64,000 nt of DNA from a virus, in IMG/VR virus record IMGVR_UViG_3300027712_000018; one strand, given 5' to 3'. Each line of letters opens with the position of its first letter. Position 1 is the first letter of the stretch. The translations under genes and the position numbers were made by a program. Shown here in pieces: positions 1 to 64,000 of the stretch. A model generated the notes under the pieces. That model was not told the DNA's origin, did no database searches, and worked only from the letters and a program-made list of their open reading frames with translations.

Positions 1-267
1 ATAACCACCAACTATATATCTGTCACCATATTTTATGGCCTCAATATTTGACTGTAGAAGTTTGACAGTTTTAACCCAAAGAGGCCTTTCCTCTTCTGGA
101 ATATCTGGATGTGTTTTTATTGATTTCAAACCTTCATAATATGGTAATTCAACATCGCCGTAAACTTTATCAAACCAAGTCAAAGATGGTTCACAAAAAT
201 ACTGACCCCAATCTTGAGGGCCCAATATTTCATTCATGTCAGTCATGAACTTTTTACTGAATATCAT
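1..267 (-). CDS. hypothetical protein (runs off the window edge)
   Basis: Manual translation MIFSKKFMTDMNEILGPQDWGQYF..., open to base 1; ATGA overlap with the stop of the 264..1277 gene. Confidence 0.6.
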   Translation of the reverse strand, partial: MIFSKKFMTDMNEILGPQDWGQYFCEPSLTWFDKVYGDVELPYYEGLKSIKTHPDIPEEERPLWVKTVKLLQSNIEAIKYGDRYIVGGY

Positions 268-1277
268 GATATTGCTCCGTATATACCTGAAAGGGCTCTG
301 GGCCCTGTTGTGCTGCACGAAGCTGAGTTAAGTTTTATAGCGTTGCCTGCTGCGCCGCCTTGGTTTCCATTTGTAGTCGCAGTACCGCCAGCAGCGCCCC
401 AACCACCACCGCCGCCACCCATGCGACTAGTCCCGTCTTGACCAGCTACACCAGCGCCACCACCATCTCCACCAGATCCATCGCCGCCTGCACCGTTAGT
501 TGATGTTCCAGGAAATATTCTGCCTCCACCTCCACCGGCCCCGCACCAATCAGTTGCTTTTTTGTTAGCTCCATTCCCCGCACTGCCACCACATGAACCA
601 CCTCGACCAGCGCTTCCAAAAACTTGTCCACCATCGGCACCAGATGCGCCTATAGCGCCGCCGGCTCCACCAACTTGCGTACCGCCGTTGTAATAACTGT
701 TGCCACCCTTGCCGCCTCCAGCACCACCGCCTCCTCCGCCCCAACTAGATCCACCGCCTCCGCCTCCGCCTCCGCCAATATAACTAGTGGTTCCTGCCAT
801 GTTCATGATAAGATATACGCCCGTCGATACAGATACAGCATGTCCGCCATTAAATCCAGCAGAAGGTGGGCCACTGTTACCCTCACCACCCGCACCACCT
901 TTACCCATGATATAACCATTATTGATGATTGTTAGACCCCTAGGAAATGTGCCAGTAGTTAATGCGGCTACAGCAGTGTTATCAGACCAAATGTATACAC
1001 CAGAGTTTATTGTTATAACAGCAGGAAATATTCCTGGCCAACCATTGGCCGAAGCCCAAGTCGCAAGATTCAATTCTTTTTGATTAGTGGAAATTGTCCC
1101 GTAAAAAATATACGATTTACTATAAAAGTCACTCATACTGACGGCTGTTTGTGCTGTTGGTTTTGCGCTTAACAATCTACCTTCAGTTCCAGCTATAGAT
1201 ATAAGAGTGTTAGAAGTATGTGTTAATTCGACGTTAACATCACTAAGTTTTATTAAACCAGAAGTTTGTAAGGCCAT
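264..1277 (-). CDS. glycine-rich tail fibre tip adhesin (gp38-like receptor-binding protein)
   Basis: N-terminal MALQTSG..LSDVNVEL..SMSDFY, then I.N.G.I.G.GG.GG and poly-Gly motifs; lies directly downstream of an S74-bearing fibre. Confidence 0.75.
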   Translation of the reverse strand: MALQTSGLIKLSDVNVELTHTSNTLISIAGTEGRLLSAKPTAQTAVSMSDFYSKSYIFYGTISTNQKELNLATWASANGWPGIFPAVITINSGVYIWSDNTAVAALTTGTFPRGLTIINNGYIMGKGGAGGEGNSGPPSAGFNGGHAVSVSTGVYLIMNMAGTTSYIGGGGGGGGGSSWGGGGGGAGGGKGGNSYYNGGTQVGGAGGAIGASGADGGQVFGSAGRGGSCGGSAGNGANKKATDWCGAGGGGGRIFPGTSTNGAGGDGSGGDGGGAGVAGQDGTSRMGGGGGGWGAAGGTATTNGNQGGAAGNAIKLNSASCSTTGPRALSGIYGAIS

Positions 1278-1278
1278 G

Positions 1279-3972
1279 TTAAATTCTCTTTTCTAGCTTA
1301 TCAACTTTTGCTTGAAGTTCTTTAATTGCTTCTATTAGAACGCCAACGATGTTACCATATGCGACTGATTTATATTCTCCATCGTGAACGACTTCAGGAA
1401 GAACCTTTTCAATCTCTTGTGCAACCACACCCGTTGAAGATCTTCCATCTTTGTCGAAGTATACACCACGCATCGCAGACACTTTATCAAGGGCATTGTC
1501 AATAGTACGAATATTGGTCTTTAGACGTTCGTCAGAGAAAGCGGTAACATCTCCCAACATTGTAAGAGCGCCGGCAGAAGTGACAGTCATCTTATTGCTG
1601 CCGTATGTATCAGTACTTGATTGTAAAACAAATACACCACTATTCACAAGAACTCGCCAATCGCCTGTTGCATCGGTGTCCGACAGTTGTATATAAGGAA
1701 CAGATGCACTTACATTAATATAAGGAACAGTTATTGTACCAGTGGAGGCGATACGCATACGTTCTATGCCACTTGTATTAAAAGTAATTGCACCAGCATC
1801 TTCAGCAGTTAAATAAAAGTCTCCAGTTCCACGATGACTTATACCGCTTGGTGCATTGGCCCCAGTATTTCCACGTAAAATCCGAAAACCATAGTCTGTA
1901 TAGGTGGCGTCACCAACCAAATCTATATATGCAAAGGCGTTGCCAGTTCTCCCATTGCCAATCTGAATAGATCGACTTTCTGTCGTGGCTGCGGGCATAT
2001 AGATATCACCACCTATGCTGTAGGTAATGTTTGTAGAACTTGATCCAGCCAAAATGTTACCAGAAGCTTCGATACGCATACGCTCATTGCCATTAGTAAC
2101 AAAGATAGTCGGAAGTGTTGCCGAATAATTATATAAAGAAACCCCAGAAGTAGCATCCGTTTGAAGCCTAGCAATATCAGCGCCAGAACTATTGAATAAA
2201 GAATATCCACCGCCAGAAGTACCACCTTTGACAGTTACAAATCTGTAGTTTGTAGCAGTCAATGGTGTAGTAGTCCCAATCCCCACGTTACCATCAGATT
2301 GAATACGCATACGTTCTAAATTGGAGGTGGTGAAACCAATAGCTGACCAAACGCCACCGCTATTTTGTCCAGCAGAAATTGTTGGAGAAGTTCCATCTGT
2401 AGACTGAGTAATGTTAAGTGGTGCAAGTGTTGCGTTGGCTGAGAATGAAGCAATCGTATAGGCATCACCACGATATGAAGCAAACCCTTGAACATGAAGT
2501 TTAGTAGCTGGAGAAACCGTACCAATCCCGACTCTACCATTTGTAGAATCTATAAACAGTGTATCAGTATTGAATACGGTGTTACCAGACATAACGGCTG
2601 CCGTCAAAGTTTTATTAGTAAGTGTTTCCGATCCCGCTAATGTTGCAAGAGTTCCCGATGTTGGTAGTGTAACCGAAGTTGCTGCAGTGGTCGTCAGTAC
2701 TGTGGCAAATGCTCCATTGGTAGTTAAGTTGCCGCCAAGCGTGATCGTCTTACCAGCGTTGTTAGCACCAGTTCCGCCCCATTGGCCAGCAACAAGAGTT
2801 CCTTGCCAAACGCCAGTTGCGATTGTACCAACAGAAGTCAAGCTTGATCCAACAACAGTTGATCCAAGTGAAATTGAGTTTGCAACAAGTATGTTATTGA
2901 TTTTATAAGATTTGCCTGCAACAAGATCAAAATCTTCAGACGAAGTCCATGCACCAGTAGCATTGATCCAATTGATCGTTTTGTCTGTCAATCCTTTAAG
3001 AGTAAGACCACCACCATCAGCGGTAGTATTGTTGGCACTAGCAATTGATCCTAATTCAATATTCTTATCATCAACAGTAATGGTTGTCGAATTCAAAGTT
3101 ACGGTAGTTCCATTAACTGTCAATAGACCAGTAATAACAACGTCATTGTTAAATGTGGCAGTTCCAGTAGCACCAGAAATACCAGAACCAAAGTTGATAT
3201 TGGTAATAGATCCAGAAGCACCACCCGTACCGATGTTAATCGTTTTTGTTGTAGCAGAAGCGACTGAACCCGTAGACAGGTTCATGGTAGATGCCGCAGT
3301 TCCAGTATAACCTTCAGTCAAAGTCGTTGCACTGGCCCAAGCGTTGAATGATGCACCACTATCAACAGATGTAGCGAATGTTGGTGTTGTGTTGAATACC
3401 AAATAACCAGCACCAGTTTCGTCGGAAATGACACCAGCAAGTTCGAGAGAAGTCGTTGCGGCAAATGCGGATAGTTTGTTACTCGTTAAAGCGAGAGTGC
3501 CCGATGCGTCTTGAACCGTCAGTGTACGTGTATTGCTAGCGGTGATACTCGACAATTGAAACTGGACTTTTTTAGTGTTGTCAACATCATCTTGGAAGAA
3601 CGTCAAAGAATCAGTAAAAGTTTTATTGGTTAACGTTTCAGTACCAACAAGAGTTGACAAAGTTCCCGTAGTTGGCAGTGTCACCGAAGTTGCTGCAGTG
3701 GTCGTCAGTACTGTGGCATATGCACCATTGGTGGTTAAGTTACCACCAAGAGTGATCGTCTTGCCTGAGTTGTTTACACCTGTTCCACCATACTGACCAG
3801 CGATGATAGTCGCCGCCCAAGTTCCAGATGTCACACTATTTGTAATAATAATGTTATTGCTGGTAAGGTTTGCTGAGACTGAAGCATCACCAGTGATTGT
3901 AGTGTTGCCTGCGGTAAAAACGGACCCAATATTGAGCCCGTTCTTTACCACAAAATTCTTATCGTTTGCCAT
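1279..3972 (-). CDS. long tail fibre protein with C-terminal peptidase S74 (intramolecular chaperone) domain
   Basis: GNVGIGT and ERMRI fibre repeats; C-terminal SDERLKTNI...GVVAQEIEKVLPEVV...LIEAIKEL. Confidence 0.85.
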   Translation of the reverse strand: MANDKNFVVKNGLNIGSVFTAGNTTITGDASVSANLTSNNIIITNSVTSGTWAATIIAGQYGGTGVNNSGKTITLGGNLTTNGAYATVLTTTAATSVTLPTTGTLSTLVGTETLTNKTFTDSLTFFQDDVDNTKKVQFQLSSITASNTRTLTVQDASGTLALTSNKLSAFAATTSLELAGVISDETGAGYLVFNTTPTFATSVDSGASFNAWASATTLTEGYTGTAASTMNLSTGSVASATTKTINIGTGGASGSITNINFGSGISGATGTATFNNDVVITGLLTVNGTTVTLNSTTITVDDKNIELGSIASANNTTADGGGLTLKGLTDKTINWINATGAWTSSEDFDLVAGKSYKINNILVANSISLGSTVVGSSLTSVGTIATGVWQGTLVAGQWGGTGANNAGKTITLGGNLTTNGAFATVLTTTAATSVTLPTSGTLATLAGSETLTNKTLTAAVMSGNTVFNTDTLFIDSTNGRVGIGTVSPATKLHVQGFASYRGDAYTIASFSANATLAPLNITQSTDGTSPTISAGQNSGGVWSAIGFTTSNLERMRIQSDGNVGIGTTTPLTATNYRFVTVKGGTSGGGYSLFNSSGADIARLQTDATSGVSLYNYSATLPTIFVTNGNERMRIEASGNILAGSSSTNITYSIGGDIYMPAATTESRSIQIGNGRTGNAFAYIDLVGDATYTDYGFRILRGNTGANAPSGISHRGTGDFYLTAEDAGAITFNTSGIERMRIASTGTITVPYINVSASVPYIQLSDTDATGDWRVLVNSGVFVLQSSTDTYGSNKMTVTSAGALTMLGDVTAFSDERLKTNIRTIDNALDKVSAMRGVYFDKDGRSSTGVVAQEIEKVLPEVVHDGEYKSVAYGNIVGVLIEAIKELQAKVDKLEKRI
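2672..3718. repeat. internal duplication in tail fibre (36-bp identical core at 2672-2707 and 3683-3718)
   Basis: accgaagttgctgcagtggtcgtcagtactgtggca occurs twice, 1011 nt apart; protein repeat GKTITLGGNLTTNGA.ATVLTTTAATSVTLPT. Confidence 0.9.
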
Positions 3973-3992
3973 GGTTCACTTTCCCCTATAGC

Positions 3993-6374
3993 TTAAATTT
4001 TGATTAGCGTTAGTGCCGTATTAAATGTCGTTGATGTTGCAGAGGCCAATGTCGCAAGGAATCTAACGTTACCCCCACTGACATCAACGTCATATGTAAC
4101 AAGACTTGATCCTGTTAAAATGGTTCCGTATTCTGTCGCATATGCGGTAGTACCGTTATGGGTCAGAAGAATTTTAGAGATATGTCTAGCACTTCCCTGA
4201 GTCGCACAGATGAGTAGTTCGGCCGCACTGAATGATGCAATTGGGAATGATGCAATTAGTGATGGAACGGCGGTTGTTAGTGTAACTTGTTGTGATTGTT
4301 CCGCATGATACAGATAAGACACAGCAGTATTTGCATACACGGTATTGGCGTTAACAGTGTTTCCGTTTACCGTAGTACCTGTAGTCGTAATCGAAGTTAC
4401 GTTATTAGAGTATACGTTACTCCAATAGTTTGTCGTCGATCCTAATGGGTAGGTGTTGTTTGCAGCAGGGATGAAGCTACTGTTAGCATATGCGTTAAAC
4501 TGAACTAAATTGCTAGCACTATTCCCTATAATTGTAGTACCATTACTCGTAAATAATGATGTAACAGTTGAAGTGGTGACAGTTGAGGTATTAACCGCCA
4601 GTGTCACGTTAGAAGACAAAGTGGTACTACCCGTAACAGTCAAATCGCCAGTGATTATGGTATTTCCAGATCCCAAAATTCCAGTAACACTAACACCAGC
4701 TGAAGTTGTAGCAATTCTTGCAGTATTAGCAAAATACAAAGTTGACGCACCACTACGAACAAACGTAGCCATAGTTTCAGTCACAGTAGAGTTGGATGTC
4801 ACAATGTTTAGCTGATTGGTGTCAATGTTTAATGTGCCAGTACCACCTTCACTGATATAAGAGTTGGTTCCGTTACTGTATAATTGTAGTTCTGGGCCTG
4901 TACCGATGTTGAGATACTTGTTGACCGCAATTCCCAAGTTTGCAGACAATGTAGTGTTACCGACAACACTCAATGTGCCACCTACGTTAGCATTTGATGT
5001 GACGTTGGCCGTTGACATTGTAGTCAAACCAGTTACACTTAAAGTGTTGGATGCGGTAATTGCACCCACGACACCCAATGTTCCACCTACGTTAGCGGTT
5101 GTGGTTACACCTAAGACGTTAATGTTTGCAGTCGCCGAAGCAGTAACGTTGGCCGAGAAAGTCGCCACCCCTGCCACACCCAATGTTCCGCCTACGTTAG
5201 CATTCACACTAACGTTAGCTGATCCGATGACGTTTAACACTGTCCCCGTGAATGCCAAGTTTGCGCTGTCAACGACTAAGCCGCCAGTACTTACTAATGG
5301 AACACGACCAGAAGTCAAGTTACTTACGGTTAGGTTGGCTGTTACGGTGTTGCTTACGACTGTCAGATCTTTTACAAACAAAGATTTCCAAGATACGGCC
5401 GCTGAACCAAGATCGTATGTTATGTTCGCACTGGCGAAGATACCTGTAGTGTTAGCGACCAAAGCAGTAGTCGATACGGTGTTGTTAGCGACGACAAGGT
5501 TGAATGTTCCTGGCAATGCAGAGGCGGTTGGGTCAAGAGTTTTGAGTGTACGAGTTCCCGCCCCATTTAGAACAAATTGGTTCGAAGTCTGAATGTTGTT
5601 GGCGGCATAGACATACGTTGTAAAAACGTTACCGTAATTGTTCGCCGTCGATCCAAGATTTATAGCGTTAGTCGTGGGAATCAAGTCTGCTGCAAGTGCG
5701 GCGGTGACAGTCAGTCTGTCTACCGAAGCCGAGTCACCTATGACAGTGTTACCCGTGATATTAATCAGAGCGCCTGAGAATGTGGCGTTTGCAGTAGCGG
5801 TAAGTACACCATCAATATTGACATTCGCATTAAAGTCTGATATAGCATTCACATTAAGAACGTCAGTACTTGCATCGCCAATTGTAGTGTTCACACTAGT
5901 GATATATACAAATGGCCCTGCAAATGTTGTGTTTGAACTAATGGTGACTGCGCCGGTGTTGACTGTGACAGTGTTAGCATCAATCTTAATAAACTTTGAC
6001 GTAGCATTGAATGTCAAGTTGCTTGTCACGATAGTATTGTTTGAGTTGATGTTTACTGTGTTGGCGCCAGTAATGTCAACGTTACCAGTGGTATTGAATA
6101 GAGTGTTAGATGTGATGGTCAAGTCGGCGGGGACAGTTACCGTCCCGCCTCTTAGCGCAGTGGCCACCGCTATGGTATTGGCTGTAACAACGCCCACAAT
6201 TGCAAGGTTACCCGTAGTCAAACCAGAGTTTACGGTATTTGGTTCACCAGATACCTGAGTTACTGTGACTACGATATTGCCCATATCGTCTCTGACGGCA
6301 TTAGTTTTATCAATCCAACCAGAGAAAGAATCTGTTGCCCCAATATTTGCGCCTAGATAAGAAGTCTTTGCCAT
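3993..6374 (-). CDS. tail fibre / virion structural protein
   Basis: Thr/Asn/Val-rich beta repeats (ANVGGTLGV); C-terminal H.GTTAYATEYG...DVSGGNVRF module typical of T4-like fibres. Confidence 0.7.
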   Translation of the reverse strand: MAKTSYLGANIGATDSFSGWIDKTNAVRDDMGNIVVTVTQVSGEPNTVNSGLTTGNLAIVGVVTANTIAVATALRGGTVTVPADLTITSNTLFNTTGNVDITGANTVNINSNNTIVTSNLTFNATSKFIKIDANTVTVNTGAVTISSNTTFAGPFVYITSVNTTIGDASTDVLNVNAISDFNANVNIDGVLTATANATFSGALINITGNTVIGDSASVDRLTVTAALAADLIPTTNAINLGSTANNYGNVFTTYVYAANNIQTSNQFVLNGAGTRTLKTLDPTASALPGTFNLVVANNTVSTTALVANTTGIFASANITYDLGSAAVSWKSLFVKDLTVVSNTVTANLTVSNLTSGRVPLVSTGGLVVDSANLAFTGTVLNVIGSANVSVNANVGGTLGVAGVATFSANVTASATANINVLGVTTTANVGGTLGVVGAITASNTLSVTGLTTMSTANVTSNANVGGTLSVVGNTTLSANLGIAVNKYLNIGTGPELQLYSNGTNSYISEGGTGTLNIDTNQLNIVTSNSTVTETMATFVRSGASTLYFANTARIATTSAGVSVTGILGSGNTIITGDLTVTGSTTLSSNVTLAVNTSTVTTSTVTSLFTSNGTTIIGNSASNLVQFNAYANSSFIPAANNTYPLGSTTNYWSNVYSNNVTSITTTGTTVNGNTVNANTVYANTAVSYLYHAEQSQQVTLTTAVPSLIASFPIASFSAAELLICATQGSARHISKILLTHNGTTAYATEYGTILTGSSLVTYDVDVSGGNVRFLATLASATSTTFNTALTLIKI

Positions 6375-6377
6375 CTA

Positions 6378-6581
6378 TTAATTACCCACTAGTTTGGTTA
6401 GAAGATTGAGGACGTTTTTGAGTTTGTCATTCAAACTTTTTACTTCCTCTTCTAAAGTATTTATTCTATTTTGTAGAGACCTTTTTAATTTGTATTCTTC
6501 AAAGGCTTGGTGATCTTTATTCACTATAGCCTTTGAAGATGGATCTCTATTATAACTTGGATCGTCAGTCGTAATTTTCAT
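6378..6581 (-). CDS. small coiled-coil protein conserved in T4-like tail modules
   Basis: RDPSSKAIVN followed by a coiled coil; packed between structural genes. Confidence 0.6.
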   Translation of the reverse strand: MKITTDDPSYNRDPSSKAIVNKDHQAFEEYKLKRSLQNRINTLEEEVKSLNDKLKNVLNLLTKLVGN

Positions 6582-6582
6582 A

Positions 6583-9500
6583 TTATGTTAATGCTATTGC
6601 TCTTAGGTTTTTAACTTTTGGAACAACGTTATGTGCTTCCCCCAATAGAACAATCTTAATCGCAAAGTACTTATAACCGATGTAGATAGCACCACCAGCG
6701 TCTTTGTAAGTGATTTTGTTACCATTTGAAGAGTCCAATATAGCACCAGCATTTGCACCCAAGACGGCGCCCACTGGCATATAGTATTCAAATTCACGGT
6801 AGTCGTACAGATCAGATACGGATGATGTTAGGTTGGTCGAGTCTTTGAGAGTCAGTTTAGTCCATTCGACTTCGCCAAGTGGTCTTTGGTCACTCTTATG
6901 TTTAAATCTTGCATAGACTTCAATTTTGGCTCCAGTAGGTCTATATGCAGTCAAATACACCTTGAGGTCTTCAGCATCTAAGTTCTCTTCCAATGTTACA
7001 GGTTTAGTGATAAACTTGGTTAGAGCGTTACCACCAATTGGAAGGATTTCATTATTAGAATCATTATTAATGATGTGTTCGAACACATTTATAATACCAG
7101 ACTTGTAGTTCACGATTGGAGTCGAGTCTTTAACACCAGAGAAGTTATTGTTTAGTGTTGCAGAGATTCTAAATCCTTGTTGGGTTTGCAAAGAAGCACT
7201 GGGAATTGTCCCCAAATACTTGTGATAAGGAATTTCCTGTGTCACAGATATTGGTTGATTGGTGTCATTTCTAATAAATGATGGAGAAGGCCCAGCAATG
7301 AAATCGAGTTGATACTTGGTACTTGTGTTAGTGTAGTTGTATTGATCAACTTTGGCTCTCATTGTACTGACGTTAAGAGCGTCGATTGAAGAGATGGTCG
7401 CACTACAATTTGATTTTATGCCACGAATCGTGTCGCCCACTACAAATTTTTGTGTACTAGCCACACTAGCGCCAATCGGATTTGATGATCCTCTCAAGTG
7501 AAGTAGGTTAGAAGAAGCGTTGTAATATGAAACCGTACCTGTAACAGCTTTGAACACATTAGCTGATGTGTTTGAATAAAAAGGAGCTCTATCTAAAGTG
7601 ATTACCGTTGAATTTGCTGCTGTGATTTTAACAGCATCAACGACGATGTTATTATTAGCTCCAACAGCCCAATAACCTAGCCAATTACCGCTCGAAAATG
7701 TACCCGTTAAATCGGTATTAGTACTAATTGTCTTAAGTGAACTATTTGTGGTAATACTTGCTAATGAAATATTAGCGTTGAGTTTAACTACAATTTCATC
7801 TGCAGTGAAATTGGAACCATATGTATGGCCTTTATTGTCAATATAAGTAGTTCCTGTCGGAGTAATTGTGAAGAATTCGTGGTCATCGTTTGTCAAATAC
7901 GAAACACCCGTTCCACTATATTCATTGTTGTAGAACGTAAATTTCAAATTGTCAGTGTTATTTGGCGTCCAAGCAAGACCGTTTGTTGATGTGAATAGAG
8001 TGCCAGTAAACGTATCCTTTGTCACGGAAATTTGTTTAATAACATCTTTGTCGCCAGATCTAGCAATCCACATTCTAAAACTAGGATCGTGAGCATCGGG
8101 AATGATCACGATTGCATAAGTTGTATCAGTTTTTAATATTATAAGATCATCAAACGATATAGTGGTTGCCGCTTCAGAGGTGGTATTTGCATTGATTGAT
8201 TCGTTAGGAACATATTTTGATGCAAGTATTTCACTAGGGTTAGGACGATCATTTTTTGTGCCGACAATTTGAATTGTAACGCCATGACCCGTAGAGGCAG
8301 CTGGTTTGGCTTGGAAATAAAGGTCAATAGTGTCAGTAACAATAACGCTATCATTCCCCATCGTGCGTTTGATGGTGAATGTTTGTGAAAGATAGTCAAA
8401 CACTAACGTATCGTTGACGTTGATTACAGACGTTTCAGTGTAAGTTCCACCCGTTTTAAAGGTGATAGGTGGCATAGGATATTCACGACCTTTGGCAAAT
8501 CCGTGTGCGTCACCATCGTTATAAGCACTATAAATCGCAGTAGCTACAGTGGTCGTGCCTAATTTAGCACTCTCATATACTTGTATCTTATGTTCGCCAA
8601 CCTTTAGATTGTTAGGTGGAATATTTAATACAGCTAACATTTCACCTTTTGAGTCGGATAGAACTGACATTTCACCAGACTCACTCCACAATGCACTGGT
8701 GTCGTGAATCCAATCACCATGAATTGCTTCAGACGTATCACGTGTTCCATATCCAGACGAAATGGATGTGATATCGGTGCCACTAGTGTAGTGTCCTGGC
8801 AATACGTTTGTGGCTTGACCGTCAACAAACACCCAATATCTAGTCTTAGGTTTTAGACCAGTAACTTTAATTCTAATATCTTGTGGTCTAGCAAAAGCAG
8901 AGTTGAATGTTGACGTAGAAACGGTAGATGATACCCACTGCCACTTACCACTATGATATCCCCAATTGTACCATCCGCCATTTTTATAAGTTAGAGTTGA
9001 GGTTTTTACACTCAGTCCATCAGCAGAATATTCATAGATTGGATCACCAAGTCCTGACGGCTCAGGGGTGATGATGGTATCTTTACCAAGATCATAGTAT
9101 GGATAGATTTGGATCGTACCAGTGTTGTCGTATGTATTCACTACCGTCTCTTTATGGTAGGTCGCATAAGGTTGTCTGATAAGAATACGATTATTCGTGT
9201 CTTTTATTGTAAAAGAATTATTGTAGTAACGGATATTGTTATCGTTAATACCAATATCTTTCTTAATATGTAGTGGATATTCTCTGAATCTTGGAATAAC
9301 TTCTTCAGTATCCGCATCGTATCCAGCGGAAAAATCTGGATCAAATAAATCTGCACCCATCAAATTGCTAAAATTGTCAACCAAAATACCATTTTTGAAA
9401 CGATTTAGGCCGTTTGCGTCAGTGATCATCAAGTTTTTGGTGTCTGTTTCGAGTAGACTTAATGCACTGTAATATTCTAGTCTATTCACACGACTATCAA

Positions 9501-12500
9501 TGCCGCCAACGTCATCCATGGTGTATCTACGGTGGCTTCTTGGTGTTACGGTAACCCCGTATCTCTTTTTATTAAGCGATGCGGCCGCACTAGAAGACAG
9601 TGATGGATATTCTGGAACAGTAATATCGGCCAAAATCATACCAGACGAAGGTTCGTTTGGTGGTATTGGACTGTCAGATGGCGTTCCTTGCTTAAGAACT
9701 AGGTTACCACTAGCATCAATCATCAAATAGTCTTTTCTAGCCAGATAGTAACTGTAATCTGTCACCAATGGTTCATTTGCAGTTGGCAGATACAGTTCCG
9801 AATTGGTATTAAAGCTGATAGTAGAAACAGGATTTACAGTTGCACTTGCGGAAGTTGTCGAGTTTGCGGCAGTGTTGACCGAATACATTCTGAAGTCGAT
9901 AACATCTCTTAGATCATACACCATATTGTTTGTGGCAGTATATGATGGAATGTTATAGGTTTGAATTGCGGAAGTATTTGCAGTATTAACATCGTCAATT
10001 GGGTATGATGATACTGTAAAGAATCCGTAATCAGTATCTATAGTCGATTTTTTGAAACGAGTTAGTTTAACTAACAAAGTCGAGTATTGAGTAAGAGTTA
10101 ATCCAGACTTTTTGGAAATAGTTGACAGGCCATAGTAATCATCTTTTTGGTTTGTATTCAAAGAGAAATACGATTTCTTGTCGTTTGCAGAAGATTCTGC
10201 GGCGTATGAATTCGCACTACCCACGTAGATATTTTCAATCTTGTACACATCAGGAAAACCTAAAGTCCAAGGCCCTGTGTTGTTGGCACTGTTGTTAGCG
10301 CACAGAATCTTTACGTATACAGTCTCAAGAACCTTTTTGGTTGGTGCAGTGATGGCAGTTCTCTTAGCGTTGTAATACAACACAGAGTTGGCTATAGGGG
10401 TGCTATTAGCAAAAGCGGGAATAGTGATATTGAGTTGGTTACTCGTGACAACCATTGTAGCAGTAGACAAATCAATCGGTTTGTCCTTTACATATGGCCC
10501 AGTAGTAGTACCAGAAATAAGCATGAAGTCTTTTCTTTGTGTACTGTCTAGTGTTCCACTCACATTGAATGTGCCTGTTGGAACGGTGAAGGTAGAAGCG
10601 ACACCCGTGTTAACAATAGAAGAAATGACATTCGAAGATCTGTAAATGTAGTTTGCAGATGTAGTGGCAGCAGGCAAAGCTTTTAGTGCATCACGACCTA
10701 CTGTGAACAGACGAAGTTTGAATGCTTGGTCGTAGATGGTTGTGTCAACCAAGTCTGCAGTTCCGGCAATTCCGTTTACGATTGATTTAACATCATCCCA
10801 TATACCTATAACAGTTGCAATCCCGTTGTTTACATAAGATCCGCCAGTAGAAGTGTTCGCAATCGTGAAGTGTGTCGCATTAGCAGTAGTGACGGTTTGG
10901 TTTGATAAATTGTATGTAGTTGGATTGACGCCCGTGATGGATACTTTTGTGTTTGCGGTATAATTATTATTGCTAGCAACGTAAATAAAAGAAGTGCCGT
11001 TTGAACTTGCACCAGTAATAGTAGTATTACTGATATTCATTTTAATATCAGACAAATACATCTTGTAGTAAGCGTTCGCCGAACTCATAGTACCACTGTC
11101 ATATTCAACTGATATTACTTTTGCAGTACCAATTGATACGCCACTGTTTGCGCCGATAGATCCATCAGTAGAATTTGTTTGAGTCGCATTGAATAGGTTG
11201 ACAGTGGCCGCTTTGTTAAAATCGAAAGCGCCCATATATTCTTTTACAAGAACATAATTTCCGTAGTTACTGGATACGCTCTGTGTCAATTCGGTATTAG
11301 AACTAGTTGACTTTGGCAAATCGACGGTAGTTCTATTAAGAAGTTCTACACGCTTTCCTTCGACATAAGCAATACCAGAACCAATATCAAGGTTCAACGC
11401 CTGTTCTCTGACTTCGCCATCACCAACTCCCAATGCAGTTGCAGTGAAAATAGTTCCAACCGTTGCACCTGACGGCGCACCTATAGCAACAAAGCCACTA
11501 GTTCCAGTAGAACCTAAGTTTGTAATAGCATAACTCTTGCCAACTTTTATACCAGTAACTTCAGTAGTAACAATATTATTTGACGTTTTAATAGGAAAGT
11601 CTTTTACAATGTAGTTGCCTGACTCTTCTTTCGTGCGTTGTTCAATGACATTCATGATGCCGTTGTATTGAGTGCCAAGATTTCTACGAACAACTTTACC
11701 GTACATGTATTCTTGAATAGCGAAGAAGGTCTGATCGTTTTCAGCAGTGGTTTTATCCATAACTGTTAGAATAGGAGTTAACTTTAGACGATCTGCGCCT
11801 GGAGCTTGATAGTTGTTGTATCCCGAAGCATTATCCAATAAGGAAATGTCATTGTCACTAGTGATGAGTGATTCTGCGGTTTGGAATCCGACGACCGCAT
11901 TGTTCGGCACGTTTGTGTAACGATTGGCAGTTGTTACACCAGATGCCGTAGTGTAACTTGGGACAATGACGAGCTGTGGATCGACACGGGTGAAGAATCC
12001 CTTTTGATAAATGATACCTTCTCCTACACGTACACCGTATGAGTCGCCAACAGCGTTAGCAGGAATTGACAAAACGCTACCCGCCACCGTCACAGTGTCG
12101 ATTAGTCCGTTGTTGCTCAGATATCTAAGTTCTAGGTTTTCACTTACGTTGAAAGTTTTGATGGAGGGGTCTGTATTTCCACTTCCCGTATATTTAATAT
12201 ACAGAGTGTTTAGATCAGGGTCTTGCGATTCCAATCCAATATCATAATCTTGTACGATAGCGGTAACGCCAGTTGACAAACCGTTGATCTTGGCCCCAGC
12301 ATAGTTACTCATTGGAACTGGTTGGCCGTTTGTATTCAAATCAAGAATTTTAACATACTTGAGGTTAGCGATCTCAGTAAAGTTACAACCTTCAATGATT
12401 GTGCCTTCTTGCAAGATGTTGTTACCAAAACGTTCAACCTGATTTTGAAGAATAGATTGAAGTTGCGTCATCTCTCTAGCTTGTATTGCTACACCGGGCT

Positions 12501-12582
12501 TAAAAAGAATTCTATGAAAGTTTTTCGCTGTATCAAAATCATCATAGTACGGTGCGCCCGTTAAATTTGTATTTAAACTCAT
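6583..12582 (-). CDS. large virion structural protein (VrlC/DUF4815-like)
   Basis: N-terminal PYYDDFD...FHRILFKPG.AIQARE.TQLQSILQNQ; APGADRLK; RFKNGILVDNF; C-terminal YFAIKIVL...P.VKNLRAIAL. Confidence 0.8.
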   Translation of the reverse strand: MSLNTNLTGAPYYDDFDTAKNFHRILFKPGVAIQAREMTQLQSILQNQVERFGNNILQEGTIIEGCNFTEIANLKYVKILDLNTNGQPVPMSNYAGAKINGLSTGVTAIVQDYDIGLESQDPDLNTLYIKYTGSGNTDPSIKTFNVSENLELRYLSNNGLIDTVTVAGSVLSIPANAVGDSYGVRVGEGIIYQKGFFTRVDPQLVIVPSYTTASGVTTANRYTNVPNNAVVGFQTAESLITSDNDISLLDNASGYNNYQAPGADRLKLTPILTVMDKTTAENDQTFFAIQEYMYGKVVRRNLGTQYNGIMNVIEQRTKEESGNYIVKDFPIKTSNNIVTTEVTGIKVGKSYAITNLGSTGTSGFVAIGAPSGATVGTIFTATALGVGDGEVREQALNLDIGSGIAYVEGKRVELLNRTTVDLPKSTSSNTELTQSVSSNYGNYVLVKEYMGAFDFNKAATVNLFNATQTNSTDGSIGANSGVSIGTAKVISVEYDSGTMSSANAYYKMYLSDIKMNISNTTITGASSNGTSFIYVASNNNYTANTKVSITGVNPTTYNLSNQTVTTANATHFTIANTSTGGSYVNNGIATVIGIWDDVKSIVNGIAGTADLVDTTIYDQAFKLRLFTVGRDALKALPAATTSANYIYRSSNVISSIVNTGVASTFTVPTGTFNVSGTLDSTQRKDFMLISGTTTGPYVKDKPIDLSTATMVVTSNQLNITIPAFANSTPIANSVLYYNAKRTAITAPTKKVLETVYVKILCANNSANNTGPWTLGFPDVYKIENIYVGSANSYAAESSANDKKSYFSLNTNQKDDYYGLSTISKKSGLTLTQYSTLLVKLTRFKKSTIDTDYGFFTVSSYPIDDVNTANTSAIQTYNIPSYTATNNMVYDLRDVIDFRMYSVNTAANSTTSASATVNPVSTISFNTNSELYLPTANEPLVTDYSYYLARKDYLMIDASGNLVLKQGTPSDSPIPPNEPSSGMILADITVPEYPSLSSSAAASLNKKRYGVTVTPRSHRRYTMDDVGGIDSRVNRLEYYSALSLLETDTKNLMITDANGLNRFKNGILVDNFSNLMGADLFDPDFSAGYDADTEEVIPRFREYPLHIKKDIGINDNNIRYYNNSFTIKDTNNRILIRQPYATYHKETVVNTYDNTGTIQIYPYYDLGKDTIITPEPSGLGDPIYEYSADGLSVKTSTLTYKNGGWYNWGYHSGKWQWVSSTVSTSTFNSAFARPQDIRIKVTGLKPKTRYWVFVDGQATNVLPGHYTSGTDITSISSGYGTRDTSEAIHGDWIHDTSALWSESGEMSVLSDSKGEMLAVLNIPPNNLKVGEHKIQVYESAKLGTTTVATAIYSAYNDGDAHGFAKGREYPMPPITFKTGGTYTETSVINVNDTLVFDYLSQTFTIKRTMGNDSVIVTDTIDLYFQAKPAASTGHGVTIQIVGTKNDRPNPSEILASKYVPNESINANTTSEAATTISFDDLIILKTDTTYAIVIIPDAHDPSFRMWIARSGDKDVIKQISVTKDTFTGTLFTSTNGLAWTPNNTDNLKFTFYNNEYSGTGVSYLTNDDHEFFTITPTGTTYIDNKGHTYGSNFTADEIVVKLNANISLASITTNSSLKTISTNTDLTGTFSSGNWLGYWAVGANNNIVVDAVKITAANSTVITLDRAPFYSNTSANVFKAVTGTVSYYNASSNLLHLRGSSNPIGASVASTQKFVVGDTIRGIKSNCSATISSIDALNVSTMRAKVDQYNYTNTSTKYQLDFIAGPSPSFIRNDTNQPISVTQEIPYHKYLGTIPSASLQTQQGFRISATLNNNFSGVKDSTPIVNYKSGIINVFEHIINNDSNNEILPIGGNALTKFITKPVTLEENLDAEDLKVYLTAYRPTGAKIEVYARFKHKSDQRPLGEVEWTKLTLKDSTNLTSSVSDLYDYREFEYYMPVGAVLGANAGAILDSSNGNKITYKDAGGAIYIGYKYFAIKIVLLGEAHNVVPKVKNLRAIALT

Positions 12583-12596
12583 GTGTTTTAAGCCTC

Positions 12597-15146
12597 TTAA
12601 AATTCAATAATTAGTTTTATTTTTTCGGTTTGGTTTGGGTCACGTGTAATCGGTGAGAAGTTCTCTACATAAAGAATTTCACCAGAACCGTCAATAACGG
12701 AATTGCGTGAATAGTCTCTTCCCGTGAGTTTCGCTGTCGCACCGTTAGTTTGTCCTATGAATGTATTTATTGTCGCTGAAGCATCATCAGATAGATTAAA
12801 CGTTCCCTGTACGCCATTTAGACTTATGACACTGACTAAATCGACAGTCGAGACTGCCACGTTAGCACCACTTGTTTGACCCACTAGATAGTTGAGTGTA
12901 GTTGTACCAGTTTGAAATGTTCCTGTGATGTTCTTCAAAGTTAGTTTGGTGTTATTTCTAATGGCGACCTGACCTGTTGCACCAGTATTTGCTTGAACGA
13001 CAACTTCATTCGTGATAAAGTTGGCCGCAGAGTTTGTAGATAAGACGAGTTGAGAGACTGTCTCGTTTGTGTGGACATAACCCAATCCGTTTGCTTGGAA
13101 TGTATTATCAACCGAAGACACCGTAGAAATTATGCCAGTCACATAACCAGTGATAGTATTAACAGTCGTATTACCACCGATAAATGATCCATAGTTAGGA
13201 TTTACGACGATGGTATTATTGTAACGGTCAATGATAGTTCCGTTTGCAGTAACCGTCGATCCATTATACTGAGTAATCAATTCGCCATCATTATACAGAT
13301 ATGCGGGATTAAGCAATCCAGTGTTTGCAAGATTATTTATGGTCAATTTAATAATGTTAGAACTAATCAGATTTAGTCCTGTTTGAATAACCAATTCATC
13401 GTTTGCAAAACCGACACTGCTTGGGCCGAGATTTGTTATGTCTGCTTGGAATATCTGGCGTTGATCAAATGTATTGAATCCACGGTCAAGTGATAGAACC
13501 GATGTGTTTGCAAGACTTGTTTGACCCACAATATAGTTAGCGGTAGTGTTACCTGTTGAAAAGAATCCACTGATTGACCCAAGTCTCAATGTAGTCCCAG
13601 AACGATTGATGACCTGACCTTTGGCGCCTGTGTTGGCTTGGAGTACATATTCGCCAGCACTGAACGCTGTTGCAGAAGATCCAAGAGTGATTTCCACGTT
13701 GGCGAAAGATGGGTCTTTAATAATAGAAACACGACGATAGTCATTAGTCGTTGGGATGGTACTAGATTCACTATTGGCGAATGCGACACCAATACCAATT
13801 CTTGATGCATACAATTCGTTAACTGGATCAGAACCATGACCTTTAGGAGGAGAAATGATTGCACGAGCTTTAGCACTAGTAGTGTTAACGTAAGTCGAAG
13901 TGTTTGAGATGTTCCCCGTGTTCGCAATCAAAGTGATGTTGGCATAAGTATAACCCGAACCAGAATTGATGATTTCGATATCACCAATAGAGTTAGCGGT
14001 TGGATTTACAATAGCTACTGCACCAGCATTCACGCCGTCACCCGTAATGATAACTCTTGGGCCAATTTCATAGATTGACGAAGTATCGGGAACGATATCT
14101 AATGAAGCATTCAAAATAACTGAACGAGCATCACCAGCACTGATGTACGATGTAATTGTTCTTAATTGTCCCGCCCCTTTGCCGGATCTTATATAGAACG
14201 AGTTGTTATCGTAGAAGTGACTGGTAGGATTTAGCGAAGCGTTTAGAGGCGTCACAGAATTGATCACCGATGTAGTACCACTGCTTTGACCTACTAAATT
14301 TGCAGTAGCAACAAAAGCTCTATCAACGTTAACCACACGAACCGTATTGTTACCCGTGAACACAGCCACGACAACGCCATTAGAAGTTTTAGATTGATAA
14401 AGAGAAGATACTTTTTCTTCTTTGAACCCTGTTACGTTGGCAACAGTAACATCATATTCCAAATATTTATCGCTTGACAAAGCATACACTAATGTGTTAC
14501 CGTTTACCGTAGATTCTTTAATTGTGCCAGTAGCGTAACTATTATATTGAGACCCTGGATTAGTAATAATGATTGTGTTGATAGCACCAGAAATTGCATT
14601 ACCACTCACATTAGCGTTTGGAATAATTGGAACAAATTCTGCAGTAGCGAATTTGCTGTATGTAGTTTGGTCAATCGTGTACATATACTTCCACTGATAA
14701 CCATCGGCCGTTGTATACAGTTGATCGTCTGCAGAAGTCTCTGAGAACAATGGTTGGCTTGTGGAGGCAATACCGCCGTAGTTGTTCAGACATTTGAATA
14801 CGTGATAACTACCCGATTCAGTTGACACGACGAAGAAGTTTTTTGTTTCCAAATCAAAAGAGATGTCATCATACATGGCATATTTAGTACCTGATGTCCA
14901 CACATAGTTTTTAATCATATGTTTCACATCATCGGGCGATAAGTGTTTACCAAAAATCAGATCATCGTATATGTTATAATACTTACCTTGCATTGTATTG
15001 TCAATGGAAGGCGGATTGATGTCGTCAGTAAATGGAATGCTTCTGTGAGCTCCCACATAATAGATGGTGTTAGAAGATTCACTAAAAGACTCTAGAAACT
15101 GAGCCGCAGAGTGTGTTCTGAAATTGGTAGTTAATAACTTAGGCAT
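12597..15146 (-). CDS. baseplate wedge subunit gp8-like (expanded)
   Basis: VFKCLNN, TADGYQWKYMY, GHGSDPVNEL and C-terminal SGEILYVENFSPITR..QTEKIKLIIEF motifs. Confidence 0.85.
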   Translation of the reverse strand: MPKLLTTNFRTHSAAQFLESFSESSNTIYYVGAHRSIPFTDDINPPSIDNTMQGKYYNIYDDLIFGKHLSPDDVKHMIKNYVWTSGTKYAMYDDISFDLETKNFFVVSTESGSYHVFKCLNNYGGIASTSQPLFSETSADDQLYTTADGYQWKYMYTIDQTTYSKFATAEFVPIIPNANVSGNAISGAINTIIITNPGSQYNSYATGTIKESTVNGNTLVYALSSDKYLEYDVTVANVTGFKEEKVSSLYQSKTSNGVVVAVFTGNNTVRVVNVDRAFVATANLVGQSSGTTSVINSVTPLNASLNPTSHFYDNNSFYIRSGKGAGQLRTITSYISAGDARSVILNASLDIVPDTSSIYEIGPRVIITGDGVNAGAVAIVNPTANSIGDIEIINSGSGYTYANITLIANTGNISNTSTYVNTTSAKARAIISPPKGHGSDPVNELYASRIGIGVAFANSESSTIPTTNDYRRVSIIKDPSFANVEITLGSSATAFSAGEYVLQANTGAKGQVINRSGTTLRLGSISGFFSTGNTTANYIVGQTSLANTSVLSLDRGFNTFDQRQIFQADITNLGPSSVGFANDELVIQTGLNLISSNIIKLTINNLANTGLLNPAYLYNDGELITQYNGSTVTANGTIIDRYNNTIVVNPNYGSFIGGNTTVNTITGYVTGIISTVSSVDNTFQANGLGYVHTNETVSQLVLSTNSAANFITNEVVVQANTGATGQVAIRNNTKLTLKNITGTFQTGTTTLNYLVGQTSGANVAVSTVDLVSVISLNGVQGTFNLSDDASATINTFIGQTNGATAKLTGRDYSRNSVIDGSGEILYVENFSPITRDPNQTEKIKLIIEF

Positions 15147-15156
15147 CTATTGTTCC

Positions 15157-16419
15157 TTACATCGCAGTCGTTCTGCCGGTCTCAATCATGGTAGTGCCGT
15201 CTGACACAAAGTCTATAACAAAAGTCTTGGCGGTTACAGTACCAGTGGCAAGAGTTCCAGTAGTCAAGAAACCACTACCAAATGTGATAGTGTATGAAGT
15301 AACACCACTTGTGACGATAATTACTGAAGCTCTAGATCCAGCAGGAGATACCGTAGTCGTGAATGTTGCAGTAGCGTTAGGCGTGACCTTAACTACGGTG
15401 TTGGTCGCCAAGGCCATGGCAACAGTTCCAGCAGTCAATGCGGTGTATCCACCAGCAACTTGTTGTGTTGCTTTGATGTTACCCGTGACCGTAAGTTTTT
15501 CGGTCTGAGTAGTAGCGCCGATAGCAACGTTACCATTGAAGTAGTTTGGAGCTGTTCCGTTTGCATAAAAGTTATAAGATGTTCCACCGCCAGAAGCAAT
15601 AGGGTGAGCAGATCCGAAACCTACTACGAGTTTGCCGGTAGTAACACTAGATGCGGGAATCCCTATGGCATAAAATCCATAATTGTTTGTAGCGCCAAAC
15701 AGATTGGATTCCGTAGCAAATCCGATTTGGTTTGTTACAGTAGAAGACGCCCCAAATGTTCCTTGAGTGGCATAATAATGTCTAAGGGTTGGAAGAGTAA
15801 ACGTTGAATTTGCCGTGCTAGCCACACTAATAAAATAATTAGCAGTTGTTGTCACATCACTTTGAATGGTGCCACTTAAGTACACTCCATACGACACAGC
15901 TTGACCTGTGATATTCTTAGACACCCCAAGGTTAGTATTATTCGAACCAATAGTACCAATGCCAATGTTACCAAATTCGTTGATTCTCATGCGCTCGGTT
16001 AAAGTTCCAGCCTGCATTGTATTGAGTATCATGAACGAAGATTCTGAAGTACTGGTTGCGTTTATTATTCCAGCGAAAATGGCACCGTACTCTTTACTAG
16101 CCCCAACAGAATTTTTACCTCTAAATCTGATAGTACCTATAAGATCGTTTGGTGCAGGCGATGCACTATTTCTATAAAGAACAAGGTCGGGACTATCGGC
16201 TGCACCAAAATCTGTACTCGTAACAACAAGAGCATCACCTACACCAGATGAGTTAACCGTAAACGATCCCGACTGTACGTTACCGACAGCGATTCTAAGT
16301 TCCGACATTAGAATCTTGTATTCAGTGTTGGCACTAAAACCATGCACAAGGAATAGATCAGTGTCAACAATCGCCGATCCCGCAATAGCAGATAAGGCTT
16401 TTAGGGTAGTGTTTGCCAT
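15157..16419 (-). CDS. short fibre-like virion protein
   Basis: ERMRI..GNIGIG and GNVAIG..TEKLTVTGNI fibre motifs. Confidence 0.55.
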   Translation of the reverse strand: MANTTLKALSAIAGSAIVDTDLFLVHGFSANTEYKILMSELRIAVGNVQSGSFTVNSSGVGDALVVTSTDFGAADSPDLVLYRNSASPAPNDLIGTIRFRGKNSVGASKEYGAIFAGIINATSTSESSFMILNTMQAGTLTERMRINEFGNIGIGTIGSNNTNLGVSKNITGQAVSYGVYLSGTIQSDVTTTANYFISVASTANSTFTLPTLRHYYATQGTFGASSTVTNQIGFATESNLFGATNNYGFYAIGIPASSVTTGKLVVGFGSAHPIASGGGTSYNFYANGTAPNYFNGNVAIGATTQTEKLTVTGNIKATQQVAGGYTALTAGTVAMALATNTVVKVTPNATATFTTTVSPAGSRASVIIVTSGVTSYTITFGSGFLTTGTLATGTVTAKTFVIDFVSDGTTMIETGRTTAM

Positions 16420-19400
16420 TATAGTATATTCTCCGTGCTTACAATCATCGTGCTTCCGTTAATTATCAAATTTGAACCATTCAATAACAAGTAATCATCA
16501 GACCTCTTCAGTGATTTGATACTGCTATTAGAAGATGAAATGTTTAAATTGGCGGTCGATCTTCTCTCAACACTTCCAAATAATTCATTACCCGCTACGT
16601 GTAGGATCTTTTTAACAACATCCTTATATCTATTTAGGGACAATCCAGAAATGATATCGTAGGAATATTCTTGATAGTATTTATTGTCGTGAATTTTCTT
16701 ATCTGAACTCAAATGCGATGTTGTCGTTTTCCAATAACCAGAACCGATACCTTGTTTTAACAGTTTACTTGTGCCAGTCATGACATATGGGTTTGTGGTA
16801 CTTTCTAGATTAACGGAACCATCATTAACATATCCAAATCCCGAATCAACAACCGACACAGCAGTGGCCACACCGTTAGCGACAACAACACTACCTGAGA
16901 TGCTAGCGTTATCGCCAACTACAGTCGCATTACTATCGGTCGTAACAGAAAACACAGACCCCGTTGCTTTTGACGTTGCCCCCGTAATATCGGTGCCAGA
17001 TAAAAATGATACGTTAAAACTAGTACGGCGAACGTGTAGTAGTTTATTATCTAGATCGTAACTAATAACAGTACCCTTAGCGGTAGTAGAATCTAATAGG
17101 TTTTGTTGAATAATTTCACCGACTTTGAATGAACCAAACACACTAGTTAATTTTATATAGAAATCTGAACGGCCATAACTAGCAATATATGGGTTAACAA
17201 CGTGAATAAACGGATCGGCATTGTAATTGGATCCTGGGTTAATCTTAGTTAGAGTTCCGATACTACCAATCAAGAAGTTGTCGAATGTCAATAGGTCGCC
17301 GATTAGATTAGTAAATCCACCAGCCGGATTTTTAGGAAATCCATATCCGAAGGTCATATTAATACATAAAGTTGCGACAGTACCGCCTGTTAGAGGTAAT
17401 GTTAATGTCGGCGTAGTATAATAACCATCACCTATGCCAGACATCGTGATTCCAGTAATTCCGCCAGTAGCATCGGTAACAATAGTGCCACTCACTTGCG
17501 TATACGGATCGCCGCCTGCTTTACCACCTCCCGTAAAAGTAACTAAACTACCGTTAGCATATCCAGAACCACTACTAGAAACAGACGCAAACCCCCCACT
17601 CACATATGTAGATAAAGAATTTGTATATGCAATTGTGAAAGTAGTAGCGTTAGCCGCAGTAATTGTTTGAGCAGATAAATTATAACCAAGTGGATTGATA
17701 TTAGCGATAGTTACTGTATTACCGACTCCATACGTATTAGTAGCACTATAAACAATTGTAGATCCGTTCGCAGTGGCCCCCGTAACAACAATTGCTGGAA
17801 AAACGTTAGCGACGAATCCGAAACCCGAGCCTTGACCACTCACCAAAATATCTTTGTATGGTGTATTGGCCGAATTGTTTGCACCTACGATGTCGGTGTT
17901 GAGAGGAACTGTTTCAGTGTTCTCTAAGAAACCAAGTTTGAACGATGCACCTGTTCCTGTTCGAATGCCAGTAAGAGGTTCACTAACTTCAAGAATCGCA
18001 CCATTAGAATATTTTGGCGGAGATACTAATTGCGCTCTGTCAGTCTCTATATAATAGGATCCAGTTGCAGAGTAATAGAAACTGTTTGCTAAACTACCAT
18101 AAAGGCCAACAGCGGTTGTATTCTGGCCAACAACAATACCGTTGGCGTAGAGTTTAGTGACGTTGTCTTTTCCGGCAGGAGCTCCGATACTGCCATTTGA
18201 TGCGTTAACGTTATTCAAATAAACATAGGCAGCACCCGTCACAGTATTCGAAGAAATTGTACCTTGAAGTTTGGTTGTGTTGCCATAAATTAAACCGCTA
18301 AAAGTTGCATTCGCATCAAGAAACGCACCATAAACAATTCTAACATCCACGTTTGACCCGACTCTGTTGGTAACCAAACCTCTGGCACCAAGAGTCGTTG
18401 TCGAAGTCGAAGTGATCGTACTGTTGATTGAAGGTGTTGCTGTTACAACTAGAGAAGCGTTGGCGACAAATGGACCAAACGCTTTATTGACGACGAGTGA
18501 TGTTGAGTTGGCCACCGATTGAACTTGACCAAACGCTTTATATGCGGTAAAGGTATTACCATTCGCCGTAAAAGTTATTGTTTGACTTACGTTGGCGGAC
18601 GTAGTAAAGCCTGTTGTACTAGCAACCGAAAGAGTGTATATTGATTCTTCATCAATATATTCACCGTTTGAAAATGCGACAGGGGAACTCAGGGTTAATT
18701 TTCTTTGGTCGCCAAATGTCGATCCACCGATAACTTGTATAGTTACAAGTGAGTAAGCAGAGGCCGTAGAAATCACGTCACCGTTACTATTAGTATTGGC
18801 GACAGCGATAACATAACTGTTGGCAACTATAGTATTTGATCCATCTCTACCAGTTAGATATGTTCCAACGATATTGCTGCTATTGATGTTTGTCGCACTA
18901 TACAGATAAATCTTTTCAATACGTTGTAATACTGGTTCGTAAAGAATGAATGAATTGGCCGAATTATTCACATTCAACATGGCAGTCGAAACATAGACTT
19001 TAGTGGTGTTGGCCACAAAGTCTGATGTTCCTGCCATATATGCACTGGTGTATCCGTATCCACCGTCCAAGATTTTAAGGTCAACCTTACCAGTGAAGTC
19101 GGCGGTAGCTGTAACACGAACCTTGCCGTGTTGCGCTTGAGGAGACACAACGTTAAGAACGTCACCGACTTTGTTGTCACGCCCACCAAGTGTCAGTTCG
19201 ACATTAGTAAGAGATCCAATAATAGTAGGCGATCCACTCAGATAACCATCGTCCGTAATCTGTTCACCATAAGAAAAATCACCTTGCACACTACTCAGAT
19301 ACAGCACGTCAATGAGTTTGCCGTTGATTCTTTTGGTAACAAGACTTTCAACAAATCCTGTAGCACCTGAAGCCGAACCCGTAATTTGATGGTCTAAAAA

Positions 19401-19850
19401 AGTTTTGTTTCTAGGCGATTTAGTGATTTCTAAATACTGTGGTTTAAACCATAAAGAATCCGATGCTTTAATAACATCATCACCAGGATAATATACATCC
19501 ACTTCTTGATTGTAAAGTAATTTAAGTAGAAGTTGAAGAGAGTTTTTAGACCCCTTTGACGAATACAAATCAAGAATGTGTTTAACAGCAAACCTTTTAT
19601 CGGTAGTGATAATAGAAGGAAAGTCGGACAAAAAGTTATTCTGAAAATGTGATATGAATGACGATAACGATTCGTCAATGTCCGTCAATTCAAACATCTG
19701 TTTAGACATCTTGACAGAATACTTATCAGTCGTTTCTAGAAACTCGTAATAGGCCTTTATGAAGGCCACCAATTCTGCGCCGTTCTCACGGTAATGTGCC
19801 GGAAATTGTGACTCAATTAGATGTGATATTGTTTTAGTAATATCGGTCAT
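16419..19850 (-). CDS. baseplate wedge subunit gp7-like
   Basis: N-terminal FIKAYYEFLE and LYSSKGS; C-terminal IHDNKYYQEYSY...VKKILHVAG.ELFG; adjacent to gp6. Confidence 0.75.
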   Translation of the reverse strand: MTDITKTISHLIESQFPAHYRENGAELVAFIKAYYEFLETTDKYSVKMSKQMFELTDIDESLSSFISHFQNNFLSDFPSIITTDKRFAVKHILDLYSSKGSKNSLQLLLKLLYNQEVDVYYPGDDVIKASDSLWFKPQYLEITKSPRNKTFLDHQITGSASGATGFVESLVTKRINGKLIDVLYLSSVQGDFSYGEQITDDGYLSGSPTIIGSLTNVELTLGGRDNKVGDVLNVVSPQAQHGKVRVTATADFTGKVDLKILDGGYGYTSAYMAGTSDFVANTTKVYVSTAMLNVNNSANSFILYEPVLQRIEKIYLYSATNINSSNIVGTYLTGRDGSNTIVANSYVIAVANTNSNGDVISTASAYSLVTIQVIGGSTFGDQRKLTLSSPVAFSNGEYIDEESIYTLSVASTTGFTTSANVSQTITFTANGNTFTAYKAFGQVQSVANSTSLVVNKAFGPFVANASLVVTATPSINSTITSTSTTTLGARGLVTNRVGSNVDVRIVYGAFLDANATFSGLIYGNTTKLQGTISSNTVTGAAYVYLNNVNASNGSIGAPAGKDNVTKLYANGIVVGQNTTAVGLYGSLANSFYYSATGSYYIETDRAQLVSPPKYSNGAILEVSEPLTGIRTGTGASFKLGFLENTETVPLNTDIVGANNSANTPYKDILVSGQGSGFGFVANVFPAIVVTGATANGSTIVYSATNTYGVGNTVTIANINPLGYNLSAQTITAANATTFTIAYTNSLSTYVSGGFASVSSSGSGYANGSLVTFTGGGKAGGDPYTQVSGTIVTDATGGITGITMSGIGDGYYTTPTLTLPLTGGTVATLCINMTFGYGFPKNPAGGFTNLIGDLLTFDNFLIGSIGTLTKINPGSNYNADPFIHVVNPYIASYGRSDFYIKLTSVFGSFKVGEIIQQNLLDSTTAKGTVISYDLDNKLLHVRRTSFNVSFLSGTDITGATSKATGSVFSVTTDSNATVVGDNASISGSVVVANGVATAVSVVDSGFGYVNDGSVNLESTTNPYVMTGTSKLLKQGIGSGYWKTTTSHLSSDKKIHDNKYYQEYSYDIISGLSLNRYKDVVKKILHVAGNELFGSVERRSTANLNISSSNSSIKSLKRSDDYLLLNGSNLIINGSTMIVSTENIL

Positions 19851-19851
19851 G

Positions 19852-21645
19852 TTATTCCGCTACTCCATAAACGTTAACGATCACATCACTTGATCTGATA
19901 TTAAGAATTCTATCAATTGATGAAGAAATATCTTTTGATGCCGTTCTAGCATAGAGTCTAATATCAGAACCTTCATAAGCAGAGATATTCAAATCTTTAA
20001 TGTTGACAACACTAGTCGTATAATTAATTGTCCCCGCAGCCTTGTTTAAATAGACGAATCCACCAGAACTTGTTGTTGACAAAATCTGAACAACCCCTTG
20101 ACCATTGTCTTGTAAGAATGCAGAAGAGTTTCCCCCGTATGTGAACGGAGATGATTTAAACGCTGGCTTGTGTGAAGCGACTTGTTCTCCCGCCGTCATT
20201 GGGTGGTCACTGATGAGTGGGTTATCAAAATTCAAAGAATAGGTCACGTTGGTGTTTAGTGTAGGATTGATTGCCAACACTTCAAGGACAGTCGTGTCAT
20301 TTGATATGATACTAGAATCGGCGTTGTCAATAGTCGAAATGAAGTTAGAATATCTAAATGTCTTTTTAAAGTCTGACAGGTTGTTTGTACTGTATGAAAC
20401 AATCGCACTTGTGACCAAATCTTTGATGGCGACAGGTGATTGAGTGGTCTTGTTGATGTTATAATAAACATTACTTGACACATATAGATACATGAATTTA
20501 GCAGATTCGACTACTGGTTCGATACCTAATGCGGCACGATCTTTTAAGTAGTTGTAATACTTTCTCTTGTTATTATCGGATAGTCCGTAAGCGTTATTAA
20601 CATCAACTGCAATAATAACTTTGCCATACAGAGGTGGATCTTCCTCTTCGCCACCGTATGCAGACACAGCCTGAATCTCAGGAAACTTCGCCTTCAACAA
20701 AACTTCATAATCGGATTTGGTGATGGCTCTATCTTGAACCTGAATTGATTTGGGTGCAAAGTATCTGATAGAATCAATTGATTCGATATCAGTCCCATCT
20801 GCGGAAGTTGTGTTTAAACTTACGGTTGCAACATATCCTGAGATTGTTCCGACAGGAGCGATACTTGTAATGCCATTCGCATCAGCACCAGCAGTGATAC
20901 GGTATTCAACCAAAATAACATTACCAGCAGTTGGGGATGTCCCGAATATGTTTTGGCCGAATGTTATTTCATATAAGTCGTTAAAATATGGTTGGATATA
21001 GAATATTTTATCTGTAGAAGTCACACCATAGATGTCGGTCTTTGGAGAGTATGATACCCCAATTATATCAGAAGCATTTTGCTTTACTGTAACACGAATA
21101 CTATTGGTGTCAATCTTTTTATTGGATACGATGAATCGTTGTGAAGCCTGACCTGTTACTGTAAAGGCTTCAGTGACATACGTCCCTTCGTATACATCCA
21201 AGTTGTTGTATGTGAAGGTATTGTTGATGTTGGTGATAGATACCGCATCAGGATTGTAGAACGTATAGGTAGTATTACCGCACTTGGCATTAAACTTCGT
21301 CTTAGCAGGAATTGTGATAGATGCAGGATATGGGTAGTTGACTGCCAATTTGATGGCGATGTTTGCCTTAGACGATGTGTATGATCTTGGCATATAGTTT
21401 AGACTTTTGGCGTGAGAGACGACTGAGTCACGTAGTTGTGCCGTGTCCATGAACATCTCAGAGATGGCCATGTTCGTATAGAAGTTGTTCTGATACGTGT
21501 TATAAGCCAGAACGTCCAACAAGACCGACATGTTAGCGCCTTCAAAGTTGTAGTCTTTGAATTGCGATTGTGATTGCAGATAAGTTTTAAGATCAGACTT
21601 GATTTCGTCAAAGTCTAATTTGGTGATGCCGCTAACTGTTGCCAT
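19852..21645 (-). CDS. baseplate wedge subunit gp6
   Basis: LDFDEIK..LK.YL...FKDYNFEG.NMSVLLDVLAYNT; QDRAIT..DY. Confidence 0.95.
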   Translation of the reverse strand: MATVSGITKLDFDEIKSDLKTYLQSQSQFKDYNFEGANMSVLLDVLAYNTYQNNFYTNMAISEMFMDTAQLRDSVVSHAKSLNYMPRSYTSSKANIAIKLAVNYPYPASITIPAKTKFNAKCGNTTYTFYNPDAVSITNINNTFTYNNLDVYEGTYVTEAFTVTGQASQRFIVSNKKIDTNSIRVTVKQNASDIIGVSYSPKTDIYGVTSTDKIFYIQPYFNDLYEITFGQNIFGTSPTAGNVILVEYRITAGADANGITSIAPVGTISGYVATVSLNTTSADGTDIESIDSIRYFAPKSIQVQDRAITKSDYEVLLKAKFPEIQAVSAYGGEEEDPPLYGKVIIAVDVNNAYGLSDNNKRKYYNYLKDRAALGIEPVVESAKFMYLYVSSNVYYNINKTTQSPVAIKDLVTSAIVSYSTNNLSDFKKTFRYSNFISTIDNADSSIISNDTTVLEVLAINPTLNTNVTYSLNFDNPLISDHPMTAGEQVASHKPAFKSSPFTYGGNSSAFLQDNGQGVVQILSTTSSGGFVYLNKAAGTINYTTSVVNIKDLNISAYEGSDIRLYARTASKDISSSIDRILNIRSSDVIVNVYGVAE

Positions 21646-22061
21646 TATCTTACCCTGCTAAGTACTACGTTTAATGTGATTGGTGTCTGTATATTTATTA
21701 CACTGAAAGTAATTGATACAGTGACACTGTTTGTGTCGTCTGCCATGTTTGAGATGTTGACCGATAGAAGGTTGCATCTTGGCTCAAAGTTTTTGATCGT
21801 GGTTCCGATTGTTTCATTAAGAATGTATTTGGTTTCAGGATACATAATGTTTTCAAACAACATCTTTCGAATGTTTGATCCAAGTGTTGGGTTGAATAGT
21901 CGTTCCCCTTGGTCAGTCAATAACAGATTCTTGATTGATTCTTTGATTGCATCTTCATCAGTATACCTTGACACATCATTATTAATTGGATTGAGAAACA
22001 TATCTTTTCTCAAGTCTGAATACAAAACTTGTTGTTTTCTCGTTGTCGGCGTAATGATCAT
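21645..22061 (-). CDS. baseplate wedge subunit gp25
   Basis: AIKESIKNLLLT..GERLFNP.LGS; FEPR. Confidence 0.92.
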   Translation of the reverse strand: MIITPTTRKQQVLYSDLRKDMFLNPINNDVSRYTDEDAIKESIKNLLLTDQGERLFNPTLGSNIRKMLFENIMYPETKYILNETIGTTIKNFEPRCNLLSVNISNMADDTNSVTVSITFSVINIQTPITLNVVLSRVR

Positions 22062-22087
22062 CTTGGCATTCCTTTAGTGTTATTTAT

Positions 22088-23722
22088 CTACTGCGGAGTG
22101 TTTAAATTTGGTGATGGTGGAGTGCCATGTATGAAATTTCCTGCAACATGATTTATTAGAGTTGGCCAATGAGACATTTGAGAATGATCGTCAATTGCAG
22201 TCCATTTTCTAACTGAAGCCACATCAATGTGAATAAAGGTCTTGTACGTACCAATACCACCAGCAAGGTGTTGACTGGCAGTTTTGATGAACGCTTCACC
22301 CGAAGCAAAATCAGTTCCGAAAGATGATCGAATAACATCCATAGCCAATCCTGTTTTATGGGCGCTGTCTTTTGCAGGCCACTGACTTTTAGGCAGTCCC
22401 TCATCTATAGCTTTTTGTCTAATGTATTGGTTATATTCGGGCGATCTAAATCCGCTTTTTATTTCTAATCTTTTACCAATCACCTTAGAAACTCTAATTC
22501 CCAAAATAAGAACATTTGGGTTGAGGTTTTTGACACCAATGCCTGGACTTTTTAATTCTGGGTGGCCCGGAATAATATTGTCCATACTGTCTCCAATGGT
22601 GCTGAAGTCGAACCATGTAGCACCAGCATGACTACTACCAGACATTTGATCAGCGGGAGTAGCAATGATTGATGCCGCAATAGATTTCTCTTCATCTGTA
22701 GGTGGTTCTGAAAAGAAAGAGGACGGAGTAGCTTGACCAGCACCATTTACAGAAGGCGCAGCAATTGAACTATTAGAACCAGAAGTGGAAAAATTAAGAG
22801 ATTGAGCCAAGTTTTTCTTAATTTCGTCAGCATTGATGTCACTTATTCTAAATGCACCAGACGTTATAGCATCTAAAGTAAATTGTTGTGAATTATTAAA
22901 TATGACGTTCTTGATGTTTTCAGCATTCTTCAAATCATCCTGAAGACTCTTCAATGGGGCTTTCATGAACTGTTCAACAGCATTTGACAGTTGACAAAAT
23001 CTATAAGTTAGGTATAATATGTTATCAGCAGTGATTGATTTAAACTTGTTTGCTGCTGAAGATATGGCATTGCTTACGATATCCTTTAGAGTAGACACAT
23101 TAAGATCACTAAAGAAGTCTGTAGCCTTTTTGACTTTATCTGCAAGTGCTTTGATAGATCCTATGCCTGCTGTAATTTTACTAGTCAATTGGTTAATAGT
23201 CTTAGTGAGTTTTGATTTGATCTTATCAATTAGACCATGTAATAGATTTTTAATACTCAACACACTAGATATGATGTTATTAATTTTGTCAAGAATTTTA
23301 AAAACACTTTTTAGTAGGCCATTGAAGGTGGTGCAAAGACTATCGGTACTTGATGCAAAGTTGGTTGTGTAATGTGCGTCAATGTTTGTTAGATAATCTA
23401 TTGCGGAGATTGATAATGGATATGTTGCAACCAAAGGAACCGTAGTTACGAGTGTGGCAGTCGCATCTAAGAAATCCGCATATTCTGTTGGAGTAATAGG
23501 GCCAGATCTTATACGATCAACCAGCATAGGAAAATCGTATTCGGGATGATTCAAAATGATATCAACAAAATCACTTAGTCCGGCAATTGCACTATTTAAA
23601 AATCCTGAATTATATTTCAACGCAGAATCGTTCTGTTGATTAAACAGAACGCTTATTGAGAGCACGCTAGCTTCCAAATCTTTTGATGTACTATCTAAAT
23701 TAAAATATGGATTACAAGACAT
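22088..23722 (-). CDS. baseplate-associated protein with C-terminal peptidase M15 (Zn D-Ala-D-Ala/endolysin-like) domain
   Basis: SGFRSPEYN, SAHKTGLAMD and GIGTY.TFIHID motifs; long helical N-terminal region. Confidence 0.75.
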   Translation of the reverse strand: MSCNPYFNLDSTSKDLEASVLSISVLFNQQNDSALKYNSGFLNSAIAGLSDFVDIILNHPEYDFPMLVDRIRSGPITPTEYADFLDATATLVTTVPLVATYPLSISAIDYLTNIDAHYTTNFASSTDSLCTTFNGLLKSVFKILDKINNIISSVLSIKNLLHGLIDKIKSKLTKTINQLTSKITAGIGSIKALADKVKKATDFFSDLNVSTLKDIVSNAISSAANKFKSITADNILYLTYRFCQLSNAVEQFMKAPLKSLQDDLKNAENIKNVIFNNSQQFTLDAITSGAFRISDINADEIKKNLAQSLNFSTSGSNSSIAAPSVNGAGQATPSSFFSEPPTDEEKSIAASIIATPADQMSGSSHAGATWFDFSTIGDSMDNIIPGHPELKSPGIGVKNLNPNVLILGIRVSKVIGKRLEIKSGFRSPEYNQYIRQKAIDEGLPKSQWPAKDSAHKTGLAMDVIRSSFGTDFASGEAFIKTASQHLAGGIGTYKTFIHIDVASVRKWTAIDDHSQMSHWPTLINHVAGNFIHGTPPSPNLNTPQ

Positions 23723-23731
23723 TTCTATTCC

Positions 23732-25516
23732 TTATACTGCAGTGCTTTCGTCAATATGACTAGCACCCATAGTTCCTGGTGTTGGCGAAGGTTTCACGTC
23801 TACAGATCTACCGACTTCATGTGCGGGTGGTGTAGGTAAATTGATGGCACCTGTGGTATCATCTAAGTCTGCTACATCTACTACTGGCGCACCTTGTTGT
23901 AACTTTACATCTGCACCGTCTAATTTTATATCCCCCGTTGCGAGAAGATGAGTTTCGCCTGATGCTTTTAATCCTATAGTAGCGGAGTTGACGAGGTACA
24001 CGCCAGTCTTTTGTTGGATGCTGTTCTGACCATTAAAGAATATCGAATCCGCTTTTATAGAGGTTAATCCGACAGATTGCATTTCAAGTTTCTCGGCGGC
24101 CAACATACTAAGGTCGCCTACCTTAGACGAGATACCGATACGTGATGCGCCGATGTCCAATGAACCACCTGAGTTCATGATGATATTGCCTGCAGCTTGC
24201 ATATTGATATTCGAACCAGAAGTGATGTTCATATCGCCTGTTGAGTGTAGACTTAGAACGCCACCATCAACCAAAACCGCATAACCACCTTTTGACACAT
24301 TGGTAGTGAACCCCTCGACTACTTCTTCCAGATCATTTGAAGAATTGATATGTACACGACCAACACTATTTATCGTCACATTGCCATTTTGATCTAAGAT
24401 AATATGCGAGCCAGATCTGTGCATCACTTTGATGTGTTCACTGTCTCTGTTTGAACCAGCGTGCATTTCAATATACGACCCATCGTATCGTGCATTCCAC
24501 ACACCCGTTTTATAAGATCCGCCAGAAGGAACTCCCGGATGAGTTAAGATATATCCTTTGTCATTGTAAGATTTACCGTCAAGTATCGCACCACCATCAG
24601 GCGTCTTGTGTTGATGTTCGCCTGTGGCCTGAGGGGGTAGTGCTAAATGACTAAACTTCTCAATAACTTCGGCACTTAGCTTTAACCATGGGTTGGTTGG
24701 TGGAACTGTAGTTGGAGTGTTGTTTGCCGTACCTGTTATTTGATTGTATTTTTTTAGAAAATCTGCTGAATATGTGGTTGATGTTAAACCAGGATTTGCA
24801 GCTATCTGTTCCGCAGTCATGGCACCAGAAGCCTTTCCAGTATACCACACGTTAGCGAGAGCGGTCAAATCGTTATTGTTATGAGATAGGATATCGTTGA
24901 CGTTATATGCAGCAACGGCGTCTTGTATGTCTGGTGGAGCATCTACAGCTCTAGCGTATTGAGTACCAATTCCAGATAATTTGGTATACGATTGCCACGT
25001 AGCATCAATATAGCCATAAGCGCCAGATGCAGAAGATTTTGAAGTTGGGTTACTGATTTTTGCATCGGCGGTATAACTACCACTCGATTCTTTGGATTTA
25101 AGCGTTTCGAGAATTGCTTTAGTGCTACCAGCTGGAGCATTAACTCCCATCGTGGCTGCGGCAGATGATCCTACTTGCCCAGATTGTCCAGCACCACCAC
25201 TAGACGAACTAGAGGTAACAGGGACACCAAACTTCGCTGTTGGAATGATACCAAAGACGAGGGGTTGTTGTGCATCACGACCATCTAGGAATGCGCCAAA
25301 GACGAGTTCGCCACGGTCATGTGGTGTGTGCATGTGTGGACTTGCCGCAAGGACGGGAGCCCAAGGCAGATCGTCAGTATCGACGGTGTTCTCTTCAATG
25401 GTCGGATGAAACCCGAATGCACGAATTTTTACTCGGCCAGCATTGATAGGATCATTGACATCTTCAATCAGACCCATAAACCATGTAAGATTAGTTAATC
25501 CATCATATACTATCAT
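23732..25516 (-). CDS. baseplate hub / central spike gp5 with inserted lysozyme-fold domain
   Basis: OB-fold WFMG.IEDVNDP..GRVKIR.FGFH, LPWA, FLDG.DAQQP; internal ESSG..SASGAYGYI..TW..APP.IQD; C-terminal beta-helix repeats. Confidence 0.88.
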   Translation of the reverse strand: MIVYDGLTNLTWFMGLIEDVNDPINAGRVKIRAFGFHPTIEENTVDTDDLPWAPVLAASPHMHTPHDRGELVFGAFLDGRDAQQPLVFGIIPTAKFGVPVTSSSSSGGAGQSGQVGSSAAATMGVNAPAGSTKAILETLKSKESSGSYTADAKISNPTSKSSASGAYGYIDATWQSYTKLSGIGTQYARAVDAPPDIQDAVAAYNVNDILSHNNNDLTALANVWYTGKASGAMTAEQIAANPGLTSTTYSADFLKKYNQITGTANNTPTTVPPTNPWLKLSAEVIEKFSHLALPPQATGEHQHKTPDGGAILDGKSYNDKGYILTHPGVPSGGSYKTGVWNARYDGSYIEMHAGSNRDSEHIKVMHRSGSHIILDQNGNVTINSVGRVHINSSNDLEEVVEGFTTNVSKGGYAVLVDGGVLSLHSTGDMNITSGSNINMQAAGNIIMNSGGSLDIGASRIGISSKVGDLSMLAAEKLEMQSVGLTSIKADSIFFNGQNSIQQKTGVYLVNSATIGLKASGETHLLATGDIKLDGADVKLQQGAPVVDVADLDDTTGAINLPTPPAHEVGRSVDVKPSPTPGTMGASHIDESTAV

Positions 25517-26865
25517 TTAGTTCCAATTCCATATCTTGAGATTTTAAGATTCTGAGTGTATGTTTTGTTTTGAAAAACGTTTTTAATTTCGTTGACGATA
25601 TAATATCCCGAACGTTCAAGATCAATCTCAGCACCAGCGGATCTTGTACTATCGACCCTCTTACGTAAAGGAATTTGCAAGTTAATAACAGATCCAGCTA
25701 CAATTGCATTCTTACCGTAAATAGTCGCTTCAAACGTGTTTTGGTTATAATGATAAAAGTACGAAGTCTTTCTTGTATACAATTCCATGTAGTTCATATC
25801 GTTTCTCACTGCAGGGCCCGAAGGATCGCCAGCCCCACTGTAATCTTTGATCACGAATCGTAGATGTTTGTCGGTCATCGTATCGTTAATGAAGTTATTG
25901 GAATGTGCCAACTTGACATTCTTTTCTTTATAATCATCTTGAATACTATAGACAGGAATTGTTTGTGCAGTTCCATTCAATATGTTAATTTCACTGATAC
26001 GTTTCTTATAAGCGCCATACTTGATATCGTTAATACTATTGACCTTTTCGCCAAAGTCAAAGGAGATGACGTTAGACATAATGGCAGTTTGATTCTCAGG
26101 TCCAAGGTTTGGTAGGTAGTTGTAACTATAGATATGGGCGTTAGGTAGTGTCAGACCTTGCGATTGATCATAGTATCCTGTTGTGGATGATACGCCGTCA
26201 ATGCCATACCAATCTCGAACGTATTCATTAGTTCCAAAGAAGTATGCGTCACGATTTTCGAAGAACCTAAACGTCTGAGTTTTTGATTCTGACTTGAAAG
26301 CGTGTCGTGCAAAGAACAAAAACGTTTCGGTGGGAGTATAATTTGGTATCACAAGATTGATGATATTAGTTGTGGTGTCGCAATGCAAGACTTTAGTCTT
26401 GAGCTGTTTATCTTTTAACGGTTTCATATAGACATCATCAAATACTGACTTGACATATGTTGAAATAACATCATCTTTATAGGATTTCATGATACGATTG
26501 CTATCACTCAACACTCTAGGAATAGAAACAAAGTTGAGTGTGTATTGAATCAGAGTTGGGTTTGATTCGTCGGGGTATTTAACGTCAGATACAGAATACA
26601 CCAAAAACATATCAGTACGAGTTTGGCCAAAGAAGTCTGTATATTTAAACTCAATAAACTCTTCACCAATCACAGGCAGTCTTGACAGAATGTCTTGGCC
26701 ATCAAACACGGTTGTACTACCACTCATGAATGGCGTTGACATGGATTCGTTGATTGAGAATCCCGATATTAATTGAGAGATTTCAATTTTACTACTACGG
26801 TCATAATTACTAAGATACACACTCACTAATTGATACTGACCAGCTTGGAATTGTGTATTAGACAC
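25513..26865 (-). CDS. baseplate hub protein (gp27-like)
   Basis: ESM..PFMSG, LPVIGEE, FFEN and SGYYIV..I motifs; lies between gp53 and gp5. Confidence 0.7.
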   Translation of the reverse strand: MSNTQFQAGQYQLVSVYLSNYDRSSKIEISQLISGFSINESMSTPFMSGSTTVFDGQDILSRLPVIGEEFIEFKYTDFFGQTRTDMFLVYSVSDVKYPDESNPTLIQYTLNFVSIPRVLSDSNRIMKSYKDDVISTYVKSVFDDVYMKPLKDKQLKTKVLHCDTTTNIINLVIPNYTPTETFLFFARHAFKSESKTQTFRFFENRDAYFFGTNEYVRDWYGIDGVSSTTGYYDQSQGLTLPNAHIYSYNYLPNLGPENQTAIMSNVISFDFGEKVNSINDIKYGAYKKRISEINILNGTAQTIPVYSIQDDYKEKNVKLAHSNNFINDTMTDKHLRFVIKDYSGAGDPSGPAVRNDMNYMELYTRKTSYFYHYNQNTFEATIYGKNAIVAGSVINLQIPLRKRVDSTRSAGAEIDLERSGYYIVNEIKNVFQNKTYTQNLKISRYGIGTK

Positions 26866-27448
26866 TCAATAGTTCCTTCAATTCAGATTCGGCCTGTGCC
26901 GCATAAGTTCTATTAAACAAGAAGATGTTTCTCTTGTTTTCATTTACTTCGTATTCATATTCGTAGATTCTAACGGGTGACCAATTTGCAGCACTAATCA
27001 ATTGCAGAGTGTTATTTAACGTGTAGGTATCGACACTGATTCTCGTATCATTGGCGTCTTTATAATACAAAACATTTTCCGTTATATTGGCATCCATTGT
27101 CCAATTGATAATGTCATTACCTTTGTAATTTGCATTATAGGCCTGCGCTTGCGCCGCATACTTCTTTATAAGCATGTTATTAAAATTAATGGAATCCAAA
27201 GGCCATTGATTAGACGGATCAATGATGTTATTGGCCATATAGATTAACCAAACTTTACCTTGGTCATTGTAATAATGATATGCGATTTCTTCGGCTCTTT
27301 CGCCTTCACTGACTGTGTATGAAAGGAAGTTGATGGGTTGACTGTAGAGTTGTTCGACAATCTTCGAACGTCTTGTTATATCAACAACCGACTTGTTGTT
27401 GTATTGCACGACAGGAAAATATTTGAAATAGTTGATTGAGTTTGACAT
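26858..27448 (-). CDS. baseplate wedge subunit gp53
   Basis: YFKYFP; GERAE.IAY.YY; W.I..ANNIIDP..QWP; YEYE...NE.KRNI. Confidence 0.92.
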   Translation of the reverse strand: MSNSINYFKYFPVVQYNNKSVVDITRRSKIVEQLYSQPINFLSYTVSEGERAEEIAYHYYNDQGKVWLIYMANNIIDPSNQWPLDSINFNNMLIKKYAAQAQAYNANYKGNDIINWTMDANITENVLYYKDANDTRISVDTYTLNNTLQLISAANWSPVRIYEYEYEVNENKRNIFLFNRTYAAQAESELKELLSV

Positions 27449-28425
27449 TAGTGTATCCCCGTAACATTTTTAACCCAATCGAGACTTTGGTTAGCAAAAT
27501 CTCCGATATAAGAAGATTTGAGATTTTGAGTAACACCATAATCATTAGCGGTATGAATGTTAACTTCCGTCAATTCCATTGCTAATTCTACAACAACTGG
27601 CTTACCACCTTTAAACACGTTAAGTTGATCGCCACCATTATATCTAACATTGAATGATGTAATGAAAGCGGGTTTTAATTTATAGTAATACTCTTGGTCA
27701 ATACCTAAAAAAGATATGTTTGCTAAATGGGGATACTTCAATAGATTGTGAGCAGATCCATATCCGGAAACCGCAATATATTCTGGTAATATGTTTTTTT
27801 TAATCGTTGCGACAATATCTTTTATGGCATCTGAGTCGTCTCTATTTGAGGCCGACAAACGCCAACTGAATGAGTGGGTTTTTAACTTGACGCCTTTGAA
27901 TTCCATTGTTTCATATGGGTTGATGGCTGCACCGTTTAAAAGACTTCCTGTGGTTCCCGTATCAACACCAGCAATAATTCCAGCGCCTGCCAGAATTGCA
28001 CCCGCCCCTGCCAAAAAGCCGTTGTTAGAACTGGATAAAGCATTACCAGCAGCCAATGCAGTCTTTTGAATGATATCTGCATAGTATCGTACATCGGCGG
28101 ATGCGGAGTCGCCATTGACCCAAGAATCTTTACCACCACGCATACCCATCACGAATGATGCCAAACCAGCATCTGCGGAAGATATTTCAAGACCAGTGGT
28201 ATCGTTTAGTTGCAATGGTAACGGAAGAACAATAGTTTCTTTGTTTATCTCATTTTTCCCACCAGCACCAGCATTGACATCGCCGTATGAGTATTCTTTG
28301 AAACCCAAGATCATCAGATAAGGAATGGCTTCAGATTTTGGAAACTTATGAATCACCGTTCCAACTTGACTGTTTCTTCTGCTTTTTGATATAACATCTC
28401 TTGGATTTTCAATGAATCCCGACAT
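27448..28425 (-). CDS. baseplate tail-tube cap gp48
   Basis: INPYE..EFKGV..KTHSFSW, YP and ELTE motifs; synteny. Confidence 0.8.
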   Translation of the reverse strand: MSGFIENPRDVISKSRRNSQVGTVIHKFPKSEAIPYLMILGFKEYSYGDVNAGAGGKNEINKETIVLPLPLQLNDTTGLEISSADAGLASFVMGMRGGKDSWVNGDSASADVRYYADIIQKTALAAGNALSSSNNGFLAGAGAILAGAGIIAGVDTGTTGSLLNGAAINPYETMEFKGVKLKTHSFSWRLSASNRDDSDAIKDIVATIKKNILPEYIAVSGYGSAHNLLKYPHLANISFLGIDQEYYYKLKPAFITSFNVRYNGGDQLNVFKGGKPVVVELAMELTEVNIHTANDYGVTQNLKSSYIGDFANQSLDWVKNVTGIH

Positions 28426-28437
28426 TTCCTAATCCTT

Positions 28438-28469
28438 TATAAATACGTATAGGCTTTTAGTTATTTATA
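28438..28469. promoter_or_regulatory. two opposed T4-type late promoters (TATAAATA)
   Basis: TATAAATA on plus at 28438-28445 (towards gp4) and on minus at 28462-28469 (towards gp48), between divergent late operons. Confidence 0.85.
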
Positions 28470-28478
28470 TAGGTATCC

Positions 28479-28937
28479 ATGGCAACTCTTAAAGGTAGAT
28501 TTAAACCAAACAACCCGTCTAAATACAGCGGCGATCCTACTAACATTATTTATAGATCATCGTGGGAACTTAAGGTTATGATGTTTTTAGATTCACATCC
28601 AAATGTTTTGAAATGGAATTCGGAAGAAATTGTTATACCATATGAAAGCCCAGTTGACGGAAGAATTCACCGATACTTTCCCGACTTCTTTGTAGAACAA
28701 ATAAATAAGGATGGTAAGAGAGAAAAGGTTTTGATTGAAGTCAAGCCTAAACATCAGACTATCGCACCTAGTGTCGGCAATAAAATGACACCAAAAGGTA
28801 TGATCAGTAAGAAGTATCTGAATGAAGTTATGACATATGGCATCAATCAAGCCAAGTGGACATCAGCTCGAAAAATATGCAAAGATCGTGGTTGGAAGTT
28901 CCAAATCATGACAGAAGATCATTTAGGGATTAAGTAA
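28479..28937 (+). CDS. head completion nuclease gp4 (TnsA-like)
   Basis: KY.GDPTNIIYRSSWE, WNSEE..IPY, HRYFPDF, EVKP, NQAKW. Confidence 0.95.
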   Translation: MATLKGRFKPNNPSKYSGDPTNIIYRSSWELKVMMFLDSHPNVLKWNSEEIVIPYESPVDGRIHRYFPDFFVEQINKDGKREKVLIEVKPKHQTIAPSVGNKMTPKGMISKKYLNEVMTYGINQAKWTSARKICKDRGWKFQIMTEDHLGIK

Positions 28938-29533
28938 TGGCATTAGTATTTGATACAATTCTGAATCAGGGCGTTCGTGGGGGTCAGATCCCTGCACGAA
29001 CCCAAGAAGCACGTGATTGGTATCGTAACACTGCTAAAACGTATAGCAATGTGACTGAGAACCAATTCCTCAAGGGAGCCGAGGCAACAAGGTTCAGTAA
29101 CACCCCCATGGTCGGTCAGATGTATATGTTTCGATACAACGCCAAATGGAAGGACGAACTGCCATATTGGGATAAGTTCCCGTTGGTGTTTCCCTTTAAA
29201 AAGATCAAGGGTGGATTTCTTGGCCTGAACATGCACTACCTACCCCTGAACTACAGAGCTCAGTTGATGGATGCATTGTATACGGTGACGAACAACCAAC
29301 TGTATAACGAGACCACCAAACTCAAATTGAATTACGACATTCTGAATGGTGTTTCCAAGTTCAGATATTTCAAACCAACAATCAAGCACTATCTGTCAGA
29401 TCATTTGACGAGTAGATTCTTATATGTATATCCTGCTGAATGGGATATGGCTCTGTTTCTACCACTTGAGAAATTCCAAAAAGCAAACAAACAGGAAGTC
29501 TGGAAAGACTCAAGAAAGATTATAGGTCGTTAA
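28937..29533 (+). CDS. DNA end protector protein gp2
   Basis: LPYWDKFPL, GFLGLNMHYLP, KHYL, EW..A.FLP. Confidence 0.95.
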   Translation: MALVFDTILNQGVRGGQIPARTQEARDWYRNTAKTYSNVTENQFLKGAEATRFSNTPMVGQMYMFRYNAKWKDELPYWDKFPLVFPFKKIKGGFLGLNMHYLPLNYRAQLMDALYTVTNNQLYNETTKLKLNYDILNGVSKFRYFKPTIKHYLSDHLTSRFLYVYPAEWDMALFLPLEKFQKANKQEVWKDSRKIIGR

Positions 29534-30184
29534 ATGCCATTCAATTTATCCCAATTTAGAAGTTCTATAAACAATAACGGTATTGCTAAGACCAACACTT
29601 ATGAGGTAATCATTGGAGTTACTTCATCATTACAAAATATCGCCAACGTCACGATGCCAATTACCAGTGAGTTGACTCTGAGATGTCAGTCTATTCAATT
29701 ACCCGAAATCGACTTGATGACGTTGCCATACTACCCAAAAGTAATCGGGGGTGGTGAACGCCGAGTTGTTGGTATCAATCAATTCAAAGTCATTCCAATG
29801 GAGTTTATCGTTGACACCGATATGCGGATTGTTCAGTTCTTTCAGAATTGGTTACAAGGTATTGTCAACTACTATTCGCCTCCTGGTTATAACTTTAATG
29901 CCATCAACGATATCCAATTACCATATGAGCTATCATACAGAGACGAATATGCTGTTCAGGTAACCATCAACGTCTATCCTCAAGGTATGATTAACGGTGA
30001 CGAGACACCGCAGACCTATCAACTATTCAGAGCCTTTCCGATAAACATGGGTAACATCACACTGAGTTATGCGGATGAGAACAAACACATGATTCTTCCA
30101 ATCGGTTTCACATACGATTCGATTGAAGCATCAGGTTTGAAAAGAGGCCTTAATCTATCAGACATCACAACTGGATCATTATAA
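29534..30184 (+). CDS. tail tube initiator / tube-fold protein (gp54-like)
   Basis: FF..W...I, Y.DEY, L..AFP.NMG.I.LSY tube-protein motifs; synteny. Confidence 0.75.
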   Translation: MPFNLSQFRSSINNNGIAKTNTYEVIIGVTSSLQNIANVTMPITSELTLRCQSIQLPEIDLMTLPYYPKVIGGGERRVVGINQFKVIPMEFIVDTDMRIVQFFQNWLQGIVNYYSPPGYNFNAINDIQLPYELSYRDEYAVQVTINVYPQGMINGDETPQTYQLFRAFPINMGNITLSYADENKHMILPIGFTYDSIEASGLKRGLNLSDITTGSL

Positions 30185-30202
30185 CAAAGAGAGAACTAAA
30201 TT

Positions 30203-30898
30203 ATGAGTTTGCCTAAAATTGATTTGCCACTATTCGAACTAACACTTCCGTCTACTGGCAAGAAGTTAAAGTATAGACCTTTTAATGTTCGTGAAGAAAA
30301 GATTCTTCTGTTAGCACAAGAATCCAATGACTTGGATCAGATCGTCTTAGCAATTAAACAGATCATTACCAACTGTGTTGTCGATATTGATGTTGACACT
30401 TTGCCTATGTTTGACTTAGAGTATATCCTTATACACATCAGATCAAAGTCTGTCAACAACGAAATTGAATTCAGCATAATAGACGCCGAGACCGAAGAGA
30501 GCATCAAACTCAAACTCGACTTGAATACCGTCGAATTAAAGATCAATGAGAAACACACTAAGAAGATTGCCATCAACGACGACTACACCCTTATCATGAA
30601 ATACCCAACGATTGATCAGATCAAAGAACTGCGTGAATCAGAAGACTCCGACTACGAACTGATGGTTGGCTCGATTGATATGTTGATCAGTAATGATGGT
30701 GACAAGATCTATAAGTTCTCTGAGTTCTCTAAGGCCGAAGTGACGACCTTTATTGAAGACCTCAATGCCAAAACGGTCGGTGATATCAAGTTCTTCTTTG
30801 AGACACTCCCCGTGTTACGTGTCGAATTTCAATATAAGAACAATCTAGGCAACGACAGAACCTTTGTATTGGAGGGACTGAACAGTTTTTTTATCTAA
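30203..30898 (+). CDS. baseplate hub assembly chaperone gp26
   Basis: MSLPKI..P, YRPFNVREEKILL, FDLEY..I.IR.KSV, MKYP, LEGL.SFF. Confidence 0.92.
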   Translation: MSLPKIDLPLFELTLPSTGKKLKYRPFNVREEKILLLAQESNDLDQIVLAIKQIITNCVVDIDVDTLPMFDLEYILIHIRSKSVNNEIEFSIIDAETEESIKLKLDLNTVELKINEKHTKKIAINDDYTLIMKYPTIDQIKELRESEDSDYELMVGSIDMLISNDGDKIYKFSEFSKAEVTTFIEDLNAKTVGDIKFFFETLPVLRVEFQYKNNLGNDRTFVLEGLNSFFI

Positions 30899-31062
30899 TG
30901 GTGAGTCACAGTGATCTGGCTCACTATTATAAAAACAACTTTTCTTTGATGCAATACCATAAATATTCACTGAACGATATAGAGAATATGATACCCTACG
31001 AACGTGATCTGTACATTACCATGCTGATAGAATCACTAGAAAGAGATAAAGTAAATGGCTGA
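30898..31062 (+). CDS. baseplate hub assembly catalyst gp51 (54 aa; absent from the ORF track)
   Basis: Manual translation MVSHSDLAHYYKNNFSLMQYHKYSLNDIENMIPYERDLYITMLIESLERDKVNG*; LMQYHKYSL..IENMIP.ER motif. Confidence 0.88.
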   Translation: MVSHSDLAHYYKNNFSLMQYHKYSLNDIENMIPYERDLYITMLIESLERDKVNG

Positions 31063-32605
31063 AGAACCGTCAAAGATTAAAGATCTACTCGCAGCAGTCA
31101 ATGCTAGCAGTGGTGTCAATAAACTTGGCATCAAAGTTGATTACGCTGCTGGTTCAATGCTCGAAGGCAGTTTAAACGAGTTAAAACACTCTGCGAAGTT
31201 GCAAGTCGAATACTTAAGTCAATTGGTTGGGTTTCAAGAACAATCTCTCAAAGATGCCAGATTGAAAAGTGTTCAGGGTGACAGTACTGAGAAACTTCAA
31301 GACAAAAAGGGAATCGGGTCTGATCTGGCGAACGCTGGTAAGGCGGGTCTAGATGCTGCATTTGCTGCTGGTGGACCATTCGGCGCTTTGGTTGGTTTGA
31401 TGATAAACGGTCTTATTGGTGCAACATTGGCATACAAAGCCGTTAAACCGTCAAATGCCAGAGAAAATGCCGAACTAACGACAGAAAAGAAAGTTAAAGA
31501 AACTAGGGCGCAGGCAGAGGAAAGAGCAAGAGCTAAAGCCGAAGCTGATGCAAAAAGAGCTAAATTAGAAGAGATAAGAGAATCTCAAGCGGCCGAATTA
31601 GAAGACGCTAGAGCTCGATCAAGAGCAGCTCGTGCGGCCGCCGAAGGTCCAAGAGTTTCAGAAAGAGGTGATCCATTACGAGGTAACGCAAAAAAGCTCC
31701 AACAAGCTAGATACGACAGAGAATTGGATGTGGCAGATAGATTAGAGTCTGAAAAACTCCGCAATCTTTCAAGTACCGATATGGCTCTTGATGCAACAAA
31801 GGGTGCTGGCGCTGTTGGCGATGTTGTCGCTACAGAAAAAGGTGCGGGGGCTTTAGGTCTTGCAAAAGGCGCCAAAGGGCTTTTGAATCTGGCCGATAAG
31901 GTAGCATTACCTCTGCAAGCACTAATAACACTTTTGGATGTCACATCAGAAGAGAATAAAGATAGAAACAAATTAGGAGCAACTGTCAAAAGTTTAGCAG
32001 GGAGCTTTACTGGACTTTTGGATTTGCTAGCATATGTTCCGGGTGTAAATAAAATTCCGGGTGTTGGTGGGGCTACTGAGGCTTTAAACAGTGGATATGA
32101 TTATGTAGCTAATTCTGCCATTGGAACCGCCTACGGTGATGTTATGAACGAAGTCGGGGAGAAAACGGGGCTTACATCAGTTTATCATGGCACCGTAGTG
32201 CCATTAGGAACTGGTGTACGAGCACTTGGTTCTGCCTATATGAATCATCTGGAAGCGGGCGATATGTCTCGAACGAACCCATATGGACCAGAAAATCCTT
32301 CAATGTTGGTGGCAAAAATGATTAAAGATTATACGACAGATCCAGAAACTGGCGCTTTATTATCCCCTCAACAACTTGAAATGAAGCGTGAAATGTCTCG
32401 TCTTTCAGCACCACAATCTTCATCCACACCACCAATTGTCGTAGTCCCACCGCAATCACGACCAGACGGAGGCGGTTCTAATATTGTCAACTCACACAAC
32501 ACTCAGAACACTACGGTCATTCAGAAAAATGACGCATCAACGAGTTTGGCTATGGGGTGGACCATGCTTGGCTATGGATTTGGTTCAATACCTATGGGGC
32601 AATAA
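31055..32605 (+). CDS. putative tape-measure / hub protein (gp29-like)
   Basis: Ala/Gly-rich helical protein with a charged coiled coil, directly after gp26-gp51. Confidence 0.55.
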   Translation: MAEEPSKIKDLLAAVNASSGVNKLGIKVDYAAGSMLEGSLNELKHSAKLQVEYLSQLVGFQEQSLKDARLKSVQGDSTEKLQDKKGIGSDLANAGKAGLDAAFAAGGPFGALVGLMINGLIGATLAYKAVKPSNARENAELTTEKKVKETRAQAEERARAKAEADAKRAKLEEIRESQAAELEDARARSRAARAAAEGPRVSERGDPLRGNAKKLQQARYDRELDVADRLESEKLRNLSSTDMALDATKGAGAVGDVVATEKGAGALGLAKGAKGLLNLADKVALPLQALITLLDVTSEENKDRNKLGATVKSLAGSFTGLLDLLAYVPGVNKIPGVGGATEALNSGYDYVANSAIGTAYGDVMNEVGEKTGLTSVYHGTVVPLGTGVRALGSAYMNHLEAGDMSRTNPYGPENPSMLVAKMIKDYTTDPETGALLSPQQLEMKREMSRLSAPQSSSTPPIVVVPPQSRPDGGGSNIVNSHNTQNTTVIQKNDASTSLAMGWTMLGYGFGSIPMGQ

Positions 32606-32607
32606 TG

Positions 32608-32631
32608 TAAAAAGGGAAGCTTTCGCTTCCC
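32608..32631 (-). terminator. rho-independent terminator after gp32
   Basis: Minus strand GGGAAGC-GAAA-GCTTCCC-TTTTT between convergent genes. Confidence 0.8.
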
Positions 32632-32639
32632 CCTCTTGA

Positions 32640-33554
32640 TTAATCTTCTGCGAGTGTCTTGAAGAAACTCATATCTGGATCATCATCGTCAATGTCTGGA
32701 GATGGAGTCTCTGCCAGTTTAGGAGCTTGACGCTCTTTGAACTTAGGAGTATAATCCATCTCCTCGTCGTCCTCAGCAGCATTGCCTGTGGGTGCGTGGT
32801 TGCTGCCGTCAAGACCAAGAACCTTGTAGAACTTAGCCTTGAGTTCCTCATAAGACTTGAAGTTTTTAGGATCGACGATCTCTTTGAGGGAGTGTTCCTG
32901 CTTGTAGACCGATTCAAGGGCATCATCATCAGTCAGCAATGGACCCTTGGCCATAAAGTCTGACTTGTCGTAGTTCTGATAACCTTCATACTTGCGGATC
33001 TTAAGCTGGAAGTTTGCTCCTTCCCACAGATCAAATGGGTTAATCTTTTCTTCACCGTATTGTGGTGCCATCAAATCCTTGAGCTTCTCAAAGATCTTCT
33101 TACCATACTTATACAAGAATACCTTGCCTTCGTTCGAAGGATCGGCGGGGTCTTTTACGATGTAGATGTTTGAGTAGTAGTTCTCACGGCGCTTCTGCTT
33201 ACGTACTTGTTTACGTGCAGGCGAATCGTCATCCTTGGTGGAGTTCCAAAGCTCGGAGTTGAACTCAGAAACAGGGTCAGGAAGACCTAGAGTGGTGAGT
33301 GAGTTCTCAATGTAGTAGATGCCGTTTGGTCCTTGAAAGCCGTGATCCCAACGGCGAACCCAAGGCATATCTTCGCCTTCTGGTGGGGGAAGGAAACGAA
33401 TGACTGCATAACCGTTGCCAGCCTTATCGACTGCTGGTTTCCAATACTTTTCGGAGTCGTCGTTGTAACTTGACTTGCCCATCTTGGACAGTTGATCGTT
33501 CAGGTTCGACATAGCCGAAGAACGATTCTTTTTGAGGTCTGCGAAATTAACCAT
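32640..33554 (-). CDS. single-stranded DNA-binding protein gp32
   Basis: DKAGNGYAVIRFLP, HGFQGP, IENSLTTLG, YGKKIF, NPFDLWEGANF.LK; acidic tail. Confidence 0.97.
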   Translation of the reverse strand: MVNFADLKKNRSSAMSNLNDQLSKMGKSSYNDDSEKYWKPAVDKAGNGYAVIRFLPPPEGEDMPWVRRWDHGFQGPNGIYYIENSLTTLGLPDPVSEFNSELWNSTKDDDSPARKQVRKQKRRENYYSNIYIVKDPADPSNEGKVFLYKYGKKIFEKLKDLMAPQYGEEKINPFDLWEGANFQLKIRKYEGYQNYDKSDFMAKGPLLTDDDALESVYKQEHSLKEIVDPKNFKSYEELKAKFYKVLGLDGSNHAPTGNAAEDDEEMDYTPKFKERQAPKLAETPSPDIDDDDPDMSFFKTLAED

Positions 33555-33564
33555 AGTGTTATCC

Positions 33565-34176
33565 TTATGTTGCGGAATATTGCGATGTATTACGGAATGT
33601 GTTTACGATTGTAGTCTTTACTTTGTCTGCGTCAAATGTCAGAAACGGTCTGTACTTAACGCATTGTCTCTTTATATCAGGCCAGATGATTTTGTCAACT
33701 AGTTTTTTGTCCCAATATCGAAAAACATTTGTCACTTCGTTTATCATAATCAAGGTCTCAGGGTGAATCTGTTTTGATTGATACGCTCTGAGGATCTTTG
33801 GATGTTGACCGTCTTTTGATAACAGATTGGTATCGAAGTTTTCATCCAAATTATTTATATCCTGTTGTAAGACATACATCAATGATTGCTGAACTTTCTT
33901 CCAATCACTGTATATCTTTTCAGTCTTTTCATCGCCTAGATCACCAATCCATAGAGAAGGATTACGTACCATGTTGGCTAGGATATAGTCTTTTGCATCT
34001 GATCGCTTTGCAAGCTTGTAGAAGAAGAACTTGTCCTTCCTGTTCTCGAATGCGAGAGATGATACGTTTACCTTACCGTTATACTTGAAGAAGTCATAAT
34101 CGGTGTTGAAGTGCCGTTTTAGGGCAAGGTAGTATACGTACAGTTCGAAGGCGTCTTTTGTTGAGTAGATGCTCAT
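33565..34176 (-). CDS. helicase loader gp59
   Basis: YLALK.HF..DYDFFKYNGK, RKDK.FF.KL, I.PETL; synteny with gp32 and gp33. Confidence 0.9.
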   Translation of the reverse strand: MSIYSTKDAFELYVYYLALKRHFNTDYDFFKYNGKVNVSSLAFENRKDKFFFYKLAKRSDAKDYILANMVRNPSLWIGDLGDEKTEKIYSDWKKVQQSLMYVLQQDINNLDENFDTNLLSKDGQHPKILRAYQSKQIHPETLIMINEVTNVFRYWDKKLVDKIIWPDIKRQCVKYRPFLTFDADKVKTTIVNTFRNTSQYSAT

Positions 34177-34403
34177 ACTGGTAATTTTGATGTCTTTTCT
34201 GCCATAAGGTTTAAAGTCTCGGCTTGTTCTCGAACCTTCGACTTAAGAACGACTGAACGTCTAATGATTTCTCCAATCAATTCAATTTCGACATTATGTA
34301 TTTCAGAATAATGAACCAAGGCATCAATAAGTGTAACATCCTTATTGACATAATTCTCAACTTCTTTTAGAATGACTTCTGCTGTTAATTGCATATTACT
34401 CAT
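34173..34403 (-). CDS. late-promoter transcription co-activator gp33
   Basis: IDALVHY.E...EIE...LKSKV..QA..LNL; synteny. Confidence 0.8.
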   Translation of the reverse strand: MSNMQLTAEVILKEVENYVNKDVTLIDALVHYSEIHNVEIELIGEIIRRSVVLKSKVREQAETLNLMAEKTSKLPV

Positions 34404-34599
34404 TCAGAGTTTTAATGCCGAGTGCCCAGTTTTCAGCAGCGTCTTCTACATAATGAAGTGATTTACCCTCGAAGCTTTCGGTCTTGAACAGATCACCATT
34501 TGCATTGTGGAAATGAATTGAGTATCCACTATCTTCTTTGACTACTTCGGCTCTTGCTCTAGAGTTGTTGTTCTCATAGAATGTTGATATTAGTTGCAT
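34396..34599 (-). CDS. conserved hypothetical protein
   Basis: C-terminal KSLHYVEDAAENWALG; RBS GGGGA. Confidence 0.65.
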   Translation of the reverse strand: MQLISTFYENNNSRARAEVVKEDSGYSIHFHNANGDLFKTESFEGKSLHYVEDAAENWALGIKTLNE

Positions 34600-34624
34600 G
34601 GTTTCCCCTTATAATGTACAGTTT

Positions 34625-34646
34625 GGGGAGTGCCGAAACACTCCCC
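34625..34646 (-). terminator. stem-loop after the outer-membrane protein gene
   Basis: 8-bp stem GGGGAGTG/CACTCCCC with a UUCG-containing loop; no strong U-tract. Confidence 0.5.
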
Positions 34647-34653
34647 TTATTGA

Positions 34654-35019
34654 TTAGAACTTAAGTTCAGCGCCGATAATAGCACCATCAAAGTTAAAGT
34701 CAGCATCTGAAGTAGACTTGACGTATGTCACAAGATCCAACTTTCCTGTTGGGTAGTATTCGACGCCTACAGTGGCTCCAGCGAAGACGATATCCTGTAG
34801 ATCAACATCAGTGTTAACATACACTGAGAGACCTTCTGCGGGGACGTAACGCAGTTCGGGAGTGGCTGTGGTAGTCCATAGTTCGACGCTGGTGTCGTAC
34901 TCCACGACGATATCGTTATTAAACTGAACACCAGTTTTACCTAGATCAACTGCGAATGCAGAGCCAGCGGCAAGTACAAGTGCGGTTACGGTCATAAGAA
35001 AAGTTTTCATCATTGTCAT
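34654..35019 (-). CDS. small secreted outer-membrane beta-barrel / porin-like protein
   Basis: Sec signal peptide ending AFA; alternating amphipathic strands; terminal ...GAELKF (C-terminal Phe). Confidence 0.65.
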   Translation of the reverse strand: MTMMKTFLMTVTALVLAAGSAFAVDLGKTGVQFNNDIVVEYDTSVELWTTTATPELRYVPAEGLSVYVNTDVDLQDIVFAGATVGVEYYPTGKLDLVTYVKSTSDADFNFDGAIIGAELKF

Positions 35020-35034
35020 CCTATATTGTTTGTG

Positions 35035-35339
35035 TTGGTGATGGGATTCTGTTTCAAGGTTCCCATCGGACCCATGTAGATTAGGCCGCTAGGGCGTAAG
35101 CTACAGGTGCGAAATTTTCATTTGCATTTGTAATTTTCTTCGCATTAACCCAGCTTAGATCGGGGTAGCTCCATCCTGCCTAGTTCGCCTGTCGATCCTG
35201 TTTTACCCCCAGCAAAGATACACCACATGCGACTTCCATATTGGCTGCAACCCTGTTAACAAGGCCGAGTGTATCCGTGGTGGAGGTAACGGGTACTGCC
35301 CCCGTGTCCAGAACGTGTTCAGTGAATATCATCACTACA
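35035..35339 (-). ncRNA. ssrA: two-piece (circularly permuted) tmRNA; outer boundaries approximate
   Basis: T-arm and UACCUCC-A-CCA ending at 35278 precede the 5' end GGGGGUA at 35210; 7-bp acceptor stem with G3.U70; tag ORF 35125-35081 ANENFAPVAYALAA*. Confidence 0.95.
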
Positions 35340-35343
35340 AGGT

Positions 35344-35374
35344 TATTTATAACATAGGAAATAACATCTGTCAA
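35344..35374 (-). promoter_or_regulatory. composite promoter of tmRNA: TTGACA-N17-TATAAA overlapping late TATAAATA
   Basis: TTGACA at 35374-35369 and TATAAATA at 35351-35344. Confidence 0.8.
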
Positions 35375-35377
35375 GCG

Positions 35378-35563
35378 TTATCCACGATCATATCGTCTAA
35401 TCTTCTCTTCATGTGTCATATGTCGTTTAACATACTCTTCAGGAACCTTACCGATACCTACGACACGATCCCATTCACGTTGGGTGTACGTAGCTTGATC
35501 CCAAGGTAATTGGGTATAAGTAGATTCGACGGTAATAGTGTCATTTTCGTCTTTTTTATCCAT
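35378..35563 (-). CDS. hypothetical protein
   Basis: 61-aa ORF overlapping the end of the hydrolase gene. Confidence 0.55.
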   Translation of the reverse strand: MDKKDENDTITVESTYTQLPWDQATYTQREWDRVVGIGKVPEEYVKRHMTHEEKIRRYDRG

Positions 35564-36161
35564 TCGGTTCGTCCTTATAGAAGATGTGGTTGTCTATACG
35601 TGAAGTACGAGAGTAATCAACATTCCACTTAGGATCTACCTTTGTTGAGTGAAACATGATAGACCCATCAGTCGGATCCTCATATTTATTATAATTCAAC
35701 ATCACAGATTCGGCAATATGTAAAGCTTCGAACCAAGCTTTGGTGTCTTTAGGTTTATCCGACTTACCGTCATTAGTCCAAGAGAACTGATCTTTCTCCC
35801 AAACCACATCACAGATCGTCTTTGGATAGTGAGTCGAATGTGTTCGATTTAGCGTGACCCAAGCCACAGCTGTTTGTCCTAGTTTGGATTCCCCTCTAGA
35901 CTCAAAGTAAATATTGAGAGCTAAACATTTCTTCTGTTTAATATCTACAGCAGGAGGCGGTGGTATTGTTATAGTAGGTGTGACTACTAGTGGGAATTTT
36001 AATGACATATTAGTCATAGCAGTCGTATCGACAATAGTATATTTAATCTCATCTGTAATGGGTTGATCATATGGTGCCTGTTTGGCACTTACACTTATCA
36101 TTACCATACTAGTTATTATGGCAGTGGAAAGTATAGTACCTAATGAGGTTATGATTCTCAT
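35556..36161 (-). CDS. cell wall hydrolase (SleB / Hydrolase_2 family) with N-terminal hydrophobic segment
   Basis: CLALNIYFESRGES..GQ.AVA.VT.NR, TICDVV..QFSW, DPT.G...FH, HIFY. Confidence 0.9.
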   Translation of the reverse strand: MRIITSLGTILSTAIITSMVMISVSAKQAPYDQPITDEIKYTIVDTTAMTNMSLKFPLVVTPTITIPPPPAVDIKQKKCLALNIYFESRGESKLGQTAVAWVTLNRTHSTHYPKTICDVVWEKDQFSWTNDGKSDKPKDTKAWFEALHIAESVMLNYNKYEDPTDGSIMFHSTKVDPKWNVDYSRTSRIDNHIFYKDEPNG

Positions 36162-36193
36162 TAGATCTAATCCTTATATTGTTGCTATAGCTC

Positions 36194-36221
36194 ATTATAC
36201 ACACTCCTGAAGAGTTGTCAA
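36194..36221 (-). promoter_or_regulatory. sigma70-like promoter of the hydrolase gene
   Basis: TTGACA-N16-TATAAT. Confidence 0.7.
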
Positions 36222-36261
36222 CGAATAAATACTTATATGCAAAAAAGGTAGGATTGCTCAA

Positions 36262-36558
36262 ATGTCAGAAAAAAGCAGCCTTGATTATGATGGAGATGGC
36301 AAGATTTCAGAAGATGATATTAAAACAAAACAAGATCTGATAGAGATCGACAATCAAGACAAAAAAGAAGACCAGCAACGCCGTATGGCATGGCTGGCTA
36401 TGGGGTCTATGGTTATCTTCACTGCCATGCTATTCGTACCCTTGGTTAGTGTCGAACGACTACAGGCGATAGACAATATCTTGGGCATGTTTTACATTGC
36501 CCAAGCTGGTGTTGTTGCTACCTTCTTTGGAAGTCAGGCCTACCTGAGTAAGTCTTAG
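36262..36558 (+). CDS. two-TM membrane protein with EF-hand-like loop (holin-like)
   Basis: DYDGDGKISEDD; QRRMAW.AM transmembrane helix; second transmembrane helix; AATAAATA late-like box upstream. Confidence 0.6.
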   Translation: MSEKSSLDYDGDGKISEDDIKTKQDLIEIDNQDKKEDQQRRMAWLAMGSMVIFTAMLFVPLVSVERLQAIDNILGMFYIAQAGVVATFFGSQAYLSKS

Positions 36559-37505
36559 GCGGCTTCGGCCATTTCCAAAGCCAGTTCCAGAGCGTCAGTC
36601 TTCAACTTGCGGTTCAGACCGTACCAAGACGACTGCAAGCGAGTGTCAGACGAGCGGCCAAGTTCGTGGTCAGTCATGAAGGTCACAGCGTTGAACGCCG
36701 ACCACCAAGAACCTTCGGCGAATTCTGCACCGGGTTGTTCAACCAGTACTTCCATCGCACGATTGGCGGTGCGAGACAGCTCGCCTTTGTTCTTGTTCGA
36801 CATACCCAACAGAGAACCAAAGTACTCTTTCAGAGTGTCTTCAGTGGTGCGCTTCGAACCAAGGAAGGAAGCCATCTCTTTGTACTCAGCCATCTTGAAG
36901 TGGGCCACGCCCATCATCTCCTTGACCGCATCCGCATCAAACTGACGGCGGTGGTTCAACTTCACGGCGTTGGTCGCCGTTTGGTTCAACGACAGGGTCA
37001 GAGTGTTGTTGCAGACCACACGAATCGGCGTGAAGCGGATGTCAATGGTCTTACCGTACTGGTGGGGGTTGGAGAACAACATGTAGCTGTCAACCTTGTC
37101 ACCGTTGAAGAGTTCGAACGAGTCATCAACCTTGGCCAGAGCCCAGATGATTTCGCCGTTCTTCAACGAACCAGCGGTGTGCATCTTCATCTTACCCACG
37201 TCAGTGAAGTCTTTGAAGAACTCGAAGGCTTCCTCGTTCTGGACAGGGTGCCAGCCTTTGCCGACCTGAGTCAGAACACGACCGTCAGTTTCACGGATCA
37301 GAGCCTTCATGCCAGTCGGAACCTTACGACCGTTGAACTCTGCGAAGGTATCGACCTCTTGCACCTTCCAATCAACACCCGCAGCCTTCATCATCTCAGC
37401 GGGGGCCAGATCATCGGCGACTTGAACGCCGAGACCGTGCCAAGGGGTTTCACCGACGAACGCCATCTGAGCAACGCCGTTTACGAATTCAAGTTCATGA
37501 GCCAT
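36555..37505 (-). CDS. DUF932 / phage-plasmid TIGR03299 family protein
   Basis: PWHGLG, PVQNEEAF.F, TAGSL..G, TPIRVVCNNTL, W.AFNAVT...DH. Confidence 0.9.
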   Translation of the reverse strand: MAHELEFVNGVAQMAFVGETPWHGLGVQVADDLAPAEMMKAAGVDWKVQEVDTFAEFNGRKVPTGMKALIRETDGRVLTQVGKGWHPVQNEEAFEFFKDFTDVGKMKMHTAGSLKNGEIIWALAKVDDSFELFNGDKVDSYMLFSNPHQYGKTIDIRFTPIRVVCNNTLTLSLNQTATNAVKLNHRRQFDADAVKEMMGVAHFKMAEYKEMASFLGSKRTTEDTLKEYFGSLLGMSNKNKGELSRTANRAMEVLVEQPGAEFAEGSWWSAFNAVTFMTDHELGRSSDTRLQSSWYGLNRKLKTDALELALEMAEAA

Positions 37506-37572
37506 TTTGTAGTCCTCTTTCTGTGTGTGTTTTGTTCGTTACTATTACAATATAGTCGATTCTGACGGAATG

Positions 37573-37755
37573 TCAACACTTATTTTGAAAAAATTTCACA
37601 ATCTTGAAGTCCAGATCGGTCAACTTTTTCACATAGGGAAGGCCTTGGTGACACAACAGGTCACCGACACGAGCGAACTCGTTAGCGATCTTGTCGTTGG
37701 GATAGGTCTGTGCGACAGTCATCATACGGTCGCCGAGGGTCTGAAGTTTGTTCAC
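37573..37755 (-). CDS. hypothetical protein
   Basis: 60 aa; AAGGAG RBS; own promoter cassette. Confidence 0.6.
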   Translation of the reverse strand: MNKLQTLGDRMMTVAQTYPNDKIANEFARVGDLLCHQGLPYVKKLTDLDFKIVKFFQNKC

Positions 37756-37822
37756 GATAGCTCCTTTTCGCTTCCTACATACTCAATATAGTCATTTTCA
37801 AAAGAATGTCAAGCCATTCGAC

Positions 37823-37848
37823 AAAAAAAGATCGCCCGAAGGCGATTA
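37823..37848 (-). terminator. rho-independent terminator (UUCG loop)
   Basis: ATCGCC-TTCG-GGCGAT-CTTTTTTT on minus. Confidence 0.8.
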
Positions 37849-37849
37849 T

Positions 37850-38086
37850 TTAGTAGATATATTTGTCTCGAAAGGTCGCTTTCGGAAAGATCCGCTTCAG
37901 CGCCGTGACGATGTGTGCATCAGTCACCGTTCGATCACCGTAGGCGTTTTCAAGGCATCCCGCTCGCCGTGCAGCTGCCCACGCATCTGCTCCTAGTCGA
38001 ATGTCCTCGACGGTCAGAGATTTCTCTTTGAGATAAGCTTCGACCATACCAGACCAACGCTTCACAGTCTCAGAATTGAACTTCAT
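37850..38086 (-). CDS. hypothetical protein
   Basis: 78 aa; translationally coupled to its upstream neighbour. Confidence 0.65.
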   Translation of the reverse strand: MKFNSETVKRWSGMVEAYLKEKSLTVEDIRLGADAWAAARRAGCLENAYGDRTVTDAHIVTALKRIFPKATFRDKYIY

Positions 38087-38265
38087 TTGAAGCCTCCAAT
38101 GGGAGAGTAAGTTGCAACGATCTTACCCGTGTTTATTTCGACGATGTTACACTCGAAGCCGCAGGCCACAGCCTTCGCTTTCGCAGCCGCAAGGTCAGTG
38201 AACTTCTTGCCGAGAGAGTAGCCGAAGTTGTAGAAGTGAATGTCGAGCATCTTATAACCCCTCAA
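38083..38265 (-). CDS. hypothetical protein
   Basis: Short coupled ORF in the early cluster. Confidence 0.55.
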   Translation of the reverse strand: MRGYKMLDIHFYNFGYSLGKKFTDLAAAKAKAVACGFECNIVEINTGKIVATYSPIGGFK

Positions 38266-38470
38266 AGTAACGGATGTCAGCTTCGGTAGTGTGCGGATCT
38301 TCCGCCTGAATTCGACGAACGAGTTCGTCCCACAACGAGTCAGCTTTACGCAGGATCATGTCGGCGAGACTGTAGGCTTCGTTGGCGAACGCCGTCTCGC
38401 TGTTCTTGCGGAGCAACGGAATGGCGGTGCGGATCTGGTCAAGTGTCAGGTCTTCGTAGGACATCATCAT
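38252..38470 (-). CDS. hypothetical protein
   Basis: GAGGAG RBS within the promoter cassette. Confidence 0.65.
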   Translation of the reverse strand: MMMSYEDLTLDQIRTAIPLLRKNSETAFANEAYSLADMILRKADSLWDELVRRIQAEDPHTTEADIRYFEGL

Positions 38471-38540
38471 CTCCTCTGTCTACACTACTAATATAGTCAT
38501 TTTGAAAAGAATGTCAAGCCCCTTCGCCAACTTTTTTCGA

Positions 38541-38891
38541 TTATTCTGCCATGGCGTAGGCGATGGAGATTTTCATCTCCATCAGATCCTCGATTTGTTT
38601 GAACCCGAAACTGTCCACGATGAACGTGCCTTCGGGGCTGACGAAGATGTCGCCGACAGAGGCACTATAACCATTATCCATCTTGCGAAGTGTTACGCCG
38701 AGATACCCGTTACCCATGTTGGCAACATCAAATGCAATCTCAAGATTGTCGGTATCGACCTCGAACTGTGGTGTGTAGAAGTTTACGAACTCAGTCTGCC
38801 ACTTGTCGGCGCCGAGCATCATCGCATACTTCGCCTCTTTCTGTTCTTCAGAAGCGAAGTACGTCCAGCGGTTTTGATAGATCGTGATCAT
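38541..38891 (-). CDS. hypothetical protein (YodL-like S.SVGDI motif)
   Basis: LE.AF...N and SASVGDIFV...VDSFGF. Confidence 0.55.
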   Translation of the reverse strand: MITIYQNRWTYFASEEQKEAKYAMMLGADKWQTEFVNFYTPQFEVDTDNLEIAFDVANMGNGYLGVTLRKMDNGYSASVGDIFVSPEGTFIVDSFGFKQIEDLMEMKISIAYAMAE

Positions 38892-38902
38892 GTTATATCT
38901 CC

Positions 38903-39055
38903 TTACAGATCAACCATAGTCCAAACACGGTCAGCCAGTTGTGCATCTTCTTTTAACATGATCCACAACGCTTTCGGGATCACTTGGAGCCCTTTCGAAG
39001 CATTTGTTTTCGCATAGTCGTTATAGGTCGGGTGTTCCCAAGCAGCCATCATCAT
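38903..39055 (-). CDS. hypothetical protein (50 aa; not in the ORF track)
   Basis: Manual translation MMMAAWEHPTYNDYAKTNASKGLQVIPKALW...; GAGGAG RBS after a promoter cassette. Confidence 0.6.
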   Translation of the reverse strand: MMMAAWEHPTYNDYAKTNASKGLQVIPKALWIMLKEDAQLADRVWTMVDL

Positions 39056-39098
39056 CTCCTCTGTCTACACTACTAATATAGTCATTCTGGCGAGAATG

Positions 39099-39419
39099 TC
39101 AAGCCTCTACTTCATTTTTATTTTGAACTTTTTCGATTCGAACCAACTTGTGTTCTGTCTCGCAGATGTTGTCAAAATCCTCTTCGTCGATGACGTACTG
39201 GCTGTGTTCGACTACGTAACTGATACGGCGATCAATCTCTTCTGAAGCCCAACCCCAAGCCTCCCATTCCGTATCGAAGTATTTGATGGTCGGATTCGAA
39301 TCAGTGTAGTAGGTTGGGTAAGTCACTTTGTACATTCTGTACTCCTTTTGTATCCATCCCAGATGGCTCGACGATAACCGGGGCTCAGTTGATACCACTG
39401 CTCTTGTGTCATATCGCAA
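39099..39419 (-). CDS. hypothetical protein (true start probably MYKVTY)
   Basis: AAGGAG RBS before the internal ATG; stop codon lies inside the next -35 box. Confidence 0.55.
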   Translation of the reverse strand: MRYDTRAVVSTEPRLSSSHLGWIQKEYRMYKVTYPTYYTDSNPTIKYFDTEWEAWGWASEEIDRRISYVVEHSQYVIDEEDFDNICETEHKLVRIEKVQNKNEVEA

Positions 39420-39468
39420 TCAGGCGGTGGTTCAGTTGGTGTTGGCGGGGCTTTGTAGGTCCAAAAAC

Positions 39469-39852
39469 TCATAGACCCAACAACTTCTTTTCTTCTTCCG
39501 ACAACTTCGACAAGGCTGCGGAACGAACGTCTCGCTTTCGTTGTTCTTCAAGTTTGTGCGCTTCAAGAAGGTCTAGAGTCCAACCCATTTCATCTAAGAC
39601 ATTGTCGTCTTCAAGAGAGAAGTTGTAAGCGACACGGAAACCGTCTTCGCCGTCTGGACGCAAGAGATTGAAACCCATCCAAGTCGCCGTTGCAACAGGA
39701 ACAACTTCGTAGCCGAAGTGGTGCGCCCGACTCAAAGCCCGCATGAGTTTACGTGGATATTCCTTGGTGAGTTGTACCACCATCTCTTCTTGCTCTGCGG
39801 CTTCACGAAGCAGACGCTCTGTTTTAGTTTCACGTGCCATATCACATTCCAT
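39469..39852 (-). CDS. hypothetical protein
   Basis: C-terminal ALSKLSEEEKKLLGL motif common in phage early proteins. Confidence 0.65.
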   Translation of the reverse strand: MECDMARETKTERLLREAAEQEEMVVQLTKEYPRKLMRALSRAHHFGYEVVPVATATWMGFNLLRPDGEDGFRVAYNFSLEDDNVLDEMGWTLDLLEAHKLEEQRKRDVRSAALSKLSEEEKKLLGL

Positions 39853-40024
39853 TTTCTTTGAGAAGTTTGCGATAAGTGGGATGCCACTTGATCACCTTTA
39901 GTTTGCGGTAGGGTAATGAAACATAGGCATCAGTCTTGCCTTCACGAGCAAGTGCGATGCGAATCGCTTGCTTCATCAAGTCCTGACGAAATCCAATATC
40001 AATCATATGACAGATGTCGCTCAT
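39842..40024 (-). CDS. hypothetical protein
   Basis: 60 aa; downstream of a promoter cassette. Confidence 0.55.
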   Translation of the reverse strand: MSDICHMIDIGFRQDLMKQAIRIALAREGKTDAYVSLPYRKLKVIKWHPTYRKLLKENGM

Positions 40025-40093
40025 TTGGTTCCCTTTCGTCCCCTACAGTCTCAATATAGTCATTTTCAAAAGAATGTCAAGCCGTATTTTCGA

Positions 40094-41497
40094 TTATTCG
40101 ATAAATTTTTCTAGACCAACCAATTCCTTCTCTACGGGATCTTCTTCGTAGTCGGTTGGATCGGCCGATTCAATTCTGGCTTCTGCAATCTTCATGTAGT
40201 TTGGATCAAGCTCGATACCGACAAACCTAAAGTTTTCTAAAACAGCGGCCTTGCCAGTCGATCCAGAACCCATGAATGGGTCTAAGACGATTCCGTTAGG
40301 AGGCGTCACCAATCGGCATAGGTATCGCATAAGGTCAGTAGGCTTGACGGTAGGGTGGAAATTCGTCGCCGTATTCCAACGACCATATGGGTTTCCAGTT
40401 TCCCCAGCATCAGCCTTGGACGTATGGTTAGGGCGAAACTCGGCGCCTGCCTTACGGTGTTCAGCCATGCCTTCCATTCCTTCATTACGATCTTTCTTGG
40501 AAGTCTTGGCGCAATAGAAGAAACGAGCGGCTGAACCACCATCATTGTAACCTTCCCACGGAACTCGACCATATTCACCGTAACAGTTGGCATTTTCGTC
40601 GCCAGTTTTGCTCTGTTCTTTGCCTGATACATTACCACCAGATTTTGCGTTTGGGAAAAGGGAAACGACTTCTTCGCTACCATCATGGATGAAGTTGGCA
40701 GGGAAACGCCCCAATGTTTCAGAACGAGCCGTTGATGCTAGGCTACGTTCTGCGGAAATAGCGACAGAATCTGTGTCTTGCATCCACGGGCGTTGCCATC
40801 CTTCATGCTTTCCAGACCTATCAACTTCGGCACTATTGTTTCCACCGCCAAGCTTCTCCCCCATATGAGGCACACGGCAATCATCAATATTGATACCACC
40901 AGTTCCATACTTCAATACATTAGCGGCAACAGTCTTTTCTTCTAACGGCTTTCTTGCAACAGTGATTGGTTCTAATGCGGGCTTTAGCGCAGTCCCCCAA
41001 CCTTCCCATTGTTTTGCTTCATCTGTGGCTGGAACGCTCACGCTTGGTTGATATTCTCGACCATTGTCTTTGATCCAAGAACCAGTGGCGTTTTGATCTG
41101 CACCGGGAATCATACGTTTTACTGCGTTACCAACTGGTGTGAGATTTCGTTCTGCACCAGCAGATTTATCAATCGCTTTGCTAACGTCCATCGACTTAGG
41201 AAACCCCGAACCATACACCCATGCAATCATATCACGAATTTCAAAACCCGCATCTTCGATACGAACCGCCATACGATGTTGAGTACGTGTTCCAGCAAAT
41301 GCTAACAGATACCCACCCGGTTTCAGAACCCGCAAGGCTTCCTCCCAAATCTCTTGAGAAGGAACATCATAGTCCCATTTCTTTCCCATGAAGGAAAGTC
41401 CATAAGGTGGATCAGTAACAATGCTATCAACACTGTTACTTTCCATGGTTTTCATAACGTCTAGGCAGTTGCCGTTGTGTAGGGTAAATGTTTTCAT
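40094..41497 (-). CDS. DNA amino-methyltransferase (N6-A/N4-C, beta class)
   Basis: N-terminal TDPPY, HPTVKP and C-terminal LDPFMGSGSTG. Confidence 0.93.
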   Translation of the reverse strand: MKTFTLHNGNCLDVMKTMESNSVDSIVTDPPYGLSFMGKKWDYDVPSQEIWEEALRVLKPGGYLLAFAGTRTQHRMAVRIEDAGFEIRDMIAWVYGSGFPKSMDVSKAIDKSAGAERNLTPVGNAVKRMIPGADQNATGSWIKDNGREYQPSVSVPATDEAKQWEGWGTALKPALEPITVARKPLEEKTVAANVLKYGTGGINIDDCRVPHMGEKLGGGNNSAEVDRSGKHEGWQRPWMQDTDSVAISAERSLASTARSETLGRFPANFIHDGSEEVVSLFPNAKSGGNVSGKEQSKTGDENANCYGEYGRVPWEGYNDGGSAARFFYCAKTSKKDRNEGMEGMAEHRKAGAEFRPNHTSKADAGETGNPYGRWNTATNFHPTVKPTDLMRYLCRLVTPPNGIVLDPFMGSGSTGKAAVLENFRFVGIELDPNYMKIAEARIESADPTDYEEDPVEKELVGLEKFIE

Positions 41498-41507
41498 GTC
41501 TTGGCCT

Positions 41508-42626
41508 TTATCTGATAATGTCGATTTTGTTCATGGTTTCTTCGGTCCAGATCTCTTGCTCGTGTCGAACCTTGCCTTCGGCGGTAAGAGTCTGATACCG
41601 ACTAGACGCCTTCCTTTGCCACCAAGCGATCATGCTCGCCAGATGATGCTTGTCATAGTTCTCTTTACTCTTGACGAGCTTCGAAGTTTGACCCAACAAC
41701 ACCTCACGGGTGTTCTCAAACCCATAGGTGGACATGTAGAAGCGCTTCTGTGTGGTGATGTCGGTGCTGACCTTGACCGCTGCCACAAACTGATCGTAGA
41801 GGGTCTTATCGTGTCTCTTGAGTTCCTGCTTGACGATGCTGACCATCTTCGTTTGCATCTTCAACTTTCTCGACGATTCGGTTCTTGCCACCAAAGGCTC
41901 GTCATCGTTTCTCTTCGTGAACCATAGATTCATTTCATTATAAAACTCATCTGACAGTGTCAACATGAACTTGCTCTCAGTGTCGCCTGTGTGACGAATG
42001 AATGGCTTTAGTCCATCGTATTGACTAGTCCCCTTGATGCTACCGTACAGTGACGTAGTCTCGAACAGGCACGTATCCATCTCAGGATACTTCTTGTTGA
42101 CCATCTCACGAACTTCGTGTGAACTACAGACCAAGGATAACAGTTTGCCGCCTAGGTAGTTAAACCCAAACGGTTGAGTCGGCACAATGATGTAACCCAT
42201 AATAGCATGACGGTTAAACACCTTCAGATCTGGCACGCCGCCAAGCCAGTCGTTTCTAGGTTTGGAATTGATCAGAGGCGATGCTAGTTTGATGAACCCA
42301 ACATAGGTGTTGGTGTTCTTCTCTTTGACGCCGAGCTTCAATTGCTTACCGGGACTGCTCTCGTAAGTGAACGAGGCAGTCATCTCAAGCATGGTGTCGA
42401 ACTGAGAATTGGCGACTTCGACGACCTCGAAGTCCATATCATTCGGAAGCATGTTGAAGTTGGAGAACATATCACCTTCGAACCCAAACCCAGCCAGAGT
42501 TGTGGGTAAGGATCTGATACGGTCTATCTTCTTCATACGAAAGTATTCTTCTATAGTTGAATACTTCTGCATGTAGTCAATGAACCTTGACGCTACGTAT
42601 GTAGTATCATCTTTACTGAGCTCCAT
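41508..42626 (-). CDS. conserved T4-like phage protein, DUF4338 (DruA-like)
   Basis: IVPTQPFGFNYLGGKLL, FETTSLYG and SQYDGLKP motifs; family recalled, not searched. Confidence 0.6.
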   Translation of the reverse strand: MELSKDDTTYVASRFIDYMQKYSTIEEYFRMKKIDRIRSLPTTLAGFGFEGDMFSNFNMLPNDMDFEVVEVANSQFDTMLEMTASFTYESSPGKQLKLGVKEKNTNTYVGFIKLASPLINSKPRNDWLGGVPDLKVFNRHAIMGYIIVPTQPFGFNYLGGKLLSLVCSSHEVREMVNKKYPEMDTCLFETTSLYGSIKGTSQYDGLKPFIRHTGDTESKFMLTLSDEFYNEMNLWFTKRNDDEPLVARTESSRKLKMQTKMVSIVKQELKRHDKTLYDQFVAAVKVSTDITTQKRFYMSTYGFENTREVLLGQTSKLVKSKENYDKHHLASMIAWWQRKASSRYQTLTAEGKVRHEQEIWTEETMNKIDIIR

Positions 42627-43221
42627 CCAATATCTCCTGTTTTTCTTTTACTTTTGTTCCCAACTCGACAAGCCAATTTTCAATCGCATTTTTAATCGCA
42701 TCTGCAAGTGACGACATTTGGACGTTTACAGTATCCACATTCTTAAAAATGAAAATCAACTTAGCATGTGGAATGATGGCGTCAATACCGTCTCCCGCAG
42801 CCTCCAAACATGGCTTAAGATCTTCCCAACTAATGATGGCCATCGCATCTTCTTGGCCGATCAAGTAGAAATCGGCAGGATTTTCGATATTGATACCTTT
42901 GTTGGACCCACGACTGTTTTTGATTCGAATGCGAGTAGTTTTGACTGGATTCCCACGTTCTGAAATCATGGAATAACTAGCAAACTTGAATTCTACTTTA
43001 AACCCACGCTTTTTATCAATGTGATCGTAACCGACTTGATCGACTGCCTCTAGACGATAGTTTGAAGCTATTTCGACCACTTTTTCCATCACATTACCCT
43101 TGATGGGCAAATAGATTCGTCCATTAAGCTCTTTCGCAACAGACTTAGCGCCTGCGCTATATATTTGCTCGTTAATCACATCATTCAAGATGTCTGCATA
43201 TGTAGCGGTATCCATTACCAT
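42613..43221 (-). CDS. putative PD-(D/E)xK restriction-endonuclease-like protein
   Basis: E...GYD-x8-EFK motif; start moved to ATG 43221 after AAGGAG. Confidence 0.5.
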   Translation of the reverse strand: MVMDTATYADILNDVINEQIYSAGAKSVAKELNGRIYLPIKGNVMEKVVEIASNYRLEAVDQVGYDHIDKKRGFKVEFKFASYSMISERGNPVKTTRIRIKNSRGSNKGINIENPADFYLIGQEDAMAIISWEDLKPCLEAAGDGIDAIIPHAKLIFIFKNVDTVNVQMSSLADAIKNAIENWLVELGTKVKEKQEILDGAQ

Positions 43222-43264
43222 TCTCCTTTGTTCATAACAATAATAGCATGTCAATTGACCGTTG

Positions 43265-43768
43265 TCAAGCGGCTTTTTGAAACCAAGACGGAATTTCCCG
43301 CTTGGTCCAAACCATCTTGAAACGGTCTTGCTTGGTCTGATAGAACTCACGGTAGGATCGTACAGGATCTTCGGGGTGAATACACTCAGGATTACTACCC
43401 ATGGCCAGAGCGAAGGCGGTACGGTAGTTGGTGGGGATGTTTGTGGGGTAGTTTGACACTACGTTGCGTAGTAGGGAGTCTGACTTGTGAACCTTACCGT
43501 AACGGTGCGTATACTCGTCACACAACGCTACAAAGTGTTGGTAGAGCCACCAGTAGTTGCCGGTGGTCTTACGTGCCCACACGGTACAGGGATGGTTGGC
43601 ATGACAGGTTCGATACAGGATGTCGGGTTGGCGAACCTTGTCACCGTCTAACAGACGATGGACAGCGCAAAGCATCTGAGCCGACTCGACGATCATCTTG
43701 ACGACATGCTTGTCACATTGCATCTTGGCCGCAAGAACGGGGTCTTCTGATAACACAAAAATGTTCAT
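43265..43768 (-). CDS. pyrimidine-dimer DNA glycosylase / DenV-like protein
   Basis: MNIFVL...DKHVVKMIVESAQML, H.NHPC..W, EY..RYGK.H. Confidence 0.85.
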   Translation of the reverse strand: MNIFVLSEDPVLAAKMQCDKHVVKMIVESAQMLCAVHRLLDGDKVRQPDILYRTCHANHPCTVWARKTTGNYWWLYQHFVALCDEYTHRYGKVHKSDSLLRNVVSNYPTNIPTNYRTAFALAMGSNPECIHPEDPVRSYREFYQTKQDRFKMVWTKREIPSWFQKAA

Positions 43769-43816
43769 GATGTATCCTTTGTCTACACTATCAATATAAA
43801 CATTTTTGAAAGAATG

Positions 43817-44491
43817 TCAAGCCTTATCTGCAAATAATTCCCATTTTCCTTCGATTGTTTCGACCAAAACCGTACAGTGTTCGACCCAATCGCCTGTGTT
43901 CATGTAGTAGTCGGTCATCTTGGGAATGTGAGTGTGACCGCATATGACGGCATCGTAACCGTTTAACTTACCATATTTTGATAACATTTTTTCAGTTCCC
44001 GTCACTCGAAGGTATCGGTAAGGGGTTTGGTTTAGTGCCTCGGCACGTTCGATCCACTTGATAGGAATGAGGTCGCCTATTCGTGCCAGAGAGTTGATTA
44101 GCTTCTTGGGGAACCTCATCCACATATCGAACTGATCCCCATGCGTGACGAGGATCCTACGACCGTCTACAGCATGATAAACGTGCTTGTTAGCTATGGT
44201 GCAGTTACCGAAGCTGAAGTTGTATTTGAAGAAAGGTCTTACGAAATCGTCATGATTTCCTGGAGCGTAGTAGACTTTAGATGACATACTCATCTCTAAG
44301 ATTTTTCGAATCACTTGCGTCTGTTTGTCGGTCCAGTATTGTTTGCGTTGCAGAGCCCATCCGTCAATGATATCCCCAACCAAAAACAGATTGTCACAAG
44401 TGTTAGAGTCAAGGAAACTCAGAAGCTTCTTACTCTTTGCATGTCTTGTGCCTAGATGTAGATCTGAAATGAAGATGCTTTTGTAATGCAT
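43817..44491 (-). CDS. metallophosphoesterase, UDP-2,3-diacylglucosamine hydrolase (LpxH)-like
   Basis: SDLHLG, LVGDIIDGW, GNHD, HGD, CGHTH, NTGDWVE. Confidence 0.85.
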   Translation of the reverse strand: MHYKSIFISDLHLGTRHAKSKKLLSFLDSNTCDNLFLVGDIIDGWALQRKQYWTDKQTQVIRKILEMSMSSKVYYAPGNHDDFVRPFFKYNFSFGNCTIANKHVYHAVDGRRILVTHGDQFDMWMRFPKKLINSLARIGDLIPIKWIERAEALNQTPYRYLRVTGTEKMLSKYGKLNGYDAVICGHTHIPKMTDYYMNTGDWVEHCTVLVETIEGKWELFADKA

Positions 44492-45160
44492 TTAGAACCC
44501 ATGAATTTCAGTATATTTCTTTCGCAAAGCAATAAAGTCGTGGATGTGGTCGTCTCGCTTCTCGACAAACTCTTGTGGTATACCGTCATCCGTCATCACC
44601 AAAGTCACTAGTTGACTGATAGGTTTACCTACCCGCTCCTCGAAGGCCACAGCGTAGAATGACTCTTGCATGAAGTAACTCTTGATCCACTCAGGCTTCT
44701 TGGCACGGCGAGAGGTCTTGAAGTCAATGATGGACAACTTACCCCGCCACTCCGCAACCAAGTCTACACGACCCGCCACTTGCATGAAGTGAGAATATAA
44801 AGGCGCTTCTTGATACCAGATGTTGTTTAGGTGTTTGTCGAGCAGAGGCTTGATCTGGTTGAACATCTCAACGTTGATCGGCATCTTCTTTCGAATGTAG
44901 TCGGGCTTGTTGTCGATATATTCCTCGGCAATCAAGTGTACCTCAGTGCCACGGTCTGTGGCCTGCGTGCTTATGCGCTGGGCTTCAGCTTCCCCTACCC
45001 GTGCCTTCCACACGTCTAGGCCAGTCTTATCCTGAATGGCCAAGACGGTGGTGACAGATGGATACTTGCCACCACCAGTTGGGTAATAGAATCGTCCTGT
45101 TGGTGTAGTCTCACAGTATAAATCGGGAAGTTGAATCCCGTGGCTCACATGGTTAAACAT
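44492..45160 (-). CDS. PD-(D/E)xK exonuclease
   Basis: YPSVTTVL, RGT.VH, AGRVD, IIDFKTS, YF.Q...YA. Confidence 0.88.
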   Translation of the reverse strand: MFNHVSHGIQLPDLYCETTPTGRFYYPTGGGKYPSVTTVLAIQDKTGLDVWKARVGEAEAQRISTQATDRGTEVHLIAEEYIDNKPDYIRKKMPINVEMFNQIKPLLDKHLNNIWYQEAPLYSHFMQVAGRVDLVAEWRGKLSIIDFKTSRRAKKPEWIKSYFMQESFYAVAFEERVGKPISQLVTLVMTDDGIPQEFVEKRDDHIHDFIALRKKYTEIHGF

Positions 45161-45921
45161 TACAATCCTAATTTGTCTCTAGCTATGATGTATGACTTCA
45201 CAAGGTCAGATCTTACTATATCATCAACAAAGAATTCTGTAAACTCAAATTCTTCCATTCCACGAATGATTCGAATGAAATCGGCGATACCCGATTGTTC
45301 GTTGAACCTTTTGTTGGTCAAGTCGTCTTGTTTGATGTCACCCGCAAAGATGATCTTGCAGTTCTGGCCAACACGTGTCATGACGGTATGGAGCTCACCA
45401 TCATTCATGTTCTGCATTTCATCAACAACAATGATACAGTTATCAAAAGTAACGCCACGAAGGAACGAGGTGGATCTGAACTCTATCATATTCTTTTGTT
45501 TTAGAATCGAATACGCATCGCCTCGACCAAACAACTTTTCACAGATAGGTGGATAAGGCTCTTCGTATACTGCCTCTTTCTGTCCACGAGTTCCTGGCAT
45601 GAATCCTTGGTCACGTGTCGATACCGTAGATCTGATGAGCCAAACTTTCTCATGATCGTTTCTTTTATCAAAAACGTCTTTGAGAGCGAAGTACAGAGCC
45701 ATGAAGGTCTTACCTGTACCAGCGATACCATGTAACATCACGTTATTGCCTGCGGCCCAAGACTCGAAAGCCTTGCGTTGGTTTTCTGTCATAGGCTGAA
45801 TATCGGCGGTGATGCCAAATCCTGCTGACAGTTTGTTACCATCTTCAAGTACACCGTCTTGTTTTAATACTCTCTTCTGTCTTTTTGAAATTCTGGACGA
45901 TCTTTGTTGTTGAAAAGCCAT
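45160..45921 (-). CDS. phoH: PhoH-like ATPase
   Basis: G.AGTGKT, SFLRGVTF, VDE.QN, TRVG, GD..Q.D, DIVRS.LV. Confidence 0.95.
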   Translation of the reverse strand: MAFQQQRSSRISKRQKRVLKQDGVLEDGNKLSAGFGITADIQPMTENQRKAFESWAAGNNVMLHGIAGTGKTFMALYFALKDVFDKRNDHEKVWLIRSTVSTRDQGFMPGTRGQKEAVYEEPYPPICEKLFGRGDAYSILKQKNMIEFRSTSFLRGVTFDNCIIVVDEMQNMNDGELHTVMTRVGQNCKIIFAGDIKQDDLTNKRFNEQSGIADFIRIIRGMEEFEFTEFFVDDIVRSDLVKSYIIARDKLGL

Positions 45922-45931
45922 ATTGTGCTCC

Positions 45932-46168
45932 TTAGTTGCGAGTCTCGATTGTACCGTGTGGGTGGGCGCTCTTGGCCTTCTTTAGGACATCATTGAATCC
46001 GTTATCTATTCGGCGGACTCCTAGACGTACTGAGTCGCCAAAGGCAACAACTGGTGGGACTTGCATGTATTTGGGATTTTGTTCTAGAAACGATTCTCTT
46101 TCTGCTAGTGATAAGACCTGAGTAGTTTCTTCTAATGTTTCTTTGTTTCGAAACGTATATGTTGGCAC
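45932..46168 (-). CDS. FmdB-like small regulatory protein
   Basis: GTG start after AAGGAG gives MPTYTFRNKET...; GFNDVLKK. Confidence 0.65.
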   Translation of the reverse strand: MPTYTFRNKETLEETTQVLSLAERESFLEQNPKYMQVPPVVAFGDSVRLGVRRIDNGFNDVLKKAKSAHPHGTIETRN

Positions 46169-46182
46169 ATCATGCTCCTTAT

Positions 46183-46213
46183 AAAAAAAGGGCAGCTGAT
46201 GAAGCTGCCCTTT
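46183..46213 (-). terminator. rho-independent terminator
   Basis: AGGGCAGC-loop-GCTGCCCT-TTTTTT on minus. Confidence 0.8.
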
Positions 46214-46233
46214 CACTTCTACCATCAAGGTAT

Positions 46234-46815
46234 TTATACAATCGTCTCGTAAATCTCTTTCCAACTTTTGACCTTGATGATGCCGTCATGATCGTAATCT
46301 TTGTTGTGTCCATGTTCGATCAAGACAGCGCACAAACCAAGTTTCAGACCAACCTCAGCGTTTTCGGGTTTATCTTCAACCCAAAAACAACCGCTACCAG
46401 CGTAGGGAAGAAGAGCTTCGTCCTTGTCAGCACCCGTATCCAAACAGATGATCTTTTCAAAGACAGTCTCACCAAACACGGCGTGAAGGTTTTTCTCCCG
46501 TAATTTTCCAGCGTAGGGGTCAAGACTCAAAGAAGTGATACAGTGGAAGACGAACCCGTGCTCCTCATGCAACATCCGAACGTATTTGATGGCGTCCCGA
46601 AACGGGGTTAACCAACCAATCGCAGCAGAATCGTTGAACTCGGCGATCAGTTCCCGAGCCCGAGCCTTCGTGATCCCCCAAGCTTTCCCTTGGTCATAGA
46701 CCGTGGGGTCAACCAGAGTGTGACCGTGACTAATCATCCATTCCCGAAAGGAGTATTCCCAATCAAGAAGAACACCGTCACAGTCAACAAGGATCACTTT
46801 TTCATGCAAATTCAT
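46234..46815 (-). CDS. HAD-family 5'(3')-deoxyribonucleotidase-like phosphatase
   Basis: LVDCDGVL, ITS, K and WVEDK motifs. Confidence 0.85.
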   Translation of the reverse strand: MNLHEKVILVDCDGVLLDWEYSFREWMISHGHTLVDPTVYDQGKAWGITKARARELIAEFNDSAAIGWLTPFRDAIKYVRMLHEEHGFVFHCITSLSLDPYAGKLREKNLHAVFGETVFEKIICLDTGADKDEALLPYAGSGCFWVEDKPENAEVGLKLGLCAVLIEHGHNKDYDHDGIIKVKSWKEIYETIV

Positions 46816-47202
46816 TTAGGCAGCTTTCAAGGTAAGTTCAACTTCTTCGAACAAGGGTTTCGTGTTGCTGGCGACGAACCAACCTTCGCCGTCCCACAAG
46901 TAGAGGTAGGGGACATGGGACACTTGGCCCTCTTCAGTCAGCTCAATCAAGTATTCCTCAACCGAGCCGAAGGTCATCGGTTTGTCTTTGTGAACCGCTT
47001 CCGCCAAGCTCTTAGTGTAGTCGATGTAGAGAGCGGAGAGGTAACCACCGTAGGCGACCGTATCGGCAGCGGTGGTGGTGTTGTAGCTTTCGGTCAAGGT
47101 CTGACCGTTGCCACCGACGATATAACCGTCATAGTGGCAGTAAGAGGCGACGACTTCGCCAGTGGTTTCGTTCCAAACGCCGATCAAAGATGCAGTACCC
47201 AT
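46816..47202 (-). CDS. conserved phage protein (YCHYDGY family)
   Basis: MGT.SLIG, YCHYDGY, YLYLW..EGW. Confidence 0.7.
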   Translation of the reverse strand: MGTASLIGVWNETTGEVVASYCHYDGYIVGGNGQTLTESYNTTTAADTVAYGGYLSALYIDYTKSLAEAVHKDKPMTFGSVEEYLIELTEEGQVSHVPYLYLWDGEGWFVASNTKPLFEEVELTLKAA

Positions 47203-47260
47203 GAGGATCTCCTTTTCCCTACACTACTAATATAGTCACTACGCCTAGGAATGTCAAGCC

Positions 47261-47455
47261 CTAATCGAAGAAATTTCCTTCGACCCAGCGAAATTGTGTC
47301 TCTTTATCGAGCACGTGAATGCTCATCCAAGCACCGGGTGGACCTTCCTCAGGCCAGACCAGCAACTTGTTTGCCTCGACCATCGCCTCGCCGACTGTAT
47401 CGGTCTCAGTGGTCAGAGTTTTACCGTAGGCGGTAAATTCATATATGGGCATCAC
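47261..47455 (-). CDS. hypothetical protein
   Basis: AAGGAG RBS. Confidence 0.55.
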   Translation of the reverse strand: MMPIYEFTAYGKTLTTETDTVGEAMVEANKLLVWPEEGPPGAWMSIHVLDKETQFRWVEGNFFD

Positions 47456-47462
47456 GTTCTCC

Positions 47463-47819
47463 TTAAGAACCAGTTACTAACGCCAAGGATCCATCCGACG
47501 ACTGTGTGAACCCTTCAATGTAAATGTGCCAGTCGCCTTCGACCGCCACCGCTTCTTTGATCACTTGTTCAGCTGCACGATAGAGTTCTGCAACCGAACC
47601 GTTTTTCGCAACCGCCCGATAGGTCACTTCAGGTGCCGTCTGCGACAAGAGTTGTTCGATAGTCGAACCTTTCGCATAGACAGTGTATTTGACAACCCAT
47701 TCGTAGTCATCAAGTACTTTGTCTTCCATGTGAAGGTCATCACCGATAGACCAACGGGAGACGTAACCTAGCTCGGACTGTTTCTCAATCCAATACGTAA
47801 TGTTCTGCATATCCATCAC
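47463..47819 (-). CDS. hypothetical protein
   Basis: 118 aa; C-terminal DWHIYIEGF. Confidence 0.6.
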   Translation of the reverse strand: MMDMQNITYWIEKQSELGYVSRWSIGDDLHMEDKVLDDYEWVVKYTVYAKGSTIEQLLSQTAPEVTYRAVAKNGSVAELYRAAEQVIKEAVAVEGDWHIYIEGFTQSSDGSLALVTGS

Positions 47820-47968
47820 ACTAACTCCTTCAACAGTTTTTCGAACTCGGCTTTCATACCGTAGGCGGCTTTGAGCGACCGCTCACGCTCAACGACATCT
47901 TCAATCAACATATAAGCGGCGATGTTCTTTTCACACGCAGCGATGTAACTCAGAAGTGCTTCTTTCAT
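47816..47968 (-). CDS. hypothetical protein (50 aa; not in the ORF track)
   Basis: Manual translation MKEALLSYIAACEKNIAAY...; first gene after a promoter cassette. Confidence 0.55.
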   Translation of the reverse strand: MKEALLSYIAACEKNIAAYMLIEDVVERERSLKAAYGMKAEFEKLLKELV

Positions 47969-48028
47969 GACGAACCCTTTCGTTCCCTACACTACTAATA
48001 TAGTCATTTTGAAAAGAATGTCAAGCCC

Positions 48029-48253
48029 CTATTTGAAGTAAACGTGAAGATATTTGTAGAGGCCAGCGTCACCCGCCAGAATTTCAGTGCCGTCGATCAG
48101 GAAGGTTTTGTTTCCTTCGACAACGGTCACCTGAATGTCTTTGCCATATTTGGTACGGGTTTCGGTGATGGTCCCAAGGAAGGGAACCCCATCATAGAAA
48201 CCTGTCACTTCGCAACCGACAGCGTTATAGAGAGCGTTCATAAACTCGTTCAT
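48029..48253 (-). CDS. hypothetical protein
   Basis: MNEFMNALY...; coupled to the upstream small ORF 48255-48386. Confidence 0.55.
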   Translation of the reverse strand: MNEFMNALYNAVGCEVTGFYDGVPFLGTITETRTKYGKDIQVTVVEGNKTFLIDGTEILAGDAGLYKYLHVYFK

Positions 48254-48453
48254 CTCAGGCCTCACAAACCATAAAGGACACCAGACGGGTCATGATGTAA
48301 TCATCTTCCGTCATCTCATCCACAGCGGCGAACAACGAAACTACAGCTTCGTTCATCCAGCCCATCATCATCTCAGCAGTAACCATCTCGACATCTCCTC
48401 TGTCTACACTATCAATATATACATTTTCAAAAGAATGTCAAGCCAGCAAATGC

Positions 48454-48479
48454 AAAAAAGTGAGCCGAAGCCCACTTTT
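48454..48479 (-). terminator. rho-independent terminator (UUCG loop)
   Basis: AGTGGGC-TTCG-GCTCACT-TTTTT on minus. Confidence 0.75.
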
Positions 48480-48664
48480 CTTAGAATAAAGGAGTGAACA
48501 TAGTAGCCATGACGTTCGAAGTACTATCGGACTGATCGTCAAAGAAGTCATCTCGCTTCTTGATCTTGTTTCGACGTTCTTCTCGAATCTGCGAGCGCTT
48601 GCGGTCAGAAGTGTCATCGTCACGATCACCCCAATCGTTGTCATACCATTGCTCTTCGTATGAC

Positions 48665-49108
48665 TTATTCTTCTTCGCCATTCTTTTCCTCGTTAGTGAT
48701 GATATTGCCAAAGGCTTCGTTGATCAACTTAATCGTAAGACCCTTGTATCCTTTTTGTGCAATCATGTCAACCAAAAGTTTGGCATCTTCACGGTGGACT
48801 GTCTCAAGAATTTGAATGAAAATCTGCTCCCGTTTTGTTTTGGTAAGATTTTCTCCGCCGAATCCATCGGCCAGATACTTGAGTTTGCGAGCTTCTTTGT
48901 AGAGAGCTCCATGGTTCTCTACCGCAGTTGAGGCGTTGAAGATTGGCGGGGTGCTGGGAACCAAGAACTTGACTTTCTTCTTGTCATACATAGCTACTAG
49001 AACCTCTCGTAGCGCTGTAGAGTCGTTATTCTTTAGGTATGTCACCTTTTCGTCACGTGTCTTCAACTCACACGTCTTGTTAATAATCTCTGAAATCATT
49101 TGTACCAT
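48665..49108 (-). CDS. conserved T4-like hypothetical protein next to RNase H
   Basis: L..EARKL.Y..GG, KREQIFIQ.LE..H..DA.LL. Confidence 0.75.
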   Translation of the reverse strand: MVQMISEIINKTCELKTRDEKVTYLKNNDSTALREVLVAMYDKKKVKFLVPSTPPIFNASTAVENHGALYKEARKLKYLADGFGGENLTKTKREQIFIQILETVHREDAKLLVDMIAQKGYKGLTIKLINEAFGNIITNEEKNGEEE

Positions 49109-49109
49109 G

Positions 49110-49958
49110 TTAAAATTCCGATAGGCTTTCCATTAGGTTTCTAAGTTTGTTGTTCATGAAATAGTTGACCAACTGTGATTTGTCTTTAGTATTCTTCTCT
49201 TCGAACTTCTCAATCACTTGAGCCTTGATAGACTCAGGTACATAGTTTAGATCAATGAGCATTTGATTACGCTTGAAGTTACGTAAGATCTGTTCATTGG
49301 TGATAGTGCCACTCAGTTCAGTTAAACGTTTCTGAGTGATAGGCTTTTGACGTTCGCCGATAACCAAGCAGTTGTCGGGTGATAGAACGTTTGGCACGCC
49401 GTCTCCAGCGTCACCCTTGATAATATGTTCAAGGAGATACTGCTCAGGGTCAGAGTGTTTGATCCAACGTTTGCGAATCGGATCAAACTGGTCAATGTTG
49501 GCATATTTATGCAACTGGATATAGTCCTTGTCCGACGACAGAATCAGGATCTTTTCACCAGAGTTCAGGATAGTTCCTTTGAGGTGGCCGATAGTACCAA
49601 TGATATCGTCTGCTTCGGCAGTCTCAATCTGAATCACTTTGTAGGGAAAGAATGTCTTGATTTCTTCTCGAACCCTATTCAAGGATACGAAGATAGCATT
49701 CCAATCAAGTTCAGACTCTTCACGATTCTTCTTACGTGAAGCTTTGTAGTACGGGAATGTTGTACGGCGCCAATAGTTCTTGTCATCAGCGCAGATGATC
49801 ATCTCACCGTAGTCATTCCCAAACTTTACTTTGTAGGCTCGAAGTGCGTTAAGGATCATATGACGAATCATGTTCTCGTCAATTACGGCGTTTTGGTGAT
49901 TTCCTAAGTTTGCCATCAGGTTGGAAATCATAACCTGATTTAGGTCTACAAGTATCAT
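49110..49958 (-). CDS. rnh: T4-type RNase H (5'-3' exonuclease)
   Basis: MILVDLNQ, RHMILN, WRR..FPYYKA.RK, EADD.I, SSDKD..QL, GD.GDGVPN. Confidence 0.95.
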   Translation of the reverse strand: MILVDLNQVMISNLMANLGNHQNAVIDENMIRHMILNALRAYKVKFGNDYGEMIICADDKNYWRRTTFPYYKASRKKNREESELDWNAIFVSLNRVREEIKTFFPYKVIQIETAEADDIIGTIGHLKGTILNSGEKILILSSDKDYIQLHKYANIDQFDPIRKRWIKHSDPEQYLLEHIIKGDAGDGVPNVLSPDNCLVIGERQKPITQKRLTELSGTITNEQILRNFKRNQMLIDLNYVPESIKAQVIEKFEEKNTKDKSQLVNYFMNNKLRNLMESLSEF

Positions 49959-50011
49959 GTTAACTCCAAATTAATCGTATACTAGTAATTATATACCATT
50001 TTGGCCCCATG

Positions 50012-50350
50012 TCAATACATTTCGTCACTTTCCATGATTTCTCTGAACTTTATTAAGTGGTCTTCGTAGTCAATGTCGATCAAAGTATCAGCCAGTTGTT
50101 GAGCGTCACACTTGATACCCGCTACCCGTGTAATCAACGCTTTCAAAACGTCAATCAAAAGGAAGATCTCTCCCATAGATTTAGGATCTTTCTCAAGAGG
50201 AATCTCCATGTCATCTAAGACCCATCCAATATCGGATGCAATAGCGATGGCAAACTGAAGTGCTTTCTCTTCAGAATCAATCGTCATATCGTCGTCTTCA
50301 GCTTCTTTTTCACGCTTTTCTTTCGCCGCAGCAAAGTCGATTACAGTCAT
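50012..50350 (-). CDS. hypothetical protein
   Basis: N-terminal VIDF motif; acidic. Confidence 0.6.
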   Translation of the reverse strand: MTVIDFAAAKEKREKEAEDDDMTIDSEEKALQFAIAIASDIGWVLDDMEIPLEKDPKSMGEIFLLIDVLKALITRVAGIKCDAQQLADTLIDIDYEDHLIKFREIMESDEMY

Positions 50351-51501
50351 TTGTATGCCTTTAGGATAATGGTTTCGGTATTAATGCGACCCGTGAAGGC
50401 CGAAGGTTTTGTTTTGATATCGTTGTAGAACTTCGAAGCTTTGGCCTTGGTCAAGGACATCAGAGCCTTAAGTGTCTCGTCTGGCTTTCGAATCATCTTC
50501 TTCGAAGTGTTCTCAATGTCGATACCCTGCAGTGTAGTACCCTTCAAGGCGAAGCCTGATGCACTTTGACTGATCGCCCGTGACAGCGTTCGATACTTCA
50601 CGTTGAAGAGATACAGTTCACTTGCACCAACGATCAAGGTAGGATCAATGCTGGTGATTTGGTATTCGTCACTCTGCTTCAGATATTGGATCTTCGAAGT
50701 CTGCTGCGTTGCCGACTTGGGTTTGGTCACTCGTGTCTTACGAACCGCCTTCTTGGAATTCATATACTTCTGAGCGTCATCAACGATGGCGACGATCAAC
50801 TTGAGATACTCACGCTTCTTAGCCAGTGTTAGATTGGCATAGGCTTCGACCAGATCAGGCGTCTTCTTCTGTAGAAGTTCCTCGAGCTCTTCCTTGATAC
50901 GGGTGTAATAGTCAAACACCCCCTTGGCAGTGTTCGAAGGGGCGTCAATCTTCTTGAGTTCGTTGTAGACTGAGTAACTATCAGAGTCAACCCAAACACC
51001 CCTGTAGAAGTCATCTAGGACGCCCTCCACGTTGGCTATGAAGTCTGAGGTACGTTGCTTGATGATATCGGCAGGATTCTGCCGTGTTGGTTCGAAGGCT
51101 ACGACCTTGTTCTTGCTTGCCTTACCATATGCAATCGCTTCGTTGACTTTGTTTTTGATCCAATCAATTCGTTTGGCATCAAAAGGTGCGCCGTTCATAT
51201 GCATCTTACACAGACTTGCCGCAGTCATACTTGTACGCCAAGTCTCAGCGGCCTGATAGTTGATCAAGTCTTCCTTGGTCATATTCTTCTTGATCCAAGC
51301 TTCGACCCACTTTACGCCGTCTTTCAGGTCATAGAAATAGTTGTAGTGTCGCAGTGTGTCATACACTGCCGACTCTACATCTCGAACCCCAACCCAATTG
51401 ATTGTCTCTAGGCCAACGTGTCGTTCCTCGGCCGTAATAGACTTACGGCCGAGGTTAATGGTAGGCTTTTTCTTTACTGCGATAGTCTTAGATAATACCA
51501 T
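50347..51501 (-). CDS. conserved T4-like hypothetical protein
   Basis: SIDP..IVGA.EL..FN.KYR, KGTTL, RKP, GRIN..TIILK. Confidence 0.75.
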   Translation of the reverse strand: MVLSKTIAVKKKPTINLGRKSITAEERHVGLETINWVGVRDVESAVYDTLRHYNYFYDLKDGVKWVEAWIKKNMTKEDLINYQAAETWRTSMTAASLCKMHMNGAPFDAKRIDWIKNKVNEAIAYGKASKNKVVAFEPTRQNPADIIKQRTSDFIANVEGVLDDFYRGVWVDSDSYSVYNELKKIDAPSNTAKGVFDYYTRIKEELEELLQKKTPDLVEAYANLTLAKKREYLKLIVAIVDDAQKYMNSKKAVRKTRVTKPKSATQQTSKIQYLKQSDEYQITSIDPTLIVGASELYLFNVKYRTLSRAISQSASGFALKGTTLQGIDIENTSKKMIRKPDETLKALMSLTKAKASKFYNDIKTKPSAFTGRINTETIILKAYK

Positions 51502-51532
51502 GAATTTCTCCTTAGAAGACCACCCTACACTA

Positions 51533-52486
51533 TCAAATCAAGGATGTCAAGAGTTGATCCCACTCTTTTGCTCTTTTGTACCAATTAAATTTGTTATCAA
51601 AAAAGTATTTCTGATGGTCTAGGTACTTCTGATGTTCACCAGTGTTGGCCATGACGTTCTGAATCGCTCGTTCAAGGTAGGCAGCGAATCGGTTGGCATG
51701 GACCTCGACGTTCTCATCCCACTGATACATGTTAGCCCAACCTTGTGCAGTGTCAACCATACCACCGTAGTTAGGACATACGACGATGTTCTTGGCAGAC
51801 ATAGCTTCGATAGATGCCAAGGAGTTACACTCTTGCCAGATTGATGGATAGGCATAGATGTGGCTCTCTCGAAGTGCCTCACGAATCACTTCGTTAGGTT
51901 TCGACCCATGGTAGGTGATTTGAGGATGGTTCTTGCACTTGTCAAACAACTTCTGGTATGACGCATCACGATCACCCCAACCATAGATGTTGAAACTTGA
52001 GAACACGTCTAGATGAATGTTGGAGTATCGCTTGGCCAAGTGTTCGAACACTGGTACAAGGATCTCTAGACCTCTGTGAGGGGTGGTGTGGTAGATGATC
52101 TTGACTACCCCGTCATAGGTCTTGGTGACCTCTGGAATCGGTTCTATCGCATTGTACATGACCGTATAGTCAGAGAACGGAATACCCATGTATCCCTGAA
52201 ACTGTTGAGCCTGCCAGTTACCCACAAAGACGATCTTATCAAAACGTTTTCTTTGTGCAACATCGGCGAGGTGTTGTAGTTCAGGATCTCCGGGAAGATC
52301 ATGCACGATAAGCACTTTTTTCTTATCAAAACGAAGATCCCTCACCCTAGAATGAATGATCTGAAACTTTGAAAGTACGGCGGGGTCACAGTCCCGTAGC
52401 ATCCTTTCTGCCATAAGCTCAGTGCCACCTCGAGCCTTTTGAGTGATATCCTCAGTTACGATTTTGCCGTCTACAATCTGAACCAT
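51533..52486 (-). CDS. glycosyltransferase (GT-B, family 4-like)
   Basis: GGTE, HDL, TPHRGL, YPS.WQE.....IEAMSA. Confidence 0.88.
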   Translation of the reverse strand: MVQIVDGKIVTEDITQKARGGTELMAERMLRDCDPAVLSKFQIIHSRVRDLRFDKKKVLIVHDLPGDPELQHLADVAQRKRFDKIVFVGNWQAQQFQGYMGIPFSDYTVMYNAIEPIPEVTKTYDGVVKIIYHTTPHRGLEILVPVFEHLAKRYSNIHLDVFSSFNIYGWGDRDASYQKLFDKCKNHPQITYHGSKPNEVIREALRESHIYAYPSIWQECNSLASIEAMSAKNIVVCPNYGGMVDTAQGWANMYQWDENVEVHANRFAAYLERAIQNVMANTGEHQKYLDHQKYFFDNKFNWYKRAKEWDQLLTSLI

Positions 52487-52752
52487 TAGTGGATCACTCT
52501 AATACCGTTTACGGTAAGTACAGAATCCCAACGGAACGAACGCCATCCTTGATTGACCAAATCGTATACTGCCAAGACTTCGTCATTCGGCTTCTTCTTT
52601 TGGACAGACTCCTCAAGATCCACCTGAGCAGGGAGTTTGTCTGCTCGAAGAGTACAAGTCATGATGCGGTTTGTACCATCTTTCTTGATGAATTCAACAT
52701 CAACAGACTCAGTATGCAGAAGGCTCAGAATATCAGATTTTTCCATTACCAT
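52486..52752 (-). CDS. SH3/Sm-like WYL_2 (DUF2693) protein
   Basis: F.KKDGT.R.M.CT; V.D....WRSFR. Confidence 0.8.
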   Translation of the reverse strand: MVMEKSDILSLLHTESVDVEFIKKDGTNRIMTCTLRADKLPAQVDLEESVQKKKPNDEVLAVYDLVNQGWRSFRWDSVLTVNGIRVIH

Positions 52753-52987
52753 AATCTCCTAGTGTGTTTTCAATTTCAGCAGCGAAGTCGGTGTAACCAC
52801 CGATATAACGATCATCCCACCAGATTTGTGGTAGGGTTTTAGTGTCGGGTTTGATAGCCATCAGTTCAAAGATGTATTCAACATTCTCTTCCGTATTGAG
52901 ATACTTATACGGCAAGTTGCGACTCTCCACCAGTTCTTTAGCCAAAGCACACCACTTGCAATTGTTCTTTGCATAGATGGTGATCAT
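52733..52987 (-). CDS. glutaredoxin
   Basis: CKWC, TLPQI, IGGY. Confidence 0.92.
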   Translation of the reverse strand: MITIYAKNNCKWCALAKELVESRNLPYKYLNTEENVEYIFELMAIKPDTKTLPQIWWDDRYIGGYTDFAAEIENTLGDYGNGKI

Positions 52988-53247
52988 GCTTCGACCTCTT
53001 TCTGACCCTTGTTCATATTCTTCATACGAATAAGATATTCTTTACCATTGACCTTAGTCTTGGTGTTAGGATGCACCTTGCCATCTTTGCCAACGTTAGG
53101 CAACGACAGAACGATGTTACGGCCCTTACGCAGAGCCGCCAATTGGTTCAGCAACTTCTGACCTTGGTCATTGACCTTGGTGCTGATGGAACTGATACGT
53201 TCCCCCTTCGAAGTAGCGTGCTTGCCTGAACCTTTACCCTTAGCCAT
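52984..53247 (-). CDS. basic hypothetical protein
   Basis: MAKGKGSGKH..SKGER; Lys-rich. Confidence 0.55.
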   Translation of the reverse strand: MAKGKGSGKHATSKGERISSISTKVNDQGQKLLNQLAALRKGRNIVLSLPNVGKDGKVHPNTKTKVNGKEYLIRMKNMNKGQKEVEA

Positions 53248-53880
53248 CTTTACTTTCCTTCTCCAATGGCCATTCCCACGGTTTTCGTGATGGCCCACTC
53301 ATTTCAATTTGTCGTTTCATCTGACCCATATAGTCAACGATGTTTTCTGCAAGAACTGATGCTGTTAGTCCTACATATTTGTCCATACTACATTCAGTCA
53401 GTAACTTTGTCAACTCTTTTTTGACATTTTTGTATTCAGCCATATGACCGCTCCGGTCCCGTTGTTCGTTCTGTTCGATCGTAAACCTGTGACCAATCAC
53501 ACCCATAAGCAGGGCAGATATGTAGACGCTCAGGCAGACCATTATCATCTTTGACACCACCTTCACCACAGATGAAGTAGTGGCCACTCTTATCAGGATA
53601 TGATGTTTTGAGATACATCTCAACTTTCTCAAGAAGTTTGAGTTTCTTCTCCAACTTTTCGATGCAGTCGGCGGCGCAATCTGTCAGGTCAGTTTCTTCG
53701 GCAAGCAGCCGTTCGATCAGATCGTCACTCATTTGCGCCCCGCAGACGCAGCCATGCCGAGAGCCATCCAACCCACTATAGCACTAGCAGGCTCGTTAAG
53801 ATACCAAGCAATAAAGTTTAACATTACAAAAGCGATAGTGAGACCCACCAAACTTTCGATAAGATGTTTTAGATATTTCA

Positions 53881-54324
53881 TTAGAAGTCCTCCGTTCCCT
53901 GATATACATCGGCGACAAATACGCCATTCTCCCGCCACATCTTCACAACACGGGGGCGGTCATCAAACACAATATCAGGCTTCTTACCAAATCGAGCAAC
54001 GATCTGATCCAGCAGTTCTTTCTTGATGATGTCGTCTGACCGATAGTCATTGTCTTTACGCATGTAAAGTTTTTCAAACTTGATGTCGTGTTCGTACAGC
54101 CAATCTTCGGTCAACTTACGAGTGTCATCACCACGGCCAGAACACAGGATCACAGTGTGACCAGCAAACGCCATTGTACGGGCAATGTTTGCGATCTGAT
54201 CAATCGGCTTGTCGTTGACCATCTCCGATTTGAACATGGCCCAGTTCTTTGGCTTCTCCCGCCAGTAATGGACACGGTGACTGATATCAGCCAGCGTTCC
54301 ATCAATATCAAAACAGATCAGCAT
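53881..54324 (-). CDS. HAD phosphatase (3'-phosphatase domain of polynucleotide kinase-like)
   Basis: FDIDGTL, SGR, LYMR..D.R.D..IK, FDDR..VV.MWR. Confidence 0.88.
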   Translation of the reverse strand: MLICFDIDGTLADISHRVHYWREKPKNWAMFKSEMVNDKPIDQIANIARTMAFAGHTVILCSGRGDDTRKLTEDWLYEHDIKFEKLYMRKDNDYRSDDIIKKELLDQIVARFGKKPDIVFDDRPRVVKMWRENGVFVADVYQGTEDF

Positions 54325-55249
54325 TCTTCTTCCTCTAGTGTGTTATTAGCGAACTTGAGCAGAGCATCGGCCAGTTCCAAGGCTTCTTGCTTGCTGACAG
54401 TGATGTATCCTTCTTCATATGAATGAAGGCCCATGAACTCACGAATGGTTACTTGAAGACAGACGCCACGATCATCCCCACCCCAGAAGCGGGTCAATAG
54501 GTGTCGTGAGGTTCCTTTCATGTCAGTACTCATTTCCATACCCTCGCTGTAATGTTGTATCCCTTGTACCGTGACTCCAACACAATATCGTATCCTTGAA
54601 GTTCTGTCAAGTGCTTTTTCAGGTGTCGCTCAAACGCTTTGAAGCTACGGCAAGGAGCGTGAGTAGAACCACCGTCTGGCAAGTCAAGAGTAGAAGTCAC
54701 CCAACGACGAGTTTTGTAGCACCACCACAATGGTGGTTGATCGTCTTTTAGAGCAAACGCAGTGATACCCATGAACCGACTATTCAGGATACGTTGACCA
54801 AGGGGAGCATCCCAACCAAACATCATTTTCATATCACACCACCGCCCTATCGACAATCTTATAAGAACGTTCTTCCTCATACATCTCCATGTAAGCGTCC
54901 ATCACCTCTTCGGCAAGCTCGTAGGAAGTATAGACCCCCACGACATGGATATCTTCAGTCTTGAAGAAGTTCAAGGACTTCTCAAGCAGGACATACACAG
55001 TTTCCATCTTACACCTCCACAGCGATTATAGTTTCTTCTGCCTGCTCATAGTAGTCGGGAGCCATAGTGGCAGTGTTTTGGTCGTTGTACCACTTGATAC
55101 GAGCTTTAGCGGATTGCAGTGTATCAAAGTCTTCGGTCCAATACTCACGACCCCAACCACGTTCAGAAGATAGGCAGTTGATGCGGAACTTGACTGTCAT
55201 AGCGATCTCCTTTGTCTACACTTACAATATAAACGTTCTGCCGAGGATG

Positions 55250-55723
55250 TCAAGCCACAAAATGAAAAAAGTCAAACAAAAGGACCACACGATCCTCTGA
55301 CCCACGGTTCCATGCAGAATGGATCGAAGTGTCGTCAAATACGAAAGCCTTACCTTGAGTCCACGAAATATCGTGACCATCTATCTTTATACCACAATTT
55401 TCATTTGTAATCAAACCAAGATGTCCTCGAAGCACCTCACTAGTATACCCAACATGGGGGTGTATCTCACATTGGGGTTTCATGATCGAAAACCCGTAGG
55501 TGTGAATTCCTGATATACTATCACATAACTTTGACGTGATGGGCGCAAGTTTCTTGTTTTCTAGGTCTTGGCCTTGAAACTTCAACCCGATAACATACCA
55601 AAGATCGTTGTGTATAGACTCGAACCACTTAACTTGTAGTTTTGCCAAGGTGTGATACTCTGAAAGAATGTCTTGCCAAGAGTCCTCAAGATCTTTTAGA
55701 AACGGAAACTCAGAAGTAGACAT
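55250..55723 (-). CDS. aspartyl/asparaginyl beta-hydroxylase (AspH/LpxO-like) 2OG-Fe(II) oxygenase
   Basis: FS.M.P...I.PH.G, LR.HLGL, FDD...H.AWN...DRVVL; start placed at MSTSEF. Confidence 0.85.
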   Translation of the reverse strand: MSTSEFPFLKDLEDSWQDILSEYHTLAKLQVKWFESIHNDLWYVIGLKFQGQDLENKKLAPITSKLCDSISGIHTYGFSIMKPQCEIHPHVGYTSEVLRGHLGLITNENCGIKIDGHDISWTQGKAFVFDDTSIHSAWNRGSEDRVVLLFDFFHFVA

Positions 55724-56357
55724 AGTTAACATCTTGTGTGTTGTTGTAGTAGTAGTGGCATTGAAGAGTGATTCGTTGTTCGTCAGGCAACAACAAAGAA
55801 TCGCCGATCTTATGTTCCAAGTCACCTTTCCACTGATGGAAAGCACTCAGTTCATACTCCAACCTTTTCTCCTGACCTTTCTCTAGATATTGCAGGCCTG
55901 CACCAGAGCTAGGCATTTCGATAGGTATTAACACAGAGTATACCGTGTTCGTAGACACCACACTCTCACGGTCGTATGTTGTGATGCTACCGTCAACATG
56001 GAAGTAGTCTATCTTATAGTCACCCGCCACATCGCCAATATGAAACCCAGGCATGGTCAGCGTGGGGTGTAGTTGAGTCGGCCGACCAGTTATGTCCGAT
56101 ACCTTGGTGCAGATCCGTTGATACAACCAATCGAAGTTTTCGATCAGGGTTTGCTTAACGGCGATGTTGATACTATCAGACGGAAGCTCGGATGCTTCCA
56201 TAAGATACAAAGCATTCCCAAGAGTCTGAAAATAGATCGTTCCATGTGAAGTGTTGTTTGAGTAGAAGTCCCAAAGGTCTCGAAGTGCGAGAACCCTTTG
56301 CTTCACATCAAGTCGTTCTTGTTCAGTTATAAAGTTCTTTTCTATATAAAATGTCAT
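55710..56357 (-). CDS. putative 2OG-Fe(II) oxygenase
   Basis: PGFHI, HxD (HVD), GAGL, distal H (HKI) and RITLQ.H. Confidence 0.65.
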   Translation of the reverse strand: MTFYIEKNFITEQERLDVKQRVLALRDLWDFYSNNTSHGTIYFQTLGNALYLMEASELPSDSINIAVKQTLIENFDWLYQRICTKVSDITGRPTQLHPTLTMPGFHIGDVAGDYKIDYFHVDGSITTYDRESVVSTNTVYSVLIPIEMPSSGAGLQYLEKGQEKRLEYELSAFHQWKGDLEHKIGDSLLLPDEQRITLQCHYYYNNTQDVNYVYF

Positions 56358-56376
56358 ACAATTTCCTTTCAAAACG

Positions 56377-56400
56377 AAAAAGGCGGCCGAAGCCGCCTTT
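56377..56400 (-). terminator. rho-independent terminator (UUCG loop)
   Basis: AGGCGGC-TTCG-GCCGCCT-TTTT on minus. Confidence 0.85.
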
Positions 56401-56402
56401 CT

Positions 56403-56486
56403 TTACTGGATACCAGCAGGAACGTCAGTACACGCCACTAGAGTTCCCAAAGCCACGCCCATCAAGGCCGCAGGCCGAAGCTTCAT
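56403..56486 (-). CDS. 27-aa lipoprotein-signal ORF (mini-lipopeptide or truncated gene)
   Basis: Manual translation MKLRPAALMGVALGTLVAC-TDVPAGIQ*; ATGA overlap with the upstream gene; lipobox LVAC. Confidence 0.55.
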   Translation of the reverse strand: MKLRPAALMGVALGTLVACTDVPAGIQ

Positions 56487-56686
56487 TGGAATTTCCCCAA
56501 TTTTGTTTGCAGTTGTTTCAGTTCTTTTATAAACCAAATTCGTGTGAGAACTGGAAAGACCAAGACGCCCAACGATCCGATTACAACATAAATGTCATCA
56601 CGGGATGAGATAAGATGAGGAATCATAATACCCCACCAGCCCAAGGTGAGAACAGTAAAGCTAGCAATTCGCCAGTATAGTTTCAT
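56483..56686 (-). CDS. small two-TM membrane protein
   Basis: Two hydrophobic helices around LIS..DD. Confidence 0.6.
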   Translation of the reverse strand: MKLYWRIASFTVLTLGWWGIMIPHLISSRDDIYVVIGSLGVLVFPVLTRIWFIKELKQLQTKLGKFQ

Positions 56687-56846
56687 TCGAAATAGACTCC
56701 TTCTTCACGATATTTGTTATTCTCATATTGGCACAGCTGCCCCATCTTGCGGGCAGGACCATGGATACCGGGAGGATTTTCCAGATAGATTACTGAGTCT
56801 TGGGGATAGGACTTCAGTCGGTCCACCAACGCTTTAACAGTCATAG

Positions 56847-57071
56847 TCACTTTAAGTTCTCCATATGTTTGTTGGCTAGTTCTGCAATTTCGATAGATTT
56901 TTCACGGGATGGAATGAACACTGCACCAGGTTCGATTTTGATGCCAAGCATCATACAAACGATACGAGTGACATTCAAACTCCCTGAGAGTCTATCAGCG
57001 ATGAACCATGAGTAATGCTGACCCTCTTTTGGGTTATCACTCACACATCGGGCATAGTAACGGTCAGTCAT
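56847..57071 (-). CDS. hypothetical protein, paralogue of 59603..59824
   Basis: Shared RYYAR..SD, WF.AD...G.LNVT. Confidence 0.6.
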   Translation of the reverse strand: MTDRYYARCVSDNPKEGQHYSWFIADRLSGSLNVTRIVCMMLGIKIEPGAVFIPSREKSIEIAELANKHMENLK

Positions 57072-57695
57072 AGAACACCACGCCCAGCGATACGGTCATA
57101 CGCCTCGTCAATTGTAACACCATATGCCGCACAATACAACACAAATTTGATGCCGTAGGACGACATTGCTTGTGCCGTTTTGTCGTCCATATCAAAAGAC
57201 ATGGTGCATCCACCATCTTCGTGATCCACGACATTTGTTACAATAAATTCATCCTCTTTCATTTAATCCTCCAAACGGATTTTCCAAGGTTTAGAGGTAC
57301 GGAGTCAATACGGAAACCGTATTCCTCGTCACCCTCGTCAACGGTGTCAATATAATTGTCGGCGTCACCGTGATTGTCAAATGCCGCAACAGCATTGACA
57401 AATTGCGTTTTTCGGTATAACCGCATTACCACATAGATCATATCATTTCAACCCCGCATACAGTTTCTCTAGGCGAGCTTTCTCAGCCTTCACCATCTCA
57501 TGGGGATAGAAGTCTTCTCGAACAAAGTGGTCGTACCAGATACGATCTTCGTCACGGTCAGTCTCTTCCATGTAACCGACTAGCTCACCGTTGTGGTAAA
57601 GTTCACCGCCGCTATGGTCAGTGAACCCGTGTTCTTTCTGAACCATCCACAGTTGGTAACCAGTGACAAGAAGGAATTTGTGCATAGTGTTCTCC

Positions 57696-57983
57696 TTAAG
57701 CCGCCGACAACATGCCAGCGGGGACTTTGTAAGTGGTGGTGCCGAACATACCCTTGTTAGGCGCCGCAACCAAGACGGTTTTCTGGTTCACCTTTTTGAT
57801 GACACCAGTGACGGGGCCAGTACGACCCTTGAACGTCACTTTGTCGCCTTCGGCGAACTGACGGATGTTCTTACGTGACAGATAAGTCATCTGCGACTTG
57901 ATCGCTTCAATGACAAGGTTAACTTCGTCTTGGGTCATCAAGAGACGAATGTTATCGACAACGGTATTCACAAGAGCAGTCAT
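57696..57983 (-). CDS. SH3-like hypothetical protein
   Basis: F..GDKVTF, G.I.KVNQKTV; first gene after a promoter cassette. Confidence 0.6.
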   Translation of the reverse strand: MTALVNTVVDNIRLLMTQDEVNLVIEAIKSQMTYLSRKNIRQFAEGDKVTFKGRTGPVTGVIKKVNQKTVLVAAPNKGMFGTTTYKVPAGMLSAA

Positions 57984-58036
57984 ATCGTTTCCTTTTGCTT
58001 CCTACATGTATAATATAGTGCTTCTGATCAGGAATG

Positions 58037-58297
58037 TCAAGAGGAAATATTGATTTTCCCCAAGATTTTCGTTTCCCCAACAAAAGTGACTTCGCTTTCA
58101 GTTTCGATCCACACCTTGGCCCCGCAACTGAGGGGTTTGTCAGGACTGTAGACGACCCTAGAGGGGCCAGCAATTTCTACCTCATGACAGTAGGTGTTAC
58201 TCTTAGACCCCTGCTTCACTGTAAGGCACGGTTCTCGCTCCCCGGTCTTACTGTTACGCTTCACGACATGCTGGTTAACGTGGATTATGGTCTTCAT
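58037..58297 (-). CDS. conserved phage hypothetical protein
   Basis: IHVNQH, YSPDKPLSCGAKVWIET. Confidence 0.75.
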   Translation of the reverse strand: MKTIIHVNQHVVKRNSKTGEREPCLTVKQGSKSNTYCHEVEIAGPSRVVYSPDKPLSCGAKVWIETESEVTFVGETKILGKINISS

Positions 58298-58633
58298 CTA
58301 AGCCACGCAGAAGTTGCCAGGATCATAGTACACTATGCTCTCAAACCCATCATACTCACTGATCAGAAAAAGCGAGCCCTGCTTCACCCAAGCAGTTTCG
58401 ATCTGATCCCACCCGCCGGTGCCGATATACTGGTCGGCACCGAAGATGGTTGCTAGAAACGCCTCCACTTCATCCTGAGTAGCCTCGGCCTTAGCCGCTT
58501 CGACAAGACGCCGGTCAAACAGAAGGAACTCGGCGACCCCAGGTTCATGCGCCCAAGAAGACCACCCAGCGCCATAGCCGGGGGAGTAGAGGATCGCCAC
58601 GTTGCCGTCCTTGATTAGTTTTTCAGGTTTCAT
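58298..58633 (-). CDS. conserved phage hypothetical protein
   Basis: VAILYSPGYGAGWSSW, F.I.EYDG.E. Confidence 0.75.
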   Translation of the reverse strand: MKPEKLIKDGNVAILYSPGYGAGWSSWAHEPGVAEFLLFDRRLVEAAKAEATQDEVEAFLATIFGADQYIGTGGWDQIETAWVKQGSLFLISEYDGFESIVYYDPGNFCVA

Positions 58634-59043
58634 TCTTGAACATCCTCGTAGTCGGTTCCAGTGGTTACTATAAGATCAGGCACATCTTTTCCAGTAAAGT
58701 ATTCGTGCTGTTGAACTACGTATTTGCGTAGTCGTTCGATTTCTCTGTTTGCTTCGATCAATTCAGCGAGCCCCGAATTGGTGCCTTGTATAGCCGAACG
58801 ATCTTCCCAGCCCTTGTCACTGAAATCTGGAACCGCCTTTAGTCGCTCATCCGGCCATTCACGCTTCCAGTATCCGAATCGCCCCTTCACATCACCCCGA
58901 CCTTCATTGTGCTGGCGGAATCGTTCATCCAACACTTCATCTAAAGTGACTTGCGGGATCGCCATAACCTCCCGCTCTATTTGGGTCACCGTCATACCAA
59001 GGCGGATAGCCTTTAATACCGCTTTTCTATCAATTAGATCCAT
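58630..59043 (-). CDS. hypothetical protein, paralogue of the adjacent gene
   Basis: MDLIDRK.V...IR.G...IE...MA.P.V.LDEVLD. Confidence 0.6.
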   Translation of the reverse strand: MDLIDRKAVLKAIRLGMTVTQIEREVMAIPQVTLDEVLDERFRQHNEGRGDVKGRFGYWKREWPDERLKAVPDFSDKGWEDRSAIQGTNSGLAELIEANREIERLRKYVVQQHEYFTGKDVPDLIVTTGTDYEDVQE

Positions 59044-59046
59044 TTC

Positions 59047-59250
59047 TCACCCCTGATCAATATTGTATCTCATCCATCTATACTTCCAATAGTCAAACTG
59101 CTTGTATAGCACTTGTAAGTGATCATCCAACACTTCATCTAAAGCGACTGCTGGCATCGCCATAATAGCCTGCTCTATCGGATAATGACCCCACCCACGG
59201 CGGATAGTCTCTATTACTTCTTTTCTGTCAACTAAGTCCATTCTAGTCAT
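59047..59250 (-). CDS. hypothetical protein, paralogue of 58630..59043
   Basis: Same N-terminal motif; 22-bp identical DNA. Confidence 0.6.
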   Translation of the reverse strand: MTRMDLVDRKEVIETIRRGWGHYPIEQAIMAMPAVALDEVLDDHLQVLYKQFDYWKYRWMRYNIDQG

Positions 59251-60487
59251 CCCATGTCAATACAAAGTAGTCTTCTTCTTCCCCGTGCCAGTCGCTACGA
59301 GTCCTTACGTCTATGACAGCCCCCGATGGATAGGCCTGCAGCATAGCCAGCACCTCTTCTACGGTCTTGCCATCAAGATCCCCCCATAGCGTCAAGGGGA
59401 GGCTTTCATGCTTCGGTTTAAATCTCATTCCGCTTCTCCAGTGCTTCTTTCATTTCTCCTAGGAGAACCTCTTGATGAATAGCCCACAGAATGTCCTCAT
59501 AGTCAATCCCCGTCTCATCCTCAATCTGTAGGATGGTGTAACCCCGAACCCGCAACCGTTGGACCCGCTCGCAGAGTTCGTCCCAATATTCATAAGAGGT
59601 ACTCATAGCTTGTTAGCCTCCTCAGCTAGATGTTCAGCATACTCCCTAGCGCATAGCGTAGCCCCATGCACCGGAGGACGGTTTAAAAGTTTACAGACTT
59701 CCATAGTGACATTGAGACCCCCTAGCTTCTTATCGGCGACAAACCACCAAGGCCAGTCGTCGGTGCGGTCGCTGGCACTACGGGCATAATAGCGGAGGCT
59801 TTCATGCTTCGGTATAAGTCTCATGCTGCTACACCTTGGTTATATTCAAAAGATTTAATAAATTTCTTGGCTGCTTTAAAAGTGGACTTGTCTCTAATGT
59901 CAAAGTCAGGCTCCCACGGAACGCTATCTGTTGCGTCATGATCGGAGAAGCGGAACAAGTAGACCCGCCCCCTCATTTTTACTTCTATATACTGTGAGGA
60001 TCGGCTATGTCGAGCGTGGTACTCAATAAGCCGCTTATTGCATAGAAGTTTGAAGCAGTGAAACAGACCAACAGGTTTCATCTCCACTCATTCCCCCTAT
60101 TCTTTTCTTCTTCGGTGAATTGACCACTCATTCTATCGGGGTTCAGCCGCCACCCCATATCGCTATTATCTTCCCGTAGTCTTGCGATCTCAGCAGCCGC
60201 CCGAGCTAGCAATTTGAAGGTAGGGAGGTTTTCGCCTGCTACGGCTGCTATGTCAACCATCTTATCTTGTAAGTCTTTTAGAATATCACTCATGATACCA
60301 CCCTTTCATCTACAACATTACCATCATGGTCAGTCAATGTCAAGATCTTTTTGTGAACACCCCGAACATCTGGCGCCAGCCACCACATCATGGCTTCGTC
60401 TTCTGTATCGAACTCAACAGCACACCAGTTACCATGTTCCAGTGGCATTTTCGTCAGGAATTGAGTTGTTATCTTCCAGCTAGTCAT
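59243..60487 (-). other. run of six tightly coupled small hypothetical ORFs (59243-59428, 59418-59606, 59603-59824, 59821-60087, 60078-60293, 60290-60487)
   Basis: Overlapping start and stop codons, all on minus. Confidence 0.6.
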
Positions 60488-61075
60488 ACAGGTCTCCTTA
60501 GTAAGCTAGATATTCGACAGAAAGAATGGGGGCATCACTAAGTTTGACAGCGATGGCGACTGCCTCCATGAAGGTCGCCGCTGTCACGGTCGTTGGCGTC
60601 ATCTTACCTTTATAACGAACAGTCCACATAGTCATCTTAGTTCTCCTTGATTGCGTTGATCAAGTCAACCCACATATCTACTTCTTGGGTTTTTTGCTCA
60701 AGCATGGCGATCAGCCATTCAATACGGCCTGCGGCGTCGGCGTGTTTCCAATCCTTGGATTCAAACCGATCATCACTCAACAGGGCGGCGATCTTTTCCA
60801 TAGTGGTCTCCTTACCAGTGATAGTGTGCAACATCATCAAGCTCGGTTTCCCGAATCTCGAAGGATTCCCAAGTACGCAGTTCACCTCCACGCCGATCCG
60901 CAGCAAAGAAGGCCGATGCCGATTCGGCACGTTCCCGTGACGAATAAACACCCAGCATCATCTCACCTTCGTATTCGGTCGCCAGCAGCAAAACAAAAAC
61001 AGTCATTTGACATCTCCTCTGTCTACTCTTACAATATAAACATTCTGGCGGGAATGTCAAGCCACAAAATGAAAA

Positions 61076-61117
61076 AAGTGGGCCGAAGCCCACCTTAAGT
61101 GGGCCGAAGCCCACCTT
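61076..61117 (-). terminator. tandemly duplicated UUCG hairpin terminator
   Basis: aagtgggccgaagcccacctt occurs twice in tandem, followed on minus by a T-tract. Confidence 0.85.
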
Positions 61118-61328
61118 ATTTTGTTTTTACTATGAATGCCCCCGTAGGACTGTGAAGTGCCGCCTGAAACTGTTCGAACATCTCAGGCGACATACCTATG
61201 TCTTTGAAGTTGTCTATCTCTTCGTCCCATTGTCTTATGATAACAATATCGTCGTAGAGGTAGATCTTCACGTCTTCGTAGAACCCCTCATCATCTAACA
61301 ACGTGATAAGTGATTCGTCGTGATCCAT
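61116..61328 (-). CDS. conserved hypothetical protein
   Basis: I.LLD..G..EDV, V.IRQW. Confidence 0.6.
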   Translation of the reverse strand: MDHDESLITLLDDEGFYEDVKIYLYDDIVIIRQWDEEIDNFKDIGMSPEMFEQFQAALHSPTGAFIVKTK

Positions 61329-61371
61329 CTCATTTGTAAAAATTTCAATGTCCTTTCATAATGTTTATCGG

Positions 61372-61971
61372 TCATGACCAAAGTGCCTCATAGTAACGCC
61401 CGAATAGTCGGAAGCCATTGTCCATACGATCACGATGGGCGTTGATTTTGGCCCAATGATCAGAGTCCCACTCGCCTTCTTTATGATAGTCGGTTTCCCA
61501 ACCTTCTGTTCGAGACTTTTGCTCGAATGCCCAAACCATTTCACCAAGAACCCATGCCCACTGCTTCTCTAGGTTTTCGGTTTTGTCGTGGACAAGCGGA
61601 ATCTCTTCTGTAGGATTTTTTCTTGTGCGAAGTTCTTCAGGAACGTCAGTCTCGTCAACCGTAGGCGTCCCGTACTTACCTGTCTGCAACATTTTCAACA
61701 TGGGATAGATGATGTGGGATAGAGTATCATCCATGCTCCAAATGTCATAGTTATCAATGCGAACCTTGATCTTTTGGCTTGAACGATTGTCGAGGATCTT
61801 GTTGATGGTTTTGTTGTAAACATCCTGAAGGGCATCCTCAAGTTTCTCAAGCAATCTTTCGAAAAGATTTTGGTTATCTTCCCACTCCCACTTACCATAC
61901 TTCCAATTCATGTAGTGTTCGTGGACGCTACTAATCCAACGATGTCTGTAAGGCCCTATGTAAACTTTCAC
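61372..61971 (-). CDS. conserved T4-like hypothetical protein
   Basis: MKVYIGPY, D.WSMD.TL..II.PML, W.WVL.EM.WAF, GFRLFG.YY..LW. Confidence 0.75.
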   Translation of the reverse strand: MKVYIGPYRHRWISSVHEHYMNWKYGKWEWEDNQNLFERLLEKLEDALQDVYNKTINKILDNRSSQKIKVRIDNYDIWSMDDTLSHIIYPMLKMLQTGKYGTPTVDETDVPEELRTRKNPTEEIPLVHDKTENLEKQWAWVLGEMVWAFEQKSRTEGWETDYHKEGEWDSDHWAKINAHRDRMDNGFRLFGRYYEALWS

Positions 61972-62444
61972 TTATTTTCTCCCGAACTACAATTAGTATA
62001 ACCACACATATCACTGTATCTATCACTGCCAAAAACAGGACCAGCTGGACCATTAGCACCGATTGCACCTGAACCGCCGCCAGCACTGATTCTCATCTGA
62101 GTCGGGCATTTCATATCATAACAAACATAACCCATGACGCCCGTTAAATTGATACCACACTTCGAGCATGACTTGATATTAGGCCAAGTTGTTTCGTGAG
62201 TTCGTTTGAACGGATCATCAGGTCTGGGATTTGCTGCCGTGGGATATTTTACATATGGCGGTGTTGTAATAGTTAAAGGAACAGGTTGTTTAGACCCTTC
62301 CTTGAACCCTGCATTGTATGCAGCGTGCAACCAATCTTTACCCACACCTAAAAAAGGATGGCGGAAAAGAAAATCATCAATAAATCTATCACGCCGTGTT
62401 CTGGCACCTTCTTGTTCATCAAACCATTCTTCAAACTTCATCAA
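61968..62444 (-). CDS. hypothetical protein with Cys cluster
   Basis: CSKCG...MGYVC...KCP. Confidence 0.6.
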   Translation of the reverse strand: MMKFEEWFDEQEGARTRRDRFIDDFLFRHPFLGVGKDWLHAAYNAGFKEGSKQPVPLTITTPPYVKYPTAANPRPDDPFKRTHETTWPNIKSCSKCGINLTGVMGYVCYDMKCPTQMRISAGGGSGAIGANGPAGPVFGSDRYSDMCGYTNCSSGENK

Positions 62445-63139
62445 ACATCTCCAGCATTAATTTTTCAGTTTCAGATCCAGCCGCATATTCGTCGTTGTCT
62501 TCTTCGCCCCACCCTTCAAGCGTCTCCATCAATTCGTATAGGGTCATTGAATTGATGTGTTCAGCAAAAGCAACCTCAAATGGTTCATAGTAGAACGATT
62601 CATACTGATGTTTTTGCCACCAGTTGCGGTATCTTACATAGTTATTCAATTGATACAACTCCCCAAGACGTATTGTTTACCAGCCTCAATACAAGATTTG
62701 TAACGGAGTTCGCCGTTGGCTATATCCGATTTAATCAGATAACCCACACCAACTAAGAACACCAAGATCACAATTGACACCAGAATTTCTGTCAGATATT
62801 GTTCTAGAATTCTTTTCATTACTTATCCTTTACCATGGTGTTGATATTATAGTTATCAGTAATACTACTGCACAGATCAATATTATTATTAAGGTCACTT
62901 AACCCTCCACGATGTTATCAAAGAACTCCAACAGATCCGACTTGATGTCGGCGATGGGCTCATCGGTGAGAACGAACCGACCGTTCGTGTCCCACTTCTC
63001 GTTGGTCAACCCGTCTTTCAGGACGACCATGATGCCGTCTGATTCGACCCACATACGGCCGACCTTGGACATTCGACGTTTACCAAGCCACTTCTCAAAG
63101 TGGTTAGTAGTGATTGCAGACATGTAAACCCTCCTAGGT

Positions 63140-63421
63140 TTAACGGGGTTTGTAGACGATGTGACTCTTGATCGTCCACTTCTCGAATTCATCTTCATCA
63201 ACCAACATCGTCAAGACAGTCTTAAGGACTTTTGCCAGACGAACCTCGCCGTGCCCTACGAACACCACATGGGGCATTTCGGGGTGGAAGCCATCGGGGA
63301 ACAACGCATCGGTACGCTCGGCGTATTCGAAGTAATGACCAAACTCTTTCTCACGAAAAGTGCCAAGTACACGACCTTGACCTTCTTTGCGAATGTCGTT
63401 GAAATAGGGGGCGCAAGCCAT
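63140..63421 (-). CDS. hypothetical protein
   Basis: AGGAG RBS after a promoter; G.F.EKE.G.YFEY. Confidence 0.6.
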   Translation of the reverse strand: MACAPYFNDIRKEGQGRVLGTFREKEFGHYFEYAERTDALFPDGFHPEMPHVVFVGHGEVRLAKVLKTVLTMLVDEDEFEKWTIKSHIVYKPR

Positions 63422-63506
63422 GTCGGGGGTCTCCTAACCACTACCTTCAACTAAACCATATCATAACGAAAACAGGTTGTCAAGCCCCTATTTTCGCTTA
63501 CGTCGA

Positions 63507-63917
63507 TCAGTTTTCGTTTAAATTAACACAGTTGTATTCGCCAGCGGCGATTGCAGCATCTTCATTGGTAAAAAACTCACAATTATAAGGTGATTCTCGA
63601 AATGTTTCTAGCAATACAGTTTCTTCCCAATAGTCTACTCTACCTTCCGCTTTTCCATCTGCATCAGGAAGATATTGCATATGGTATTGATCTTCTTCTT
63701 TGCAACCATCACAAATAACTCCACGAACTACTTGTTTAATTGTTCCACAAATCTTCATTTGAGTTACACGAAAAGTCCATTGAGATTTATCATAACGAAA
63801 CCATTCCACTCCTGCATCATCTACCATCTTAATTTTCTTACGGCTATACGCATTATTGTTTACAACCATACGATAGACGATATTGCCGATCACTAGATCA
63901 TTTTTAGTCAGTGCCAT
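63507..63917 (-). CDS. hypothetical protein
   Basis: 136 aa; AGGAG RBS. Confidence 0.6.
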   Translation of the reverse strand: MALTKNDLVIGNIVYRMVVNNNAYSRKKIKMVDDAGVEWFRYDKSQWTFRVTQMKICGTIKQVVRGVICDGCKEEDQYHMQYLPDADGKAEGRVDYWEETVLLETFRESPYNCEFFTNEDAAIAAGEYNCVNLNEN

Positions 63918-64000
63918 TTATTGCAACTCCTCTGCTTTACCCATTAGAAAGATAGAATCAATAATCATCATAGTTGTTTTATCAGGACTCTTATCAGATG

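Follow-up and report, generated by a model that had tools for sequence, protein, structure and literature searches.

Transfer-messenger RNA (tmRNA) releases ribosomes that have stalled and marks their incomplete products for destruction. A preliminary description of the locus studied here had proposed that a phage encodes such an RNA in two pieces, at a place where the open reading frame (ORF) track reports proteins. The locus raises the question of whether it carries a genuine tmRNA gene and, if so, what that gene would do for the virus. Throughout, the window is the whole 64,000-nucleotide stretch of viral DNA that was analysed, and all coordinates refer to it.

Identification of a Permuted tmRNA Gene

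The only RNA gene that ARAGORN called in the 64-kb window is a permuted tmRNA at 34990–35371 on the minus strand with the tag ANENFAPVAYALAA. Searches with Rfam models returned full-length matches to both RF04321 (tmRNA_permuted; 102 bits against a threshold of 47, E = 1e-18) and RF01849 (alpha_tmRNA; 96.7 bits against a threshold of 50, E = 4e-25), and the alpha model is the top-scoring member of clan CL00001 for this gene. No Rfam family other than these two was detected in the window, and a permissive local scan of it likewise gave nothing further. The preliminary description had named ARAGORN and the alpha_tmRNA model as the means of checking its proposal; both match, the latter above its curated threshold, and with the RF04321 score they confirm that the phage encodes a circularly permuted tmRNA of the alpha type and that this RNA has a tag of its own. 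Two 64-aa ORFs overlap the RNA gene, at 35180–35374 (minus strand) and 35315–35509 (plus strand), as had been said of the ORF track, and both are spurious products of ORF calling. The novelty that was implied for the gene is not supported, as two-piece phage tmRNAs have been published (PMC9004378, PMC12656738, PMC11915505) and are abundant in IMG/VR.

Judged from its sequence and that of its relatives, the gene is very probably the intact, functional ssrA of a lytic T4-like myophage, encoding an ordinary two-piece tmRNA that recycles stalled ribosomes by means of host factors.

Architecture of the Two-piece RNA

Read along the minus strand, the gene is comprised of an acceptor piece of ~61 nt (35278–35338), an intervening segment of 67 nt (35211–35277), and a coding piece of ~171 nt (35040–35210). 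The acceptor piece is delineated by Rfam alignments and covariation, with its 5′ end (~35338) placed from promoter spacing only. It includes the 5′ strands of helix P2 (GUAG, 35338–35335, and CGU/CUG, 35315–35309) and the 3′ acceptor strand UACCUCC (35288–35282), together with the T arm (35305–35289, with the loop GGCAGUA). The piece terminates in ...GGACACGGGGGCAGUACCCGUUACCUCCACCA, where an encoded ACCA, consisting of the discriminator A and the CCA end, is read directly at 35281–35278.

The intervening segment, also read directly, is closed by a stem of GAUACAC (35275–35269) and GUGUAUC (35223–35217), which is recovered by an MFE fold. By analogy with known two-piece tmRNAs, this spacer would be excised on maturation.

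The coding piece, for which ARAGORN, Rfam, and covariation agree, opens with GGGGGUAAAACAGGAUCGAC at 35210 (G1), the first seven bases forming the 5′ acceptor strand GGGGGUA (35210–35204). It holds the conserved GGAUCGAC, the 3′ strands of P2, the PK1 region (35164–35149), the tag reading frame, and a pseudoknot at the 3′ end. The tag frame (35125–35081), called by ARAGORN and read directly, runs GCA AAU GAA ... GCC UAA and encodes ANENFAPVAYALAA*. The 3′-terminal pseudoknot (35040–35073) is of the H type, with GGGU/ACCU interleaved with GAUGGGA/UCCCAUC around the conserved loop GAAACAGAA, an arrangement supported by covariation. The order of the pieces with the acceptor piece first, the CCA ending at 35278, the 67-nt segment with its GATACAC/GTGTATC stem, the 5′ end of the coding piece, the tag frame, and the acceptor stem GGGGGUA/UACCUCC with its G3·U70 pair all lie where the preliminary description had placed them.

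Covariation of the Structure and Selection on the Tag

The structure of the window gene was projected onto an alignment (A2) of 71 unique genes, comprising the window gene and 70 related viral tmRNA genes from IMG/VR. Standard pairs occupy 90.5% of cells in A2 compared with 72.9% after shuffling, with none of 500 shuffles reaching the observed value, and sliding the partner by 1–3 columns as a control left only 38–49% paired. Changes on both sides were found in 37 of the 46 pairs. The acceptor stem is 100% paired (71/71) with G3·U70 invariant (71/71), and the T arm is also 100% paired with both-sided changes in all five of its pairs. The P2 helices that link the two pieces (GUAG/CUAC and CGU-CUG/CAG-GCG) are 87–94% paired and show compensatory changes, while the helices of the 3′ pseudoknot are 81–92% paired, with 10 of 11 pairs changed on both sides. 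The closing stem of the spacer is 99.6% paired, the invariance of its sequence (GATACA/TGTATC) being partly an artefact of the search patterns used, and the interior of the spacer is hypervariable in both length and sequence.

Within PK1, stem 1 (CCC/GGG) covaries and is 85% paired among the A2 sequences that have it, and stem 2 is without variation among close relatives. The PK1 region (A2 columns 345–375; 35164–35140 in the window) is missing in approximately half of the related phage tmRNAs, which have a gap of ~30 nt in its place and keep all other parts; PK1 seems, from the alignment, to be dispensable in part of the viral family. Two further candidate elements were discarded. A proposed UGA/UCA local hairpin in the acceptor piece is paired in 46.5% of cases in A2 and is unsupported, and AGCU/AGCU was ruled out as an alternative PK1 stem, GCUAC covarying instead with the start of the acceptor piece.

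Conservation of the tag is periodic by codon. Across 60 unique related tags, the four codons at each end are conserved, and their third positions carry 1.1–1.9 bits of entropy, compared with 0–0.9 bits at positions 1 and 2 of the same codons. Because the third positions vary while the first and second are fixed or nearly so, the tag is evidently read as protein. The identical tags of loci L003–L007 stem from a tag-based search and were excluded from this argument. The alignment as a whole supports the conclusion that the tmRNA hallmarks of the window gene are maintained by selection across the 71 related phage genes.

Putative Promoter

Upstream of the acceptor piece, on the same strand, lies a TTGACA hexamer (35369–35374), read directly and the majority sequence at this position in A2, followed by a 17-nt spacer and TATAAA. 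The −10-like box, TATAAATA (35344–35351), is at the same time an exact match to the T4 late-promoter consensus. Its columns in A2 show conservation of 90% or more, with A32, T33, A34, A36, T37, and A38 nearly invariant. A simple promoter scanner skipped the TTGACA-N17-TATAAA arrangement because it accepts a −10 hexamer only if the sixth base is T. On the strength of the consensus match, TATAAATA and TTGACA would act as the tmRNA promoter, and a start ~6–7 nt past TATAAATA would fall at ~35338, where pairing in the acceptor piece begins. The combination of a σ70-like promoter with a T4 late motif would make both early and late expression possible. The same consensus is also used in PMC9004378.

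Genomic Context

The window is that of a T4-like myophage, encoding gp32, gp59, gp33, and the baseplate genes gp25, gp53, and gp48/54-like, as well as PhoH, a DNA methyltransferase, and others. Along the minus strand, a cell-wall hydrolase (35556–36161) and a 61-aa ORF precede the tmRNA gene, which is followed by a 121-aa ORF, a 67-aa ORF, the late-transcription coactivator gp33 (34173–34403; Pfam Trans_coact, 2.3e-9), gp59 (33565–34176), and gp32 (32640–33554), the last two assigned by PHROG. For gp32, the Sinorhizobium phiM12 group, at 54% identity, and the cyanomyoviruses, at ~50%, are the nearest cultured relatives. No close relative at the DNA level was found in the phage collection, where only short gp32 fragments matched, and blastn of the tmRNA against phage isolates returned core matches of 35–40 nt and nothing longer.

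The arrangement of these genes is conserved. Among 149 loci with a tmRNA of the window type, 82 have at least 3 kb of downstream sequence; gp33, gp59, and gp32 are found downstream on the same strand in 56–58 of these 82 (~70%) and in the other orientation in none. A permuted tmRNA was not found in the phiM12 genome; set beside the shared synteny, this marks the gene as long-standing but dispensable in the T4-like lineage.

The 121-aa ORF (34654–35019, minus strand), which has a signal-peptide-like N terminus, lies ~20 nt past the 3′ pseudoknot of the tmRNA and is without a Pfam or PHROG match. In 15 related viral loci the tmRNA is likewise followed by a homologue (29–97% identity), and the ORF may be co-transcribed with the RNA. 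After it, at 34625–34646, is a perfect 8-bp GC-rich hairpin, GGGGAGTG/CACTCCCC. A role as terminator was ruled out, the T run being missing in the minus direction, and the hairpin could be a stem that protects or processes the RNA end.

Elsewhere in the window, a 152-aa ORF (28479–28937, plus strand) contains a TnsA-like endonuclease N-terminal domain (Pfam, 6e-24) and sits in a divergent late-promoter region beside the baseplate genes, with TATAAATA motifs nearby at 28438 (plus) and at 28462 and 28547 (both minus). The early region (43265–56372, minus strand) carries auxiliary genes, including a denV-like pyrimidine-dimer glycosylase (43265–43768), a metallophosphoesterase (43817–44491), a PD-(D/E)XK nuclease (44492–45160), PhoH (45160–45921), DUF6433 (48665–49108), a PNKP-type HAD phosphatase (53881–54324), and an Asp/Asn β-hydroxylase (55250–55846), all on the minus strand.

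Related Viral tmRNA Genes

The back-translated tag pattern matches five IMG/VR contigs, one of which, L005, shares 99% identity with the window across the tmRNA region. Relatives were sought more widely with a pattern of 27 specified bases spanning the 3′ strand of the spacer stem and the start of the coding piece, and this pattern is present in at least 120 viral contigs in IMG/VR, here referred to as the GATACA/TGTATC spacer-stem subfamily. ARAGORN, applied to the fetched loci, called 92 permuted tmRNAs and no standard ones; 72 of the 92 are unique, and they carry 52 distinct tags, nearly all of the form AN(D/E)N...(A/R)LAA. The closest relatives found independently of the tag, among the matches listed, are L079 (76% identity, with the tag ANDNFAPVAYALAA), L020, L149, L131, and L035. 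A 17-mer pattern, TCCACCACNGATACAYT, gave 96 matches, some of them probably due to chance, and ARAGORN and the longer pattern were relied on instead.

In a sample selected for neither the spacer stem nor the tag, permuted tmRNAs were found in 57 of 115 IMG/VR loci, with very varied tags. Only two of these 57 have the GATACA trailer, so that the window type is one subfamily among many. The window gene joins a large group already described from aquatic and alphaproteobacterial phages, and its existence is no surprise.

Two observations concern the loci themselves. ARAGORN misses clear members of the group, an example being L004:5662–6045 (minus strand), which scores 107 bits with RF04321 and has no ARAGORN call; a tmRNA was recognised by the core pattern or by ARAGORN in 149 loci, compared with the 92 that have an ARAGORN call. 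The parent contigs of L003, L006, L108, and L107, at 113–216 kb, have CheckV completeness estimates of 31–54%, and either some of the tmRNA carriers are jumbo phages (>300 kb) or the estimates are off.

Comparison with Known Two-piece tmRNAs

A two-piece ssrA was described by Buchholz et al. in 2022 from the OM43 phage Melnitz (PMC9004378). In the same work, 402 phage genomes with a tmRNA yielded 133 unique structures, 53 of which were two-piece by ARAGORN and 50 of those 53 from aquatic phages, and a permuted tmRNA was present in 17 of 47 Melnitz-like contigs (PMC9004378). The tmRNA database contains 79 bacteriophage sequences (PMC11915505).

Melnitz and the related pelagimyophages and Kyanoviridae-like T4-type phages are similar to the window in that a permuted alpha-type tmRNA resides in a T4-like myophage. 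The ssrA of Melnitz is directly upstream of the gp33 coactivator (PMC9004378), with gp59 and gp32 following in the same order as in the window, and shares the promoter motif of TTGACA and TATAAATA; its tag is likewise of the AN(D/E)N...YALAA form, although the sequence, ANDNYVPVDYALAA, differs from that of the window, and no smpB is reported for Melnitz either. The two genes differ in that blastn aligns the tRNA-like core only (88.6% over 35 nt) and in that the spacer stem of Melnitz is AAACAC/GTGTTT as compared with GATACAC/GTGTATC. In addition, a glutamine riboswitch (RF01739, 52.8 bits) directly follows the Melnitz tmRNA (L002:3857–3905, plus strand), whereas RF01739 was found neither in the window, even at E ≤ 1, nor in the other tag-identical contigs. 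Such a riboswitch 3′ of ssrA is common and not defining (PMC9004378).

The order of acceptor piece, spacer, and coding piece is that of the Caulobacter ssrA and of the RF01849 alpha_tmRNA model. Shared with RF01849 and the Alphaproteobacteria are the GGCAGUA-type T loop, G3·U70, the encoded CCA, GGAUCGAC, the 3′ pseudoknot with an ACAGAA loop, and a tag with an ANDN-like start and an AA end. Relative to RF01849, the window gene is phage-borne, carries a T4 late-promoter motif, and is without ~36 model positions of the outer P2 helices, which appear as gaps in the alignment. Its tag also sets it apart from the bacterial two-piece tmRNAs, as described below.

Alpha-type tmRNAs also occur in cultured alphaproteobacterial phages, namely the Ruegeria/Roseobacter DSS3P8-like phages, Phaeobacter MD18, Rhodobacter RcXuper, Mesorhizobium Cp1R7A-A1, and Sinorhizobium Phosso, and B. 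elkanii phages carry one as well (PMC12656738). The cores of these phage genes match members of the viral family at 75–98%, covering 8–47% of the query, but the phages are mostly siphophages or jumbo phages, not members of the T4-like lineage of the window. In the records of these cultured phages, the tmRNA matches are mostly unannotated.

Against this background, the additions made here are modest: the GATACA/TGTATC subfamily in at least 120 IMG/VR contigs, its gp33-gp59-gp32 synteny, and a tag unseen in 185,579 species genomes.

SmpB, Tag, and Host

No SmpB domain was detected in 30 ORFs of 76–253 aa in the window (64 kb of phage), in agreement with the earlier remark that no smpB is visible there. 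The search was also negative in five related viral contigs, including a 283-kb record rated 100% complete, and as a control was positive in 10 of 14 known genomes. It is plausible that the phage tmRNA would use the SmpB of the host.

Among 185,579 bacterial and archaeal species, each represented by a single genome, neither the exact back-translated tag nor the looser pattern ANxNFAPVAxALAA has a match, and the tag is therefore no unaltered copy from a sampled cell. Cultured phages of Rhodobacterales, Rhizobiales, and Sphingomonadales have tmRNA cores that match members of the viral family. Given these core matches and the top rank of the alpha model in the Rfam clan, the host of the window phage is likely to be alphaproteobacterial. 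As Melnitz demonstrates, phages of other classes can also carry an alpha-type ssrA (PMC9004378).

Proposed Function

The processing, charging, and tagging steps set out here, as well as the benefit to the phage, are what we infer for the gene. A single precursor would be transcribed from the promoter combining the σ70-like TTGACA-N17-TATAAA with the T4 late motif TATAAATA. Modelled on Caulobacter, host tRNA-processing enzymes would then remove the 67-nt spacer, with RNase P cleaving at G1 (35210) and the 3′ end being trimmed to the encoded CCA (35278). The ~61-nt acceptor piece and the ~171-nt coding piece would stay joined through the acceptor stem and helix P2, which covariation shows to be paired, and the RNA would be charged by host AlaRS through the family-invariant G3·U70. 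Host SmpB and EF-Tu would deliver the charged RNA to ribosomes stalled on broken mRNAs, where translation would resume at GCA and append ANENFAPVAYALAA, a step supported by the codon-periodic conservation of the tag, and the LAA-COOH end would route the tagged protein to ClpXP-type proteases of the host. The phage would probably benefit by keeping up ribosome recycling while it degrades host mRNA.

A different purpose would be served if the RNA were a spare part against host defence, replacing or supplementing the host tmRNA when defence nucleases cut tRNA, mRNA, or tmRNA. The absence of the tag and of its looser pattern from the 185,579 species genomes, which argues against a simple host copy, the conservation of the gene in a large phage clade, and the possible early-plus-late promoter are all consistent with such a role. 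These facts, however, also fit plain ribosome recycling during phage-induced mRNA decay, linkage to defence or anti-defence genes was not seen, and phiM12, a close relative, manages without a permuted tmRNA; we consider a counter-defence role unlikely. Quite unlikely, in our estimation, is a broader proposal in which the GATACA-stem subfamily would constitute a phage-private trans-translation system, whose tags are absent from cells and whose early and late promoters are fused, acting at a set stage of infection. If true, the system would be more than a simple booster of host ribosome rescue; it might, for instance, help the phage to withstand RNA cleavage triggered by host defence, or send tagged proteins to a fate other than that of host-tagged ones.

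Alternatively, the RNA might perform no general rescue and instead tag selected (host) proteins for amino-acid recycling, or act as a decoy that competes for SmpB. The 52 distinct tags among 92 genes attest to a mid-tag that is highly diverse in the phage family. Even so, there is to our knowledge no means by which a tmRNA chooses its substrates, and selective tagging would be without a known route. Selective tagging was raised as an option by Buchholz et al. (PMC9004378), and a tmRNA-like RNA of phage DS6A that has no CDS inhibits the host tmRNA in E. coli (cited in PMC11915505). The window RNA, in contrast, keeps the full tRNA-like domain, the resume codon, a selected tag, and the canonical ALAA end, which is all that is needed for ordinary trans-translation, and remodelling of the proteome or a decoy function appears very unlikely. 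The last alternative, an unused host ssrA copy or attachment-site remnant, is suggested by the frequent use of tmRNA genes as integration sites and by known prophage fragments (PMC9004378, PMC4383910) but is extremely improbable, and effectively ruled out by covariation and synteny, as the gene is complete, sits in a lytic T4-like genome, has a tag found in no cellular genome among the 185,579 species, and is conserved in position and structure, with compensatory changes and selection on the reading frame, in at least 120 viral contigs.

Ordinary trans-translation through host factors is, accordingly, the reading that we retain. At the level of annotation, an RNA gene takes the place of two spurious 64-aa ORFs and becomes a well-supported addition to the viral tmRNA genes, a very large set that is for the most part unannotated. 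The tmRNA points to a present or past alphaproteobacterial host of this T4-like phage, which is uncultured. That the position and the promoter are conserved and the tag is under selection argues for a lasting need for ribosome rescue in these phages, and the biological reason for which phages carry two-piece tmRNAs could usefully be sought in a tractable host-phage pair of this group.
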